A stretch of 63,694 nt of DNA, filler included, from Chrysochromulina tobinii (lineage: Eukaryota): NCBI GenBank assembly GCA_001275005.1. It is 8 parts of 8 records of this genome, joined end to end, with 100 filler letters (N's around TTAATTAATTAA, not from the genome) between each part and the next. Parts side by side here need not be neighbours in the genome. Positions count along the whole stretch, not along the records: positions 1 to 10,571 come from JWZX01000625.1; 7 more parts are not named here. One strand, written 5' to 3'. The position numbers and the translations under genes are program-made. Below the pieces are notes generated by a model, which had not been told where the DNA came from, ran no database searches, and saw nothing but the letters and a program-made list of their open reading frames with translations. This document shows positions 1 to 63,694 of this stretch, in pieces (within the stretch, counting starts at the first letter, position 1; each line of letters begins with the position of its first letter).

Positions 1-493
1 CGCGGCCAGCGAGTCCCCTGCTGTCTCGGTGAGCGGCTGGCACACGCGCTCGCACACGTCCTCAGTCGTTGCATCGACGAGCAGCGCGCCTCATGAAAGG
101 TGGGGTTGGGTGGGTAGTCGCCGCAGTCCCCCACGCGGATGCAGGGGCCGCTCGCAAGTGGCACGCAAGGGCTCATGTCCGTGCGCACGACGAGCCGCGT
201 GTCGTGTGACAGCGACGCGAGCGCGAGGGAGACTCGTGTTTCACTCGAGTCATCATCGACAGCAGGATCGTGCGATATTCTGCACAGATAATGCATGCAA
301 CATTGTCGTATCTCACGAATGTGGCCCTGCCGTCGACGCCCAACTCAACCCAAATTTGCATGCAAATTTGCGCTCTTGAAATTTTTGCATGCTAAATAAG
401 TTGAGCAAACGCAATCTGACACTTCTTGGAACGCTATTGGAGTGCAGTCGCTGGCCTTCAGCTCCGCGTCCGTGTCGGTGGAGTTTTGTCAGT

Positions 494-3400
494 ATGCCCG
501 ATGACGTCGGCGACACGGTTATGACCGTGGTGCCCTCGCCAATGACCTCGCCGCTGATCTCGCCGACGTCCACCCTCGCCCCTGACCTCGCCGTCGACCC
601 GCCCTCGCCGCTGATCTCGCCGGCGCTCAAGCTCACCTCTCCGACCTCGCCGCTGATCTCGCCGGCGCTCAAGCTCACCTCTCCGATGCTCAGTCCGAGC
701 TCGCCGCCCAAGGGCTTCATCCTCCGCAGCCCGGCCTTGCTCACGGTGGAGGAGGCTGAGACCGGCCTTCGGGCGATCGAGCAGCACACGCAGGAGATGG
801 AGGCGCTGCTGCTCATCGTGCAGCGCCTGCACGAGGAGCTGCTCGCGACGCGGGCGGGCCTGCTCAAGAAGCACGAGGACCTGATCGCGCAGCAGCTCTC
901 CCATCGACGCAAGCGCCATGACGAGGATGGTCTAAGCGTGCGCAACTCGCCCAAGACCGTCCAGGTAGAGAAGGTGGAGAGCAGCACGCCCCCATCGGAT
1001 TGCATGCTGATTGCATGCTGATTGTGTCCCTCATCAGGTAGAGAAGGTGGAGAGCAGCACCGCTCCGTCCTCACCGACCAACAGCAACGGCAGTGCAGCG
1101 TTCGGTTTGACGAACCCGAATTCGGCGCGGAGCACGCCGCAAGTCAGCCCGGACCGTCCGCTGCGCGCCGCGAAGCCTCAACTGTCCACCAGCGCCATCT
1201 CGGATCTCACCTCCCGAGATCTCACCTCCCGAGATCTCACCTCCCGCAACCTCACCTCCCGAGATCTCACCTCCCGCAACCCGACGTTTGATCGGGAGGT
1301 GTACGATTGGGTGTGCGAGATCACCAAGCTGTCGGACGTGAGCACGCGCGGGTGGCGCGTGTGCTACAGCGAGCGCTTCCTTGGCTCGATCAGCGAGTAC
1401 GTGTCGGATTGCATGCTGATTGCCCTCCTCATCAGCTGATTGCCTTCCTCATCAGCGAGCGCTTCCTTGGCTCGATCAGCGAGTACGTGTCGGATTGCAT
1501 GCTGATTGCCCTCCTCATCAGCTGAATGCATGCTGACGAGAAGCGCTACGTGCTCGGCTCGGAGCTCTGATGACGTCTAATGACCTCTGATGACCGCTGA
1601 TGACCTCTGATTGCCTCCCTCATCAGGTACGAGAAGCGTTACGTCCTCGGCTCGGAGCCGTTGACGAACCCGTTGACGAACCCTGGCGGGCTGCCGCCCT
1701 CGGTCGCGCCCTCGTTGACGAACCCGTTGACGAACCCTGGCGGGCTGCCGCCCTCGGTCGCGCCCTCGTTGCGAAGAAACGTGAGCCTTGATGAGGAGGA
1801 AGATGAGGACGGGGAGGTGGACGAAGAGATGGAAGGGGACGAGCGCAAGAAGCAGGAGCGCATGGAGCGCCGTCCCGAGCGCACCATCGACCTCGGGACC
1901 GCCGCCGCGCCTCGCTCGCCCAATGCGGCCACCGAGGACGGCCCAGGTGTGCTGATTGCATGCTGATTGCATGCTGATTGCATGCTGATTGCATGTCGAT
2001 TGCATGCTGATTGCATGTCGAGTGCATGTCGAGTGCATGCTGATTGCAATGCGGCCACCGAGGACGGCCCAGGTACCCCAATCGATGGCATGCTGATTGC
2101 ATGCTGATTGCCTCCCTCATCAGGTACCCCTATCGATGGGTGGGACGGCGCCGTCGTGGCAGTGCTCGGGCTCTTCGACAAAGGGAAGACGTTCGTTCTC
2201 AACCACCTGACGGACTCGCGGCTGCCCAGCGGCAAGAAGGTGCCGATTGCATGCTGATTGCCTCCCTCATCACCTGACGGACTCGCGGCTGCCCAGCGGC
2301 AAGAAGGTGTCGATTGCATGCCGATTGCATGCTGATTGCATGACGAGTACATGCCGATTGCATGCTGATTGCATGCTGATTGCCTCCCTCATCAGGTGTC
2401 GACCAAGGGCCTCTCCTTCAAGCACGTCGACGTCGATGGCACCAAGTTCATCGTGCTCGATTCGGAAGGCTCGTATGCGCCGGTCAAGGTGCTCATTGAT
2501 TGCTAATAGCTGATTGATGGCTGATTGATTGCTGATTAATCGGAGGGCTCGTATGCGCCCGTCAAGGTGGAGAAGGAGCTCTCGGTCGTCGGATTGCATG
2601 CGGATTGCATGTGGATTGCATGTTGATTGCATGCTGATTGCATGTCGATTGCGTCCCTCATCAGGTGGAGAATGAGCTCTCGGTCATCGAGAAGGAGATC
2701 TCGGAGCGCTTCATCCAGGACGTCATCTTCGACCTATCCGACTACTTTTTGTGCGTCGTCAACGACTTCACCTCGCTGATTGCATCGGATTACCTCTGAT
2801 TGCCTCTGATTGCGATGGATTGCCACCGATCGACTGCAGGTGCGTCGTCAACGACTTCACCTCGCTCGACCAGCGCTATCTGGACCAGCTCACGCGCTCG
2901 CTCCAGAACTCAAAGAAGCATTTTCAAGAGGTGATCGTGGTGCACAACTGCAAGACGGTCATGGAGCAGGAGGTGATGGACCACATCTTCCACAGCCAGA
3001 TCTGGGCGATCATTGCATGATTGCATGCTGATTGCATGCTGATTGCGTCCCTCATCAGGTGATGGATCACATCTTCCACAGCCAGATCCTCTACGTGTAC
3101 GGCCAGGGCAAGGCGCAGACCACACGCATCGCCGCGCCCAACCCCAAGACGGGCGAGCTCGAGGCCAAGGACGTTCTCTGGTTCAAGACTGACTTCAGCC
3201 GGCATGTAATCCTCCGCCAACGAGGACTGTGATTGCATGCTGATTGCATGCTGATTGCGTCCCTCATCAAGACTGACTTCAGCCGGCATGTAATCCTCCG
3301 CCAACGAGGACTGTGATTGCATTCTGATTGCATTCTGATTGCGTCCCTCATCAGGTGATCCTCGCCAATGAGGACTGTGATTTGGGCGACCGGACCAACA

Positions 3401-5649
3401 ACTGGACCTTTGCCCTGCTCAAGAACTGGCTGCGCTCCGCCTTCGTGCCCGTCAACCGCCGCTTCTCCGTCCTGCAATCGGTGCTGCAGAGCTGCAACGG
3501 GCGGCTCTCGGCCTCGCATGCTGATTGCATGCTGATTGCATGCTGATTGCATGCCGTTGCATGCTGATTGCATGGTGGGGCGGCTCGGCCAAAGGGGCGC
3601 CATGCTGATTGCATCCGCCATGCTGATTGCATGCGGATTGCATGCTGATTGCATGCTGATTGCATCCGCCATACTCGACCAAAGGTGCGCCATGCTGTAG
3701 CATCCGCCATGCCGATTGCATCCCTCATTGCATGCAGGCGCGATGCTTCATGCTGATTGCATCCCTCATTGCATGCAGGCGCGATGCTTCGTGCTGATTG
3801 CATCCCTAATTGCATGCCGGCGCGTTGCTTCGTGCTGATTGCATCCCTCATTTCATGCAGGCGCGTTGCTTCGTGCTGATTGCATCCCTCATTGCATGCA
3901 GGCGCAATGCTTCGTCGCGGCGTGACCCAGGCCTCCCTGGCGGCGTCGGTGAACGCGCACCTTCAGAGCCTCCTCGGCCACGCCAAGGCATGCGAGTGCG
4001 TCTTCCTCGACAATACGCTCCACATGCTGAGCAACGCCGAGTTGGTCGAGCTCCATAGCTGCCCTCACTGTGGGGAACCGTCGGGGGAGCTCGAACCGAA
4101 GACGTTTGATTACCCCCCCCCCTCCCCCCCAACCTGAGGACGTCTGATTACCCCCCTCATCAGGTGGGGAGCCTTCAGGGGAGCTCGGAAGGGTGCTTGC
4201 CGCCTTCGACCATTGATTGCCATTGATTGCCATTGATTGCCGCTAATGGCCTGCCTGATTGCACCCCTCATCAGGTGCTTGCCGCCTTCGACCAGTCGAT
4301 GGAGACGATCCGCAGCGCCGTGGTGGGCAGCCCGCCCTTCTGGCTGAGGCACATTGCGTCGACGCTCGCCGCCCGGGATGTCGGCCGAGATTGCCTCGAG
4401 CGCGAGCAGGTGAGAGATCGCACCCAGATTGCATCTCCGAAGGCCCTCCTCACCCCGAGATCATGTCGCTCTTGTGCAGGCGGCGATCGCCCAGGGCGAC
4501 GCGGCAATCATCGCGTTTACGGACGCTTGGGGCGGCGAAGGCGCTGTGGTGGTAACGGTTGATGCGCCAACGGCTCTCGAGGCCATGATTGCATCCCTCA
4601 TCAGGTGGCCGAGGTAGCCATGATTGCATCCCTCATCAGGTGGCGGTCGATGCGCCAACGGCTCTCGAGGCGCGCGTGCATGCGGCCATTGACGCGGCAC
4701 GGCGCCGTCTCGAGCACTTTCTGGCGGGCAAGACTCGTCCCGATTTGGAACATGTCGAGGCGGAGGTGCTCGAGACGGCGCCTGCTGAGCTTCGATTGTC
4801 GCCCTCATTTTCCATTGATTGCCGCTAATGGCCTGCCTGATTGCACCCCTCATCAGGTGCTCGAGCGCTTCGATTGTCGGGTGGCCGAGGTAGCCATGAT
4901 TGCATCCCGACTGCCTCCCTCATTGCATGCTGATGACCCTCCCTCATTGCATGCTGATGACCCTCCCTCATTGCATGCTGATGACCCTCCCTCATTGCAT
5001 GCTGATGACCCTCTCTCATTGCATCCCGACTGCCTCCCTCATTGCATGCACTCATATGGCTGCTCTGAGTGCTTCTCTGAGTGCTTCTCTGAGTGCATCT
5101 GAGTGCCCTCCCGATTGCGCCCCTCATCAGGTGGCCCAGCGCTGCCTCACTCGCAATAAGATGGGTGCCGCGTCCGCCAACCGCTCGCTTCGCATGGAGC
5201 TTGTTCGTGGGTACAACGAGAGGATCCGAGTTGAACTTGCGGCGGCGGCCGCCACTGTTGCAGGCGCGGGCGGCGGCGGCGGCGGGGGCGGCGACGGCAG
5301 CGGCGGCGGCGGCGGCGGCGGCGGCAGCAGCGCGGCGGCGCGAGCTCGCTTCGATGCGATTCGTGACGAATTCGGGCCGTTGGTGCGCCTCTACCTGTCG
5401 CGCTGTCAGGGCGGGGCGCTGTCGTGGGCGCCATTCGTGCTGCTCCAGGAGCAGCTTCGGATGGAGCAAGTCAATGCGCGCGAGAAGCTGCTGCGAGACG
5501 ATCTCGTCGCGGGCAGATCGCTCCCGCCCGTGTCGGAGCCGGTCAAGGACGCGGTGGCGCTAGCGAGGCTCTGTGGGGAAAGCGCCGTGCCCGCCTGGCT
5601 GCGCGAAATGGGAGCCGAGCCTCGGAACGCGGCGTCGAGCCTTGGATGA
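494..5649 (+). CDS. Multi-exon P-loop GTPase (GBP/atlastin/dynamin-like superfamily) with coiled-coil, low-complexity N-terminus; about 16 exons
   Basis: Hand splicing at GT..AG (965-1037, 1397-1626, 1947-2123, 2240-2395, 2489-2664, 2751-2839, 2973-3058, 3206-3354, ~3510-3901 unresolved, 4070-4163, 4193-4274, 4410-4479, 4552-4639, 4766-4856, 4881-5130) keeps the frame. It gives VVAVLGLFDKGKT (G1), STKGL (G2), FIVLDSEG (G3) and IVVHN (G4). Start ATG 494 is assumed. Confidence 0.8.
604..1770 (+). repeat. In-frame exonic tandem repeats in the GTPase N-terminus: 42 bp x2 (~604-686), 15 bp x5 (~1203-1277), 54 bp x2 (~1660-1770)
   Basis: SPLISPALKLTSPT, (D/N)LTSR and LTNPLTNPGGLPPSVAPS units are visible at DNA and protein level. 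Confidence 0.85.
965..5130 (+). repeat. Intronic (GCATGCTGATT)n-type satellite, usually ending in a CCCTCATCAG acceptor module
   Basis: The 11-nt unit and variants fill nearly every intron of the GTPase gene and most end in ccctcatcAG. Confidence 0.9.
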
Positions 5650-6352
5650 ACGCGATGGTCTGTGTTCACAATGATAGGCCCCTAGAGGCCTGAACCAGGC
5701 CCGCATAAAGATCCCCCCGTTACCGGCACGGTACGTTGGTTAGTATGTTTGGGCACACGATCCGTGTTGGCTGTTGCGTGTGCACTGAGTTCAAAATCAG
5801 GTGCGTGGGGATAGTGTGTGAATCCATAAGATTAAGAATACAGCCTCCCCCTACCCCTTTGAGGGTTTCAAAGAACAAAGTGGCGACATCGGATCGGACG
5901 AGCCGGTTATCGGGAAGCGCGCTGCCTCCTAAAACGTGGGTTCGCGTTGCCGTTCGGTTTTGACCGCGACTTGATGTCACGTCAGGTGTGCCGGACCGTT
6001 TGCCGGTACGACAACACGGTGAGTTCGTCCCACATTACGTTTACGGTAGGGCCCGCAGGTCATCGTCAGGGGTCATCGTCGCGCACGTCCTGTCGGGTCA
6101 GGCGCGCCGTAGCTAACCACGACTATGCGGACGCTCACCGCCGAACTGCACCGCTCACACAGACTCAGACAAAAGGCTACTAACGGAGCGGCAGCGGGGC
6201 GGAGCGTGTTACTGTACCGCCATGTGTACCGCTTTACCCGACCGTCCATTGCACGGATTCAAAAGGCAGTCCGCTCGCACTCATCTGGGAAAATTTCAAA
6301 GCAGAGGGCTTCCCCGCCCACTCGGCACCTTTCCTCCCGCCTCTTGGAAGCA

Positions 6353-9300
6353 TCACCCATACGGCCCTGCACTCCATTGAGCATCCAGAGATGCCATGGT
6401 ATCCTCTGGCTGGTCGCGCATCAGCTGGACAAGCCGTCCAACATTGCTCGAGAATGTGGCAACCGCCCATTCAGATCGCATTATCAGTATCAGCTCTGCA
6501 TATAAGCGATACACGGATGCCCGCCCCCAATTCCTCGGCGGGCTGCCCTCTAAGCTGTGCGTCGTCCAGCTGTGCAGAATGGAGGCATTACACCTTGCAA
6601 ACTCGCTCACCACCTTGATGTCGTCTGTCGCGACAAATACATCTAAGCCACCACAGCGTCCCCGACACATTGAGGCCAGCCGATCGGCATATGCGCACGT
6701 TGCCAGAGGACGGGCTTCTAAATACTTGTCAGTGCGCCGGATGTGCACAGCAGCATATGCGTCCCGGCTCCAGGCCAGATCTGCAAGATATTCTCGGTGA
6801 ATGCGCGCTTCGATATCCGGTTGTACACGCAATATGAGCTTCGCAACAATACGCCATTTCTCCAAAGATGTGCCGCTCGCGCAGAGGCTCAGGCTAGAAT
6901 TTCTCCCCAGTACCTCGGCTGCTCTGTAGCACGCCCTTTCGAGTATCAGTCTGTCGTTTGAAAGCCGAAACCACTCATGGGCGCAGTGATGATGATTCCA
7001 GCCATCGACCATCAGAATGCTCGATCCGCAATTGCTGGCTGGTTGATAGAAGCAGTGTGGCTTCCCTCTGTCCTCAATTGCGCATACCATGTCGGACATC
7101 TGAAAGCCATGCCCTGTGCCCAAAGCGCCAACAGCTTGTGCCACGGCAGTGTTGACCAACGAACCAAATCCGCTGTCAGCTGCTCTATTTACAATCAGAG
7201 TCGTTTTGCATGTCAACAGCGTGTGCCGAGTGGCATCCCGGCATCCACAACTTGGGCAAATTTCTTTCGTATTCACGGCAACCGGCGTCCCTCGCCCCCA
7301 GAGCGTGCTTGTATGCCATCCCGATTTGAAGGGTACATAGGTGGCCTCAGGCCATTCGCATGTTGAGAGCCCTACGCACACTTGTCGGGGCTGACAAGGG
7401 CCAGCAGGGAACGACCCTGCACCCTTACGATCAGGCCCCTTAGGGATCCTAGGCGGACTGCCCGTCAGGCGACCATGAAGCGTGTTATTCCAGCTCCACC
7501 TCAACGTTGAGTTGGATCGCAGCTCCAGTGTATTTCTCGAGCTCAGTCTCAACGCCACTTTGCTGCTGCACTTGTGCAGCCGCATATAACCTTCGTGATC
7601 CGGCATGTTGAAAGGGTGCTTCCAGTTGTCAGTTTGGAATGGGACGTTTCGCGTGACAGACCTTCTCAGCCCATGGTTGCAGAGGTAGTTGCTGGGCTGC
7701 TGGGCGCAGTCCGGCTGCTCAACGACCACCCCGCCGACAGTAACGGACAGCATCTGACGACCCGTGCTCTTGTCCCTCCAAGATTGAACGCACGGCTGAG
7801 AAAAAGGGCAGATTTGGTCCAGGAAGTCCATTGTTGACTGCACAGTGTCGAGGCTGCCCGACGAGCGCCCACCAAAAATCACGCAACTTAAGTCACCTCG
7901 TTCATTCGATGTCGCGGCGCCGGTGGTGGTGTTGGTGTTGGGTCTTAGAGACTTGGGATACATGCGCGTCGCATGCTCGTACGTGAAGTCATCGAGTAGC
8001 TTGACCTGCGACGTGTTGAGGAACATCTGCAAAGCGCTGCTGTGCCACATGATGTCGTTGATCCGGTGCGTGTAGATGAGCGACCCCTGGTCAATGTGCC
8101 CGAGCCAGTCCTGCACGTCCCGCCGCATCCAGAAGCTCAGGCGCGTTACGAAGAAGTTGTTAGAGAAGCCATACAGCGGCCCACACAGCTGAAGCGAGAA
8201 GTTGCTGAGAAGCTCTGAGTAGGTAGGCCTCGTCGGGCTCCCATCATCGACCAACAGCCTCTCGCAAGAGTCGAGCAGCCACTTGGGCTTCAGCAACGGT
8301 CTCTTCTCGAGGTAGGAGCCTAAGAACCTGTGAAATACCTCACCGCCGAGGTCTTTCATTCCGCTCTCGTATGAGACCTGCCGGTACCCGTACTCCACGC
8401 CCTCTGCCTGGAGCTGGGTGAATATGTGGTAGTGGATGGGCGAGGCGAGGCGGCTTTCCTCATCCATTCGCATTACCCATTCATAGCCGAGCTCAGACGC
8501 AAAATCCCACAGCTTGATGGTTAAGAACCGGATCATGCTCCGGTAACCAATCGAAAACTTTGGGTACATCCTCCAGGTTGACAGGCAGGTCTCCGTCGTT
8601 GGCGAGAAGCACGGAGGGCTGCGTTCTGCAGTTGCGTTCACCCAAGGTGGCAGCGATAAGTATCTCGATTCAAGCCGCATGAACGAGATCGGCAGCTGCG
8701 GCTGCTCGTCCGAAAATGGGCTCAACACAAGCTCCTGCAACTGTGGCGAGTTGAACTTGCCAGTGTGCAGGAGGAGCGTTTCGTCCCGATGCCGCCGAAG
8801 ATAGTTGTTGACCAGCGATTCTAGTGACTGGCGAAGCTCCGCAAGGCTATCACGCCCATAGGACGAATGCTTGACCTGGGTGAGATACACGATCACGCCA
8901 CGTGCCCTCGTGCTCCGTGCATTAGAGAACAAATGCTCCAAGGTGGTCTGAACACGGGTGTCTTCCTTGGGTGCTCTGAAACGTTGAGCTCGACGTCGTG
9001 TCCGCCAGCCCGTAAGCTTGACGTCAGCTGGGGTAGAGCTCAGAGTCCCAGGGAAGTGGTCAAGTGCCGCCCCTCCTCCACCGGGTTTGATTGGAATTGG
9101 ATGGGCGTCGAGTAAAACGTCGGCTCCGCCTGACGATAACGTGGGAACTTGCAAACTCGACGAGAGATAGTAGCGGCAGCAGTACAGATGACACACCTCA
9201 GCCAAGGTTGAAGCAGGTTTTGGGTGTGTGCCTGTGCAACTGCTGGTGTGAGCCGGCTCGCAGCTTTTACAGCTGCGGCTCATACTCAGCATGTTCGAAT

Positions 9301-10534
9301 CCTGGACAACCGGTGATGGGACTTCTCCTTGATCGAATACTGGACAACTGGCGAGCCGCAACTCATAATATAACGATAGATTATGACGCAGGAGTAGGGG
9401 CTGGATCCGCGACTCCGCCCGAAACGTAATGTTGTTGAAGGCGCGCTTGCAGCGTGACATAAGGTAACTTTCGATCGTCCACGTCCCATTCTCATCGAGC
9501 AACGAGGTATTGTGCACCATGGAGAAGCCATTGAACCAGCAATCCATAATGTGCGAATGGCCTATGCCAAACTTGTCGAAGTTGGACTTTAAGAAAGTTG
9601 GGGATCCTATGGAGATGACGGGGAAGTCGTTTGTACCTAAGTTGAGGAGATGAGGCGGAGGGATTGGTGCTGCAAATATCAGGTCGGTGCGTAGGCGCAT
9701 CTTGTAAGCATAGGTCGAATCACCGGCCACGACAACATCGTTGATCATCGCGTTGCAAGCTTCCAGGTCACGCAGCTGGTAGAGTGCGCTTTGGATTCCA
9801 GGATGGGCTGTCTTTTGTCTCCGATAGGTGTAGTTGTAGGAGTGCCATCTGGCGTCAGTACTGACATAGGGAAGGCCCCGCTCTGGGCCACCCAGGCGGG
9901 TAAACATTCGATCTGGCTTGCCGTTCGGGTTCGAGGTGCGCGGCCTGAGCTTCTCGTAAATCATGGCGCTGCTGCCGTTGCCCGGGATGATCACAAAAAG
10001 GTCATATCCGCCAGAGCGCGAGAGCGGCGCGAAGATGTTGGTCTTGTACATGTCGGAGATGAACGTCGACGGACTGGCGGAGGACAGCGAGACGTTGTAC
10101 AGCATGTCACGCACACGAGTAGCTAAATGTCGATGTTTTTCACTGGCATATGCAGGAATTAATAAGACATCTTTGCCCAGGATGCCGCCCAGAGCTCGTG
10201 GCTGCCCCGTCAGACAAACTGCTGTACGACGAAGTGGAGCCGAGCCGTGTGCAAACATTGCGGTAGGCCGACCCTTTCTCCAGAACGGTGACTTGGTCAC
10301 TGAAGGAGTAGGCGGCGAGGGCGGGGTGGCGAGACCAAAAACCGGATCGAATGACTGCCACGTCGTTTGGCATCCAACGCTTGCCATCTTGTCGAAGCTG
10401 AAGAGGATAACCAGCCAGTCTCCGACTATTCCTTGCGTCCCGATTCGCATGGTGCTCTCTCCCATGAGGGACACGTGACGGATACCAGGGGGCTGAATTT
10501 CTGATCTGTGAACCGCTAGACGCGGCCTTTCCAC
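6353..10534 (-). CDS. Intronless multi-domain glycosyltransferase: unclassified GT-like domain + GT15 (KTR/MNT1 alpha-1,2-mannosyltransferase-like) + GT23 (FUT8/NodZ alpha-1,6-fucosyltransferase-like)
   Basis: 1393-aa ORF. AVCLTGQPR...MRLRTDL...DKFGIG (~10225-9380); GVIVYL, GYRSMIRF, YEWVMRMDEE, NNFFVTRLSFW, IYTHRIND (GT15, ~8910-7960); GFGS, AVHIRRTDK, VFVATDD, TFSSNVGRL (GT23, ~7200-6356). True start uncertain (first ATG 10465). Confidence 0.85.
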   Translation of the reverse strand: MERPRLAVHRSEIQPPGIRHVSLMGESTMRIGTQGIVGDWLVILFSFDKMASVGCQTTWQSFDPVFGLATPPSPPTPSVTKSPFWRKGRPTAMFAHGSAPLRRTAVCLTGQPRALGGILGKDVLLIPAYASEKHRHLATRVRDMLYNVSLSSASPSTFISDMYKTNIFAPLSRSGGYDLFVIIPGNGSSAMIYEKLRPRTSNPNGKPDRMFTRLGGPERGLPYVSTDARWHSYNYTYRRQKTAHPGIQSALYQLRDLEACNAMINDVVVAGDSTYAYKMRLRTDLIFAAPIPPPHLLNLGTNDFPVISIGSPTFLKSNFDKFGIGHSHIMDCWFNGFSMVHNTSLLDENGTWTIESYLMSRCKRAFNNITFRAESRIQPLLLRHNLSLYYELRLASCPVFDQGEVPSPVVQDSNMLSMSRSCKSCEPAHTSSCTGTHPKPASTLAEVCHLYCCRYYLSSSLQVPTLSSGGADVLLDAHPIPIKPGGGGAALDHFPGTLSSTPADVKLTGWRTRRRAQRFRAPKEDTRVQTTLEHLFSNARSTRARGVIVYLTQVKHSSYGRDSLAELRQSLESLVNNYLRRHRDETLLLHTGKFNSPQLQELVLSPFSDEQPQLPISFMRLESRYLSLPPWVNATAERSPPCFSPTTETCLSTWRMYPKFSIGYRSMIRFLTIKLWDFASELGYEWVMRMDEESRLASPIHYHIFTQLQAEGVEYGYRQVSYESGMKDLGGEVFHRFLGSYLEKRPLLKPKWLLDSCERLLVDDGSPTRPTYSELLSNFSLQLCGPLYGFSNNFFVTRLSFWMRRDVQDWLGHIDQGSLIYTHRINDIMWHSSALQMFLNTSQVKLLDDFTYEHATRMYPKSLRPNTNTTTGAATSNERGDLSCVIFGGRSSGSLDTVQSTMDFLDQICPFSQPCVQSWRDKSTGRQMLSVTVGGVVVEQPDCAQQPSNYLCNHGLRRSVTRNVPFQTDNWKHPFNMPDHEGYMRLHKCSSKVALRLSSRNTLELRSNSTLRWSWNNTLHGRLTGSPPRIPKGPDRKGAGSFPAGPCQPRQVCVGLSTCEWPEATYVPFKSGWHTSTLWGRGTPVAVNTKEICPSCGCRDATRHTLLTCKTTLIVNRAADSGFGSLVNTAVAQAVGALGTGHGFQMSDMVCAIEDRGKPHCFYQPASNCGSSILMVDGWNHHHCAHEWFRLSNDRLILERACYRAAEVLGRNSSLSLCASGTSLEKWRIVAKLILRVQPDIEARIHREYLADLAWSRDAYAAVHIRRTDKYLEARPLATCAYADRLASMCRGRCGGLDVFVATDDIKVVSEFARCNASILHSWTTHSLEGSPPRNWGRASVYRLYAELILIMRSEWAVATFSSNVGRLVQLMRDQPEDTMASLDAQWSAGPYG

Positions 10535-10571
10535 CCAAGAAACCGTTCACGCGACCTCACACATGGAGAGC

Positions 10572-10671
10572 NNNNNNNNNNNNNNNNNNNNNNNNNNNNN
10601 NNNNNNNNNNNNNNNTTAATTAATTAANNNNNNNNNNNNNNNNNNNNNNNNNNNNNNNNNNNNNNNNNNNN
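10572..10671. other. Artificial contig spacer (44 N + TTAATTAATTAA + 44 N); identical spacers at 31778-31877, 39272-39371, 41786-41885, 49798-49897, 56724-56823, 61813-61912
   Basis: Identical 100-nt all-frame-stop linker seen seven times. Confidence 0.99.
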
Positions 10672-11308
10672 GCTCACGCCGCCGCCGCCGCCGCCGCCGC
10701 CGCCAGCGGCGCCAGCGGCGCCAGCGGCGCCAGCGGCGCCAGCGGTGCCAGCGGCGCCAGCGGCGCCAGCGCCAGTGCCGCCGCCGGACCCGTTGCGTGC
10801 CTTCGTCAGTCGTCTGGGGTCAGAAGAGGTGGACCGGCGTCGGCATATGGCGAAGGAGGCAGAGGATCGAGAGGCCGAAGCGGTTCGGCATGCGGCGGCG
10901 CCACGGCGTCTCTCACCGCGCTCCGAGCAGCTGGCGCGCGCGCGCCGCCGCTTCACCGCGGGAGTGCATGAGCCAATACGTCATGTATCGCCCGAGTCAC
11001 TCAAGGCCGCCGCGTCTGCACGCGGACTCGAGGAGCTCACATTTGCGCCCACGCTGGTGAGCAGCCCTGAGCTCCGTCGCGCCGCCGCTTCCAAACGGCG
11101 CGGCAATGTGCATGACGCGCTGTACTCGGTGGCCGACGAATGGCGCGCGACAAGGGAGCGTAAGCGGATCGAGAGCGCGAGGGTCGCTATGGTCGGCTGC
11201 ACGTTCGAGCCCAGCACGATCATGAAAGGCGCGGCGGCTGCGTCGCGCAGCCCCGCCGCAGGAGGAAAGAAGGGAAGGGGTGACTCTGAGAGTCGAGGTT
11301 CAGAATGA
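10672..11308 (+). CDS. 5'-truncated hypothetical protein with (C/L)TFxP motifs (cytoskeletal/ciliary-type)
   Basis: Open frame from the contig edge; EELTFAPTL, VHDALYS and GCTFEPST motifs. Confidence 0.55.
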
Positions 11309-11492
11309 GACGGTGGACAGGGCGGAGTACCTCAAGTTGGCGCCCGCGCCGCTGCCTCATCGTCGTCCAGAGGTGCCTGGGCAGTGTCTTGCATGGGTTT
11401 GCACCTTCGATCGAACGCCACCCCAATGATCCTCGTTGAACGTGTTGGTGTGAAATGAACGTGTTTCGTGTGAATACATTGGCTGTGAAAGT

Positions 11493-11705
11493 ATGGCGTC
11501 TACCTCAAGCGTGAGCTTGTCCACGGCCGAACTCAAGCGTGAGCTTCGCGAACTGGGTGCAACGTCCGCACGGCTGGCGCAGTGCATCGAACGCCCGGAC
11601 TTTGAGGCGCTTCTTCGCGAGATGTTGGCAAGCGGCGCAACCAAACAAGCCCACCGACACGCGGAGCCGACCATCACAGAGGAAGAACGTTCTGCGGCCA
11701 AGGTT

Positions 11706-11744
<39 letters not shown>

Positions 11745-13589
11745 GGCGAGCCCTGGGGTTGGCAGATGTGGGCGCTTATTGCGCTCGGTTGCTACTTCTT
11801 CTTTGGTCAACGAGGCAGTGGTGGCGTCAGCGGCGGCGATGGCCCGCATGTTGCAGCATCAGAGGCTTTCATGACAGGGCACGTTGCGGAAGTGAGCGAT
11901 CTGCCCGCTCTCAAGGCGGCACTCGCACTTCACCGCGATGGCACGGGTCTGCCCGTCGTCGTCGACTTCTATTCGCCGTACTGTGGTCCATGCCGGATGA
12001 TCGCGCCCTCGTACAAGAAGCTCGCCGAGGAGTTCAAGGGTCGCGCGGCGCTGCTTAAGGTGGATGTCAACTCGGCGTACGAGATCGGCTCGGAGTTTGG
12101 CGTGCGCGCGATGCCCACCTTCCACTTCTACCTGCACGGCAGCCTAGTCAAGAGTTTCCAAGGAGCAGACTCGCGCTCGCTACAAGTTATGACATCGGAG
12201 CTCGCGCAACGCGCCGAGCGCAGTGGCACGTACGTCGGGCGCGAGGTGAGCCTCGCTGACCTGCAGACCTTTTACGCGAAGCACGAACCCTCTAAGGTGA
12301 ACGAAGTGCCCGAGCTCCTCGCCAAGTACGTGAACATGACGGCCAAGCTCGTGCGCATCCTGACCAAAAAGTACGGCGTCGCGCCCACGACGAGCGAGGT
12401 GCAGCGCGCACAGCCTGAGCCGACGACGGCGCCGCCGGCGCGAGCGACGGCCGCCGACGGCGCGGCCGACGGCGTGGAGGGCGCGCTCGAGAGCGCCTCG
12501 GTCGAGCAGCTGCGCGCCGCACTCCGCCACCGCGAGCTGGCAGCCGTCGAAGAGGCGAGTGCCGCCGCGCTCCTGGTCCCGCCGATGACGAGTGTGCAAG
12601 AGCCGGCGAACGTCGTCGTCCTCGGATCTGGGCCCGCGGGGCTCGCCGCGGCCATCTACGCAGCTCGGGCGGGCCTGCGCCCTGTCGTCATCGCCGGCCC
12701 CATCGGCGGCGGCCAGCTCGAGGGCAAGGGCGTCGAGGTTGAGAACTTTCCGGGAGTGCTAGGGGCGAGCGGACCATCCCTAGTTGGACTCATGAAGCTG
12801 CAGGCGGCTGGCTTCAGCGCAACGCTCGTGCACGACGCGGCGGTGGGCCTCGAGGCACCTGCCGCAGCCGGCGGCCCGTTCACGGTACGCCTCAACGGAA
12901 CTGATGCGCCGCTGCACGCACGCGCGCTCATTGTGGCGCTTGGTGCGGCGTCAAGGTGGCTAGGGGTATCGGGGGAACAGGAGTATCGGGGCGGCGGCGT
13001 CTCTAGCTGCGCCACGTGTGACGGGTTCCTCTACCGCGATCAGCCGGTCCTTGTCGTGGGCGGCGGTGACAGCGCAATGGAGGAGGCGCTCGTCCTCGCG
13101 CGCACCTCTTCCCACGTGACGCTCGTCCACCGGCGCGACAAGCTGCGCGCGAGTCGCATACTCGCCGATCGTGTGCTTGCGCATCCAAAGATCCACGTGC
13201 GCCTCCAATGCGGCGTGGTGCGCTTCGAGGGGGACAGCAGCGGGCGACTCACACACGCGTGGCTCGCGACCGCCGACGCCGAGGGCATCGTCGATACGGC
13301 CGACGCCTCTTCCACGCGCCTCGCCGTCTCGGCCGCGTTCGTCGCCATCGGCCATCGGCCGAACACTGCCTTGCTCGATGGCGTCGTGGCCCTCCGATCG
13401 GACGGATACATCGATATGCAGTGGAGCGAGCGCAGCAGCCGTACATCGCACCCAGGTATCTTCGCCGCAGGCGATGTGGCGGACCCGAGTTATAGACAGG
13501 CGATCACTTCGGCGGGGAGCGGGGCCATGGCCGCGCTCGACGCGGAGCGATGGCTGAGCGAGCAAGGCCAAGGGGTCGGGACCAAGTGA
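11493..13589 (+). CDS. Membrane-anchored thioredoxin - thioredoxin reductase (low-MW NTR type) fusion
   Basis: Hydrophobic WQMWALIALGCYFFF; Trx VVDFYSPYCGPC and VRAMPTF; reductase GSGPAG, SCATCDG, VVGGGDSAMEEA, HRR, GIFAAGDV, YRQAITSAG. Confidence 0.92.
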
Positions 13590-13939
13590 AGTGGATTCGC
13601 TTGACATGCTCTGGACCTCTACTTGCCTCTACTTGGACCGCTGTGGACCGCGTGAATGAGTCGCAACACTCCTCGGCACTAGGCGGTGAACGCGAACACG
13701 TTGTAGCTCGTGTACCGCGAAACGTGTTAGTCGCGAGTGTCCCTGGGTGGCGTGGTCGGGGCGGTTCTTCACGCCTCCGCTATGTACCGTACGTGGCGCG
13801 AAAAGGCCCAAAAGGACGCGATTTTGCAGTAAAATAGCTCGATCGCTCGCCGAGCACACATCGCATTCGAGCATCCGCTCGAAGGCTTCAATCTTGGCAC
13901 ATCGGACGGCATCTGAGTCACATGCTGAGTCACATTTCC

Positions 13940-15781
13940 TCATGAGTCAACATCACCCGGAGAGGCTCGACCGCGCACGATCTCAAGGAACTCGGACCGA
14001 TCTATCACGTGGTCGCCGTCCTTGTCGTACTCTTGCACGAGCGCCTGCATCTCCTCGCCCACTATAGCGATGCCAAGCTGATTCATCGCCGTGCGCAGCT
14101 CACGCACTTCGATGGTGCCGCTCTTGTCCAGGTCGTTAACGCCAAAGACCCAATCGATTCGACGGTCGATAAGGTCCGGCCTGATCGTCTGCTCAAGGCG
14201 CCTCCGCGCGAAAGCGACGAGCTTGCGCCGTGCGTCGCCGCCTGCGCGGAAGTCGCGCAGCATCTGCACCACCTTAGGCGCCGTCGCGAGGTCCTCCGCG
14301 CGCCAATCGGAGGCGGCGCCCGCGTGTGCCGTTGAGGCCTCCAAGAGCTCTGCCGCCTTGTCAGTCTGTAACAGGTACAGGATCGCCTCCACACGCCCAT
14401 CGCACGCAGCGTGATGGAGCGCCGTGTACCCGCGCTCGTCCGTGTGCAGAAGGTCAGCGCCCTGGGCATGATGCAGCGTGTGCATGGCAGCCATGTTGTT
14501 GGCCGCGGCCGCTTTGAGCAGCAGCTCGCCGCGCGCCCGCTGCCAATGCGAGAGCGCAGTGCCCACAAAAACCTTCACCTCGTCCGAAACGCGGCCGCCG
14601 CCATCTTTAAGAGCCAGCTGCGCGTCGATCGCCGGGTTCGCCCCTAAACTCACGAGGACCTCGCAGGTGCGCAGGTGCGAGTGTGATGCAGCGAGGCGAA
14701 GCGGCGTCCGTCCCTTGGCGTCTAGCCCGTCTATGGACAGCAGCGCTCGGCACTCGGTCGCGAGCCAGTGCACCACGGCGGGCGCGCCGCATGCGGCCGC
14801 ATGGTGCAGCAGCGGACGCCCATTCAAACTCTCGTCCAGCGGCGCGCCGAGCGCCAGCAAAGCCTTGACCATCGAAAGGTTATCGGCGCCAGCTGCGAGG
14901 AAGAGGGCTGTCCATCCATGACGAGAGTGTGCATTGAGGTCTTGGCGGCCGCCGCTCGGTGAGGGGTCCAAGAGGACCTCTACAAGGTCTGCGCACGGCG
15001 CGAGCGCTGCCAAGTGCAGCAATCGCCGCCCGTCGTCGCACGCGGCGTGCGGGTCAGCGGCCGCGGCGAGCAACGATCGCACGAGCGTGCCGTGCGCCCC
15101 CATCACCGCCAGCTGCAGCGGTGTGTGCGGTGCAGCCGTGGTGCCTTCGAGAGGCGCGCCGGCCTGGAGGAGTAGCTCGCACAGCTGCACCTGGCCACGA
15201 TGCGCAGCCCAATGCAGCGCAGAAAAGTGCTGCTCGTCTCGGTAAGCAGGCGACGCGTGCGCCCGCAGCAGATGTGCGGTGATCGTGCACGCCGACGGCT
15301 CATGTTTGGCGAACCTCGCTGTCTCGACGAGCGCGCGTCGCAGCGTGTCACGCGCGAGCTTCGCACGCAGCGCGGCCATTGCCTGGCGCTTCCACACACC
15401 CAGCACGCACACCGATTCGGGTGCGACCGCCTCCTGCAGCAACCGATCGCCGAGTGGCTTGTTGTCGACGAGCACGACGCGGTCTCCGACGGCAACCGTG
15501 GGCACCTCGTCTGCGCGGCGGATGGCGTTTATCACGTGAGTCTTCTCGTTCAGTTCGAAGGCGAAGCCGTCATCCTCGGTGTCGGCGGCAGCACGAATGA
15601 TGGAGACGCTCGCCAGCTCAAAAGTAGGGCCTGCCTGCTCGTGCCACTGCAGCGGCACCTTTTTCAGCAAAAAGTCGATTAGCGACGCGACCTTTTCGGG
15701 ATCCGAGCATCGCACTGCGTGCCGCATTGCACGCGCCGGATCTGAAGGGCGGCGAGCCGGAAGCGGCTCGTCAGGACGCAT
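13940..15781 (-). CDS. Ankyrin-repeat protein with PDZ-like N-terminal segment and two C-terminal EF-hands
   Basis: SALHWAA, TPLQLAV, GWTALFLAA, GRTPLRLAA, GYTALHHAA; EF loops DLDKSGTIEVRE and DKDGDHVIDRSE. Confidence 0.9.
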   Translation of the reverse strand: MRPDEPLPARRPSDPARAMRHAVRCSDPEKVASLIDFLLKKVPLQWHEQAGPTFELASVSIIRAAADTEDDGFAFELNEKTHVINAIRRADEVPTVAVGDRVVLVDNKPLGDRLLQEAVAPESVCVLGVWKRQAMAALRAKLARDTLRRALVETARFAKHEPSACTITAHLLRAHASPAYRDEQHFSALHWAAHRGQVQLCELLLQAGAPLEGTTAAPHTPLQLAVMGAHGTLVRSLLAAAADPHAACDDGRRLLHLAALAPCADLVEVLLDPSPSGGRQDLNAHSRHGWTALFLAAGADNLSMVKALLALGAPLDESLNGRPLLHHAAACGAPAVVHWLATECRALLSIDGLDAKGRTPLRLAASHSHLRTCEVLVSLGANPAIDAQLALKDGGGRVSDEVKVFVGTALSHWQRARGELLLKAAAANNMAAMHTLHHAQGADLLHTDERGYTALHHAACDGRVEAILYLLQTDKAAELLEASTAHAGAASDWRAEDLATAPKVVQMLRDFRAGGDARRKLVAFARRRLEQTIRPDLIDRRIDWVFGVNDLDKSGTIEVRELRTAMNQLGIAIVGEEMQALVQEYDKDGDHVIDRSEFLEIVRGRASPGDVDS

Positions 15782-15949
15782 CGGGATTGCACTTGGCCGG
15801 CCGTTGAGGGGTTACATGTACATAATCATGTTTGAATACGACTTCCGCGTTTCACAAAGTGCGCGGCGGACTCCATGAATGTCTTGACAAAAACTTTGAC
15901 GAATTCGTGCGGAAATCGAAGTTTGGTTTGAATTTTACCGGCTTTTGAC

Positions 15950-17563
15950 ATGTTGCCCACTACGGTCTCTAAGACGCCCGTGGTCTCGGCCGCCGAGTCT
16001 TCGGCGGGCGCGCAATTCCGCGAGCTGCGATCTCTCGGCCGCGGCGCGCAGGGTGAGGTGGTCCTTGTCGAGCACGTGGGCACGGGCGAGCGCTACGCCC
16101 TGAAGCGCCTCGAGCTCTCTCCGTGCACCTCGTCTGCGTCCTCTGCGGTGACAGAGGTCGAGGTACTCTGCAAGCTGCAGCACCCCAACTGCACTCGGCT
16201 TTACGGCGCGTGGCGTGCGAGCAGCCGCCTGCACATACTGATGGAGTATGCCGACGGCGGCTCGCTCGCCGACCGGGTAGCTGCGCAGCGCTCGAGTGGC
16301 GGTTGCCCCTTTGATGAGGAGCGAATTCTGGACTGGACAGTGCAGATCGTGAGCGCGCTCGCATACATGCACTCGCGGTCGGTGCTGCACCGCGATCTCA
16401 AGACGGGCAACATCTTCCTCACCGCACGCAACCTCGTCAAGGTCGGCGACTTCGGAATCTCCAAGGTTCTCGAGGGTGAGGGCACAGCGCGTCTCGCGAA
16501 GACGGCGGTCGGCACACCGTACTATCTCGCGCCGGAGCTCGTGAACGGCGAGCATTACGGGCTGCAGGTCGACGTGTGGGCACTCGGCGTCGTGCTCTAC
16601 GAGCTCATGACGCTCCGACGCCCCTTCGAAGCGGACAACCTGCCTGCGCTCGCGCTGCGCATCCTCAAGGTCCAATACCCACCGCCAGCGCCCTCGCTGC
16701 CGTACTCGGCCGAGCTGCGCGCGCTACTCGCGTCGCTGCTCCAGCGCGACCCCGCGCGCCGGCCGACGCTCGCACAGCTCGCTGCCGCGCCTCTCTTGCG
16801 TCGGCAGCACGCCAAGCTGCATGCTGAACTGCGCACGCTCTCACTCGCAGCGGCACCGCTGCCGCCGCCGCCGCCGCCGCCCGCGGCGCGCGCACCCGCC
16901 GCTTCGCCCAACGGGACTACGGGCGCGACTGTCGGCGCGACTGTCGGCGCGACCGCCGCTGAAGGGCGGGCGGTTGCATGCGCGATGCGCATGCAACGCA
17001 TGCTTGATGAGATGCTCGCGGCGACCGAGCCGCTACCCGCGCCGCCGCCGGCCGGCGGAAGGGGAGACGCCGAGGCGGCCGCGGCCGGGGATGCGACGGC
17101 AATGTTGGGGACAACATCCGCAGGCGTCTGGCGCGATGAGGCGCTTGGCGCGGAGGCGGCGCCTGCCGCTTCCGATGCCGCTGCGTCGTCGCCAGGCGGG
17201 TCCCTCGCAGAGCACCTGCGCTTCTCACGCAACCTGCAGGCCCTCGAGCTCAACCTGGCGGCGATGGAGGTGGCCGGCGAGGAGCTGCCCGTGCGGCGCG
17301 ACGAGCAGCACCACCCCCTGAACTCGCCCTCACTCGCCTTCTCGCCCGCTGCCGGGCTGCCACCGTCGCCGGCGGCCGCGCCCTTCTCGCCGCTCGCCGA
17401 AGCCGACCGCAATAGGCCACCATCGAGTGGCCGCGGCCTGAAAACGCCGCCCCTCACGTCGCCGCCCACTGCGGTGGGCGGGACCGCCGCCGGAGCCGCC
17501 GCGGGGCTCTCGCCTAGCGTATCGATGCGCGCAGCGCGGTTGCTGCGGTCGAAATTTGAGTAA
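15950..17563 (+). CDS. NEK: NIMA-related (NEK) Ser/Thr protein kinase
   Basis: GRGAQG, YALK, MEYADGG, HRDLKTGNIFL, DFG, VGTPYYLAPE, DVWALG. Confidence 0.93.
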   Translation: MLPTTVSKTPVVSAAESSAGAQFRELRSLGRGAQGEVVLVEHVGTGERYALKRLELSPCTSSASSAVTEVEVLCKLQHPNCTRLYGAWRASSRLHILMEYADGGSLADRVAAQRSSGGCPFDEERILDWTVQIVSALAYMHSRSVLHRDLKTGNIFLTARNLVKVGDFGISKVLEGEGTARLAKTAVGTPYYLAPELVNGEHYGLQVDVWALGVVLYELMTLRRPFEADNLPALALRILKVQYPPPAPSLPYSAELRALLASLLQRDPARRPTLAQLAAAPLLRRQHAKLHAELRTLSLAAAPLPPPPPPPAARAPAASPNGTTGATVGATVGATAAEGRAVACAMRMQRMLDEMLAATEPLPAPPPAGGRGDAEAAAAGDATAMLGTTSAGVWRDEALGAEAAPAASDAAASSPGGSLAEHLRFSRNLQALELNLAAMEVAGEELPVRRDEQHHPLNSPSLAFSPAAGLPPSPAAAPFSPLAEADRNRPPSSGRGLKTPPLTSPPTAVGGTAAGAAAGLSPSVSMRAARLLRSKFE

Positions 17564-17979
17564 CGATGTGAGTCACTCCTTTTCCCGAACCTTTACGGCG
17601 TGGCTAAGTATCGACACTCAGTGGCTACAGCCGGTGGCCCGGTGCAGGTCTCAAAAGAGGCGAAAAGACAGACTGTAATAACGTTTGAGTATAAAAATGA
17701 CCATGTAGCGCATGAGTCCGCTGCACCTGCAGTCTCCTCGATGTGGAAGCAGAAAGGAACGTGGTGAGCGCGGGTGTGTGTCCGCGAAATACAATGCAAC
17801 TGGTAAGAAAAGCGAGCGGCAGCGGTTACGCGTGAACACGTTCCCGCTCTCCTCGACGGTTTCAAAAGACAAAACGACCGGGAAAAGACATCCACGACGG
17901 TTGCATTTCTCAAACGGCAGAAGCAACTCTGCCCCAACGCCAGCATCTGCCGGTGGTTCCCATCCACGCGCGCGAGTCA

Positions 17980-19822
17980 ATGGCCCAGCACGCCTACAGC
18001 CCCGCGGCGTACGCCATCGAGACCAACTACTCGGTCACACCCTTCGCATACATGCCCACGACCACCGCCGTACAAGTTGGCGCGGCCGAGGGCCTCAACG
18101 CCGCGCACGCCGCCATCGCTGAGGCTGCTGGCCAGTCCCAGGAAGGCCCCCTGCCAGGGCACGTGCTCGCGATCGCGGTGCCCGGCTCGAAGAACGACAG
18201 CACTCCGCCCTCTGGCGAGCCCTCACCCTCGAGCGAGAACCTCTCCGGCGATAACGATGACGACGATGGCCACCAGGGCGCGTGGAAGAAGCACGTCTGG
18301 ACAACTGCTGAGGACTGGAAGCTGCGCGAGCTGATTGCCGAGTGCGGCTCGAAGGTGCGCTGGTCGATGATTGGCGACAAGATGGAAGGCCGCTCCGGCA
18401 AGCAGTGCCGCGAGCGCTGGCACAACCACCTCTCCCCTGAGGTGCGCAAGCACAAGTGGACGCACGACGAGGACCGCGCCATCATCGAGGCCGTGCAGCT
18501 CTACGGCACGCGCTGGTCCGAGATCGTCAAGATGTTTCCGGGGCGCACGGACAACGCAATCAAGAACCGTTGGAACTCGATGCAGCGCAAGGAGGAGCGC
18601 CGCCAGAAGCGCCTCACAGAATCGAGCGTCTTCCAAGCTCAGCAGGCGGCACACGCCTTCGCCGTCGATGGCGGCTACTTCGACCCGGCGGCCGCGGCAG
18701 CGGCGGGCGGCCCGGCGGCGGCGGCGGAGGCCAGTGAGGCGCCGCAGTACTACTACACCCCCGAATCGGCCATGAACGCGTATCCTGCGCAGCGCCGCCG
18801 CCTCGTCCAGCTCACTGACTACCAGCCTGCGGCTGCTCTCCTTGCGGCCGGGCAGCAGCAGCCGATCGCCAGCGTGGACGTCGACGTCGACGCCGTCAGT
18901 GCGCCCGCGCTCGCGCTGCCGCCGCCACCCACGACCACCGTGCCCGTCGCGTCGGCCGTCGTCGCTCCGCAAAGCGCGCCCTTTCACTCAGCTCTCGCGC
19001 AGCAATTGCGCTCGATTGCGCCCCTTGGGCCGGATCAGGTGCCCCTTCCCAACCTCCAAAAGGGCGGGAAGCGTAAGCGGGCGGTGCAGGCGCGCGCAGA
19101 CCTTGACGCGGCCTCGCTCGTGCTCGGGCTTAATGGCGATACCCCATCCATGTCTGCCAGCGCCACGCCCGCGTCCGCATCGCACTACCATGCCCATGTG
19201 GTGGCACTCGCTTACCCACAGAGTGACGAGGCGCAGCTGCACGTGCCGCACGCCGAGACGCCGCAGCCGCCCCCCGTGTCGGCCGGCGCTCCCGGCGGTC
19301 TCCGCCGCTGCCTACGCGGCCGTCGCCGACGCAGCCGCCGCTGCTTCCGCCGCGCAGGCTGCCGCCTACTCGGCAACGCGAGTGCCAGCAGTGAACGTAA
19401 AGTCGATCAATCAGGCCGCTTGGTCTAACTCGGGCCCTGTGACAGCGATGCTGGTGCGGCCGGTGCGGCCCGCGGGCATGAACGGCTTTGCCGCCGCCGC
19501 GGCGCAGCTGCAGGGACAGGCCCCGATCACCGCGATCGCCGCTGTGCCGCCGCCGCCGCCCTCGCCGACCCGCGCTTCATGGGGGATGGCGCGTGCGGCC
19601 AAGCTCCTCCCCATCCAGACGCACTCCGAGATGCACTCCGGTCTGCTGGGCAAGGAGAATGCCGACTCGCCGCGCGCCGCCGAGTCGCCGCGGCACAAAT
19701 CGGCCCCCGCGCTCGCACTCTCAGGCAACTCGCCCTGCCGGCAAAAGGCGCTCGGCGGTCGGCAGACGACCGACTTCGAAGCGGCGCTCGCCATGCAGGC
19801 GCTCTTTGGCGGCGCCCCGTAA
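17980..19822 (+). CDS. MYB: R2R3-type MYB transcription factor with an apparent 1-nt frameshift near 19270-19293
   Basis: WTTAED...GRSGKQCRERWHNHL and WTHDED...PGRTDNAIKNRWNS. The Ala/Pro-rich C-terminus continues in the 18842-19822 frame after about 19293. Confidence 0.88.
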
Positions 19823-20414
19823 GGTGGCGCGTGCATGCGCACAGCTCACGACGAGAGGCGAGCGCACAGGCGGCCTGGGCGAGCCTCGGCACATTCTTCC
19901 GTCGGCCCAAAGGCTCTGGAAGGTTCCATATGGGGACATGAGCTCAAGGGGATGATGGTGGGTTCATGCTCACGGATGGCGGCAGGCGTGCTCTGCAAAG
20001 CGACAGTGACCTTGTCCTCGGAGCGGCGGTCGGCGGAAGACACAACGGGCGTGTTCTGAGCAACGATGAGGATGTTGCTGTGTCCAATAGATTATGGGAG
20101 AGGCCAGGCATACGCATGGGCATACGGCAGCTCGGCGGGTCGGAGCGAGGTGTTAGCAGAGCGCGGTGTTCAGGACAATTGGTTCAGGGCCTGCCGGCCA
20201 CCAGCCTCGCGGTGTGTCGCGGACCTGAACGGCTCGACGGTCCGATTTCCATTTGTGTGGTGCCGACGACGTTTGATTCACGGCGGGTGTCGAGGCCGGT
20301 GAACCGGTGGGGCGTGTGCGCACTGCGGGGGCGCGCGTCGCGCGAGTGACGCGCGGGTGCGTCGGGACTCGAATAGAGTATAACCGAGTTTTTAATTTAA
20401 AATCAATCGAGCGG

Positions 20415-22523
20415 TCAATGCAAAAGTGGGTCACTATAGCATTCGACAGACGGCACCCACCCGTCCTCGGTGGCGCCTTTGATGCCACCCGGCCGCTTGC
20501 TCATGAGCCGGAGGACCTCGGTGCGAACCTGCACCACCGGGCTCCAATTTGCGCGCCACTCCTTCTTAGCAGCATAGTGAGCGATGGTGCGACTGTCTCC
20601 ATATTGCTTGTGCGAGGCAAGGAGCAGAGCTTGCGTAGACGACGGCGGCACGAATGCGGCCACGGACTCGTCGTCTTCGTCGTCTACTGCCGTCTTCGTC
20701 GACTCCTGCTCGATGATCTCATTCGCCCAGTTCAGGTTGTTCTGCCTCTGGAGCTCGACCTGGTTCAGCTTGGCCGCTGCCGAAGCTTTCCATCCTAACA
20801 GGCCATCCTGCCCCTGGAGTCCCATTAGCCGGCTGATAATGCGCACCCATTTGATCGCGTATCTGAGCGCCGGCTCGCGGGCGATCGGCAGCTCGCGAAA
20901 TGGGATGTATTCGTCGTCATCGAGCTTGATGCCACCAGCCTTTTGGCTGCGCAATTCTTGGGTTGTGAATTGTGAGGCGACGGTCCGGGTCAGCACCTTG
21001 AAGCCTGGGCACAGCAGCTGGAATTGCGGCAGGTTGGACGCATGCAGCGTCAGGGCCAGCGTCGGGGCCAACACATCTGCATCACCAGCACGGCTATTAT
21101 TCTTGGCCCACTGAATTGTCTCGCCCAGCCATGGGTATGTCGAGAGGCCCGTGTACTCTGCGAGAAACGTCCGCGGGGCGTGGCGCTTCTTGAGCCGCCA
21201 GACCTGCACCTTGCCCCAAAGGATGATGTACAACTGATCGGCCGCCTCACCCTGTTCGAAGATTTGTACGCCAGCGTCGAAAAAGCGCACACCAAACAGT
21301 GGCGCAAGTAGACGGATCGTGAGCGGTGGCAACGTTGAGAAGAAATTGACGCGGCAGAGCGTCGTTTCGACAAAGGCGGCCACGAGTCCGTGGCGAAAGA
21401 TCTCGCCCGCTTTGTAAAAGTTTGTCCTTCCAAGTTTTTGATCGAGGCCCTCGAGGCTCAGCACGAGGAGCTCAGTCGGCTCCTCTGTCACGACGTCGCG
21501 CTCGCGCGGCACAGTTGGCGCAAGTGCGCTTAGGATGCCAAAGTTAGCGCAGGGTCCGATCGTCTCCTCGCCGACGCCTTTCGACAGCATCGCTGTGTCG
21601 CGCTTCTCAGGCTCGAGGGCCTGGTTAAAGAATTGGCGCTCGATGCGCGACGGAAAGACACGAAGTCGGCCACGCAGCACGACGTATACCATGTTGCCTG
21701 GCAGGCCCTCGGTCATGACATGGGAATACTTGGGAAACAGCTTCCGACTGCCGATGCGCAGCAGCCTCGCGACGTCCTCCCTCCTCAGGTCGGTGCATGG
21801 CTGCGACCGCGAAAGCACTTCGATGGCTTCGTCCTGGCTCAGAGGCGAGAGAAGCATGTCGTTGGGCACGGCCGTGGGAGCGGGGCTTAGCGGCACTCGT
21901 TTCGCTGGGATGTCCCATATCTGGCGAAGCACATTCTGGTGGAGGCCCGATTCCTCGGTCGTCTCTTCTCCTGATCGCCCGTTCGCGCTCTTTGGCTGCT
22001 TCTGCGTCGCGAGATACACGAGGAGGCGCTCTTCTGCACGGGCAAGTGTCCGCGGAGAGACGATCGCATCGTCAGCCTCCGAGTTACGACCCTCACGGCC
22101 GAACTTTCGAGCATAAGTATTCTCGACCGTCGATGCGGGCCTGCGCCCTGACCGAAGGCTCGGGGTGGATGGTGCTAGAGATGGGTGGATGCCAAGAAGT
22201 GGGGTGGATGCAGTGCCACCGCCTGAAGACGCAAGTGGTTGCAGCGAGCCACCGCGAAGTAGAGCCGTGCGCTGGCTGCTGCTGTGTGCGCTGGCAGAGT
22301 GAGCTCGGTCCCATTCGGAGCCTCTCGTTCCTACTGGAACTGCTGCCAGCAGCGATCTCATGTACGTTCGCTGATCTCGGTCAATCTTCGCGCCTGCGAG
22401 CGCATCGACGCTCTGAACATGCATAGGGCCCGGCAAGTAGTCCTGCACCGCGGTGAGACGCTTTCGAGAGTGCGTGCCCAGGATGGTCGACCCTGTCAAA
22501 GGCAGCGGAATCGGCGACGACAT
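20415..22523 (-). CDS. Protein with two cyclic-nucleotide-binding (cNMP/CAP-ED) domains
   Basis: VMTEGLPGNMVYVVLRG...FGILSAL...PRERDV and IFEQGEAADQLYIILWG...LGE...RAGDA. Start ATG 22523 is assumed. Confidence 0.85.
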   Translation of the reverse strand: MSSPIPLPLTGSTILGTHSRKRLTAVQDYLPGPMHVQSVDALAGAKIDRDQRTYMRSLLAAVPVGTRGSEWDRAHSASAHSSSQRTALLRGGSLQPLASSGGGTASTPLLGIHPSLAPSTPSLRSGRRPASTVENTYARKFGREGRNSEADDAIVSPRTLARAEERLLVYLATQKQPKSANGRSGEETTEESGLHQNVLRQIWDIPAKRVPLSPAPTAVPNDMLLSPLSQDEAIEVLSRSQPCTDLRREDVARLLRIGSRKLFPKYSHVMTEGLPGNMVYVVLRGRLRVFPSRIERQFFNQALEPEKRDTAMLSKGVGEETIGPCANFGILSALAPTVPRERDVVTEEPTELLVLSLEGLDQKLGRTNFYKAGEIFRHGLVAAFVETTLCRVNFFSTLPPLTIRLLAPLFGVRFFDAGVQIFEQGEAADQLYIILWGKVQVWRLKKRHAPRTFLAEYTGLSTYPWLGETIQWAKNNSRAGDADVLAPTLALTLHASNLPQFQLLCPGFKVLTRTVASQFTTQELRSQKAGGIKLDDDEYIPFRELPIAREPALRYAIKWVRIISRLMGLQGQDGLLGWKASAAAKLNQVELQRQNNLNWANEIIEQESTKTAVDDEDDESVAAFVPPSSTQALLLASHKQYGDSRTIAHYAAKKEWRANWSPVVQVRTEVLRLMSKRPGGIKGATEDGWVPSVECYSDPLLH

Positions 22524-22738
22524 GGTGAACGGGACCAAATCACCCTTTGTCCACGTCGGGAAACGGCGCGCGTCGCGTGCTTACCGGTAAAAAGACACCG
22601 GGGGGAGCCGGGACACACAACTCCCCATTTTATGCAACCATGAATCGGGGGATTGTTTTCAAGTCAAGCTCTCTTCTAACTTTGGGTCGATTGCGCGAAC
22701 GATCAAAAACGCAAACTCTCTGTCCTTCCTTCCTAGCC

Positions 22739-24043
22739 ATGGTCGCCGGTGGCCGCGAGCTGATCGCGGCGGCGCTGGCCACGCTTGGGCTCATCCTGTT
22801 CCTCAACTTGCTTCCCGCTGAGCGCTGCGAGACGATCCCTATGGTCATCGACTCTGCGGGCTCTCGGCCTCTTGCGGTCGGCAGCGAATCTCCGTCCTCT
22901 TTTGGCCCCGTATCCAGCTCACCTTATGGAGATGGTGAGCCGATGCCGCCTCCGCCACCGCGGAGTGACGAACATGCGGCTGTCTCGCCTCGTTCATCGT
23001 ACCGCCCTGCGCCCAAGCTCATGGCAGTCGGCATCATCACGGCACCAACGCACTTCGACCGTCGCCTGTGGATTCGGCAGAAGCTGCGAGTGAGCGATGC
23101 GCGTCGCCGCGGCATCCGCGTGCTCTTCGTGCTAGGAGTGCGCAATCGCATGACGCCCGCGCAGCGGCTTGCCATCCGTCACGAGGAGAATGCTCACGGC
23201 GATGTCGTCTTCGTGGGCGCGCGCGACTGGGTTCCGCATGCGGTCGCTGAGAAGTCACTCGCGTGGTGGGAGCACGCGGCTGCGCATCTTCCGGGCTACC
23301 GCTGGTACATGAAGACGGACGACGACTCTCTCGCGCACCTGCCGCGACTCGAGATGGACCTCGCGTTGATGAGCTCGATGGGTCGCTCCCACTACTATTA
23401 CGGAGTGATGACCTGGCGCGCGTGGACTCCTTTCCACACAGAGGCCGACGCGGCGTGCGGCGAGCGCGGCGACGACGGCCCCTCTCTCGACGGGCCGTCG
23501 GCGCGCCTCGAGCGGCTGATGCTGGACCGTCGGCCCGGCGGCGCATGCTCCCGCGCTGTCGGCCCCTTCCCATTTGCGGACGGCTCCCTCCAAATCTTAT
23601 CGGACGACCTAATGCGTGCCTTCGTTGAGTCGCCGCTCGCGCGCAACTTTTCGCGCAGCCACCTGTCGCGCCAGGGGCCGCCGTACTGGACGCACGAGGA
23701 CGCGGGCGTGGGGTACCTCATCTTCCACTCGGCTATCCTGCAGACGCTTCCGCTCACGTACGTGGTGCTTTCGCCATGGAAGCACAACAAGTTTTGGATC
23801 AATTGGTTTCCTCGGCACAACCCATCGCTCCCCGACGAGCACGTGGTCAACACCCACAAGGTCGTCACCTCGATGATGGCCCAGATTGCGCAGGACGCGT
23901 ACGAAAATTCCACGTACGCAGCAGACCCCTTCGTGTGCGTCGACTGCGCGAAAACGTGGGGCTGGCGGGGTGGCTTTGAAACGAGCGTCGGTCGATTCCC
24001 CATTGAGCGCGTCGCGTGCTGCAACAAGAGGACCGATGCATAG
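22739..24043 (+). CDS. GT31 family beta-1,3-galactosyltransferase-like type II membrane protein
   Basis: N-terminal TM anchor, RRLWIRQ, VLFVLG, EENAHGDVV, YMKTDDD, PFPFADG, HEDAGVG. Confidence 0.88.
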   Translation: MVAGGRELIAAALATLGLILFLNLLPAERCETIPMVIDSAGSRPLAVGSESPSSFGPVSSSPYGDGEPMPPPPPRSDEHAAVSPRSSYRPAPKLMAVGIITAPTHFDRRLWIRQKLRVSDARRRGIRVLFVLGVRNRMTPAQRLAIRHEENAHGDVVFVGARDWVPHAVAEKSLAWWEHAAAHLPGYRWYMKTDDDSLAHLPRLEMDLALMSSMGRSHYYYGVMTWRAWTPFHTEADAACGERGDDGPSLDGPSARLERLMLDRRPGGACSRAVGPFPFADGSLQILSDDLMRAFVESPLARNFSRSHLSRQGPPYWTHEDAGVGYLIFHSAILQTLPLTYVVLSPWKHNKFWINWFPRHNPSLPDEHVVNTHKVVTSMMAQIAQDAYENSTYAADPFVCVDCAKTWGWRGGFETSVGRFPIERVACCNKRTDA

Positions 24044-24184
24044 TCATAGACCGTGTCAGCGAACAAGCACGCCCCGTGGCACATTGCCCAGACCGCGAAC
24101 GCGCGTGCTCGCGTGAGTTCACAGTAAAAAAGGCTCCAGCGTTCACACATCACAGCTTCATACACGAGCACGTTTTCCCTTCGA

Positions 24185-25063
24185 ATGGCGGCACCTGGCA
24201 ACTGCGTGTTCGTCTCGGGCACCGCTGTGGGTGTAACCACGATCTTGTTGCCCGGGCGTATCTGGACCGAGCTGGAATGCGCGCAAGCAGTCGTGCAAGC
24301 GCAGAAGTCTGCCAATGGTGCTATCCACGAGGCGAACGATGGTGAATGTACAGCTGTGCTGGACATGCATTCCGTGGCCGCAGATCCAGCAGGTTTACAG
24401 CGATCATGCTTCATCTACTCTGCCGCCACGCCAACGAATCAAATTTGCACCGTCGCGCCGTCCGCATGCGACGCAGCTGAACATGGGACACCATTCGAAG
24501 GTGCTGACCTCACGTTGCCCGGCCGTGCACTCGGCGGCTCGATTCCGACGCAGCTCGGTGTGCTGGCGAATCTCACCGCACTTGACCTCAGCGACAACAT
24601 GCTCAGCGGCAGCGTGCCGTCGCAACTCGGACTGCTCACGCAGCTTGAGACGTTGGACGTCGGCTACAACCGTCTGAGTGGCAGCATACCCTCGGAACTT
24701 GGACGGTTGTCACGGCTCATCACCCTCGATGTGGCAGACAATCGGCTTGGTGGATCGCTGCCGACGCAGCTCGGCTTGCTACACCCCGCCTTTTGTTACC
24801 TGCTTCGGAGGCAACGCACGCAGCCGACCAGGGCGGGCAATGAGAGCGGCGGCGACTCGCCGAGCAGTAATGGAGACGCCAGCGGTGCCGTCACGCCCGG
24901 CGCTGACGATAATCGATTCGACTGCCCTCTGCCGACGCTCTACCCTGGGTGCGGACAGAATGGGCTCTCATTCGAGGGGCGCGTGGCGAGTGGCCAAGAC
25001 GCGTGCGGCGGCAGCAGTGGGCTCGTGTCATACACCCTGGCATCGGTGCAAGACGTGCCCTGA
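24185..25063 (+). CDS. Plant-type (24-aa) leucine-rich repeat protein
   Basis: Four LxxLDLxxNxLSGSIPxxLG units. Confidence 0.82.
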   Translation: MAAPGNCVFVSGTAVGVTTILLPGRIWTELECAQAVVQAQKSANGAIHEANDGECTAVLDMHSVAADPAGLQRSCFIYSAATPTNQICTVAPSACDAAEHGTPFEGADLTLPGRALGGSIPTQLGVLANLTALDLSDNMLSGSVPSQLGLLTQLETLDVGYNRLSGSIPSELGRLSRLITLDVADNRLGGSLPTQLGLLHPAFCYLLRRQRTQPTRAGNESGGDSPSSNGDASGAVTPGADDNRFDCPLPTLYPGCGQNGLSFEGRVASGQDACGGSSGLVSYTLASVQDVP

Positions 25064-25257
25064 CCCCTGAGTTGGGCCCTCAAGCATGGCACCCAGAAGG
25101 GGTTTCGGGTTAGCGTGTGGCCACCTTCATGAACCTTTTAAGCTTTCTTGTTACATGTAACAGTGAAACGAGACACAGAGAAGGGTTTCAAGCAAGCTAA
25201 TTAGTCGAAACAACACAAGTACCTAAACGAGCGCAATCGAATACCCCTGTAACTTAA

Positions 25258-25289
<32 letters not shown>
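25258..25289. repeat. (GCTT)n microsatellite upstream of ASPM
   Basis: About 8 consecutive GCTT/CTTG units. Confidence 0.9.
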
Positions 25290-25392
25290 AGAAGGGTTTA
25301 GCTTTTTGGCAGTGGGGCGTACATTGTATCCTTCTCGTTCACACTCCGCTTCATCTCGCTTCCCGCCGCCTTCGCATTCGAGCGATATCGTC

Positions 25393-28300
25393 ATGTCGGT
25401 GGTGGCCACTGTGGAGGGCGTTCTCGACGAGCCGCCCGAGGCCATGGACTTCTCGCTCATGTTCGGTGCGGCGGCGAGCGACGTACAGCAGCATCCGCTG
25501 CGCTCGCCGCTGCGCTCGTCTCGACCCGCGCCGGGCCCCAGCATTGCGTGTGCCCTCGAAGGCGCCCACCCTGTCCTTCTGTTGAAGCACGGTGCACCAA
25601 TCCCGACGGTGGACTTTGGCGATGTGGCGCCAAAAACCACGGAGAAGCGCATCCTCGTGCTGCACAACGACAGCACACGCACCCAGCGCGTCGATCTGCG
25701 CCCCACTTCCATTGACAAGCGCGACGCGTTGCGAGTCTACCCGACGTCCATGGAGCTTGAGCCGGGCGGCTCGCGCGAGATGGAGATCAGCTGGGCCCCC
25801 ATCACTGCCGGCGCCAAAATGAGCAAGAAGTTCGACTTCATGTGGAATGGCGGCTCGTCGGCCCTGAAGGTCGAACTGCGCGGCGTGTGCGCCAAGTCCA
25901 CGTCAGTAGCTGCAAAGGTGGCTCCCGCCATCTCGACCGTCGCCACGAAGAAGGCTGGCGGAGCGAGCGTGAGCAGCGCTAAGCCTTTGGCACCCGTGCG
26001 GGATACGAACGCCATCGCGGCCGCGCCGCGCGTCGGCCCCGCCTCCGCGGCCGACCTTGAGGCGGTGCGTGCACCGTCGGCAGCAAAGCCCTGGCAGGCC
26101 GCGAGGGAGGAAAGAGGCACCGTGGCCGCCGCCGCCGACGTCGTCTTCGCGCCGGCGCGCCTGCTGACGCGCCTGCCGACCGCCACGCCAGCGGCCATGT
26201 TCACTCCCGCGAGCCCTGCTCAGGCGCAGGCGGACGCCGAGGCGGCAGCCGCGCAGGACGCGGAATCGGTGCTGATCGATTTTGGCACCGGATCGCCCGC
26301 TGCGCCGCTCGGCGCCTCTGTCGACCCGCTCGCTGACGCCCTCGCGGCGGCGGCGGACGCTCGCTCGATGATCCTGGGCATCGTCAGCCCTCCGCCCCCG
26401 CCGGCAGACGTGGCGGCAGAGGCTGAGGCGGCGTTCCTCGGCGCGAACTTGGAGCGATTCAATGCGCTCCGAGGGGCTCCGCGCGCTGAGGACGCTGAGG
26501 ATGCCTTCGAATCTGCACGCGAGTCGTTGCGCTCGTCGCCTCGGCCTGAAGAGGTATCCCGGCGCGAGGACGAGTCGATGCGCGACGAGTACGAGTCCGC
26601 CGAGGAGGACGATGGCGATCACGCGCGCGCGCTCGCGCAGGTGGCGTCCGCCGCCTTCGCCGCCTCGCCGCCGAAGCCGCCGCCTGCTGCGCCCTTGGGG
26701 GTAGAGGCCGACGCCGACGCCGACGCCCCGGTCGAGGCGTCGGCATCCAGCTGTCTGCTGGACTTTTCGAGCTCCTTCGGAGCGGGCGCGAGCCGTGCGC
26801 CGCGTCCCTTCCGGCCGGCGGCTTCCGTACCGCAACCAGCTCCGTCCGCGCCCGTGCCGCCGCCGCCTTCAGACGCCAAGGCGCCGAATGTGACGCGCCG
26901 AGCTGTGGCGCTGAGCAAGCCCATGCCTAAGCCTGCCATCGCGCCCGCCACCGTTGCCGAGCCCACCGCCGTCGAGCCTGCCGCCACGGTCGTCGCCGAG
27001 CCGCCGGCCGCCGCCGAGGCTTCGGGCGCCGGCATCGTCCCCGGTCGGCCTCTCAAGCTCTCCCGGAAGCCAGCCTTGCCCGCCGCCGCGACTGCCGCCG
27101 CGCCCGGCGCCGCGCTCGCGCCCAGCGCGTCGAGTGGTGGCGCCGACGCACTCGGTGCCTACTACGACGACAATTGGCGTGAGAAGCGCACCACCGCCTA
27201 CGCGACGTGGATCAATTTTGCGCTCACGGAGCAGTACCTCGCGCCCGCCACCGATGCGGCTGGCGCCGTCGCGGGCGACGCTGCTGCTGGCGGCGCCGCC
27301 ATGGGCGGCTCGAGCGAGCGGCAGCGCATGTCGCTGCGCGAGCTCGAGGCGGGGCTGCAGCAGGCCTCGCTCCGGGCCAAAATGGCCCGCCTCCTCCGCT
27401 CCCCAGAGGTTCGCACACCCCTCGTGCGCATCGAGCAGCAAGTGCAAGAGGACATCATCGCGGTGCGCCCCACGCTCAACTTAACGGCCGACGTGGGCCT
27501 GCGCACCCATTTGCTCAAGCTGCTCGACTGTTACAACCCTGTGTGGCTGCGCATGGGCGTCGAGGCTCTCATTGGAGAGACGGCGCCCGGCGGGCCAGCG
27601 GACACGGCCGCGCTGCGCCGCTTTGTCGATAAGCGCGTGCTGACGGCCGGCAAGGCGGCGGCGCCGGCATGGGTCGCCAAGGAGGGCACGCACTTCGAGG
27701 AGGCGGCCAAGAAGGCGGCGGCACACGCTCTCGGGCACCAGCACAGGGCGATTGTGCGTCGTGTGCTCGCGCTCATCTGGCTACTCGACCATGCGAAGCG
27801 CGCGCGCCTTCTGCGCGCGGACCCGTGCCTCTTCCGTCCGCGGCTGGTCGTTCGCTCCTCGCGCCAGCTGGCCAATGAGTTCTCGAAGCACTTCCTCTCG
27901 GGTGGCATCGGCGACATCAACCGGCACCTGGGCACCCTCGGCGTGAAATTGCTCCATGAACAGACGCCCCTCGACGAGTACGACTTCACAATCGCCAAGG
28001 GCCTCGGCGCCGAGCTACGCGATGGCGTGCGCCTATGCAAGCTCGTCGACCTCTGCACCGCGCAGCTCGTCGCCGCCGCGGCCGGCGAGGGCGGTGAGGG
28101 GGCAGTGGCGACGGCCGCGTCGGAGGGGGGCATCACCGCACTCACGCTCGTACCCGCCGAGAATCTCAGCCGCAAGACGCACAACGCGCGGCTCGCGCTG
28201 CAGCGCATGGCGGGCTGCGGACTGCTCGCCGGGCTCGATGGCCTCGAAGGCGACGCGGCGCGCTTGGGCGCCGAGCTCAAGGCGCGCGCCGACCTCGTCG

Positions 28301-31300
28301 TCAAGGGGCACACCGAGGCGACCCTCGACGTGCTGTGGGGCCTCATTTCCAAGGGCGTCATGCCCAGGCTCGCGCCCACACGCTCGGTGCAGCGCGAGGT
28401 CGAGCGCGCACACAAGATCGCCAAGCGCACGCACGGTGCGATCGTGCTCCCCGGGGCCCAGTACGCCGCCGCCGCCGACGCGGACGTGAGCGTGCGCCTG
28501 AACGCGTGGCTCACGGCTGTGTGCGCGGCACGTGGCCTGCGACTGCTCGATGTTGGGCGCGCGCTGCAGGATGGCGTCGCCCTGTGCCTGGTGCTTCGTC
28601 ACTATCTACCGGCCGAGGCGCTCGCGACGGCGCCCTCTTACGCGGGTGCCGCCGCCCCCGCGCTGCCCACGGACGACGAGCTTCCGGCGCTGGCGCGGGC
28701 GAGCCACGCGGCCGCCTTGGAAGGGCGCTCGCTGAGCGGCGCGTCCCTTCGATCGGCGGAGGAGCGGCTGGCCGCGGTGGCGGCGGCGGTGGCGGCCCTC
28801 GGATGCGTGCCTCCGCTCGTCGGTCCAACGGACGCGCACGGATGCGGCCCCGATGAGCACGTGAGCAGCCTGTACCTCGCTTGCCTCTTCGGCCGCCTCA
28901 CCCAGGTCGGCCAGCAGGCGAGCGCTGCCAGCGCACTCCAGGGCGCGTGGCGCAGCCGACACCTGCACGTCAACATGCGCACGATGCTGCGCCGAGCGCT
29001 CATGGCAGCGCGCGTGCAGCAGCTGTGGAGGGCGAAGCGGCGCGCAGCGTACGCGCGCCTCACGCTCGACGCGCGCCGCAAAGTGCGCCGGGCGTTTTCG
29101 CATGCCCTCGCCCGCCGCCGCTTCCGGCGTGCTCTGTCGGAGTGCCGCGCCCGTCACGCCGCCCGGCGCACCGCCGCCGCAAAGACGATCCAACGGGCCG
29201 TGCTCTCGCACGCGCTCATGCTCGCCCTAGGCGCGGCGGCCACCCTGATCCAGGGGAGGGCGCGTGGGCGTGTGGCGCGCGTCCAGCGGCGCGCCGCCCT
29301 GGGCGCGTGCGTGCGGCTGCAGGCGGCGGCGCGCCGGATGCGGGCGGCGCGTGTGGTCGCGACCAGGCGTGAGGCCAAGCGCGCTGCGGCGCACCGGGCC
29401 TGGCTGCGCGAGCAAGCCGCCATCGCCCTTCAAGCCACCGCCCGGCGCGCTCGCGCACGCCGTGTGCTCGTCACGGCGCGAGTGGCCGTCACGGCTCTGC
29501 AGGCGGCCGGACGGCGCCGCCTGTGCGTCCTCTCTCTGCGCCGGTCGATTGCGGCGGCTGTCGCTGCCCAGACGGCCTGGCGCCGGTGCTCGGCGGTCGT
29601 GCATCTCCAAGTTGCACGTGCAGCCGCCGTGGCGTTGCAGGCAGCGTCCCGGGCGAGGCGTGCGCGCCAGCGTGCCCTGCAGCTGCGCACGCACCGAGCG
29701 GCGGCCGTGCGGGCGGCCGCTATCCGGGTGGCCGCGACTCGCCTCCAAGCGGCGGCACGTCGCCACCTCGCGCGCGCTCATTTTGGCGCCGCGACCGCCG
29801 CCGTCACGCGGCTCGCTGCCGCCCAACGTCGACGCGTGTGTCAGCGCTCACTACGGCGCGCCATCGCGGCGGCCGTCGTGCTCGAAGCGGCGGCGAGGCG
29901 CTTTGCGGCCGTGACGACGCTCGCGACGGCGATCCACGCGGCGACAATCGTGCAGGCGGCTGCGCGCCGTCTCGCAGCGATCGAGCTGTGCGATCTCAAG
30001 CGTGCGGCGGCGGCAAAGCGGCGGGCCGAGCTCGAGGCCGCCATCACCCTCGCCGCCGCCGCACGCCGCATGGGCGCGCGCCGCCGCCTCGCGGCATCCC
30101 GCGCCGCTGCCACCACCCTCTCGGCCGCTGCCCGCGGCTGCCGTGCGCGCTGCGCCCTCAGCCGCGCACGCCGCGCCGCAACCACGCTGCAGGCCGCCAT
30201 GCGTCGTAAGGTGGCGATGCGGCTGCGCAAGGTGCTGGCGGCGAAGGCGATGGCGGTCAGCGCGATGCGGCTGCGGGCGGCGACGCGGTTGCAGGCCACC
30301 TTCCGTGGCGCACGGCTGCGCGTGGTGCTCGCGGCGAGGGCGATGGCAGCGTCGCGGCTCGCCGCTGGCTGGCGGATGCGCATGGCACGGCGCGGGCTGT
30401 GCCTCGCGTGCTCGAGTGCGGCATGCGTGCAGGGCGCAGCGCGCGGCCGCCTCGCGCGCCGTCTTGCGTGCCGTGTCCGACGCGCCATCGTGTCGCTGCA
30501 ATCGGCGGCACGCCGCGCACGAGCGTACGACGCTCGCCGTCGGCTGGTCGCCGAGCGCGCGCGCCGGCAGCGTGCCGCCACGGTGGTGCAGCGTATGGCG
30601 CGCGCGAGAGCCGCCCGCGCATTCGCCCGTAGGCTGCGCGCTCTCGCACACCTTGCCGCGATCTCCAAGCTGCATGCGGCTGCAAAGCTCGTGCAGTGCG
30701 TCACGCGTCGCCGGCAGGCGCTCCGCTGGCGCCGGCAGGCGGCGACCAAGCTGGCCGCAGCGGCTCGAAAGCGTCAGGCCGTGCGGAGGATGCGCCTCGT
30801 GCGCTGGATGATCCGGCGGATCCAGGCGCGCATGCGCGCGCGGCGCACCCGAAGCCGGGTGTACAAGCGCATGCCGCGCCTCGCCGAGATTGCGTCTCGC
30901 GCCGAGAAGGCGCGGCTCGCAGCTCTGGCCGACCCATCGCTCTGGCTGTGCAACCGGACGAACGCGGCGCTCAAGACGCTGCTGAGCTCGACGGTCCTGG
31001 GCGACGTGATGCGCGCCGTGAGCTCGCTCGAGATGTTCACGCTCATCGCGCCGTACGTGTGCGAGCGCATGGTGGCTGAGGGTGCGGTGCATGTGCTGCT
31101 CGACTCCTTTGCCCGTTCCAACCGCTCGCCGCCGCACCTGAAGGTTATCGGGCACGGGCTGCGTGCGCTGCTCAACATCGCCAAGCACGAAGCACTGCGG
31201 CCGTCGCTGCATGAGCACCCGGATGTGGTGCCCGCGCTCACCGACATCGTGCGCCAAAACTACGACAAGCCCGCCTCACACGGGCTGCTCTGGGATGCCA

Positions 31301-31777
31301 CCGCTCTGCTCGTCAGGCTCGCGCAGCATGCGCCCGAGGGCTGGGCGGCGCGTGTGCGCACCGAGAGCTCCAAGCATCTCAAGCAGCTCGAGTCGGTGCA
31401 TGCAATGCTCATGCGCAAGCATCCGGATGAGCCCGCTGCCAGCAAGCCCGGCGCAAAGCCCGGCGCAAAGCCCGGCGCGACGCGTCCTGCCATGCCGCCG
31501 GCACCGAGCAGCCGACCGACCAACGCTACGGCGCAGCCGGTCGACCTGGGCGCTCAGAGCATGCGTGGACTTCGGCAGGTGCTCGCCACAATTGGCGCCG
31601 TCCCGGGCGCGGCCACACCACTCGCTGAACAGACGGCCAATGAGCCTGCCCCCGCGGCGCCGCCGCCCCCTAAGAAGGCGGCTGCACCTCCCAAGGAAGC
31701 ACCTCTGCCCAAGGCACCATCCAAGGAGGTGCCTCCACCCAAGGCGCCGCCCATGGCACCGCCCAAGGAAGCACCTC
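25393..31777 (+). CDS. ASPM: Abnormal spindle-like (ASPM/Asp) protein, 3'-truncated at contig end
   Basis: ASH-like domain (VDFGDV...LVLHN), WINFAL, CYNPVWLRMGVE, DEYDF...LRDGVRLCKLV (CH), second CH (LQDGVALCLVLRHY), many IQ-like LQAAARR repeats, NRTNAALKTLL/NRSPPH ARM-like tail. Confidence 0.92.
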
Positions 31778-31877
31778 NNNNNNNNNNNNNNNNNNNNNNN
31801 NNNNNNNNNNNNNNNNNNNNNTTAATTAATTAANNNNNNNNNNNNNNNNNNNNNNNNNNNNNNNNNNNNNNNNNNNN

Positions 31878-34800
31878 AGCTGGGGGACGAGCCGAGCTTG
31901 AAGGGCGTGTCCGAGGAAGACGTCGCTAAGGCGCTTGCGGGCATTGTGCAGCGCTCGTGGGCAGCCGATCAGGACGGCGCCGGCACGACGACCAGCACGG
32001 CGCCGGGAGATGCGGCGGGCGAGCGCGAGCGCGGCTGGTGGTACGGGCGGCACGCTCTCGACATGGCGATGCGAGTGCCACTCACCGAGTCGGAAAAGCG
32101 CGAGTCGGCGCTCGCGAGAGCGCTCCAGCTCGAGGAGAGCGTCTCTCCTCCAATGGAGGCTTCGTCACACGCGCAGCCCAACGGCGACTGCGGCGGCGGC
32201 GGCTGCTGTGCGGAGCGCAAGCTGAGTTTAGTCCCTGGCTGGTCCAGCATTGTCTTCAGCGTCCAGAATTGGGGCTCGTTCTTGGAGCCGGGCGTCTTCG
32301 ATGTGGCGCACGAGCCTGCCCCTTCACCTGAGGGCGCACCTGCTGCTATGGAGACGCGTGACGCGGAGCTCGCAAGCAGCTACTCCGAGCGGTATGCACT
32401 GGCTGCGAGCAGCGTACAGAGCTTCTGCGGCACGATCCGAGATTGGTTTGCGCCCACGAAGTATGTGGCCTCGACGGCCTTCGTTACCTTCCGCTACGCT
32501 GCGGATGCCGACGAGGCGGTTCGTGCCATCGGCCGACTGCGTCGGGCGCCGTGCCGCCGCGTCTGCAGCGTCATCATTGAGCCCATTCGGCGGTGTATCT
32601 GCGGTGCTCAGACGAGCTTCCACGGATTGCACGCGCGCCGCGCCCCCGAGGTGGACGACGTGATTTGGAAGAACCTGTGGCACGACACGTGGATGCGTCG
32701 GCACGTGCGCCCGCTCGCAAGCAACGCCTTCTACATCAGCTGCTGCACCATCTTCTTCATGTTCATCCTCTCGATGACGCATGCAAAGCTCTCCCTCGCC
32801 ATGGGGGTCGGCCTCGACGAGACCTTCTCTGACGACACCGACCCATCGGTCTATGACGAAGCCGTGCTCTGGATCTTTGAGACTCTCGGGCTGGGATACC
32901 TCGACGAGCAGTGGGTGCTCGTCACGGCGCTCTTCTTCTCGCTGCTCATCAAGATCCTCAACGATCTCCTGCTGAGCCCGTACATTGTCAACCTCGTCCC
33001 CAATCCGCTGCGCGGCGCGGAGTGGATGGTTCGTAAAGAGCGCCTGCCCTCGGCCTCGCGCGAGCAGCTGCGCCTGATGACGCTGATTACGGTCGTCTAC
33101 ATCACCAACTACGTGATTGTGCTCTTCATCGCGCACACGCCGCTCGCTCAGCGGCACGAGACGCTCGTCTCGCTGCTCAAGCAGCGCACGGGCGCGCGGG
33201 CGAATGACCTCGACCAATCTCGGCTCTACATGACCGACTTCCTCTCGGGCTGTTTCGATCAAGTCAACGAGCACATGTGGATGGCAGTACGCCCACCGCT
33301 CTGCCATGCGAATGGATGAGATGAATGCCGTCCCTCCTTGCACGCTGATGACCGCTGAGTGCCTCCCTTCTCAGGTACCTGGTCGCCTCTCTTGATGACC
33401 CCTAATTGCCTCCCTCCTCAGGTACCGATGCTCCTCGTGCTCCAGGGCCTACTCAGCCTGCTCGACGTGCCGCAGATCGTGCAGGACGTCTTCGGGCGCG
33501 TCGTGTCGGGCGTCACACTCGTGCTGACCCTCGTGTACAGCTACGCCTACTTTTGCTGGAATCTGCGCTCCTTCACACACGACTCCCTGTTCCTCGAAAA
33601 GGAAGACGAGTGCAATCCGCAGTCGCTCGTGCGGGCATGGAGGAGCTTCCAGATCGTCCTGCAAGACGACATACGATTCATCGCCGATCACGCCGCAAAT
33701 GACACGTGGTACACTGGCGCGACCGGCCTGATCCCGACGATGATCATCCTGCTCGTGCTCGAGGTCGCGTATGGGCCGTTACTTGAGGATGGCATCACCT
33801 TCGTCACCATGCGCCTCGAGCGTCTACTCTCGCGCAGGCATACCAGCCAGGAGGCCATCAACAAGGCTTTCGAGCCGCCCGAGTTTGCCTTCGCCTACCG
33901 GTACGCCTCGTGCCTCAAGATTGCGGCGATCGTGCTCGTCTTCGCACCGGCGGCGCCGATTCTCTATTTCGTGGGCACGGCCGTAGTGGCCACGTCCTTT
34001 GCCATCCAGAAGCTCGCGCTCGTCAAAATGTACCGGCGGCCGCGCGCCCTCGATGCGTCCCTGGCCGAGCGATCGCGCACCGTTCTCTACCTGCTCCTCG
34101 TGCTCAAGACGCTCGCAGCGTGCCTCTTCCAGGCAAGGGCCTCTGATGGCCTCTGATGGCCTCTGATGGCCTCTGATGGCCTCAAGACACTCACGGCGTG
34201 ATGTCCTCAAGACACTCACAGCGTGTCTCCTTTGCAGGTGCGCCAGGCACTCGTGGCGCAGAGCGTCAATGGCTCTGATCTGGACCTCGTCGAGGACAGG
34301 TGCGCCTGATTGCCTCTGATCGCCTCTGATCGCCTCTGATCGCCTCTGATCGCCTCTGATCGCCTCTGATCGCCTCTGATCGCCTCTGATCGCCTCTGAT
34401 CGCCTCTGATCGCCTCTTGTTTGGATCCCTCGAGGACAGTGTGCCGCTCATCATCGCGATCGTGGCCGTCATCATCTACGGCGCCGTTGACTTTGGCGTC
34501 GCGCCGTGTCTCAAGGGCTTCGGACGCTCAATCGGCACGTCGGAGGGGGAGGAGAAGCAGATGCGCTACATGCAGGCGCGTGCGAGGATCCCCCTGGCTT
34601 TGTGATTGCCCACCCTCGATGCATGCTGATGACCGCTGATGACGTCCGTACATGCAGGCGTGCGAGGAGCTCCCTGGGTTTGCGCCGTACGCACCCGACG
34701 AGGGCTCAGGTGTACACCTCAAGTCAACGTCCCGCAGGGCATGGGGCAGCGCTACCCGCGCCCTACTCCGTAGTAGCTCCTTGACGAGCCGACGTGGGGG

Positions 34801-34903
34801 CAGTGGCAGCTCACTGCTGAGTGCGGGTATTAGGATGCTATCGCCGGCCACCAGAAGCCGCTCCTACTCCCACGGAAGCCGCTCCACTCCTGAGCTGCTG
34901 TGA
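31878..34903 (+). CDS. OSCA/CSC1 (TMEM63, DUF221)-like multi-pass channel, 5'-truncated, 4 introns
   Basis: AFVTF, RAPEVDDVIWKNL, PPEFAFAYRYA, FAPAAPILY, MYRRP. Introns 33287-33421, 34133-34237 (GC-AG), 34300-34439 and 34576-34657 (GC-AG) keep the frame. Confidence 0.78.
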
Positions 34904-35932
34904 GTCGCTCTACATGGGTTTCTTACAGGACAGTCTAGTTCTAGACCTGGTGGCGACGGAAAGTCGCCGTCGCGGTGTGGCAAGTAGTTTCTGTCGCGAG
35001 ATGACCGTTTTCGGATCGGATACTCGGGTACGCGGTCCGCGGTCCGAGTACGCAGTACCGACGGCGAGATACCCGGTCGTATACTCGCGTGAGGTCCTGC
35101 AAGATCTCCCCGCACCCCGGGGTGTCGACCGGCTTTACGCGACGGTAGGTTTGTGGTGCGTGGGGCCTTGATTCAGATGAGTTAAGATCATACCTTGCGG
35201 CCTTCCCCTCGCCTCACCGCAAGGTCCAAGGATTTCGGTGCGCCGTTTCTCCAGCCGCGCTCTGGCCTTGCGTTTCCATGCCATTCCGCGATGGAACAAT
35301 ACCGAATACGAGATCGACTCATTGCGCGCTAGCCAGCCAGGTCAAGCACACCCAAGGCGAGCTCTCGGCGGATCGGGAGCGGAGAGAGACCCTCTACAAT
35401 AACATCGGTATTTAGAGCCGGTCGTTTTGCAGATTCACCGGATCCAAACACGCTACGGTCGCCACGCAGACACACCCGCGTCGTCACTCGTCAGCTACGT
35501 GCGGGGCAAGTTATCGCTCAGCGCTGCTGCCTGCTGCGTGCCGGTGCGTTGCAGCCAGAGTCGTTTGGGTCCGTGCTGCGTGTGAGCTGCGATTTGCGTG
35601 CACACGACGACACACGTGGCGTTTACCGTTTAGGGGAAGTGTTGTCTGTGGAGTCTGTACTCATAGAGTGTACTCTCCATCGGGCCAACTTGACCGGGCG
35701 GGCGGGCTGGTACGCGCGCAGGCGGAGAGGTGGTGCGCCGCTGTCGTTCCAAGAGAACGCCTTGATGTCGTTGTTGATATTGTTTGGAGTGGAGAGCATG
35801 AGAGACCCTTGACCTTGTGTGAGCGGATGTGTCTGAGAGCTTGCACAAGAAAGTCGAGCATTTTTTTCTCCTGACCCGTCAACACCGACTTGCCTGTGGA
35901 AACTCATGCTCGTTTTCCGAAAAAAATTCAGC

Positions 35933-36120
35933 CCCCTATTGAAAACGCCTTTTAAGGCTTAAGGCATCTTCCAAATTAGGAAATAACTTCACAGAACCCA
36001 AAACAGCGATCCACACATGTTCACAGTGCTCTCACAATCTCAACTCACAACTGGAATCCACTCCGGCCTTTCACTCATCACTGCATCTTGCACCGCTGTT
36101 TTCCCTGTGCGTCTCCCAAA
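35933..36120 (-). pseudogene. Degenerate duplicate of the last codons and 3' UTR of the adjacent LRR gene
   Basis: ccctattgaaaacgccttt...ccaaattaggaaataacttcacagaacccaaaacagcgatccaca recurs at ~36152-36243. 36030-36118 matches the C-terminal GDAGK...KxRSGF codons with indels. Confidence 0.75.
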
Positions 36121-36257
36121 TTATTGCCTGCAAGCAACAGCTTGGTCAGGACCCTATTGAAAACGCCTTTGTAAGGCAGCTGCCAAATTAGGAAATAACT
36201 TCACAGAACCCAAAACAGCGATCCACAAATGTTCACAGTGCTCGCGCAATCTTGAAT

Positions 36258-38807
36258 CTACAGCTCCAACTCAAATCCACTCCGGTCCTTCACTGCATCT
36301 CGCAGTGTTTGTTTCCCTGCATCTCCCATGTTGCTGTTGTACTTGAGGTCGAGCTTGGTCAGGACCGCATTGACCTTCAGCGCCTCCGCGATCGCCTTGG
36401 CACCCTCTGGACCGATGCTGTTCCCGTACAGGTCCAGGGTGGTCACGACCGCGTTGACCTTCAGCGCCTCCGCGATTGCCTTGGCACCCTCATCCCCGAT
36501 GTTGTTGCCCCAGATGACCAGTTTGGTCAGGACCGCGTTGACCTTCAGCGCCTCCGCAATCGCGATGGCACCCCTATTCCGGATGTTGTTGCCTGCGAGG
36601 CCGAGGGCGGTCAGCACCGCGTTGACCTTCAGCGCCTCGGCGATCGCGATGGCACCGTTAACCCCGATCATGTTATTGTACAGGCCCAGGGTGGTCACGA
36701 CCGCGTTGACCTGCAGCGCCTCCGCGATCGCCTTGGCACCATCGTCGCCGATGGAGTTGAGCTGGAGGTCCACCGAGGTCAACACCGCGTTGACCTTCAG
36801 CGCCTCCGCAATCACGATGGCACCCTCATCCCCGATGGAGTTGTTCCCGAGGTAGAGGGTGGTCATCACCGCGTTGACCTTCAGCGCCTCAGCGATTGCC
36901 TTGGCACCCTCCGCACCGATGTTGTTGTTGTCCAGGCGCAGGTCGGTCAAGACCGCGTTGTCCTTCAGCGCCTCAGCTATCGCGATGGCACCCTCCGGAC
37001 CGATGTTGTTGCCCCCGAGCATGAGCTCGGTCAGGACCGCGCTGAACTTAATCAGCTCAGCAAGCACGATGCACTCGGTCAGCCCTAGGCCCTTGCCCTG
37101 CCGGTCGAGCTTTGTCAGCTTGCCCGCGCGCAGCTCCTTGATTGGCACCCCAGAGAGCACCTCGAGCGACAAGCTGCCCAATGCTGCCGCCGCAAGCTGC
37201 TGCGCCGCCTCTCCGACAATGTTGCTGTTGTAGGCGACGGAGAGATTTTTCATCACCGCGTTGACCTTCAATGCCTCCGCGATCGCGATGGCACCCTCTG
37301 GACCGATGTTGTTGTTCTCGAGGTCGAGGGTGGTCACAACCGCGTTGACCTTCAGCGCCTCCGCGATCGCGATGGCACCCTTATCCCCGATGCTGTTGCT
37401 TCCGAGGTCGAGGATGGTCACCACCGCGTTGACCTTCAACGCCTCCGCGATCGCGATGGCACCCTCTGGTCCGATGTTGTTCTGGTTCAGGCCCAGGGTG
37501 GTCACGACCGCCATGAACTTCAGGTCAGACGCGATCAGGATGGCGTCGGCGGGTTGTAGGCTCTGGCCCGGGAAGTTGGCCACCGTCTGGTCGCGCGTCA
37601 TGCCCGAGAGCATGATTCCCTTCTCCGCGCCCATCTTGGCGAGCTTCTTGGCTGACTCAACGTCGAAGCTGTTCTTGAGCAAGTTGCAGCGCCTGAGCAC
37701 CGACGTAGCAGGAATGAGATAGGCGACAAGCATGGCCGCAGGCACGTGGAGCCCCCTATTGGACAAGTTGAGCACCTGGACCCTGTCCTCGCGCAGTCGC
37801 TGCACCGGAATGCCGCAAATGACTCCTGAGCCCGCACAGGCAACGGCTGCGATCGTCAGCCTCAACGGTGGCTCTCCCTCGCCTGAGATGCAGCTGTTGA
37901 GAGCAACCTCATAAGCACCATGTAGCAATGAAGGGCGGCGCGAGTTGCCCATCTCGCATTGCAGATCCGCAGCCCGAACGGCGGCCACGTCCACCACATG
38001 GCCGTAGCCATGGAGGCGCGCAAGCCCAGGCAGCATCCGCCCCCCAACGGCCGCGTCCCCGGGCCGGCCAGCCTCGATGAGCTGCTCCACGTCGAGGTCG
38101 GTGATCTCATCCAGACGTGTGGGTCCTGGCTGTCCGTCGCGGCGGCACAGGCGCGAGCAGAGGACACGTTGCGCCAGCGCCCGCCAAGATCGAGTCACGC
38201 CCTTGAGCTCGGCCAACGTGGCCACGTCCACCAGGCCCAGAGCAGCCTCCATGGCGTCCGCCGAGAACGAGGGCTGCTGCAGCGGCTCAGGCGGTAACGT
38301 GGAGCAGGCCGGCTGCTGCGGCGCCTCAACGTCTTCCGGTACGAATGCCGGCTCGGCGTTTGGTGGCGCGTGCTCCTCCGCACTACCAAAGTCACCAGCC
38401 GCGCCGATGAGCGCGCAGAGTTCGGGAGCGCGCTTGCCGTTGAGTCGGGAGGCGATCGCACGCTGGATGTGCTTGAGCGCGATGGGGGCGTCGAGATAGA
38501 GGGCGTCCTCGATGAGCTGGATGAGCTGGAAGAGCGAATGCTCGTCAGAGCTCGGCCACGTGTAGCCTGGGTCGTTCAGCTTGCACACCATCTGAAGCGT
38601 CGAGGCCATGATCGTGGGCATGGGATAGATGCCATCCTCGGAAGTGGCGAGATCCATCAGATCCTTCAAGGTGCCCATGAGTCGGGCTGCATCGCGCGAC
38701 AACGTGACCTCCTCTCCGTCTCGCGCTCGCACGCGTATTTGCTCCTCGTGTTTGGCCTTCTTCGCCGTGGGCGCCTCTTCCTGCTCCTCGACCGACGGCG
38801 CGCGCAT
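36258..38807 (-). CDS. Skp1-like domain + F-box-like motif + NLRC3/ribonuclease-inhibitor-type LRR array
   Basis: IRVRARDGEEVTLSRDAARLMGTLKDLMD...LIQLIEDALYLD...IASRLNGKRAPEL...DF (Skp1); ADAMEAALGLVDVATLAELKGVTRSWRALA (F-box); 28-aa LxxLxLxxNxIGxEGAxAIAEALKVN repeats. Confidence 0.85.
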   Translation of the reverse strand: MRAPSVEEQEEAPTAKKAKHEEQIRVRARDGEEVTLSRDAARLMGTLKDLMDLATSEDGIYPMPTIMASTLQMVCKLNDPGYTWPSSDEHSLFQLIQLIEDALYLDAPIALKHIQRAIASRLNGKRAPELCALIGAAGDFGSAEEHAPPNAEPAFVPEDVEAPQQPACSTLPPEPLQQPSFSADAMEAALGLVDVATLAELKGVTRSWRALAQRVLCSRLCRRDGQPGPTRLDEITDLDVEQLIEAGRPGDAAVGGRMLPGLARLHGYGHVVDVAAVRAADLQCEMGNSRRPSLLHGAYEVALNSCISGEGEPPLRLTIAAVACAGSGVICGIPVQRLREDRVQVLNLSNRGLHVPAAMLVAYLIPATSVLRRCNLLKNSFDVESAKKLAKMGAEKGIMLSGMTRDQTVANFPGQSLQPADAILIASDLKFMAVVTTLGLNQNNIGPEGAIAIAEALKVNAVVTILDLGSNSIGDKGAIAIAEALKVNAVVTTLDLENNNIGPEGAIAIAEALKVNAVMKNLSVAYNSNIVGEAAQQLAAAALGSLSLEVLSGVPIKELRAGKLTKLDRQGKGLGLTECIVLAELIKFSAVLTELMLGGNNIGPEGAIAIAEALKDNAVLTDLRLDNNNIGAEGAKAIAEALKVNAVMTTLYLGNNSIGDEGAIVIAEALKVNAVLTSVDLQLNSIGDDGAKAIAEALQVNAVVTTLGLYNNMIGVNGAIAIAEALKVNAVLTALGLAGNNIRNRGAIAIAEALKVNAVLTKLVIWGNNIGDEGAKAIAEALKVNAVVTTLDLYGNSIGPEGAKAIAEALKVNAVLTKLDLKYNSNMGDAGKQTLRDAVKDRSGFELEL

Positions 38808-39371
38808 GTAATTTGGTTGCGCGAAAGAAAAGAATTTAATTAAGTGACATCGTTTCGGCCAACCGGGTGGCGCTCCGAATATGTGTAGCAAAAAATTCCC
38901 TGTAGTGAAAAGTGGCCCGCCGCAGGCGAAATTATTATTTGGAGTTGTGGAGCCGAGCGTTGGGGACTTCCTGGGGTGTTGCCTTCCGATCCCTTCCTTT
39001 TCGTATGTGCAGTAAATGGTAAATCATTTTCTCTTTACTTCTTTACTCAGACTTCGCCACCCTCAAGTGCATGACTTGGTTGAGCCTGCCCTGTTGCAAG
39101 TCATGGTTGAATGAACCGCGTATGCTTCACTACGGGCCAAGCGAAGATACCGCAAAATGACGGGCTCAAGAGTAGCACTTACTGAACGCGGCCCGGGCGC
39201 CAAGCGAGTGAGCTCACAAAATCGCATGCTAGGGAGCTTCGGGCAGCCTGGCGCTCAGCAGCTCGAATGCANNNNNNNNNNNNNNNNNNNNNNNNNNNNN
39301 NNNNNNNNNNNNNNNTTAATTAATTAANNNNNNNNNNNNNNNNNNNNNNNNNNNNNNNNNNNNNNNNNNNN

Positions 39372-41555
39372 GAGGCGCGCGTGGCGGTCGGCAAGACTTT
39401 ACATTTGGGCGCTGTCGTCGACTCCACGTTGGCGGCGATTAGGAGGGTCTTCGACGCGGCGTACATCTTCCCGATGGGCGCAGTGGCGAAGCCCCTCGAG
39501 CCGGACAAGTTGCGGCCCACTGACGATCACACGCGTACAGGACTTAACGCCGCGTGCGATATGTCCGGGCCGCCCTCGCTCTCTTACTCGCTCGACACGT
39601 ACGCCGAGATGGCGCGGCGCCTGTTACCGGGCTTTGCGATGCACGTCACGGACGTGGAGGCCGCCTTCCCGATGCTCCCGTTCGCACCGTGGGTTTGGCC
39701 TTTCATGTTCCACAGGTTCTTCGCGAGCGACGACCCGACGTCCCTGCACCTGTTTTGTCACGTGAACGGCGACTTCGGCACGCGGGGCATGCCTGGTGTG
39801 TTCAAGATCTTTTTCGTTGATGTCGTCACCAACATGGCACGTGCGGCGGGGCAGCTCTCGATCCCGGCCTCGATCTATGTCGACGACATCGGGGGCACGG
39901 GTGCGAGGGCCAAGAGGGTCACGATAGAGATGGTGAAGTTCCAGGCATGGTGCGAGAACCTTGGCTGCGCGGCGTTCAAGCGCCCGCAACTGCAGCTCTT
40001 CATCGGCTTCTGGTGGGACTCGTTCGAGGGCACTCGTGCACTGGAGGAGCGCAAGTTGGTCCAGTACCTCGACGTGCTCCTTCTTTTCTCGAAGCGCAAG
40101 TCCCTCACCTTGAACGAGCGGCAGCGCGTCGCGGGCTACATGGAGCGCGCCGTGAAGACCATGCCGCCGGGCGCCAGCTGCTTGCTCGCCAACGTCTTCT
40201 TGCTTATGGTCGGCCTCTCCTTGGCGTGGCAGAAGCGGCGGACTACTCGGAAGGAGCGGGAGGATTACCGTTTCTTCTATGACGTCCTCAACTCCAACCT
40301 GGGCAAGGGCTATTACACGACAGATCGGTTCCAAGAGGGACCGACGGTGTATTCGGACGCGTCAAGATCCTCGCGCTACTCAGGCGGCGGATGGTGCTCA
40401 AGCTGGGGTCCATTCGATTACTGGCGGTACGGCACGGCTGCCGCCAGAAGGCCGATCGACTTCCTCGAGGGCGACACCATGATCTGCAGCGTCGAGTCGC
40501 AAGGGCCGACTTGGAAGGGCAAGATCGTCCGCTACAACATGGACAATCAGGCGTTTCAAAAGTCGGCCGTCAAGGGCAGGTCGAGGGCGGAGCGCCTCAA
40601 CTTGCTGCTCAAGCGCCTCTTCGTGCTGCAGATCTTGCACGACTGCCTCTTGCTCTTCTCGTGGGTGTCGTCGGAGGACAACGAGATGGCCGACCTCCTC
40701 TCGCGCGAGGGTGGCATCGAGCGCTTCCCCGAGGCCGTCGCTCGGCGCGCCTTCGTGCTCGCTCCTGCCTCTATGCAGGCCTTGCCGGGTGCTGGTCGTG
40801 TCCGCAACCTCGACATGTCGGCTCCCTTCAATGCGGCGGATATGGCAATGATCGCCGCGCGGGCGCAAGCCCCGGCCGATCGGCGGTGGCTGTCCCGTAT
40901 CCTCCCTTACGTCGTCTGCATGCAGGCGGCGATTCGGGGCTGGCTGGCTCGCCGCGCCCAAGAACGCGCGCGGATTGAGGCGGAAAATCCGGAGAGATTC
41001 ATATTTGGGGCTTTCATCGGCCGCTGGGCTCCCGCCCAAAGGTACGCCTATGGCCGCCTTGAGTTGGCCTACTTCTTTCCGGAAGCCGAAGGGGAACACC
41101 TCTTCATGAGGGTGCTTGCGCTCGGCCTCGGCCTCTCTTTCTTCGCGGCGTGCTTCGTAACGGGTATGCTGCTTGGGTTGAGTGCGGCGGATCGCTCGCT
41201 CCTCCGAGACGATACGCAGCTCGAGTTCTCGGCTGACGAGTGCGTTCAAGTCAAGCAGGAGCACTCGGCTCGCTCGATTCAGGTGTGGTGGCGATGGCTC
41301 ACTGCCCGCCGGGCGAGGAACGATCCCCCGCTCCCGGAAGGGGCGGTCGGCTGGTGCGCCTGCACCTTCTGCCCGTTACCGGTCTATCCGGGAGAGGGTG
41401 TCTACTGCGATCTTTGCTGGCCAGTCACATGCTGCCGCGTCAGCCCCCATCGCCTCATTCGCGGCTCCCTCATAAAATTGCCGGTCTTCCGCGTCGACCT
41501 CCGCGTCGATAGCCGAGTCCGCCGTCGCACCCTCAAGGGGAGGACCATCTTGTAA
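39372..41555 (+). mobile_element. DIRS-like (tyrosine-recombinase) retrotransposon RT-RNase H ORF, 5'-truncated
   Basis: PMGAVAK...LRPTDD, TDVEAAF, FGTRGMP, YVDD (39876-39887), FIGFWWDS; RNase H YSDAS, LE, DNQ, NEMADLLSR. Confidence 0.88.
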
Positions 41556-41785
41556 GGCGACCATCTGCTTCGAGAGATTGAAGACCGAGGAGAGGTTGAA
41601 GCGCGAATAGCGAGAGGCATTGCCCGGCCCACACGTACGTACCGATGGAGTCCGCCACGAGCGCAGTGTTTTCGAGCATAGAAAGGACGAAGGTGGTCAT
41701 CTTGCCGCCCCGCTCCGGGTCGTCGGTGGCAATGATCTCATCCCAACCATGCGCCGCCGCCAGCGGCTTCCAGTAACGTTCGAAC
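41376..41785 (-). pseudogene. Probable internally deleted tyrosine recombinase remnant, convergent on the RT ORF
   Basis: Minus strand reads FERYWKPLAAAHGW...KMTTFVLSMLENTALVADSIGTYVW (core-binding-like), then in another frame GNASRYSRF (catalytic-Tyr-like end). Confidence 0.45.
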
Positions 41786-41885
41786 NNNNNNNNNNNNNNN
41801 NNNNNNNNNNNNNNNNNNNNNNNNNNNNNTTAATTAATTAANNNNNNNNNNNNNNNNNNNNNNNNNNNNNNNNNNNNNNNNNNNN

Positions 41886-42664
41886 GATGCTGGGTGAGCC
41901 GCCTGTTCGATAAGTTACTCGCTCACAAACAACACGGACGCAACCAAAGGGCGTACGAGGAATTCATGGCGCACATGGAGACGGAGGCAGCGACGATGGC
42001 GGCGTCCTCGGCAGAGAGGGCGACAGAGGAAGCGACTTCACGAGCGGGGACGGCCAGGGAACGAGCGCGGGCAGCGGGGGCAATGGAGGTGAGAGGGGCG
42101 AATCGGAGAAAAAGCCTGGAGGCGGCGGCGAGGATGAGGGCGGCAGTGGCTAAAGCGGCGACGGAGAGGGAGCTCAGGGCAAGGGAGGCCGCGGCGAGGA
42201 GGGACGGGTTGACAGAGACGGCAAGGGGAGCGACGGGGACGGCAACGGCGGAGGTGACGGCGAAGGGGGCGGAGGCGCCGGGGACGAGGGTGGAGACGAC
42301 GACGGCGGCGGCGACGGCGACGAGGGCGACGACATCGGAGGCGGACGCGGCGGAGGCGATGACGACGGCGGCGGAGATAGGGAAAGGCACCGACAACGGG
42401 AGTGCGAACAACGGCGATAGAGGAAGCACGGACACGCATGGCGCCGCTGGGGACGACGACGAACAGGCGCACAATAACGACGGCGACGCCAGGGGGGACG
42501 GAGGCGACGCGGATGAAATAAGGGCGGCGCAGCGCGCGACCGAGGACGGTGGCTCGACAAGGGGCATCAAAAAGCGCGGGCAACGAGGCGGGAAATCGGA
42601 GTACAAAGCCCACAAAGCCGGACAACGCAAGCGGAACGACAAATACGGAGACAAGACGACATGA
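41886..42664 (+). CDS. 5'-truncated low-complexity purine-rich ORF with basic C-terminus; possibly the 3' end of a retroelement ORF
   Basis: 256-aa frame with strong G/A bias unlike neighbouring genes, followed at once by a direct repeat. No domain recognised. Confidence 0.35.
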
Positions 42665-42796
42665 ACTACCGGGGGACTGGTAGCGCTTGCGCAGCCAGGC
42701 TGATCCCAACGTGCTCCTTACTGAGGCGGCCGACGACTCGATACTACCGGGGGACTGGTAGCGCTTGCGCAGCCAGGCTGATCCCAACGTGCTCCA
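42665..42796 (+). repeat. Two identical ~53-bp direct repeats with hairpin potential
   Basis: actaccgggggactggtagcgcttgcgcagccaggctgatcccaacgtgctcc at ~42665 and ~42743. Confidence 0.9.
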
Positions 42797-43249
42797 CTAC
42801 GAGAAATACGCGACGCCAACCGACCCTTAGTTTTAAAAAGAATTGCTCGCAGGTTTTTCCTCCCCACCTCTCAAAACATTTCAAGGCATGGACGGGCCGC
42901 GCCTAGCAATAGGTTCCCAGAGCCGAAACGTAACCGGGTAACCGGGTTCCATAGAGACATCATCAGAATTGATCATTTTGGCGATGGTCAATTTTCGCTC
43001 CCCAGGCCGTCTGACCGAGCTACCGAACACGCGGGCGGCCCCAGGCCCAGCTCGTAGCTCGATGCCAGCAGCGAATAGTGTCGAATCGCGACTCTCAAGT
43101 CGGCCCACCTCGAGATTGAGACGCACGGGCCCGGCGGCCGCCCCGGACTCATTCCGTTCATTTCATGCAGATCAGTGCCTCTTGCTCTCCTGCTCCACCA
43201 GTCCACCTGGCCAGCTGGCCTGTCTTAGGCCTGACGTTTTCATAGCGGT

Positions 43250-45284
43250 TTATCCACGTGGTCCCGAGCAGTTGAACGCCCACCACCACTGTTTGGTTAG
43301 GCGCGGCGTCCAGCATGCGGCGCTTGAGCACTTCTCCATCCACGTGGCGGCGCCGCGCTCGCTCAGCCACCTGATTAGGGTTTGCTATTAGGGAGGCCAT
43401 CAGAGAGGCCATCAGAGAGGCCATCAGAGAGGCCATCAGAGAGGCCATCAGAGAGGCCATCAGAGAGGCCATCAGAGAGGCCATCAGAGAGACGATCCGT
43501 GGTAACCAATCGGATAACCAATCGAGGTACCATACTCAGGAGCAATCAGCGTACGTACCGCGTCAGATTGAGCTTGAAGAATCGGGATGAGCGCGGAGGT
43601 CGGCCCCAGCCGAGGCTCTGGTTGTGGTCATGGCTGAGCATGCGCATGCGCATGTTGCGACGAAACGGAAAGCTGCCAGCGCGACCCATATTAGGCAGGC
43701 TGCCGTTGAGCCGCAGCAGCTGCTGTCGTCGGCTGACGAACCCGGGAATCTCCAAGGGCTTCGGCGTGGCCGGGAGAGAGGCCAAACCGTCACCAGCAGC
43801 ACTGGCACTTCTGCCGTCATCATGGGCACCGCCAACACCGTAACCAACATCGTTGGCGGCTTTCGGGGCGCCATGGTGGGCGCCCGCCACAGAACCGACG
43901 CGTACGAGAGGGGCCGCGCCCGATGCAACGCTCGGGACGGCGCTCGAGGCGAGCCAATTATAGATGAGGGTGGACCACGTGTCGACGGGCCCCGGCATGC
44001 AGTAGTGCAGGCAGTCCTCCTTGACCTTGCCCGCATCCCCCCAGAAGCGTGCCATGGCCGCGTCTGGTCGCATGGCCGACGGCGCCGCGATGTCCAGGTA
44101 ATGGATGCCCGCGCCGCGCGCGACGTACCTGATTAGGGACGTCACCAGAGGTCATCAGAGGTCATCAGAGTTCATCAGAGACATATCAGAGACAATCAAT
44201 CCATCAGGAGAGGCCAGCCAGAGCGCCGTGTCGAGCGCATGGCACGTACGAGGCCGCCACGTTGAGACGGGCGTACGAGAGCCACATGGGGCTGTCGATG
44301 GTGCGCCTGTGCTCGTAGTGGGAGGTGGCGTACTGGGCGAGGCTGATGGGTGCACGGAAGCGTGAGCAGCCCGCGACTGGCGACGAGATCCCGACAAGCA
44401 GTATGGACGCCGCCGCGTCCGCGTGTCCATACGCCTCGCGCGCGGCAATGAGGTGCGTGAGCGTGTGGTTCAGGCTGAAGGGAAGGAAGGCATTGTACTG
44501 CAGCCGCGCGCGTAGGGGCGCTCTCTTGGCGCCGCTCGGACCTCCCTGGTAGTCTAGAGCCATGTCGAGGCTGCCCGTGAAGTGATGGCCAACCCCCAGC
44601 ACGACGATGTCGGCATCTCGGGCGGCGCGCACGGCGAAGTTCTGCAGGCTCAGGACGCCGTCAGAATGCACTTAGCATGCACTCAGGGGAGCACTCAGGG
44701 CATACATGTATACGTCACCCGAAGAGCAGGGACGCAATCAGCATGCACTCAGGGCGCGTCACCTGCATGCTCAGGAAGCCGTCGCATCGCTTGGCGCTCA
44801 TGAGGTCACCCACGTTGCTCGTGTAGAGCACCAGGTCATTGCGCACAAACGCCAGGCGCGTCGCGTCGCCGCAGGCCGAGGCCGTGATCTCGGACACGGT
44901 TGACGCCTTCTTCACATTCTTGCCGAGCTGTGCTCCCAGCAGGAGCGCGAACGACAACCACAGTTGAAAGACCGTCGAATCGCCTACCATCAGAAGTGAC
45001 TTACCGCGAAGCACCTCGCACACGCCTTGGACGCTGAACTGGTCGAGCCGGCACCGATGCGGCTGCCATTCGTAGAGGATACGGTTGGGAGTCACCCTGT
45101 CGCATCGACCGTAGTTTTGGGGCGTTGTGCTCTTGATGGTCGTCCCGAGCTGCTCCCAAAAGTGTGCAAGGATTTTGTAGCGGTGGTGGGTAAACGGGAC
45201 CCAGTCGCCGTCCGTGTAGTCGTGCGTGGGCGTGCCAGGCGACGAGAAGCAGCGTCCGCGCTGTTGGGCCGCGGTTAAAGCCAT
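43250..45284 (-). CDS. Trichome-birefringence-like / PC-esterase (SGNH polysaccharide O-acetyltransferase-like), 3 introns
   Basis: GDWV, YEWQPHRCRL, LRGKSLLMVGDST, DIVVLGVGHH, DCLHYCMPGPVDTW. Introns 44642-44762, 44129-44249 and 43371-43558 keep the frame to TAA at 43250. Confidence 0.87.
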
Positions 45285-45454
45285 CTTTTCATTTTATTAT
45301 CCATGCACATAGCATGCAATCTTTTCGCTTTACTACATGACGGGTGGTGATGCAAAATCACCGAGTCCACGGTGCAGTCCAACGGCGGAATTAGCACGAC
45401 ATTAATAGAACATTTCACAGCAGTTCCGCCTTCCGCGAGCTCCGTCAAACATTA

Positions 45455-46660
45455 ATGCTTGCAGTCTGCTGCTTGCTCATCGCCTTCCTGGTGGCGCCCA
45501 CAATCACGCAGGGCATTCCGAGTGGAAACATTGGTGGCGGCGGAGACGGAGGCGGTGGAGGTCGCGGCGAGGATGATCATGATCGCTGCCACGTGAATGG
45601 CTGCTCACGGTGCCAATCCAGCAATCCGTACTGCTGCGCATCATGCTCGACTGGCTATGTGCGCAATACGTGCCACTGCGCGGCGTGCGCCGCCAACTGC
45701 TACTCGTGCGAGTCAGTTGGTGCGGGGTCGTGTGATGTTTGCGACTCTGGGTACATGAGGTCTCCATCCGCACTCGATGAGCGCAAGAGGAGTGCACCAG
45801 CTTGTCTGCCATGCAGCTACGGGTGCTCCCGGTGCCACAATCAGACGGCGGCCGGCTGTGAGGCGTGCTTCTGGCTCTACAGCCTGCGCGATGACGAGGA
45901 GGGCTGTCATTTCTCGTGGGTGCGCCTCGGTGTCACCCTGAGCGCGGTCTTTTCACCAATTGTATATTGGTGCACGAGACGTGTTACAAGACGACGACGC
46001 CGCTCGTTGCCGCCGCCGACAATCGACGAATTCATCGGGCCTGCTGAACACGGCGGCGTAGCCGCTTCGTACCCGAGCGGTCGCTGGCGCGGCTACTACA
46101 CTCATGTAGGCGGGCGTCAGCACGGCGTCGTCGAATTCACCCTCGAGTTCGGTGTGAACGGCGTGGTCACTGGCGGCGGTGTTGATGATGTGGGCAAGTA
46201 CGAGCTGCGAGGGCGCACGGCTGCAGATGGCAAGGTGGCGCTGCGCAAGCAGTACGTGCGCGGCTCGCTGACCGCAGGCGGCCATCTCTCCGCGGAGAAT
46301 CTCGGCCACACGGTGGAGTACAGAGGCGAACCGGCCCGACGGTTGCCTAATTTGGAGCCGTCGCTCAGTGGCGGGCTCAAAGGGTGTTGGACGATCCGGC
46401 ACGAGCAGTTTGATGGGGACGGCCGGTGGCACCTGTGGCCGGTCGTGCTGCCCGCTGGGGCGCTAGGGGGCGCCGGTGGCGATAGCGGCGACGGTGAGGG
46501 CGACAACGAATGCTGTGTGTGCTTTGATCAGCGTATCGATACGTGCCTGCAGCCGTGCGGGCACGTGGCACTTTGCCATGCGTGCGCGACGCGGCTCACC
46601 AATCGGCGCTGCCCTCTGTGCCGCGCGGAGATTCTTGATGTGGTACGCACCACCCCGTGA
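45455..46660 (+). CDS. Type I membrane protein: signal peptide, furin-like Cys-rich ectodomain, TM, cytosolic domain, C3HC4 RING (receptor-like E3 ligase)
   Basis: MLAVCCLLIAFLVA; CxxC repeats; hydrophobic span then RRVTRRRRR; ECCVCFD...PCGHVALCHAC...CPLCR. Confidence 0.87.
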   Translation: MLAVCCLLIAFLVAPTITQGIPSGNIGGGGDGGGGGRGEDDHDRCHVNGCSRCQSSNPYCCASCSTGYVRNTCHCAACAANCYSCESVGAGSCDVCDSGYMRSPSALDERKRSAPACLPCSYGCSRCHNQTAAGCEACFWLYSLRDDEEGCHFSWVRLGVTLSAVFSPIVYWCTRRVTRRRRRSLPPPTIDEFIGPAEHGGVAASYPSGRWRGYYTHVGGRQHGVVEFTLEFGVNGVVTGGGVDDVGKYELRGRTAADGKVALRKQYVRGSLTAGGHLSAENLGHTVEYRGEPARRLPNLEPSLSGGLKGCWTIRHEQFDGDGRWHLWPVVLPAGALGGAGGDSGDGEGDNECCVCFDQRIDTCLQPCGHVALCHACATRLTNRRCPLCRAEILDVVRTTP

Positions 46661-47377
46661 ATAGATATGCCTCACATTATGTGAACGCCGAGTCGCGAGT
46701 GGGCGCCTCTATTTCGTTTGGGTGTAACTGTCGCTCGTAGGGCCAACGGTCGCCGAGTCGCGCCGCCCTAGATGTCCTCTTCGCGGCGAGGAGTGGGGGG
46801 GTGTTTCAAAATGAGCGCGGGTCGTCACCTCTGTTCTCAGAATCCGCGTTCAGCCGTTCACCTCTGTTACGACTGTTTATTCAGATATTCAGAAGGAAGA
46901 ATCGTCAAAGAATTCGGGCTACTAAGTATATATATATGCAACTTTCACCGAAACGGTTGGAAAACCCACACTGCACAGATACGACACGGGAGCTGACGAG
47001 CAAACATTCTGTCTTCCCACACAGCCCGCGGAAGCAGATAAGTGCTTGCATACAAGCCAAGTTAAGCGTGTCTTGCGGACGCCACACTTGTCCTCTTCCG
47101 GGAGGTGGTTACTAATTGTGTGGACACTTAGGCCACGTGTGCAGCGGTGGGCGAGACACGGGTGCTGGAACAATCCTGTTCTGGTAAACGCGCGTGATAA
47201 TCGCGTTCGCGTTCCGCGAGTCCGCGAGTGTGTGACGACGTGCTCCGCGGCATAAGTTCTCGCGTGTGCAGGTGTCGCGGGCGGGGTCGGCGGAGACCCA
47301 TCGTGCCTTGCCAAAAAGGTGCACAGACCCTTTCGTGTCGCGTGTTGCGCGTTACGCCTGACACAAACGCCAGCACA

Positions 47378-47539
47378 ATGGAACTACATTGGGAACGCCT
47401 GGGCCGACTCTTCGGACCGCTCGTGATCGTTGGATCACTCAGCGGTCTACTGCACTTGGAGTTTGAGTGGTCGCTTCGGTGGGCCGTGGTCGCCGGGCTC
47501 TTTGTTGCTGTTCGCCTGCAGAAATGGGCCCTGATCTGA
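47378..47539 (+). CDS. Possible 53-aa two-helix membrane microprotein
   Basis: acaATG start; two hydrophobic stretches (LFGPLVIVGSLSGLL, WAVVAGLFVAV). No homology recognised. Confidence 0.3.
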   Translation: MELHWERLGRLFGPLVIVGSLSGLLHLEFEWSLRWAVVAGLFVAVRLQKWALI

Positions 47540-48309
47540 GCGCAAGCCTCGAGTCCTAGCTCGACCGCATGCCTCAGTCGCCTTCAGAATTCGTACGCTG
47601 CGCCGCCACACCAATTCTACGCCTCCATCCATCAGGACTCTCCGTCTCCTTCTCCAGCCATCCCGCCATCTTCATCTCCATCCAAGGCCAGCGCTGCAAA
47701 TTTCACCCGCCCACTCTTCCGGCGCACCCTGCCCTTCGCACTCCTAGAGCTCTGCTTCACACCGAGCTCGTGTGAAGCTGGTTAGTCATCCTGCACGGTC
47801 GAGGGGCACGGTGCGGTGCTCTGCGCTTCGGGCATCGGTGTTGGCCCGCCGGCCTCGTCCTCATCCTTCCTGAGCTTGTGGTGCCTCGCACGGCCGCGGA
47901 CGCCGCCGATCGAACGCGCGACCGTATGCCATCGGCAGCGCTACATTGTATCGCCGCGGAGCACGCGCTTGGCCGCTCAGTCGCCGCCCTCGTCCTCGCC
48001 GTTTGTTGGCACCGGAACGCAGGCTTGCCGGAGGCGGGTGATGCGGTGGGCGATGCTGTGGGAAAGGACGCATCGGCGGCCTTCCGGCACGCCGCCTGTC
48101 GCGCGGCCTGCGCTCGGGATGGCGCTCGGGATGATGATGCTCATCATGGCGCTCCTTGAAGTCGCAGCGCATGCAGCCGCTCATCATGGCGCTCCTCGAC
48201 GTCGCAGCGCATGCAGCCGCGCAGGAGCAGCGTCACGAGTGCGATCACCAGGCTCAGCAGCGCCGCCTCGAGCACACTCACTCTACCGACCATACTGACG
48301 AAACGGACC

Positions 48310-48760
48310 AAACCGACGAAACGGCCACTCATTGCCCCGACCAAACTGACGAAACGGCCACTCATTGCCCCGACCAAACTGACGAAACGGCCACTCATTG
48401 CCCCGACCAAACTGACGAAACGGCCACTCATTGCCCCGATGCCGAAGAGCGAAGCACGAGGCGACGTTGAGGGCAGCGGCGGCGGCCATGGAGGGTGTGG
48501 CGGTGGTGGCGGTGGCGGCGAGGGCCGCGGCGAGGGCGACGGCGGTTGGGGCGGCGGCGCGGGAGTGGGCGCCCACGGCGGCGCGTTTGGCGGAGGAACG
48601 GAAGATGGGCGGCCACATCGGAATGATGACGAACCTCTGCTGCAGCGAGATAATGTCCGATGACGAACCTCTGCTGCAGCGAGATAATGTCCGATGACGA
48701 ACCTCTGCTGCAGCGAGATAATGTCCGATGGCGAACCTCTGCTGCAGCGAGATGATGTCC
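48310..48760. repeat. Two unrelated 33-bp minisatellites (~48310-48438 and ~48626-48760, about 4 units each) flanking a Pro-rich (minus strand) segment
   Basis: Units ccaaactgacgaaacggccactcattgccccga and gatgacgaacctctgctgcagcgagataatgtcc. Confidence 0.88.
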
Positions 48761-48909
48761 GGTCCGCGCGACCGACCGAGCGAGGGAGTACCTCGAGGAA
48801 CGTCGCTTTTCGCTTGGGGTGACACGCCCTTCTCAGGCCACTGCAGCTCCAGACAGGGCAGACGTGCCGCCTCACGCCTAGAACGGGCTGAGGTGCAGCA
48901 GGCTCCGCT

Positions 48910-49059
48910 TCACGGGGGGACGGGGCGCAGAGCCCCTTTGCGCAGATCCCGCTCTCGCGACAACGTGGCTTCCTCTCCGTCTCGCGCTCGCACGCGTATT
49001 GGCTGCTCGTGTTTGGCATTCTTCGCCGTGGGCGCCTCCTCGGCCGACGTCGCACGCAT
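48910..49059 (-). pseudogene. Truncated paralogue of the Skp1-F-box-LRR gene 5' end
   Basis: MRATSAEEAPTAKNAKHEQPIRVRARDGEEATLSR versus MRAPSVEEQEEAPTAKKAKHEEQIRVRARDGEEVTLSR (38695-38807). Homology stops at ~48955 and a stop follows. Confidence 0.8.
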
Positions 49060-49897
49060 CGCATTCTTCTTTGTGGTTTACCGGTATCCTCCCCGTTTTC
49101 CCCACACGGTGAGACGGCCCGGCGCCACTCTCACGCGACTCACGCTCGGCGTGGGCGCCCCCATTCACAATGAGAAAAGAGGGGCTGCTTTCTTTCTTCA
49201 ATTCTGTGCACCCTTCAAAATCGGCCACATCGCCGACATAGACTCCAAGAAACGCTTCCCGAGCCCCCGATTGCTGCACAGCGGGCTCTCTCTTCCTGTG
49301 CTGCTTGCGTGCATCTGCCGTAGCATACGATGTCAACGCGTGGTGCCGATCGGATCCTCCTCCGAATTCCCTTCCCTCGCTCTGTGTAGCTGTAGGGCTA
49401 TGTAGTCTGTAGCTGTCCGCACTCGTGGGTGCCTCGGGTGACGCGGACACGCGATTGTTAGGCGAGGTGAGATGCGAGGTGCCTGAAGTTGCAAACGAAG
49501 AAGTGTCGAAGTTTGTGTCCTATCCAAATTAACTATTAAGCTTTCCCCCTAACTCTCGCTCGCTGCCACACCAATGTATTTAGGAAGGACTAGTACTAGT
49601 TACTTAGTTTGCCAGTCTAGTACTCCCCTGACCCTGTGTCGCCCCTGGCCTCTACCCTGCACAGTCGAATTAAAGACTCAGTCTAGACGGGACCGTCGCC
49701 GCTGCCAACAGAACACCGTGCTCGACCGCCGTGAGCGACGCACGGCCCAGCGCGCCCGTGAGCATGCCGTGCGGCGACAGCTTCAGGCTCACCGCGGNNN
49801 NNNNNNNNNNNNNNNNNNNNNNNNNNNNNNNNNNNNNNNNNTTAATTAATTAANNNNNNNNNNNNNNNNNNNNNNNNNNNNNNNNNNNNNNNNNNNN

Positions 49898-52800
49898 AGA
49901 GCCGTCGTAGACGCTCTTGGCGTCGGACACCCGGAAGAACTCCTGCTTGCTTGTGAAAACCGGTCTGCCATTGAGGACGCCCAAGGCCGGGAGCGCTTCG
50001 AGCTTCTCGAGCTCTTTCCACGCTTCCTCTTCTGAGTTGACGCGTCTCCCCCTTTCTGGCAGGAATTGCAGGGCCTCCTTGCGTGGCCGAAAGACGAGGT
50101 GGACGCGATACACCATCACCGCCGTCATCCTCTTGAAATCGATCTCGTTCACGCCCCACAGCCGGCAGGCCACGTAGCACGGCTCCCGCTTCCGTTCCAT
50201 CATATCACTCAAAAGCTCGTTCGGCGGCACGCCCCACCACCGGGATATCTCGACCATGCGTGGCGGCGGGCCGAGAATTTGCGAGGTCTCTCGGCGCAGT
50301 GGCACCGCTCCGAGTCCAGAGGGCGCAAGGTCTACGACTCCCGCAGCGGCATGATCGGACATTCCCGCAGCAGGAGAGGGTTCGCGGGAGGGAGCGGGCG
50401 GCGGCAGATCGTCTTCCGGGTCGTCGTAGCCAAACAACGACTTCAGGTAGGACAGGCTGCTGCTTATTGTGCCTGTCTCGTTCCGCGCCGCAGCCGCAGG
50501 AGCAGCGGCGCCACATGAGTATGGGGTGGTGCGCGTCCGGCCATTGTCCCGATGCCGAGAATTGGCGACCATGGGCGGCGGGCCGAGTATTTGCGAGGTC
50601 TCTCGCCTACTGGATCTACTGGCGAACCACCTGAAGTTCCAGTAGATCCAGTAGGCCATTAGGACAAACATGAAAACGTCGTCGAGGTCGAGAAGGATCC
50701 AGTAGTCGACTACGATCTTGTACCCGCACATGCCGCACCACCTCGAGGCAACGGTCGCGGCAACGTCGGCGACCTCCGCCGCCGCCGCGGCGCATCGCGC
50801 ATCCGCGCTTGCGACGAACGCAACCATCGTGGGATCGACGGTGCCCGCTGCGGAGCTGGTCGTGGGCTCGGCGGCGCACGTGCCGGTGCACCGTGAGGCG
50901 TAGAGGAAGAAGATTACATTGTGCATGATGACGCCGTACACTAAGTAGTGGCACGCCTCGTGGTACACGTCGAGCGCCGTCGAGTAGGGCAGCGCGGGCA
51001 GCGAGTCAGAGGACGTGTATTTGATGCAGGTAAGCGTAAGGAGGATGGTGAACGTGAGCGCGAGCCGATCGTGGATTTCAACCGCCGGGATGAACGTCGA
51101 TGCGCACGCGAGCGCGGCGATCACGCCCGGATGAACGAGGAACTTCATCACGAATTGCTGATTAATGCGACGGATGCCAATGCACATCGTGATACCCGAC
51201 TGCTCGCCCTTAGCATTCTCGTTCCTGACTAGCTGGGTCTTGTTCGGGAGGATATCCCAGTCGAAGAGGCTTTTCTTGACGTCCGGCTTCACCTCGAGGA
51301 TGCCTTGGCCGCCCTCCTCCTTGGCCTTGATGCCCTCCGATTTCACACGCATGTTGGGGTCGCAATGGAGCTCGTACATCTTGTCCTTGTGCTTCTTGGG
51401 GAGGAAGAGCTTGACACTGAGCTCGTGCGCGTCGAAGGGGAACTCTTCGAAGTTCAAGTCGAGCTGCACGTCCGTCGCCTCGATCTGGCCCGTCAGGACG
51501 GCGATGGTGCCCTCGCGCTCGGGGTCAGTGGGCAGAGGCGGGAACCAGATGGGCACTTCGTCAGAGCCGTCGTAGACGCTCTTGGCGTCGGACACCCGGA
51601 AGAACTCCTGCTTGCTTGTGAAAACCGGTCTGCCATTGAGGACGCCCAAGTTCGGGAGCGCTTCGATCCGCTCGAGCTCTGTCCACTCTTTCTCTTCCGA
51701 GGTGACGCGTCTCCCCCTTTCTGGCAGGAATTGCAGGGCCTCCTTGCGTGGCCGAAAGACGAGGTGGACGCGAAACACCATCTCCGCTCGCATTCTCGTG
51801 AAATCGATCTCGTTCACGCCCCACAGCCGGCAGGCCACGTAGCACGGCTCCCGCTTCCGTTCCGTCATATCCAACAGAAGCTCGTTCGGCGGCCCCCCCC
51901 ACCACCGGGAACTCGGGAACCCGCAGCGCCTCGCCTCCTCCATTGTCAGCGCATCCAGCGCCGCCGCCCGCCGCTGCCCGCCCGGCCCATACTGCTGCCG
52001 CGATGCGAGCATCTTCTGCAGCGCCTCTGCGAGCCGCTCGTCGTTATTGTACCACTCGAACGGGTGCCCAAGCTCGTTCCTCTGCACGTCCTTGCGAAAC
52101 TCGCCCAGCACCATCTCCGTGCCATACGGTGTGGCCAGACCCTCCGTGCGCAGCGCCTGCCGCACCTCCGCCTCGACCCCGACCACCATGTCTTGCAACA
52201 TCTTCTTGCGCTTGCCGATCACTTGCTCGATGGTGAGCGACGTGAGGTTGACGCTCAGCTTCACCTCGACGACGAGCACCGTGCCCTCGACGCGCGAGCC
52301 GCGCACCTCGAGCCCCGTGAGCGGGTTGAAGAGGATTTCCTCCTCGAATGGGTACTGCGAGAGGAAGGAGATGTCGGCGCCGCGATCGATCATGCCTTGC
52401 TGGATCTCGAAGATCAAAGGAGCGCTTCTGCCGCTCGCTGCGTACTTGATCGCCTCCTCACGCTTCAATGTCGTCGACATGAAGGCACTCTCGATACCAC
52501 CGCGCACGCCGTACTTGTTGGGCGTCCAGAACTGATCGGGGAGCACCATATCGTGGATGCCGCGGTACACCGTCGACGCCTTGGTCAGCTTGCTGAGCTT
52601 GACGATCGCCGAGTTGAGCGCGTGCAGCGTCGTCGTGTACTTGTTGACGCGTCGCGCTGCCCCTTCGAATGCATCGCGCGTGTGCTCGCGCAGCGCCGCC
52701 TCGTCCGCCGCCGTCGGCTTGCGCTCGTCAAACGACGGCTCCTCTGCTAGGCGCTTTGCCTTGGCCTCCTCGGCAGCTTCCGCGTGCGACGCCGCGTCCT

Positions 52801-54358
52801 CCGCGGAGCAGCACAGCCGCACCATCGCGCAGCGCAGGTAAAGGAGCTGGCTGTCGAGCCCGCGCAGCACCGCATTGTACTTGACAAAGAGCGGCCCCGT
52901 GTACAGCCGTGCGCCAAACGCCTCCTCGAGCGTGAGCGCCGGCTCGCCCTGCTCCTGCAACCGCACACCGCGCTCGGCGACGCGCCACGTGAGCTCGGCG
53001 ATCGGCATCGGCGTGCGCCGGCGCTTCTGGCGCTCGTGCGCAATGATCGCGATGCGCTCGCCAAGGCGCGCCGACTTGCTGCCGCCAGGCTTTCGGGCGA
53101 GCACGAGCTTCGCCTCGACGGGCCACGCGCCGTGCGGGCGGCTCCTGGGCTCGGCTACAAAGGCCCACTCGGTCGCCGAGGTGGTCGTGACGCCAAAGTT
53201 CTCCGTCGTGAACTCGAGGTGCGAGTCGGGCTGCTCGGTGTGCTCGGCGGCCATGGCCTCGCGCACGCGCGGCTGCGGCGCGCCCACCATCGCCTCCAGC
53301 CCACCAAAAAAGGTGCTCAGGTCACCGTATGCCATCAGCCCGGCGCCATCCTGCATAAACTTAGTCTGCAATTGCTCGGCCGTCGGCGCGGCGCCCGAGG
53401 CGAGCTGTACGAACGCGGACGAGAGGCGATCGATGAGAGCGTCGATGCCCGGGGTCAGGCGCCTTCTGAGCTCCTGCTTCAGGTCCGGGTTGCGGGCGAG
53501 CGACTGCAGCGCACCAAGCTCGTTCGGACCGCCGACCTCGACAAGCTGCGCCGCGAGCAGCTCCGGGATGCCGAGCGTCCCGAGGAATCCGGCGGCGGTC
53601 CACGACTCGCTCTGTGGCGCGGGTGCTTTCGTCTGTGGAAGTCGTGGGGTCGTATCCGACAGATGCAGCAGCTCACCCGACGACGGCGAGCCCGCCGGAG
53701 CAGCGGCCGGCGCCTTGTAGCGTACGTAGGCGGGGGGCACGAAGGCGATGGCGATATCGGCTGACCAGCTTAGTTTGGCCAAAATAGCCGCGCGCGCGCC
53801 ATCGAGGGGTACGAATGCGGAGAGGGGCACGTCCTCGGGCGCGGCGAAGTCTCGGGCGAGCCGAAGAGGCGCCGCTAATTCATCTTCGTCCCGCGATACA
53901 AATGACCTCTTCTGCCGCCGCTTGTCCAGACGCGTGAGGAACTTGATGACGTCAATACTTGTCGCTCTGGATGGGTCAGCCCAGGGTAAATTCACGTGGG
54001 CCACCTTGAGCTGCTCATCCGCCGTGGCCTGCGCCTTCTTGGCGCGCTCCAGGGCCTGCGCCTCGGCCTTCAGCGTCTGCTCGAGCGCATTGGCTTGCGC
54101 ATTCCCCTCCTTCTGAAGCGCCTTTATCCGGTTCGCGAGCTCGCCACGCTTGCCGAAGTTGAGGAAGAACGTCTTGTCCAGCTCCGCCCGCGCCTCAGCC
54201 TGCTCCGTGCTGAGCTGCTCCACCTTGCGAGCGAGCGAGGCCGCCTCGGACTGCGCCACCGGCCTGCTCGGTGTGGGCTTCCATACATGCGGCGCTTCCT
54301 CGGCGGCCGGCGCCGGCGCCCGCGGTGGCTCATCCCGGTAAGCCAAGGCTGGCTGCAT
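49898..54358 (-). CDS. R-S-E clade ADP-ribosyltransferase fused to a Cys-less pentameric ligand-gated ion channel subunit, followed by the start of a second channel domain; 3'-truncated
   Basis: ART: RLYTG...YNAVLR, VYRG, FMSTT, SQYPFEEEILF. pLGIC: VNEID, LPNL, FEEFPFDAHEL (Pro-loop), WDI, IGIRR, M1 with Pro, DRLALTFTILLT (M2), LPALPYSTALD (M2-M3), M4. Confidence 0.88.
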
Positions 54359-54657
54359 AGCGAAGGCTCTTGGCTCGGCCGGGCTTCGCGTTCGCGTCCG
54401 CGCGTCGGCGGCCGGGCTTCACGAGAACTCACACGAGGTTCCGCGCGGAAAAGAGTGCTCAATCGAGTCCACACAGTTTCGTCACGTACCTTGTACATGT
54501 ACGACCTGAAACAACACTGTCTCTACGCACCCTCTCGGTCAACACAAGTACGGGACTCGCTCCTTCGTTTGGGTTTCGTCATGAAACCGTCAAAGAGTTT
54601 TTCTTGTCGTGACGCTCACGCTCGCCGCACGTCGAGTTGCGCTTTGCTCTGGCCTCC

Positions 54658-56670
54658 ATGGCAAACGTGCCTTCGCCGGCCGACGCGCTCGCACTCTTCG
54701 CGCGCTCGATGAAACTCTGCGCCAAGGTGCCGGCCCAGCACGACGCCGTGCGGGAAGCGGGCGCGTTGCTACCGCTGGTCGCGTTGCTCCGCAGCTCGAC
54801 GTTCGGGGGTGAGACTGCAGAGGAGGCGCGCATGGATGCGCTCGAGGCCCTGTGCGATCTCACGGTGTGCTCGGCCATGAATATGCGCGCCGTCCGTGAT
54901 GAGCTCGCTGAGGCACTCGTGCCGCTCCTGGGCCACGCGCCCCTAGCGCCGGAGCTGTTGTGCATCCTGGCCAGGAGCGGGCGCCGTGGCCAGGAGCTCA
55001 TCCGCGAGGCGCACGGAGTGCAACCGCTCGTTCAGCTGCTCGCCCAGCTCACCGACGCCGGCGCCGGCGCCGGTGGTTCCGCCTCCGCGGCTGCGGCGGG
55101 CGCGCCCAGCAGTGCAGCCGCCGGCGCTGTCGCCGGCGCCGGCGGACCCGCGGCGGCCGGTGCGCCGCTGTCCTCCGGCGCCGGCTCGGCGTTCATAAGC
55201 GCCGCCGCCGCCGCCGCCGCCGCCGCAGACAGCCCTCCGCCGCTGATGCTGCCGACACTGCGGCAGGACCTGAGCGCCGACGAGGCGGCGCTACTTCCTC
55301 GCGTGCTGCGGGCGGTGGCCGCGCTCGCAGCGGGCGATGCCGCGAACCAGGCAGAGCTGCGCGAGGCAGGCGCCATTCCTCTGCTGGTCGTGCAGCTCGA
55401 CAGCCCCGTTGAGGCCAGCCCCGAGGCCGCCGCCGGCGGCGGCGGCTCGGCGCATCAAGTCACGACGGCGTCGCGCTCGTCGTCTTCCCAGCAGCTCGCG
55501 TGCCCCGTCCCTTCGGTCGCAAGTACGTTCGGCTTGCCGCCGCCGCCGTGCGCGGCGCTCTTGCATGCAGGTGCTCACCACAGCGCGGCGCTCGCGGCCG
55601 CCGCGCTCGCCGAGCTCGCTGCCGAGAAGGACTGCTGCGACGCCATCTACGAGGCAGACGGTCTCCGGCGACTAGTAGCCCTGCTCTCGGCGGAGGAAGC
55701 GTCGGTGGCGGCTGAGGCGGCTCATGCCTTGCGCTCGGTCGCGTTCCGATCGGCGGTCGATCGCGACACGATCCGTGAGAAAGGCGGCATCCCGCCGCTC
55801 GTCGAGTTGCTCCGATGCGGCGCGCACACGCCGCAGGCCGCGTGGGCCGCTGGAGCGCTCCGACACCTCGGGTACTCTGATTGCCACTGATGGCCTGCCT
55901 TGCATGCAAGTGCTCAACACAGCGCGCACCGGCACCTCGGGGTACACGAACGAGGCCGTTGATTGCCGCGGATGACCTGCCTTGCATGCCCGTGCTCACC
56001 ACGGCGCCTCCTCCCCACAGGTACACGAACGAGGCCAACCGGGACGCGATCCGCGAGGCAGGCGCGATCCCCTTGCTCCTCGGACTGCTCGACCAGGTAC
56101 GCTGATGGCCACGGATGGCCTGCCTTGCATGCACGTGCTCACCACAGCGCGACCCCGTTGCTCCTCGGGTTGTGCTTGACCAGGGCGCGCCCAAGGCGGA
56201 GGAGGATGCGGCTGGCGCGCTCTGGAACCTGACTGAGCTCTCGAGCGCCAACTGCGCCGCGCTGCTCGAGGCGAACGGCGTGCGCTTGCTGCTCGGTCTC
56301 ATCCAACGCGAAGCCCTCTCGTCGCGCGGCGCCGCCTTCGTGCCGCTCGAGACGGCGCCGGAACCCTTGTGGCGCCTCGCCGAGAATGCCCTCGTCAACC
56401 TTGTCGAGGCGCCGCCCTCGGCGCCCGTCCTCATGCCCACCCGCGAGCGACTGCGGCTGAACCACGCGGCCGTGCGGCTGAACCACGCGGCGGCGGCCGC
56501 CTCGGACACAGCCGTGGGGGACGGAGGTGCTCGGGACGGCGCCGGTGCGGACGGAGGTGCTCGCGACGGCGCCGACTCGAGCTCAGAGGGGGGGGCGCAA
56601 GTGCACCCGGCGCCTGCTGTGGCCCCAGCCCCGTCGGCGCTAGTCGGCGCAAGCAGCAGCAGCGGCGGCG

Positions 56671-56723
<53 letters not shown>
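54658..56723 (+). CDS. Armadillo-repeat protein, 3'-truncated, at least 2 introns
   Basis: REAGALLPLVALL, ANQAELREAGAIPLLV, IREKGGIPPLVELL, AAGALWNL. Introns 55872-56020 and 56097-56183. Confidence 0.87.
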
Positions 56724-56823
56724 NNNNNNNNNNNNNNNNNNNNNNNNNNNNNNNNNNNNNNNNNNNNTTAATTAATTAANNNNNNNNNNNNNNNNNNNNN
56801 NNNNNNNNNNNNNNNNNNNNNNN

Positions 56824-57254
56824 GGCGGCGGCGGCGAGGACGACGTTGGCGGCCTGGGCGGCGGCGAGGGCGGCGGCGAGGGTGGCAGCGAGGGTGGCGG
56901 TGGCGATGGCGGTGGTGATGGTGGCGGTGACGGTGGGCATGGCGGCGGCTTCTGGCTTAGCGGCGTTGTAAGCGCTGTCGGCAGACGCGCCCCGTTGGCT
57001 CGGAGCATGCCAAAGAAGCGCATGCCGCTAGCATGCATGCCGCCGTCGAGCGTGCCGGCGCCGTCGAGCATGCCGCCACGTCGAGCGTGCCGCTGTAGAA
57101 CGTGCCGCAGTAGAGCGTGCCGCGCTGCCGCCGTCGAGCGTGACGCCGTCGAGCTTGCCGCCAATGAGCGTGCCGCCGTCGAGCGTGCTGCTTTGGCACG
57201 AAGAAGTTGTGCCGTCGTCGAGCAGAACTTCTTCACAAGACCGACAAGACACAA
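56824..57254 (-). other. Pro-rich (PPSPPP) open frame fragment preceded by degenerate ~15-20-bp repeats
   Basis: Frame runs off the contig in PPSPPP repeats; gagcgtgccgccgtc-type units at ~57035-57190. Start unclear. Confidence 0.3.
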
Positions 57255-57986
57255 GATGGCTGGAAGCCGTTCAACGAATCGGCATGCTCGGCATGCTCAG
57301 CTTGCTCGTGCTCATTGTGCTCATCGTGCTCCGCATTTCTTCTTTTTTTCTTCGACGATTTTGGTACCATGTTTCGTGTCATACAGGGTCATACAGGGTT
57401 AGCGTAACCACCTTTGCGAGGGTTGGCTGAACCCTCGCATAGGTGGTTTCGCCTTTTCATAGGATGACGTGGCTGATTGTATTCTCATCATGATTTTGGG
57501 GGGGATTTTTCTGTATATTGCGTGTCTGCATGGCTCGTTGATGTGGCGCTCTCAAAACGAAATTGGGGTTAAACAAGATGCTCACGTAGACATCAAGACC
57601 GTGCGAGGATAGCTTCTTTATTTCTAGTATGAAGTATCCTGAACAGCAAGATTCTTCAGGAGCGCGCATGCATCTTCCCCCACTTCCTGCTGTTCAACAC
57701 AACTCACTTGACTGACACAACATCGTCATCGACTTGACAACGCTTGACTGACGACGGCGTACTGGCTATCTTAGCCCCCTCATAAGACCAGGGGGCTGCG
57801 GGCTCGCGAACCCGTTCGAAACCCGCGAGCGCCTTCTGTCCGCCTACCCCCTTCCGCCGGACCGCCCCTCCTCCTACCCTCCTCCATGGTGTGAGTTAGC
57901 GCCCCGCCTGCGAGCATGCCCAGCGAGTATGTAACAGTATCGCGCTCGTCCCCCAGCTTGCATGACACTTTGTGCCGCCCGGCTCT

Positions 57987-60692
57987 TCATGGGAAACCAT
58001 AGCGCATGCGCAGCTGATGGATTTGTTCTCGCCTGCCGCGTTCGTCTTCGATCGAACTAGCCAACAGACTGTAGTAAGCTCGTTGTGCAGACTCCCGTTC
58101 GTCCCTCCGAGGAGCTTTGGAAGGTACATACGCAATCTTTCCGCGGTTCATACGTATTCTGAACTTCTCGTCCTCCTTCTCGTCCTCGTCCTCGTCCTCG
58201 TACTCTTCCTCGTCCCTGGTGAAGTTCGTCTCGACGTCGCGGTCTCTCTTCCTCACCACAGAGCTCTTGAGAGACGAATAAGAGCTGGCCGGTCTCTGGG
58301 CGATGACGTTCTGCAGCCTCTGGATCTCCAACAAAGCATCCTGCAGCGCCTGGGCTGAGGGGGAAGGCTTCCCCTCCTTCACCTGCTTCTGGTTCTTCTT
58401 TTTATTTGACGCCGCCCCCTTGGCCGCCGCCTTGGCCGCCACCGGCGCAGGCGGCGCCTTGACCGGCACGCGCGGCGCCTTGACTGGCGCGCCCTTGCCC
58501 TTGCTCGGCGCGCTGGTTAGCTCCTCGTCCTCCTCCTCCTCCTCCTCCTCCTCCTCCTCGTCCTCATCCTCGTCCTCGTCCTCGTCCTCGTCTTCGTCCT
58601 CGTGCTCGTCCTCGTGCTCCTCCTTCTTCTGCTTTGTATTCTTCTTCGCCACCTCCTCCTTCTTTTGCTCCTCCTTCTTCGCCTTCTCCTCCTTCTCCTC
58701 CTTCTTCGCCTTTTCCTCCTTCTTCTTCTTCTCCTCCTCCTCCTTCAACTTCTTCTCCTCCTCCTTCTTCTTCTTCTTCTCCTCGTTCTCCTTCTTCGCC
58801 TTCTCCTCCTTCTCCTTCTTCGCCTTCTCCTCCTTTGCCTTCTCCTCCTTCTCCTTTGCCTTCTCCTCCTTCTCCGCTGTCCTCGCATCCTTGCTCTTGC
58901 GCTTAGCTTCATCCCTGGCCTGCTGGGCTTCCTTTTCTGCAGCTGAGCTCCTTTTCTGCACCCACTGGAAGTTGGCCAACCTAACATTCCGTATCGCGTT
59001 CATCATGTCGGCCTTATCCGCGCTGGACATCTCAGGCTGCAACGTATCAAGCAATACGTTTGAAAGCCCCACCTGCACGATGACCTTGTCCTCGGCACAG
59101 TATATAAGAGCGTTGTAGCGGTACTGATTTGCCATCGAGCAGCGTAGGATAAGAGCCATGTAGAATTCCTTCTTGGGGCGCTGCGGCGCGGTTGCAGCAT
59201 CAACAGTCACTCGATTGCCGACTGCTAGTAGGACACTATCCAGCTTCACCGCACAGAACGCGTCCAACTCATCCACCTTTGGCGAGCCTGTAGGCGTTGG
59301 GAAGTTGACTTCAACTCGACCAAGGAAGACGCCATCGGCAACAGTTGCTGAATTATTTCGGCTACGTATGAGCTGGCATGGACGCATGTTGATCGGTGTT
59401 GGGTCGTCGTCGCCGCCTAAAAATTCATAGTCCGATTGCATCTCCTCCTGCTTCATGGTGGTGAAGCCGCCCGATGAGTTGTCGTAAATGAAGAGGACCT
59501 TGTGCGCAGGGATTGCCATGTCCTTGGAGCCGTCACGTGTGCGGATCGTGCCTGTCTGGCCATCAGACATGCGCCGCGCACGGGCCAAATCCATTTTGTC
59601 GTGCCAGTTGTTACCGCCGGCCGCTGCCTTGTCGGCCGCGGCTTTGTCGGCCGCGGCTTTGTTGGTGCCTGCCGCCGCGCTGTCGGGTGCTACCTTATCG
59701 GACGCTGTCCTGCTGCCGCCGCCTAAAATGGGAGGCTGCGCGGCGCCCACGCCTTGAACTCCTTCATGAGCTCCTCCTTGAGCATGTGGAGGCTGCGTCG
59801 CATCAGAGCCAAAGCCACTGCTTGCCGCAGCGCCAGTCGACCCAGCGCCGATCCCCGCCGTCACCGCAGGCTGTGCGATCCCTGCCGTCACCGCAGGCTG
59901 TGCACCAGCGTCAAAGGCAAAGCTCTGCGCACCCGATGATGCCGCCGTCGCCGCGCCGAACGCCGTCGCCACGCCCGCGCCGCCGCCGAGAGGTGCACCT
60001 AAAATGGGTGGCAGCGCGGCGCCCGTGCATTGAGCTCTTCCTTGAGCTCCTCCTTGAGCACCTCCATGAGCTGCGGCGACGGCGGCGTCGGTGGCGGCGT
60101 TAAGGGCCTCGTCGTTCAAGTCGTCGTCGTCGTCAAGGCTGTTGAGGCTGCCGCCGACCTTTGTCGCCGTTGACGCTTTGGACACTGGTGCCTTTGGTGC
60201 CGAGGCCTTGGGTGACGACATTGTGGGCGTGAAGGCCTGAGGCGGAGGGCATGATGCGATGGGTGGTGGCCATCCCGCCCTCATGGTACCGGCGCTGCTG
60301 ATGCTGCCCGCCACGTCCTCAATGCTCCACGCGCCGGCAGTCGGAAGCTTGTCGGAGGCATTCGATTGTGCATCAACTTTGTCGATAGGAAAGTCATAGT
60401 ATTCCATGCCGACCTCTGCGAACAACGTTTCCTTGGAGAACCCTGAGGAAGGGCAGCTGTCCTCCGGCTCATCGAGCACCTCGCCCTTCTCGTTGAGCAG
60501 GAGCCAAATATTTGCCGATAACTTCTGGAGCATTACGCGACGCCACGGCGTGTCAAAAGAGTCGCGATCACGCGCGGCAATGATATCCATGTTCTTCGCC
60601 TGCTCGAGGATGTCTTTGAGCGTCATCGCGAACGGAAACTTCGTGGATTGCGCCCTCGCGAGGTCGTCCCACGACGACAAGCGTCGCGACAT
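57987..60692 (-). CDS. Hypothetical protein: small globular N-terminus, Ala/Gly linker, globular middle, Lys/Glu coiled-coil and acidic tract
   Basis: About 900-codon intronless ORF with complex globular segments. ATG 60692 chosen because the upstream ORF part is tandem repeat. No family recognised. Confidence 0.65.
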   Translation of the reverse strand: MSRRLSSWDDLARAQSTKFPFAMTLKDILEQAKNMDIIAARDRDSFDTPWRRVMLQKLSANIWLLLNEKGEVLDEPEDSCPSSGFSKETLFAEVGMEYYDFPIDKVDAQSNASDKLPTAGAWSIEDVAGSISSAGTMRAGWPPPIASCPPPQAFTPTMSSPKASAPKAPVSKASTATKVGGSLNSLDDDDDLNDEALNAATDAAVAAAHGGAQGGAQGRAQCTGAALPPILGAPLGGGAGVATAFGAATAASSGAQSFAFDAGAQPAVTAGIAQPAVTAGIGAGSTGAAASSGFGSDATQPPHAQGGAHEGVQGVGAAQPPILGGGSRTASDKVAPDSAAAGTNKAAADKAAADKAAAGGNNWHDKMDLARARRMSDGQTGTIRTRDGSKDMAIPAHKVLFIYDNSSGGFTTMKQEEMQSDYEFLGGDDDPTPINMRPCQLIRSRNNSATVADGVFLGRVEVNFPTPTGSPKVDELDAFCAVKLDSVLLAVGNRVTVDAATAPQRPKKEFYMALILRCSMANQYRYNALIYCAEDKVIVQVGLSNVLLDTLQPEMSSADKADMMNAIRNVRLANFQWVQKRSSAAEKEAQQARDEAKRKSKDARTAEKEEKAKEKEEKAKEEKAKKEKEEKAKKENEEKKKKKEEEKKLKEEEEKKKKEEKAKKEEKEEKAKKEEQKKEEVAKKNTKQKKEEHEDEHEDEDEDEDEDEDEDEEEEEEEEEEDEELTSAPSKGKGAPVKAPRVPVKAPPAPVAAKAAAKGAASNKKKNQKQVKEGKPSPSAQALQDALLEIQRLQNVIAQRPASSYSSLKSSVVRKRDRDVETNFTRDEEEYEDEDEDEKEDEKFRIRMNRGKIAYVPSKAPRRDERESAQRAYYSLLASSIEDERGRREQIHQLRMRYGFP

Positions 60693-60767
60693 CGCGCTAC
60701 CGGACACCGTTGGTTTTTCGATGGACACAAAACGAGGGAAATGGACTAATTCACAGACACTCCCTTC

Positions 60768-60957
60768 TTCCACTTCCGGCCCCCAGCGCTCCTTGCAAAC
60801 CTGCAAACCCAGGATTCCGAAATTCCCGATTCCACTTCCGGCCCCCAGCGCTCCTTGCAAACCCAGGATTCCGAAATTCCCAATTCCACTTCCGGCCCCC
60901 AGCGCTCCTTGCAAACCCAGGATTCCGAAATTCCCGATTCCACTTCCGGCCCCCAGT
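60768..60957. repeat. 54-bp tandem repeat, about 3.5 units
   Basis: Unit ttccacttccggcccccagcgctccttgcaaacccaggattccgaaattccc(g/a)a. Confidence 0.92.
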
Positions 60958-61172
60958 AACCCTAAACCCGCCGCGTGACGCCGCACTACCTGTGGTTGGG
61001 CTCACGCCTAACTCGTGGTTAGGCTCCCGCCTAACTCGTGGTTCCGTACGTTTTTTCTAACCATAAAAAATAAAATAAACCCCTAACCCTAACCCTAAAC
61101 CCGCCGCGTGACGCCGCACTACCTGTGGTTGGGCTCACGCCTAACTCGTGGTTATTAGGCTCCCACCTAACT
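60957..61172. repeat. ~70-bp direct repeat x2, each headed by telomere-type CCCTAA units
   Basis: taaccctaaacccgccgcgtgacgccgcactacctgtggttgggctcacgcctaactcgtggtt at ~60958 and ~61090; (CCCTAA)3 at 61081-61098. Confidence 0.88.
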
Positions 61173-61546
61173 TTAGGAAAAATTAACCCTAAGCATGCCG
61201 CGTGCACACTTGGGTTCCGTAAGGGCCGCGCTACGCGATCCGCGCTCCCAGCATATATATTTAGGACTAGGAGTTGACGTACTGGAGTAGGCCCTCTCGG
61301 GGACTGCACACACTCTCGCAAAGGCCCCAATGCGCGTACAGCTTTACAACACACACACTCAAACTCAGGGTGTTAGACTTAGAGGTAGATCACCCAAGAT
61401 GATCACCCTACATCGAAATCGTGAGAGCCCTCAGTCACGGAAGATCGCGTCGCCAGGAAGGGAGACACCGAAGATCTCCGAAGGGTATTGCTCGAATGGG
61501 ATGTCGCGCTTCAGGAGAACGGCCGCTTCGCCAGGCTGGTAGGTTC

Positions 61547-61812
61547 TCAGGCCCTCGTAATCTGAGCCGTAATGCGCAAAAATCTCATCGCCGGCACGAA
61601 TGACTTCGGCCGCGTAGAGAGCGTATAGAGAGCGAGCACGGCTATGATGCTGTCCTTGGCGCTCAGATCGCTTCTGACTTCATGTCCAGCGTAGTGCGCG
61701 ATGAACTTTGCATTCGCGACCTTACCGAATTCGGGCTCGTTGGCACTTGACCAGATGTGCGCGTCGCTTCGTCGAAGCGGGACGACGAACAAGGTGTCGC
61801 TGATCTTCATCG
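61547..61812 (-). CDS. 3' fragment of a hypothetical protein entering from the contig edge
   Basis: Open frame from the contig end with protein-like complexity; no domain recognised. Confidence 0.35.
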
Positions 61813-61912
61813 NNNNNNNNNNNNNNNNNNNNNNNNNNNNNNNNNNNNNNNNNNNNTTAATTAATTAANNNNNNNNNNNNNNNNNNNNNNNNNNNNNNNN
61901 NNNNNNNNNNNN

Positions 61913-63694
61913 GAGACCGCAGCGGTGGCGACGGCAGAATGGGCAACAGCGGCATCCGTGATAGCAACGGCAGTGATGGCAGCGACAGCGATGGCGGCCA
62001 CAGCAGCTGCGGCGACGGTAGCAGCCGATGGCGATGGCGCAGCGGCCGATGGCGGTGGCGCAGAGGCCGACGGCGATGGCACAGCGGCCGACGGCGATGG
62101 CGCAGCGGCCGACAGCGATGGCGCAGCGGCCGACAGCGATGGCGCAGCAGCCGACGGCGATGGCACAGCAGCCGACGGCGATGGCGCAGCTGCGGCGACG
62201 GTAGCAGCCAATGGCGATGGCGCAGCGGCCGACGGCGATGGTGCAGCGGCAGACAGCGATGGCGCAGCAGCCGACAGCGATGGCGCAGCAGCCGACGGCG
62301 ATGCCGAGGCCGACGGCGATGGCGCAGCAGCCGATGGCGATGGCGCAGCAGCCGATGGCGATGACGCATGATAAGGCGCGTGGGCCAAGGGCGATGGCGC
62401 ACGAGCCAAGAGCGATGGCTGCGCCGGCGCCAAGGGCGATGGCGCAGTCGATGCCAAGGTCGACGAAGCCGGTGCCAAGGCCAATGGTGCAGCTGATGCC
62501 AAGGGCGATCGCGCACGAGCCGAGACTAATGGCGTATAAGCTAACAGCGATGCCATAGCTGATGCCAAAGCCGATGCCGAGGTCGATGGCTTAGCCGATA
62601 TAACTCCGTAAGATATAAAGGTCAATAGCGTAGCGGATGCCGAGGACGAGGGCATAGCCAATGCCAAGGGCGATGGCGCGGAGGCCGAGGCCGAGGCGGA
62701 TGACGCGGCTGAGGTCGACGCCAACAGAGCGCTGGCCGAGAACGGCAATGCATGAGCCAATGACGATGGCACACCAGCAGCGACGGCAACAAAGTCGGCA
62801 ACGTCCTCAACGGGAGCAGCGTCGGCAATGCTGTCGGCAGCGACGGCGGCGACGGTGGCAATTGCATCGGCGGCGACGGCAGTCGAGGGAAGCATCCGAG
62901 CTGGCGGTACGGTCGACACCAAGGGTGACGGTGCAGCACGAGTTGAGCGCGATGCCAAGGCCGATGGCGGAGCCGATCTCACACGAGCCGAGGGCGACAC
63001 TGAGGCAAAAGCCAACGGCGCAGCCGAGGCCGGAGGAGGCGACGGCGCCGAGGCCGAGGGGGGTGGCGCACGAGATTGCGGCGCAGCCGACGCCAAGAGC
63101 AACGGCGCGGCCAACGTCAATGGCAATGATCCAGCCCTCGTCGGGGGCAACGGCGCAGCCAAAGGGGCCAAGGGCGAGCTCGCAGCCCACAGCGCACAAA
63201 CTGACCGCGCTGCACAAGCCGGCGGCACATGAGCCGAAGTTGACGAGGCCGATGGCGCAGCCGACGCCACAAGGGCAGAGGGCGGAGGCGCGGCAGCGGC
63301 AACGGCAGCGATGTCGGCACTACCAGCGGCTGCAAGGGTGGCAATGCCACGGGCGGGGACAGCGGCATCGCAAAGGCCATAGAGAACAGCCAAGGCTGAG
63401 GCTAACGCTGCAACCGAGGTCGAGGAGGGTGGCGCACGAGCTGGTGGCGCAGCCAACGGCAACGGTGACTGCCCAGCCCGCGTCGATGGCAACGGTGCGG
63501 CCGAGGGCAAAAACGACGGCGCAGCCCACAGCGAAGGCGCACAGGCCGACCGCACCGCAAAGGCCGACTGCGCATGAGCCGAGGCCAACAGTGCATAAGC
63601 CGAGCCCGAGACAGACGGCGTATGAGCCGAGGCTGATGGTGCACGGGCCAAGGCTGACAGCGCAGCCGACGGCGCACGAGCCCGCGCCGAGGCC
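61913..63694. repeat. Degenerate codon-like minisatellite field (21-bp ggcgcagcggccgacggcgat core at ~62025-62362); minus strand open as a mucin-like Ala/Ser/Pro ORF
   Basis: Tandem units are visible. The plus-strand AADGDG frame has stops; the minus frame is open for 596 codons, but coding status is unproven. Confidence 0.7.

What the first reader, a model, noticed from the sequence alone, without database searches (positions are those of the whole stretch)
962..5130. Apparent intron-generating system: introns built from a copy of the flanking exon plus a branch-point/acceptor module
Seen: most of about 15 introns in the GTPase gene begin with, or contain, a 20-50-nt copy of the adjacent exon. 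CTGAT-rich repeats follow and the intron ends in ccctcatcAG, after which the true exon restarts with the same sequence. Examples: caggtagagaaggtggagagcagcac at 962-987 and 1035-1060; gtgcgtcgtcaacgacttcacctcgct at 2751 and 2840; gtgcttgccgccttcgacca at 4193 and 4275. The exon's own GT becomes the donor and splicing restores the frame with no scar. Known: Introner elements (Micromonas, Aureococcus) create introns as TIR DNA transposons with short fixed TSDs. Here there are no TIRs, duplications are long and variable, and the filler is an iterated repeat. Inference: introns arise by templated, iterative synthesis during repair or target-primed copying rather than by a discrete transposon.
Basis: partly seen in the sequence, partly recalled or inferred. 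Interest (0 to 1): 0.9.

Follow-up and report, generated by a model that had tools for sequence, protein, structure and literature searches.

The report
Introns seeded by copied intron ends
In this alga many introns consist of a copy of the neighbouring exon followed by the tail of another intron, and some are missing in near-identical relatives, so new introns are likely being made by DNA-copying jumps onto existing introns and not by a jumping gene.

Summary
The anatomy is real. 12 of 15 intron sites in 962-5130 hold a 20-52-nt copy of adjacent exon, then CTGAT-type repeats and an acceptor. Correction: the stretch is two genes joined at 3550, most likely by mis-assembly. Gene 2's six junctions are bridged by RNA contigs; gene 1's are not, but removing its 12 introns gives an open 783-codon frame that matches an intronless paralog.
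The introns are gains. Homologs are continuous at these sites. Two such introns in L053 are absent from a 99%-identical relative, and three window introns appear absent in relatives' predicted proteins.
Mechanism clues: 3-7-nt microhomology at the copy-to-filler joint (p=6e-5); one intron tail is 92/93 identical to a paralog's intron end; copies differ from their exons mostly at silent sites (16 of 19); no TIR, no fixed duplication length. Best reading (0.6): template switching during repair copies an existing intron end and re-enters upstream at GT. The enzyme is unknown. Another alga shows the same layout with telomere-like repeats.
Each ingredient is known; I found no paper on the self-seeding combination. 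The scan noted a related intron in this genome before (e1-2577349) and read it as a mobile element.

The parts
494..3550 (+). Gene 1, 5' part: GTPase (MMR_HSR1/GBP-like) plus HSP20 family gene; HSP20 part and three more introns lie in L059 5403-6236, not in the window
   Evidence: 783 codons without stop after removing 12 introns on L059
965..1037 (+). Intron 1: 23-nt exact copy of the next exon (plus shared CAG), CTGATTGCATG repeats, CCCTCATCAG
   Evidence: no RNA
1397..1626 (+). Intron 2: nested; 86-nt duplication of upstream exon end plus module, then 30-nt copy of next exon (2 silent differences), CTCTGATGAC repeats, acceptor
   Evidence: no RNA
1947..2123 (+). Intron 3: two layers; holds a 40-nt copy of the intron-free exon junction (2049-2088)
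   Evidence: no RNA
2240..2395 (+). Intron 4 (K|V site): two layers; 36-nt upstream plus 7-nt downstream copy; shares a rare repeat variant with the polymorphic intron at the same site in paralog L053
2489..2664 (+). Intron 5: two layers; 52-nt copy of the intron-free exon junction (2540-2591)
2751..2839 (+). Intron 6: 27-nt exon copy plus tail copied from the paralog's intron (2774-2866 is 92/93 identical to L053 10687-10779)
2973..3058 (+). Intron 7: 30-nt exon copy (1 silent difference) plus module
3206..3354 (+). Intron 8: 28-nt exon copy with one extra base, inside an 84-nt tandem duplication
3481..3550 (+). Intron 9, 5' part: 34-nt exon copy plus repeats; its acceptor is in L059 (5402)
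3551..3899 (.). Chimeric join through the repeat array; repeats of another locus
   Evidence: RNA contigs run on about 530 nt beyond 3514 and before 3900 on sequence not placed here
3900..5643 (+). Gene 2, 3' part, no family assigned
4070..4163 (+). Gene 2 intron: 24-nt exon copy (3 silent differences) plus module
   Evidence: RNA contigs X13, X14, junction inferred from letter counts
4193..4274 (+). Gene 2 intron: 20-nt exact copy plus CCATTGATTG repeats; tail identical to that of 4766-4856; appears absent in relatives
   Evidence: RNA X13, X14; P0124-P0127 continuous, 4 of 4
4410..4479 (+). Gene 2 intron without exon copy or CCTCATCAG; older type
   Evidence: RNA X13
4552..4639 (+). Gene 2 intron: 32-nt copy plus a 29-nt copy of the exon/intron junction at 4880-4908; appears absent in relatives
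   Evidence: RNA X13 spliced, X14 unspliced; P0126, P0127 continuous, 2 of 2
4766..4856 (+). Gene 2 intron: interrupted copy plus module shared with 4193-4274; appears absent in relatives
   Evidence: RNA X16, inferred from 33 letters between pieces, 2 of 2
4890..5130 (+). Gene 2 intron: repeats and CCCTCATCAG, no exon copy; present in P0127; likely local donor
   Evidence: RNA X16

Best explanation
These are recently gained spliceosomal introns made of an exon copy plus the tail of an existing intron, likely created when a DNA end being repaired jumps by a few matching bases onto a branch-point repeat, copies it through the acceptor, and likely re-enters its own gene 15-60 bases upstream at a GT. 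Shown: the product exon-T-filler-AG-T; scarless restoration of the frame; absence in close relatives; microhomology at the T-to-filler joint; specific donors for several fillers (a neighbouring intron, a nearby repeat tract, a paralog's intron end). Inferred: the order of events; that donor tails ending AG|GT anneal at a G/AG|GT in the recipient and so hand it a donor site; that the repeat grows by slippage during or after copying; that events lacking usable splice sites are purged from exons but survive in introns and near gene ends; that each new intron becomes a further donor, so the process feeds itself. The polymerase or pathway (theta-type end joining, microhomology-primed strand invasion, or an RNA-templated equivalent) was not identified.
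For: Presence/absence: L053 10295-10371 (32-nt copy + module) is missing from L051 with 1 mismatch in 352 and 1 in 226 flanking bases; L053 6460-6573 (28-nt copy + repeats) is missing from L051 with 1 in 327 and 1 in 129, and its repeat unit stands 120 nt downstream in both. Three window introns appear absent in P0124-P0127. Polarity: intronless paralog L002-L005 and many distant homologs align as one block across the sites. Splicing: 6 of 6 gene-2 junctions (three inferred from letter counts); nine GT-AG joints in L053, three of them exon-copy introns. Microhomology of 3 nt or more in 11 of 17 testable events of 24, about 2 expected; sum 50 over 16 events against 18.7 for simulated blunt joints, p=6e-5. 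Donor traced: 2774-2866 = L053 10687-10779 at 92/93, with 4 shared bases on the left and 27 on the right; 4193 and 4766 introns share 50 nt; 4552 intron holds 29 nt of 4880-4908. Copy-versus-exon differences are 16 silent, 3 replacement (random expectation 22% silent, p 2e-8; neutral-intron model 37%, p 3e-5), so some copies descend from a diverged coding homolog and not from the target itself. 27 of 37 CCT[CA]ATCAG sites are followed by GT. The same duplication-plus-filler occurs where it cannot be an intron: antisense near a stop codon (L059 about 6880-6990) and without acceptor (L059 6560-6630).
Against: No RNA shows gene 1's junctions: the contigs that crossed them carry the paralog's letters at 21 of 21 listed sites. 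Two of the three exon-copy joints in L053 have 34 and 43 letters that fit both sides, where contig assembly can mislead; four other L053 candidates (1563, 4177, 6132, 6573) have no joint listed. 7 of 24 fillers start with sequence found in no other filler, and 6 of the 17 testable ones show under 3 nt of microhomology. Events were picked by hand and most come from two genes. The two cleanly polymorphic introns have perfect copies, which a target-site duplication also gives. The silent divergence of copies (about 10% per silent site) is far above that of sampled alleles of the paralog (3-4 of 623 codons) and far below the paralog (38%), and copies follow their own exon at 69 of 75 sites where the paralog differs, so the donor of most silent differences is unidentified. 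A recurring end (CCTCCCTCATCAG) is element-like. No whole genome was held, so an autonomous element elsewhere is not excluded.
Confidence: 0.6

Rival explanations
1. A short non-autonomous retroelement (non-LTR or Penelope-like) inserts by target-primed reverse transcription; T is a long variable target-site duplication and the repeat array is the element's body or tail.
For: Variable 7-58-nt duplications, recurring end CCTCCCTCATCAG, microhomology at one joint, very many copies (DNA word depth 103,482 over 1422-1608 against 43-72 in single-copy bins; not a copy number). Non-LTR introners exist (5% of classified ones, PMC12130899 passages). Earlier scan note e1-2577349 read a related intron as a mobile family.
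Against: Fillers differ in unit and end, and several trace to specific neighbouring or paralogous introns including donor exon sequence. Duplications of 30-58 nt are longer than usual for non-LTR elements (recalled). Silent-site bias is not expected of a target-site duplication. No RT among 13 long ORFs of the window (window only).
Confidence: 0.15
2. Plain tandem duplication of an AG|GT-containing exon segment makes the intron first; branch-point repeats invade or expand later under selection for better splicing.
For: In-frame exonic tandem duplications of 42, 15 and 54 nt occur in gene 1. Introns 3-5 hold copies of the intact exon junction ending in the exon's AG. L053 6460-6573 takes both sites from AG|GT. 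Nested duplications and repeat-number changes occur inside existing introns.
Against: Several introns have no AG upstream of the copy (2751 ttt, 4070 act, L059 5812 ccc), so the acceptor came with the filler. Both clean polymorphisms show copy and filler present or absent together. A bare 20-40-nt duplication is probably too short to splice (inference).
Confidence: 0.1
3. Intron transfer among paralogs or alleles by homology-driven gene conversion, with imprecise ends that leave the duplication.
For: Intron 6 tail matches paralog L053 at the same site. The polymorphic L053 intron sits at the site of window intron 4, shares a repeat variant found only at these two sites in the sequences held, and its copy runs on with four bases of the window gene's exon. 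Silent-site bias fits coding donors.
Against: Explains sites shared between paralogs only (2 of 10 scored). Local donors at other sites (4193/4766, 4552, L053 6460) and antisense or acceptor-less events need microhomology jumps. It is best seen as a special case of the main model.
Confidence: 0.08
4. A telomerase-like enzyme adds branch-point-bearing repeats iteratively to broken ends, which then rejoin upstream.
For: L061 shows the same layout with degenerate (CCCTAA)n fillers. TTAGGG is the haptophyte telomere repeat and interstitial tracts are pervasive in Calcidiscus (PMC13518057 passages). Priming on a few matching bases is typical of telomerase (recalled). AACCCTAAT occurs in some fillers here.
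Against: Units in this genome vary (10, 11, 12, 24 nt), which one RNA template does not give. Long unique filler stretches have DNA donors. L061 is a single 1059-nt contig without RNA.
Confidence: 0.05
5. The duplications are assembly artefacts.
For: The window is chimeric at 3550, so repeats do mislead assembly here. Only short-read contigs were seen.
Against: L057-L059 carry identical gene-1 sequence; a DNA run has contigs through 3876-4237 and 4250-4861; copies differ from exons by substitutions; RNA skips them.
Confidence: 0.02

Closest known systems
[quoted passage not shown]
   Same: Recent polymorphic introns, direct repeats, repeated and parallel events at the same sites.
   Different: Here the direct repeat is a 15-58-nt exon copy that supplies the donor, and the filler is copied from existing intron ends, so it brings branch point and acceptor and can seed further introns.
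Intron gain by tandem genomic duplication (defined in PMC3296678 passages)
   Same: A duplicated exon segment supplies the GT, sometimes the AG; splicing restores the frame.
   Different: A foreign filler lies between the copies and often supplies the AG; many events per gene.
Intron transfer between paralogs by gene conversion (defined in PMC3296678 passages)
   Same: Window intron 6 and L053's polymorphic intron share sequence with a paralog's intron at the same site.
   Different: Only the 3' part moves; the 5' part is the recipient's own duplicated exon; donors are also non-homologous neighbours.
Introners: Polarella/Symbiodinium classes with TSD-derived donor and element-borne acceptor (bioRxiv 10.1101/2020.10.14.339549, parts 1-2 of 4); Chrysochromulina sp. 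family 5, 4-bp TSD, no TIR (PMC9860276 passages); non-LTR introners (PMC12130899 passages)
   Same: Donor from the duplicated target, acceptor from the insert, many related introns.
   Different: TSDs in the text read are fixed at 3-8 nt per class; here 7-58 nt. No fixed 5' end, no TIR. The 2022 survey required similarity at both intron ends and removed low-complexity families, so this class would have been filtered out.
Polymerase-theta / synthesis-dependent microhomology-mediated end joining with templated insertions (PMC7407515 passages)
   Same: Microhomology priming, iterative rounds, insertions templated from nearby DNA, duplications with inserts from within 200 bp in rice.
   Different: Tracts here (31-180 nt) exceed the 1-25 nt quoted per round; donors can lie on other contigs; no enzyme tested.

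Membership tests
TIR DNA-transposon Introner | Terminal inverted repeats at the insert ends | tested here: not met
   24 events: filler-end complementarity 0-2 nt in 23, 5 nt in one; only the internal CTGAT/ATCAG 5-mer pairs (3-8 nt); 5 of 6 introns fold no better than shuffles
TIR DNA-transposon Introner | Short fixed-length target-site duplication | tested here: not met
   Copy lengths 7-58 nt over 24 events
Introner (survey definition, PMC9860276) | Similarity between introns reaching both splice boundaries | tested here: not met
   5' parts are locus-specific exon copies; only 3' tails are shared
Introner (survey definition, PMC9860276) | Presence/absence with scarless splicing | tested here: met
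Non-LTR / target-primed retroelement insertion | Variable-length target-site duplication | tested here: met
   perfect copies in both clean polymorphisms
Non-LTR / target-primed retroelement insertion | One family consensus with a constant end | tested here: inconclusive
   CCTCATCAG ends 12 of 14 window introns, but units and other ends vary
Non-LTR / target-primed retroelement insertion | Autonomous RT partner sharing the end | not testable with these tools
   No genome held; none among 13 long window ORFs
Tandem genomic duplication intron gain | Intron wholly derived from duplicated gene segment with AG|GT | tested here: not met
   All 24 events carry 31-180 nt of filler; several lack an upstream AG
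Break repair with templated filler | Direct repeat flanking an insert templated from genomic DNA | tested here: met
Break repair with templated filler | Junction microhomology | tested here: met
   11 of 17 events with 3 nt or more; p=6e-5 against blunt joints
Break repair with templated filler | Dependence on a repair polymerase or pathway | not testable with these tools
   Needs genetics or mutation-accumulation data
Paralog intron transfer | Same position and shared intron sequence in paralogs beyond exon identity | tested here: met
   Met for intron 6 (92/93), suggestive for intron 4; not seen at the other scored sites

The most novel reading that the evidence does not exclude
Haptophytes run an element-free, self-amplifying intron factory: any intron end made of branch-point repeats and AG|GT is copied by microhomology template switching into new exon sites, the return jump automatically creates the donor, and each product is a new template. 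It operates in separate lineages with different repeats, including the telomere hexamer, and accounts for a large share of their introns while escaping Introner surveys.
Probability: 0.4. Interest if true: 0.9.

Novelty: new variant of a known kind. Interest (0 to 1): 0.78.

Why it matters
How new spliceosomal introns arise is a long-standing question, and bulk gain is credited almost wholly to transposons. Here gains still segregate among close relatives, carry readable junctions and in several cases a traceable donor. That makes repair-based and paralog-transfer models testable event by event. If the process is self-seeding it is a route to many introns with no element or transposase, in a class that published surveys filter out. 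In practice the exon copies confuse assemblers, gene finders and splice aligners: this window is itself chimeric at such a repeat.

Tried and rejected
One-gene model: no donor/acceptor pair across 3440-3960 gave an open frame; rejected. A second haplotype as source of the divergent RNA contigs: rejected, they are the intronless paralog. Module searches: 0 matches in viral contigs with three patterns; 1 in genome contigs, at the end of a bacterial contig, not used. No whole genome or record handles. Microhomology test: one search was inflated by three nested self-copies; one search masked too much of the module and gave a weaker result (sums 14 vs 6.2, 12 vs 3.4, and 0 vs 0.8 for seeds 5, 6, 7); searches are the corrected versions. 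One indel-caused difference was dropped from the silent/replacement count (one search gave 11/3, used as 11/2). The site classifier scores copy-type introns as continuous even in the window gene, so only single-block homologs were trusted; some of those loci may be transcripts. CTGAT/ATCAG as a hidden TIR: only 5 nt and internal, rejected. Rfam: no match in 102 kb. Gene 2 has no Pfam family. Lack of RNA cover over gene 1's 5' exon is not evidence of silence. Ten literature searches found no description of this intron type in haptophytes. The Emiliania genome paper was not held; my memory that it reports 10-11-bp repeats in introns is unchecked. No supplements were read; the Introner family lists of PMC9860276 and PMC12130899 could hold related families.


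Full report
What is there. The stretch belongs to a prymnesiophyte-like haptophyte: the nearest named hits to one exon are Prymnesium parvum proteins at 86% and 77%. No whole genome was held. I modelled 14 complete GT-AG introns and one truncated one in 962-5130. Twelve of these 15 sites hold a clear copy of adjacent exon, and 12 of the 14 complete introns end in CCTCATCAG. In 115 kb of non-redundant sequence, 17 of 29 repeat-bearing acceptors have an upstream copy scoring 15 or more, against 160 of 1808 control sites. Two of the 17 are intron-on-intron duplications, and outside the two genes only 4 of 13 are strong exon copies.

Two genes, not one. Window 1-3550 is identical to L058 and L059 and parts from them inside a CTGATTGCATG array. 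In L059 the gene continues with an HSP20 domain like its family. Removing 12 introns (11 GT-AG, 1 GC-AG) gives 783 codons without a stop. From the GTPase domain on, it aligns to an intronless paralog (L002-L005) with no gap at any junction, dS 0.53 and dN 0.056. 3900-5643 is the 3' part of an unrelated gene. The join is most likely a mis-assembly through the repeat.

Splicing. RNA contigs bridge all six gene-2 junctions; three are inferred from the count of letters between pieces, and one run also holds 4552-4638 unspliced. A DNA run covers 3876-4237 and 4250-4861 unspliced. The RNA contigs over gene 1 come from the intronless paralog (21 of 21 listed letters), so gene 1 has no RNA support. 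On L053, four RNA runs show nine GT-AG joints. Three are exon-copy introns: 10295-10371 (3 of 4 runs), 11648-11740 (4 of 4) and the minus-strand intron ending at 19631 (2 of 4). In the first two, 34 and 43 letters fit both sides, so only the third is free of assembly ambiguity.

These are gains, and recent. Many homologs align as single blocks across the sites; those with introns have them elsewhere, except the paralog L051-L056. L053 carries a 77-nt intron (32-nt perfect copy plus module) that L051 lacks, with 2 mismatches in 578 flanking bases. It also carries a 114-nt intron (28-nt copy plus CCTAATTGCCT repeats) that L051 lacks, with 2 mismatches in 456. Within the finding, predicted proteins P0124-P0127 read through neighbouring intron sequence yet run straight across 4193-4274 (4 of 4); P0126 and P0127 also run across 4552-4639 and 4766-4856 (2 of 2). 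I did not see their DNA, so partly spliced RNA is a residual alternative. Of the 7 proteins returned, P0121-P0123 start at the exon and are uninformative for 4193-4274.

Where the filler comes from. Window 2774-2866 is 92/93 identical to L053 10687-10779, the end of the paralog's intron plus 27 nt of its exon; L051, L052 and L056 differ at 3, 4 and 3 sites. The left joint shares CGCT. The 4193 and 4766 introns share 50 nt and both precede GTGCT; the 4552 intron holds 29 nt of the junction at 4880-4908. The polymorphic L053 6460 filler repeats a unit that stands 120 nt downstream in both relatives. Other fillers match only the common module.

Junction signature. Of 24 hand-picked events, 17 had a filler start found elsewhere; 11 of these share 3-7 nt with the end of the copy, about 2 expected. 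Simulated blunt joints run through the same pipeline gave 18.7 against 50 observed over 16 events, p=6e-5. Earlier versions of the test were flawed in both directions. Copy lengths run from 7 to 58 nt. There is no TIR. 27 of 37 module ends are followed by GT. Duplication plus filler also occurs antisense near a stop codon, without an acceptor, and nested in older introns, so the process does not aim at making introns.

An unexplained clue. Copies differ from their exons at 16 silent and 3 replacement sites; in gene 1 that is about 10% per silent site and 0.5% per replacement site. A neutral intron copy would not do this. Some copies therefore descend from, or were converted by, a diverged coding homolog. 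The sampled paralog is too distant (copies follow their own exon at 69 of 75 discriminating sites) and sampled alleles of the paralog are too close (3-4 of 623 codons). The donor is not identified.

Mechanism. I commit to repair-type template switching (0.6). A growing end at the far side of segment T pairs by a few bases with a branch-point repeat, copies through the acceptor, and pairs again at the GT that starts T, or over longer homology when the donor is a paralog. The product, its recency, the microhomology and several donors are shown. The order, the selection filter, self-seeding and the enzyme are inferred. A target-primed retroelement (0.15), duplication first (0.10), paralog transfer alone (0.08) and telomerase-like addition (0.05) remain.

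Beyond this genome. L061, a 77%-identical homolog on a 1059-nt contig, shows the same layout at other sites with degenerate (CCCTAA)n fillers, which contain a CTAAC branch-point motif. Pervasive interstitial TTAGGG tracts are reported in an intron-rich coccolithophore, with no link to intron origin in the passages read (PMC13518057).

Comparison with print. Seen as passages: PMC9860276, PMC12130899, PMC4202315, PMC3296678, PMC7407515, PMC4580454, PMC13518057, bioRxiv 2024.05.26.595999. Seen as parts 1-2 of 4: bioRxiv 2020.10.14.339549. Seen as abstract: PMC11782384. Break repair with filler, tandem duplication, paralog transfer and Introners with TSD-derived donors are all described. It fails the TIR-Introner tests and works most like templated break repair. 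Ten searches did not return this anatomy in haptophytes; subscription papers and supplements were not covered. The 2022 survey's filters would exclude it. This scan had noted a related intron elsewhere in this genome (e1-2577349; unchecked AI note) and favoured a mobile element. I agree on the footprint and differ on mechanism.

Verdict. Real, recent, spliced where testable, and mechanistically informative. New variant of known kinds; interest 0.78.

Noticed in passing
L061 1-1059: Homolog from another alga with exon-copy introns whose fillers are degenerate telomere-like CCCTAA repeats, one tract in the G-rich orientation, at positions not shared with the window gene.
   Followed up: partly
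window 3551: The window is chimeric here: two other assemblies continue differently from inside a repeat array.
   Followed up: yes
window 1947-2123, 2240-2395, 2489-2664; L059 5975-6131: Two intron-like units lie back to back with AG|GT between them, a layout that could be spliced recursively.
   Followed up: no
L059 about 6880-6990: Duplication plus module in antisense orientation three codons before the stop of a minus-strand gene; its start matches gene 1's intron 9 over 10 shared bases and beyond.
   Followed up: partly
window 4410-4479; P0121, P0126, P0127: A second filler type (GAGATTGCATCTCCG-like). Relatives show an upstream-exon copy in this intron, and P0121 joins the same read-through to a formin-like (PF02181) sequence.
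   Followed up: partly
window 599-686, 1203-1276, 1659-1775: In-frame exonic tandem duplications of 42, 15 and 54 nt in gene 1, pointing to a high background rate of short duplications.
   Followed up: partly
window 33289-34658 (+), 43371-44762 (-): Other genes have repeat introns (CTCTGATGGC, CTGATCGCCT, CCCTAATCAG ends) with only short or decayed exon copies.
   Followed up: partly
window 49853-54418 (-): 1522-aa open frame with weak ADP-ribosyltransferase (PF01129, PF03496) and ligand-gated ion-channel membrane (PF02932) matches.
   Followed up: no
L002-L005: The GTPase-HSP20 family has an intronless expressed paralog beside the 12-intron copy; the fusion also occurs in ciliates and chlorarachniophytes, function unassigned.
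   Followed up: partly
L001 1531-1561: The module sits at the very end of a bacterial MAG contig, probably a stray eukaryotic piece.
   Followed up: no

Follow-up and report, generated by a model that had tools for sequence, protein, structure and literature searches.

The window is a stretch of 63,694 nucleotides of Chrysochromulina tobinii DNA (GCA_001275005.1) in which 8 parts are joined end to end, and the region examined, positions 494 to 5,649, lies in the part taken from JWZX01000625.1. Two genes are represented in this region, with a repeat tract between them:

494 to 3480, plus strand: exons 1-9, making up the 5' part of a GTPase (MMR_HSR1)-HSP20 gene rich in introns, whose real 3' end lies outside the window and is found in L008 and L009
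3511 to 3901, no strand: repeat tract, a probable mis-join of the window to a second gene; the final base in common with L008 is 3550
3902 to 5649, plus strand: 3' half of the second gene, a homologue of an AIG1-type GTPase (P0096), with exons 10-14 joined in an RNA contig

Two other assemblies, L008 and L009, are 100% identical to the window over positions 1-3550, and the window departs from both after base 3550, at a (GATTGCATGCT)3 repeat; introns 10 and 13 of the window therefore belong to another gene. The span 1537..4585 given in the first-pass annotation thus covers two genes, joined inside the repeat near 3550. An initial model of 974 aa with 15 introns was dropped, its GC-donor 'intron 9' being the mis-join. 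The GTPase-HSP20 gene has 12 predicted introns. Introns at the locus are 70-250 nt long, with variable repeat number and 5' halves unlike one another, and in practice their repeat cores lead to assembly mis-joins, as happened in the window. The introns and the exon copies that they contain are as follows (codon pairs are given as copy/exon):

965 to 1037, plus strand: intron 1, opens with an exact 23-nt copy of exon 2 (965-987)
1397 to 1626, plus strand: intron 2, exact junction-spanning copy at 1453-1487, and a copy at 1536-1565 with cgc/cgt and gtg/gtc
1947 to 2123, plus strand: intron 3, junction-spanning copy at 2047-2088 with cca/cct
2240 to 2395, plus strand: intron 4, exact junction-spanning copy at 2271-2313
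2489 to 2664, plus strand: intron 5, junction-spanning copy at 2540-2591 with gag/gaa, ccc/ccg, aag/aat and gtc/atc
2751 to 2839, plus strand: intron 6, exact 27-nt copy of the start of exon 7
2973 to 3058, plus strand: intron 7, 30-nt copy carrying GAC, the codon found in the exon of haplotype L007 and also in the paralogue
3206 to 3354, plus strand: intron 8, tandem duplication of 84 nt; its copies carry gta/gtg, aac/aat and an insertion of 1 nt that L004 shares
3481 to 3550, plus strand: start of true intron 9, 34-nt copy (3481-3514, with TCG) and core
4070 to 4163, plus strand: intron 10 (second gene), copy of 24 nt whose three changes, gaa/gag, ccg/cct and tcg/tca, are all synonymous
4193 to 4274, plus strand: intron 11 (second gene), exact 20-nt copy; its last 45 nt and 5 exon nt are those of intron 14
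4552 to 4639, plus strand: intron 13 (second gene), 32-nt copy with gta/gtg and acg/gcg at donor +3/+4 and gtt/gtc; the beginning of intron 15 is copied within it as well
4766 to 4856, plus strand: intron 14 (second gene), opens with 17 nt that repeat exon 14 (4701-4717) perfectly in inverted orientation, the leading 9 nt also matching the start of the next exon; a 13-nt direct copy follows
4881 to 5130, plus strand: intron 15 (second gene), 24-nt tandem array with the same core family as the others

The introns are made up of an exon duplicate of 2-58 nt and a core of 11-nt repeats that brings its own acceptor. Long 5' copies occur in true introns 1 and 6-12; copies are 13-58 nt long with exact 5' identity over 2-29 nt, and in 12/12 introns the following exon opens with the same two bases as the donor. 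The 3' end CCCTCATCAG is common to the introns, and CCTCATCAG occurs 16 times, always on the sense strand. Core and acceptor recur in several genes, the likeness being mostly confined to 11-45 nt of the 3' end, and read depth indicates that the core is highly abundant in the genome. L004 and L007, alleles without true introns 9 and 11, do not contain the core of these introns, indicating that the introns hold more than locally tandem-duplicated sequence. Neighbouring introns share private core ends: introns 11 and 14 of the window do so, and a GATTTCATG variant is common to introns 11 and 12 of L008. Microhomology at copy-to-core junctions averaged 2.6 nt versus 0.9 (n=14 junctions, orthologous introns left out; p=4e-4), with 0 or 1 base at 6 of the 14.

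The gene was compared with its relatives at each intron position. A paralogue of 86% identity (L001-3/5) is contiguous at 11/12 junctions, junction 3 being unalignable, and the relatives L010, L013 and L014, of genomic length, run uninterrupted through junctions 4-9, 11 and 12; the L004 and L007 probes, which are confounded by copies of their own, were excluded from this evidence. L004 and L007 both lack true introns 9 and 11, and L004 also lacks intron 10; three introns are thus present in some haplotypes and absent from others, which indicates recent gain. Taken together, the 12 introns of the GTPase-HSP20 gene are, as read from sequence, recently gained, predicted introns. Conspecificity being assumed, intron 8 measures 149, 86 and 76 nt and intron 10 measures 89, 142 and 0 nt in L008, L007 and L004, respectively. 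L007 possibly represents a sister lineage. An RNA contig confirmed splicing for the 3' gene only, at window introns 10-13. No joints for introns 1-8 were found among the matches listed for RNA contigs of five runs; since these contigs show presence only, the missing joints are not evidence against splicing. RNA contigs over exons 4-9 derive from the intronless paralogue. The intron-rich and intronless versions were also considered as alleles of a diploid, and this was discarded because the flanks of L003 and L008 are unalignable outside repeats.

The first-pass annotation had listed 16 codon pairs and a 1-nt indel that separate the intronic copies from their exons, with 14 of the 16 changes at codon position 3 and 13 synonymous. 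All are present in the sequence, and when the 15 introns of the window were searched against the spliced CDS without gaps and blind to codons (mismatch penalty 2; 455 nt), the same count resulted (2/0/14 by codon position, 13 synonymous). One of the recounted mismatches is an off-register match and one duplicates aac/aat, leaving 14 unique mismatches, 12 of them synonymous; a mismatch penalty of 3 gave 11 mismatches (0/0/11), 10 of them synonymous. The null of that annotation, a neutral copy that mutates regardless of codon phase, was too weak, because the exon itself goes on gaining synonymous changes. The better null of a neutral copy plus a synonymous-only exon gives an expectation of 36% synonymous, and 12/14 departs from it (p about 3e-4). 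Within the true gene, 11/13 mismatches in 511 nt are synonymous (pS about 0.096), and 7 of the 15 copies scored carry no mismatch.

Three of the 16 listed changes (gta/gtg twice and acg/gcg) lie at donor +3/+4, so that splice-site selection can explain them. When mismatches at donor +1..+6 were dropped and three further same-gene introns from L008 were taken in, 13/15 were still synonymous (p=1e-4); the three further introns contributed 3/3 synonymous mismatches, one at donor +4. Drift in cis predicts 17 nonsynonymous copy changes, and 1 was observed (P=6e-7; conditional test, p=0.003). These data reject independent drift in cis at the focal locus. This locus had been picked because of the pattern, and the bias did not extend beyond it: a held-out set, made up of copy-bearing introns from six other genes, intron 8 of L004 and L007's own copies (1/3 synonymous), gave 8/25 synonymous mismatches, at codon positions 9/5/11 (p=0.73 versus the cis null), and the pooled set gave 23/41 (p=0.007). 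The proposal that each intron archives another allele was accordingly too broad, given the mismatch-free copies and the unbiased held-out genes. It could still be argued that the copies arose in cis and drifted in the ordinary way, the excess reflecting chance at a hand-picked locus together with donor selection at +3/+4; the held-out result equals the null, and four mismatches of the true gene and the window bring donors nearer the GTACGC type of introns without a long copy. This account is unlikely, since it must contend with the bias that persists without donor positions, the further same-gene introns and the pooled count. Second-order selection on copies through copy-to-exon conversion and cis conversion alone were both discarded by reasoning, since the 36% expectation stays the same under either. 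Translation of the copies through alternative splicing was discarded because no matching donor/acceptor pairs were present.

The copies had been suggested to be templated from a paralogue or a diverged allele, and of these only the allele, or transfer between haplotypes, stands at this locus. The 86%-identical paralogue is present in the same culture at similar depth (31/31 checked variants equal L003), a third related contig exists at exon 7, and six copy variants carry paralogue bases; these six are, however, consistent with ancestral states lost from the exon, 41 of the 47 paralogue differences within copied spans are absent from the copies, and no nearer paralogue was found at 97% likeness. 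A paralogous template is therefore highly improbable. In contrast, the copy-exon pS falls between the allele values of 0.04 (L004) and 0.14 (L007), and the copy-exon and allele-allele spectra are alike (Fisher p=0.57). The derived TCG of the intron 9 copy, whose exon partner in L008 is TCC, is the exon codon of L007, a haplotype without that intron; L004, also without it, has TCC. Against an allelic origin, only 2/6 testable copy variants match an exon of the two other haplotypes (chance p about 0.08), one of them simply ancestral. In copies common to L007 and L008, about 1 of 73 hand-counted nonsynonymous sites is different, versus 10 expected (P=4e-4), these copies are much more alike between haplotypes than adjoining silent sites, and L008, L007 and L004 show all three groupings within about 450 nt. 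Between samples, the intronless paralogue locus has a pS of 0.004-0.024 only; genome-wide polymorphism is thus too low, and the gene needs unusually deep or imported haplotypes. We infer that exchange between haplotypes is the best explanation of the copy-exon differences.

The same differences could also arise if exons changed faster than the adjoining introns, for example by error-prone cDNA recombination, with selection keeping the silent changes and the copy as a frozen snapshot. Between L007 and L008, orthologous introns show differences at 1/86 (intron 7), 2/64 and 3/74 nt, near background, while exon pS is 0.14; 6 of 11 mismatches are derived on the exon side when polarised by a paralogue with about 40% silent divergence; G or C in the copy faces A or T in the exon 8:3 (p=0.11), which leans to exon-side change; and junction-spanning copies resemble spliced sequence. 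Copy-derived changes are likewise mostly silent, however (4/5 synonymous, p=0.01; 3/4 with the donor change removed, p=0.04), cDNA recombination ought to remove introns whereas introns accumulate here, the version found in RNA, that of the intronless paralogue, shows little diversity, and CpG transitions account for 8 of 29 allele differences (raw count). Faster exon change thus seems improbable. Even less probable is an assembly artefact in which a repeat core joined the copy and the exon of different haplotypes. The window was mis-joined in such a core at 3550, L004 apparently was too, and one Logan contig omits the 84-nt duplication of intron 8; but the identity of the window with L008 and L009 over 1-3550, the absence of a second exon allele from the DNA run at 97% likeness, and an RNA contig that at intron 10 matches the exon and is three letters off the copy argue against it. 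Collapse of two haplotypes, named at the outset as what could undo the pattern, is on the same contig-based grounds unlikely.

We lean towards the view that these young introns combine an exon duplicate with a repeat core carrying the 3' splice site, and that their silent bias likely comes from recombination or conversion pairing a copy with another allele's exon. The introns were likely born through microhomology template switching. During repair or replication, a polymerase would enter the exon at GT or GC, use short microhomology, some bases long, to jump onto the (GATTGCATGCT)n...CCCTCATCAG end of a different intron, frequently an adjacent one, copy past the acceptor, and then return to the start of the exon piece. 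Since the duplicate provides the donor, the protein would be the same after splicing. The upstream exon and the 5' copy together look like an allele without the intron, and copy or exon can therefore be rewritten by crossovers or conversion tracts within or next to the repeats; such rewriting from other coding haplotypes would outpace neutral mutation in the copy, and copy-exon mismatches would thereby resemble allelic polymorphism.

Weighed against this exchange and template switching was an introner of transposon type, or a retroelement, that would make a long target duplication of variable size and spread between alleles by homing-like drive. The common, always sense-strand 3' end, the donor co-opted from the duplicate, the abundance of the core, and introns closer between haplotypes than flanking silent sites would all suit such an element. 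Of 31 inverted pairs, however, the 25 inspected included no terminal inverted repeats at the ends of introns, and a fold check on four introns gave z-scores of -0.2 to 0.6, nothing unusual. The core also varies in length and sequence, the duplications span 2-58 nt, are sometimes of the upstream exon and in one case inverted, and neither an element nor a nuclease was found; introns of 70-250 nt are too short to encode a homing endonuclease or RT. Scans for the core motif returned 0 stretches in viral contigs and one uninformative contig in prokaryote genomes. An element of this kind is quite unlikely.

A broader and more speculative proposal, which we advance tentatively and which may well prove wrong, is that haptophyte introns breed locally without a transposon: recombinational repair between homologues would insert a copy of a neighbour's 3' end in an exon and duplicate as much as about 60 nt of that exon, with the copy from one allele and the exon from the other. 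Intron-rich genes would then be self-amplifying recombination hot spots, with silent diversity roughly tenfold that of the intronless paralogue, and the copies would record coding alleles and hidden sex. Intron gain outside transposon bursts has so far been poorly documented, and the gene, its intronless paralogue and haplotypes differing in introns supply before and after states whose junction scars point to mechanism. According to the available portions of PMC4580454, C. tobin is haploid and has meiosis genes, and a diploid has never been observed; if the bias does reflect allelic exchange, intron copies would mark recombination in algae in which sex is rarely observed.

Several known systems resemble the introns described here. 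In tandem-duplication intron gain (potato and one other paper), the duplicated exon likewise supplies the donor, and in potato the branch site and acceptor come from the parental intron, as in intron 12 of L008; those are single cases, whereas here the core of another intron has been placed at 12 new positions within a single gene, and haplotypes differ in whether introns are present. Exon or sequence stuttering on avian dot chromosomes, as described in the available portions of Hron 2026 (PMC12954441), also involves repeat-rich, length-variable introns with partial copies of the adjacent exon, for which repair or meiotic gene conversion is proposed as the cause. Both partial exon copies in repeat-rich introns and, conspecificity assumed, length variation within the species are found here, but the avian arrays are far longer, those portions claim no new intron positions, and the words 'synonymous' and 'intron gain' are absent from the text.

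Introners, as far as the accessible parts of the literature describe them (Gozashti 2022, PMC9860276; Roy 2020, bioRxiv 10.1101/2020.10.14.339549; Gozashti 2025, PMC12130899), similarly form families of related new introns, and in introners of Symbiodinium and of Polarella classes 4/5 the 5' site comes from the target duplication and the 3' site is carried, as here. Each described class has a fixed duplication length in the range 3-9 nt, however, against 2-58 nt here, and the Chrysochromulina introner has a 4-nt duplication and a polarity opposite to that of the present introns. The latter are similar at unrelated sites and differ from introners in having variable low-complexity repeat cores and no terminal inverted repeats; they show neither near full-length identity nor fixed length. 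In what is available of Wu 2017 (PMC5647799), introns of Zymoseptoria tritici show presence/absence polymorphism and haplotype exchange by short conversion tracts, but contain no exon copies, and flanking exon bases move with the intron, whereas copy and exon are decoupled here. Gains by double-strand-break repair in Daphnia leave direct repeats flanking new introns (PMC3443670, in part); by comparison, the introns described here have longer repeats, with the 3' end of a different intron as filler. Homing group I/II introns raise exon diversity nearby, their co-conversion merely reshuffling existing variation according to the portions available of Repar and Warnecke 2017 (PMC5378118); unlike them, the present introns are of spliceosomal type without an encoded nuclease.

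A literature search covering titles and abstract openings, largely from outside the subscription journals and without the supplementary tables of the introner papers (which may list the family), returned no report of this intron type in haptophytes or of synonymous bias in intronic exon copies. Introns of Emiliania huxleyi have been reported to be rich in 10-11-bp repeats.

The first-pass annotation had held that copies, the short duplicates of exon sequence inside introns, differ from their exons almost only at synonymous third positions, and copies were recovered independently by a codon-blind search of the introns against the spliced sequence. Removal of one off-register match and one duplicate reduced the 16 mismatches to 14 unique ones, of which 13 fell at the third codon position and 12 were synonymous. 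The null for the synonymous share is about 36%, not one third, because the exon still acquires silent changes after duplication in cis, and the observed share lies above it (p about 3e-4). Three of the changes counted in the first-pass annotation are located at donor +3/+4; when all mismatches at donor +1 to +6 were dropped, in a set extended by three further introns of the gene from assembly L008, 13 of 15 were synonymous (p = 1e-4). These data indicate that the silent bias of the copies is real at this locus.

The 15-intron model yields an open frame of 974 codons, and the window is probably mis-joined, with two genes fused, since it departs from other assemblies after 3550 and matches a different GTPase further downstream. 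The features concerned are as follows.

494..3480, plus strand: 5' part of the intron-rich GTPase (MMR_HSR1)-HSP20 gene, with window introns 1-8
3511-3901: intron repeat core through which two unrelated genes, GTPase-HSP20 and AIG1-type GTPase, are linked in assemblies
3902-5649: matches an AIG1-type GTPase over its C-terminal half
4250-4861: part of the AIG1-type gene, probably recently duplicated, with zero variants and roughly double the DNA depth of the 5' gene

Contigs in the window are separated by N-TTAATTAATTAA-N linkers, the first spanning 1-10571. Window 1-3550 is identical in two other assemblies of the intron-rich gene, L008 and L009, which diverge from the window beyond it, and the continuation of the close haplotypes L004 and L007 likewise departs from the window. 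The break point lies within three copies of an 11-nt repeat, and the L008 version terminates where homologues and the paralogue, an intronless gene, have an HSP20 domain. A similar jump occurs in L004 at about 605-690. The mismatch count stands despite the mis-join because each copy was compared with its own exon. An RNA contig connects exons 10-14 of the second gene, with the exon version present and the copy version absent at the site of window intron 10; no RNA joints for window introns 1-8 were found among the matches listed. Window DNA was contained in 12 mixed-culture DNA runs (76-79% of sampled words), and among named sequences the gene family has its closest homologue in Prymnesium parvum (58% identity), which places the organism among the haptophytes.

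Judged by sequence comparison, the introns of the intron-rich gene are gains. Introns are missing at 11 of 12 junctions from the paralogue, which shares 86% identity with the gene where the two can be aligned (alignment failed at junction 3 and was weak at junction 1). The culture contains both genes at similar depth, and it is the paralogue's version that appears in RNA. Junctions 4-9, 11 and 12 are contiguous in the genomic-length relatives L010, L013 and L014; the short sequences L011 and L012 may be transcripts. Of the close haplotypes, L008 alone carries introns 9 and 11 of the intron-rich gene, and L004 lacks intron 10.

The first two bases of the intron equal those of the next exon in 12 of 12 introns; the longest copies reach 58 nt, and the core, made of (GATTGCATGCT)n or of a 10-nt relative, ends as a rule in CCCTCATCAG. 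Microhomology at copy-to-core junctions averaged 2.6 vs 0.9 nt (n = 14, p = 4e-4), with one base or none at 6 of the 14. Window intron 14 opens with 17 nt of the upstream exon in inverted orientation, the first 9 of which also equal the start of the next exon. Neighbours have private ends in common (45 nt plus 5 exon bases in window introns 11 and 14), and a core variant common to L008 introns 11 and 12 is not in L004 or L007. No terminal inverted repeats were present at intron ends among the inverted pairs listed (25 of 31), nor were unusual folds in the 4 introns folded. The introns probably arose by two template switches, which would leave a piece of exon duplicated on either side of an intron end taken from elsewhere. 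Copy-plus-core units that are stacked and contain internal CAG-GT/GC sites occur at L008 6145-6301, L004 2864-3055, L007 557-698 and window 4552-4639, and these sites could permit recursive splicing with zero-length exons.

The first-pass annotation had inferred a diverged coding allele or paralogue as template of the copies, or else a transfer of the introns between haplotypes by homing-like or gene-conversion spread. The paralogue is very unlikely to be the template, as only 6 of the 47 differences that it shows within the copied spans occur in the copies. Silent mismatches in the intron-rich gene number 11 of 13 in 511 nt (pS about 0.096); L007 differs from L008 at 26 of 762 sites, 24 silent, and L004 at 5 of 548, all silent. 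Polarized by the paralogue, six changes lie on the exon side (5 silent) and five on the copy side (4 silent, with one copy-side change at donor +3), and two are ambiguous. Given five silent changes in the exons, neutral copies of the same age should have gained 17 nonsynonymous changes, and one was seen. In young intron 9, the copy carries a derived TCG; L007, from which this intron is absent, has TCG as its exon codon. Orthologous L007/L008 introns differ at 1 of 86, 2 of 64 and 3 of 74 aligned bases vs about 14% at adjacent silent sites. Together, these observations favour copies that mostly diverged as coding sequence on other haplotypes.

The intronless locus shows a pS between samples of only 0.004-0.024, and the intron-rich gene therefore carries extra silent diversity, which could reflect haplotypes that are deep or imported, the presence of a sister lineage, or exons that change faster. 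The main rival explanation is that exons of the intron-rich gene change faster than the introns beside them, and a G/C-in-copy tilt of 8:3 is in its favour. Copy variants matched exons of the other haplotypes in only 2 of 6 testable cases (p about 0.08). An allelic source, with exchange of introns or copies between haplotypes, is considered likely at this locus, and homing-like spread much less so. The pattern does not yet appear general: held-out introns under the same rule gave 25 mismatches (one counted twice via a duplicated unit) at codon positions 9/5/11, only 8 of them silent. The held-out share is in line with the null (p = 0.73) and departs from that of the focal set (Fisher p = 4e-4); pooled unique mismatches were silent in 23 of 41 (p = 0.007). 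Between samples, the paralogue at L003 5138-7006 is nearly invariant (1-3 differences in 703-1183 nt); silent-site divergence of the intron-rich copy (window 494-3480) is 4-14%.

The closest published cases include introns gained through tandem duplication (PMC3265369, PMC4974935, PMC3443670), avian exon stuttering (PMC12954441), introners with 3-9-nt duplications and Zymoseptoria strains exchanging introns. In the portions of these sources available, none joins the four features of this locus, namely exon duplications that are long and variable in length, a repeat core borrowed from elsewhere, multiple gains within one gene, and silent differences resembling those between alleles.

Other repeats and related sequences were observed in the window.

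599-686, 1203-1276 and 1659-1775: in-frame tandem duplications (42, 15 and 54 nt, respectively) in exons of the intron-rich gene, missing from the paralogue's protein
2879-2939: match to a third related contig (depth about 56) with 4 variants in common with the paralogue, probably another paralogue
33287-34657 and 43371-44760, minus strand: introns with 10- and 12-nt repeat cores
36355-37522, minus strand: 84-nt tandem array resembling 28-residue leucine-rich repeats
55872-56183: second intron core family (CTTGCATGCA.GTGCTCACCAC.GCGC...CCCCACAG)

The exonic duplications suggest general local duplication activity. The last part of some introns with 10- or 12-nt cores duplicates the end of the upstream exon and provides the acceptor, which is the opposite polarity. 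The second core family, also found on the L008 minus strand at about 1250-1520, has the same exon-copy anatomy as the first, and its host gene in the window looks by eye like an armadillo-repeat protein. Protein P0004 resembles the paralogue but at two sites carries the residues found in the window. L015, a contig assigned to a bacterial genome bin, terminates in the algal intron motif and is probably contamination.
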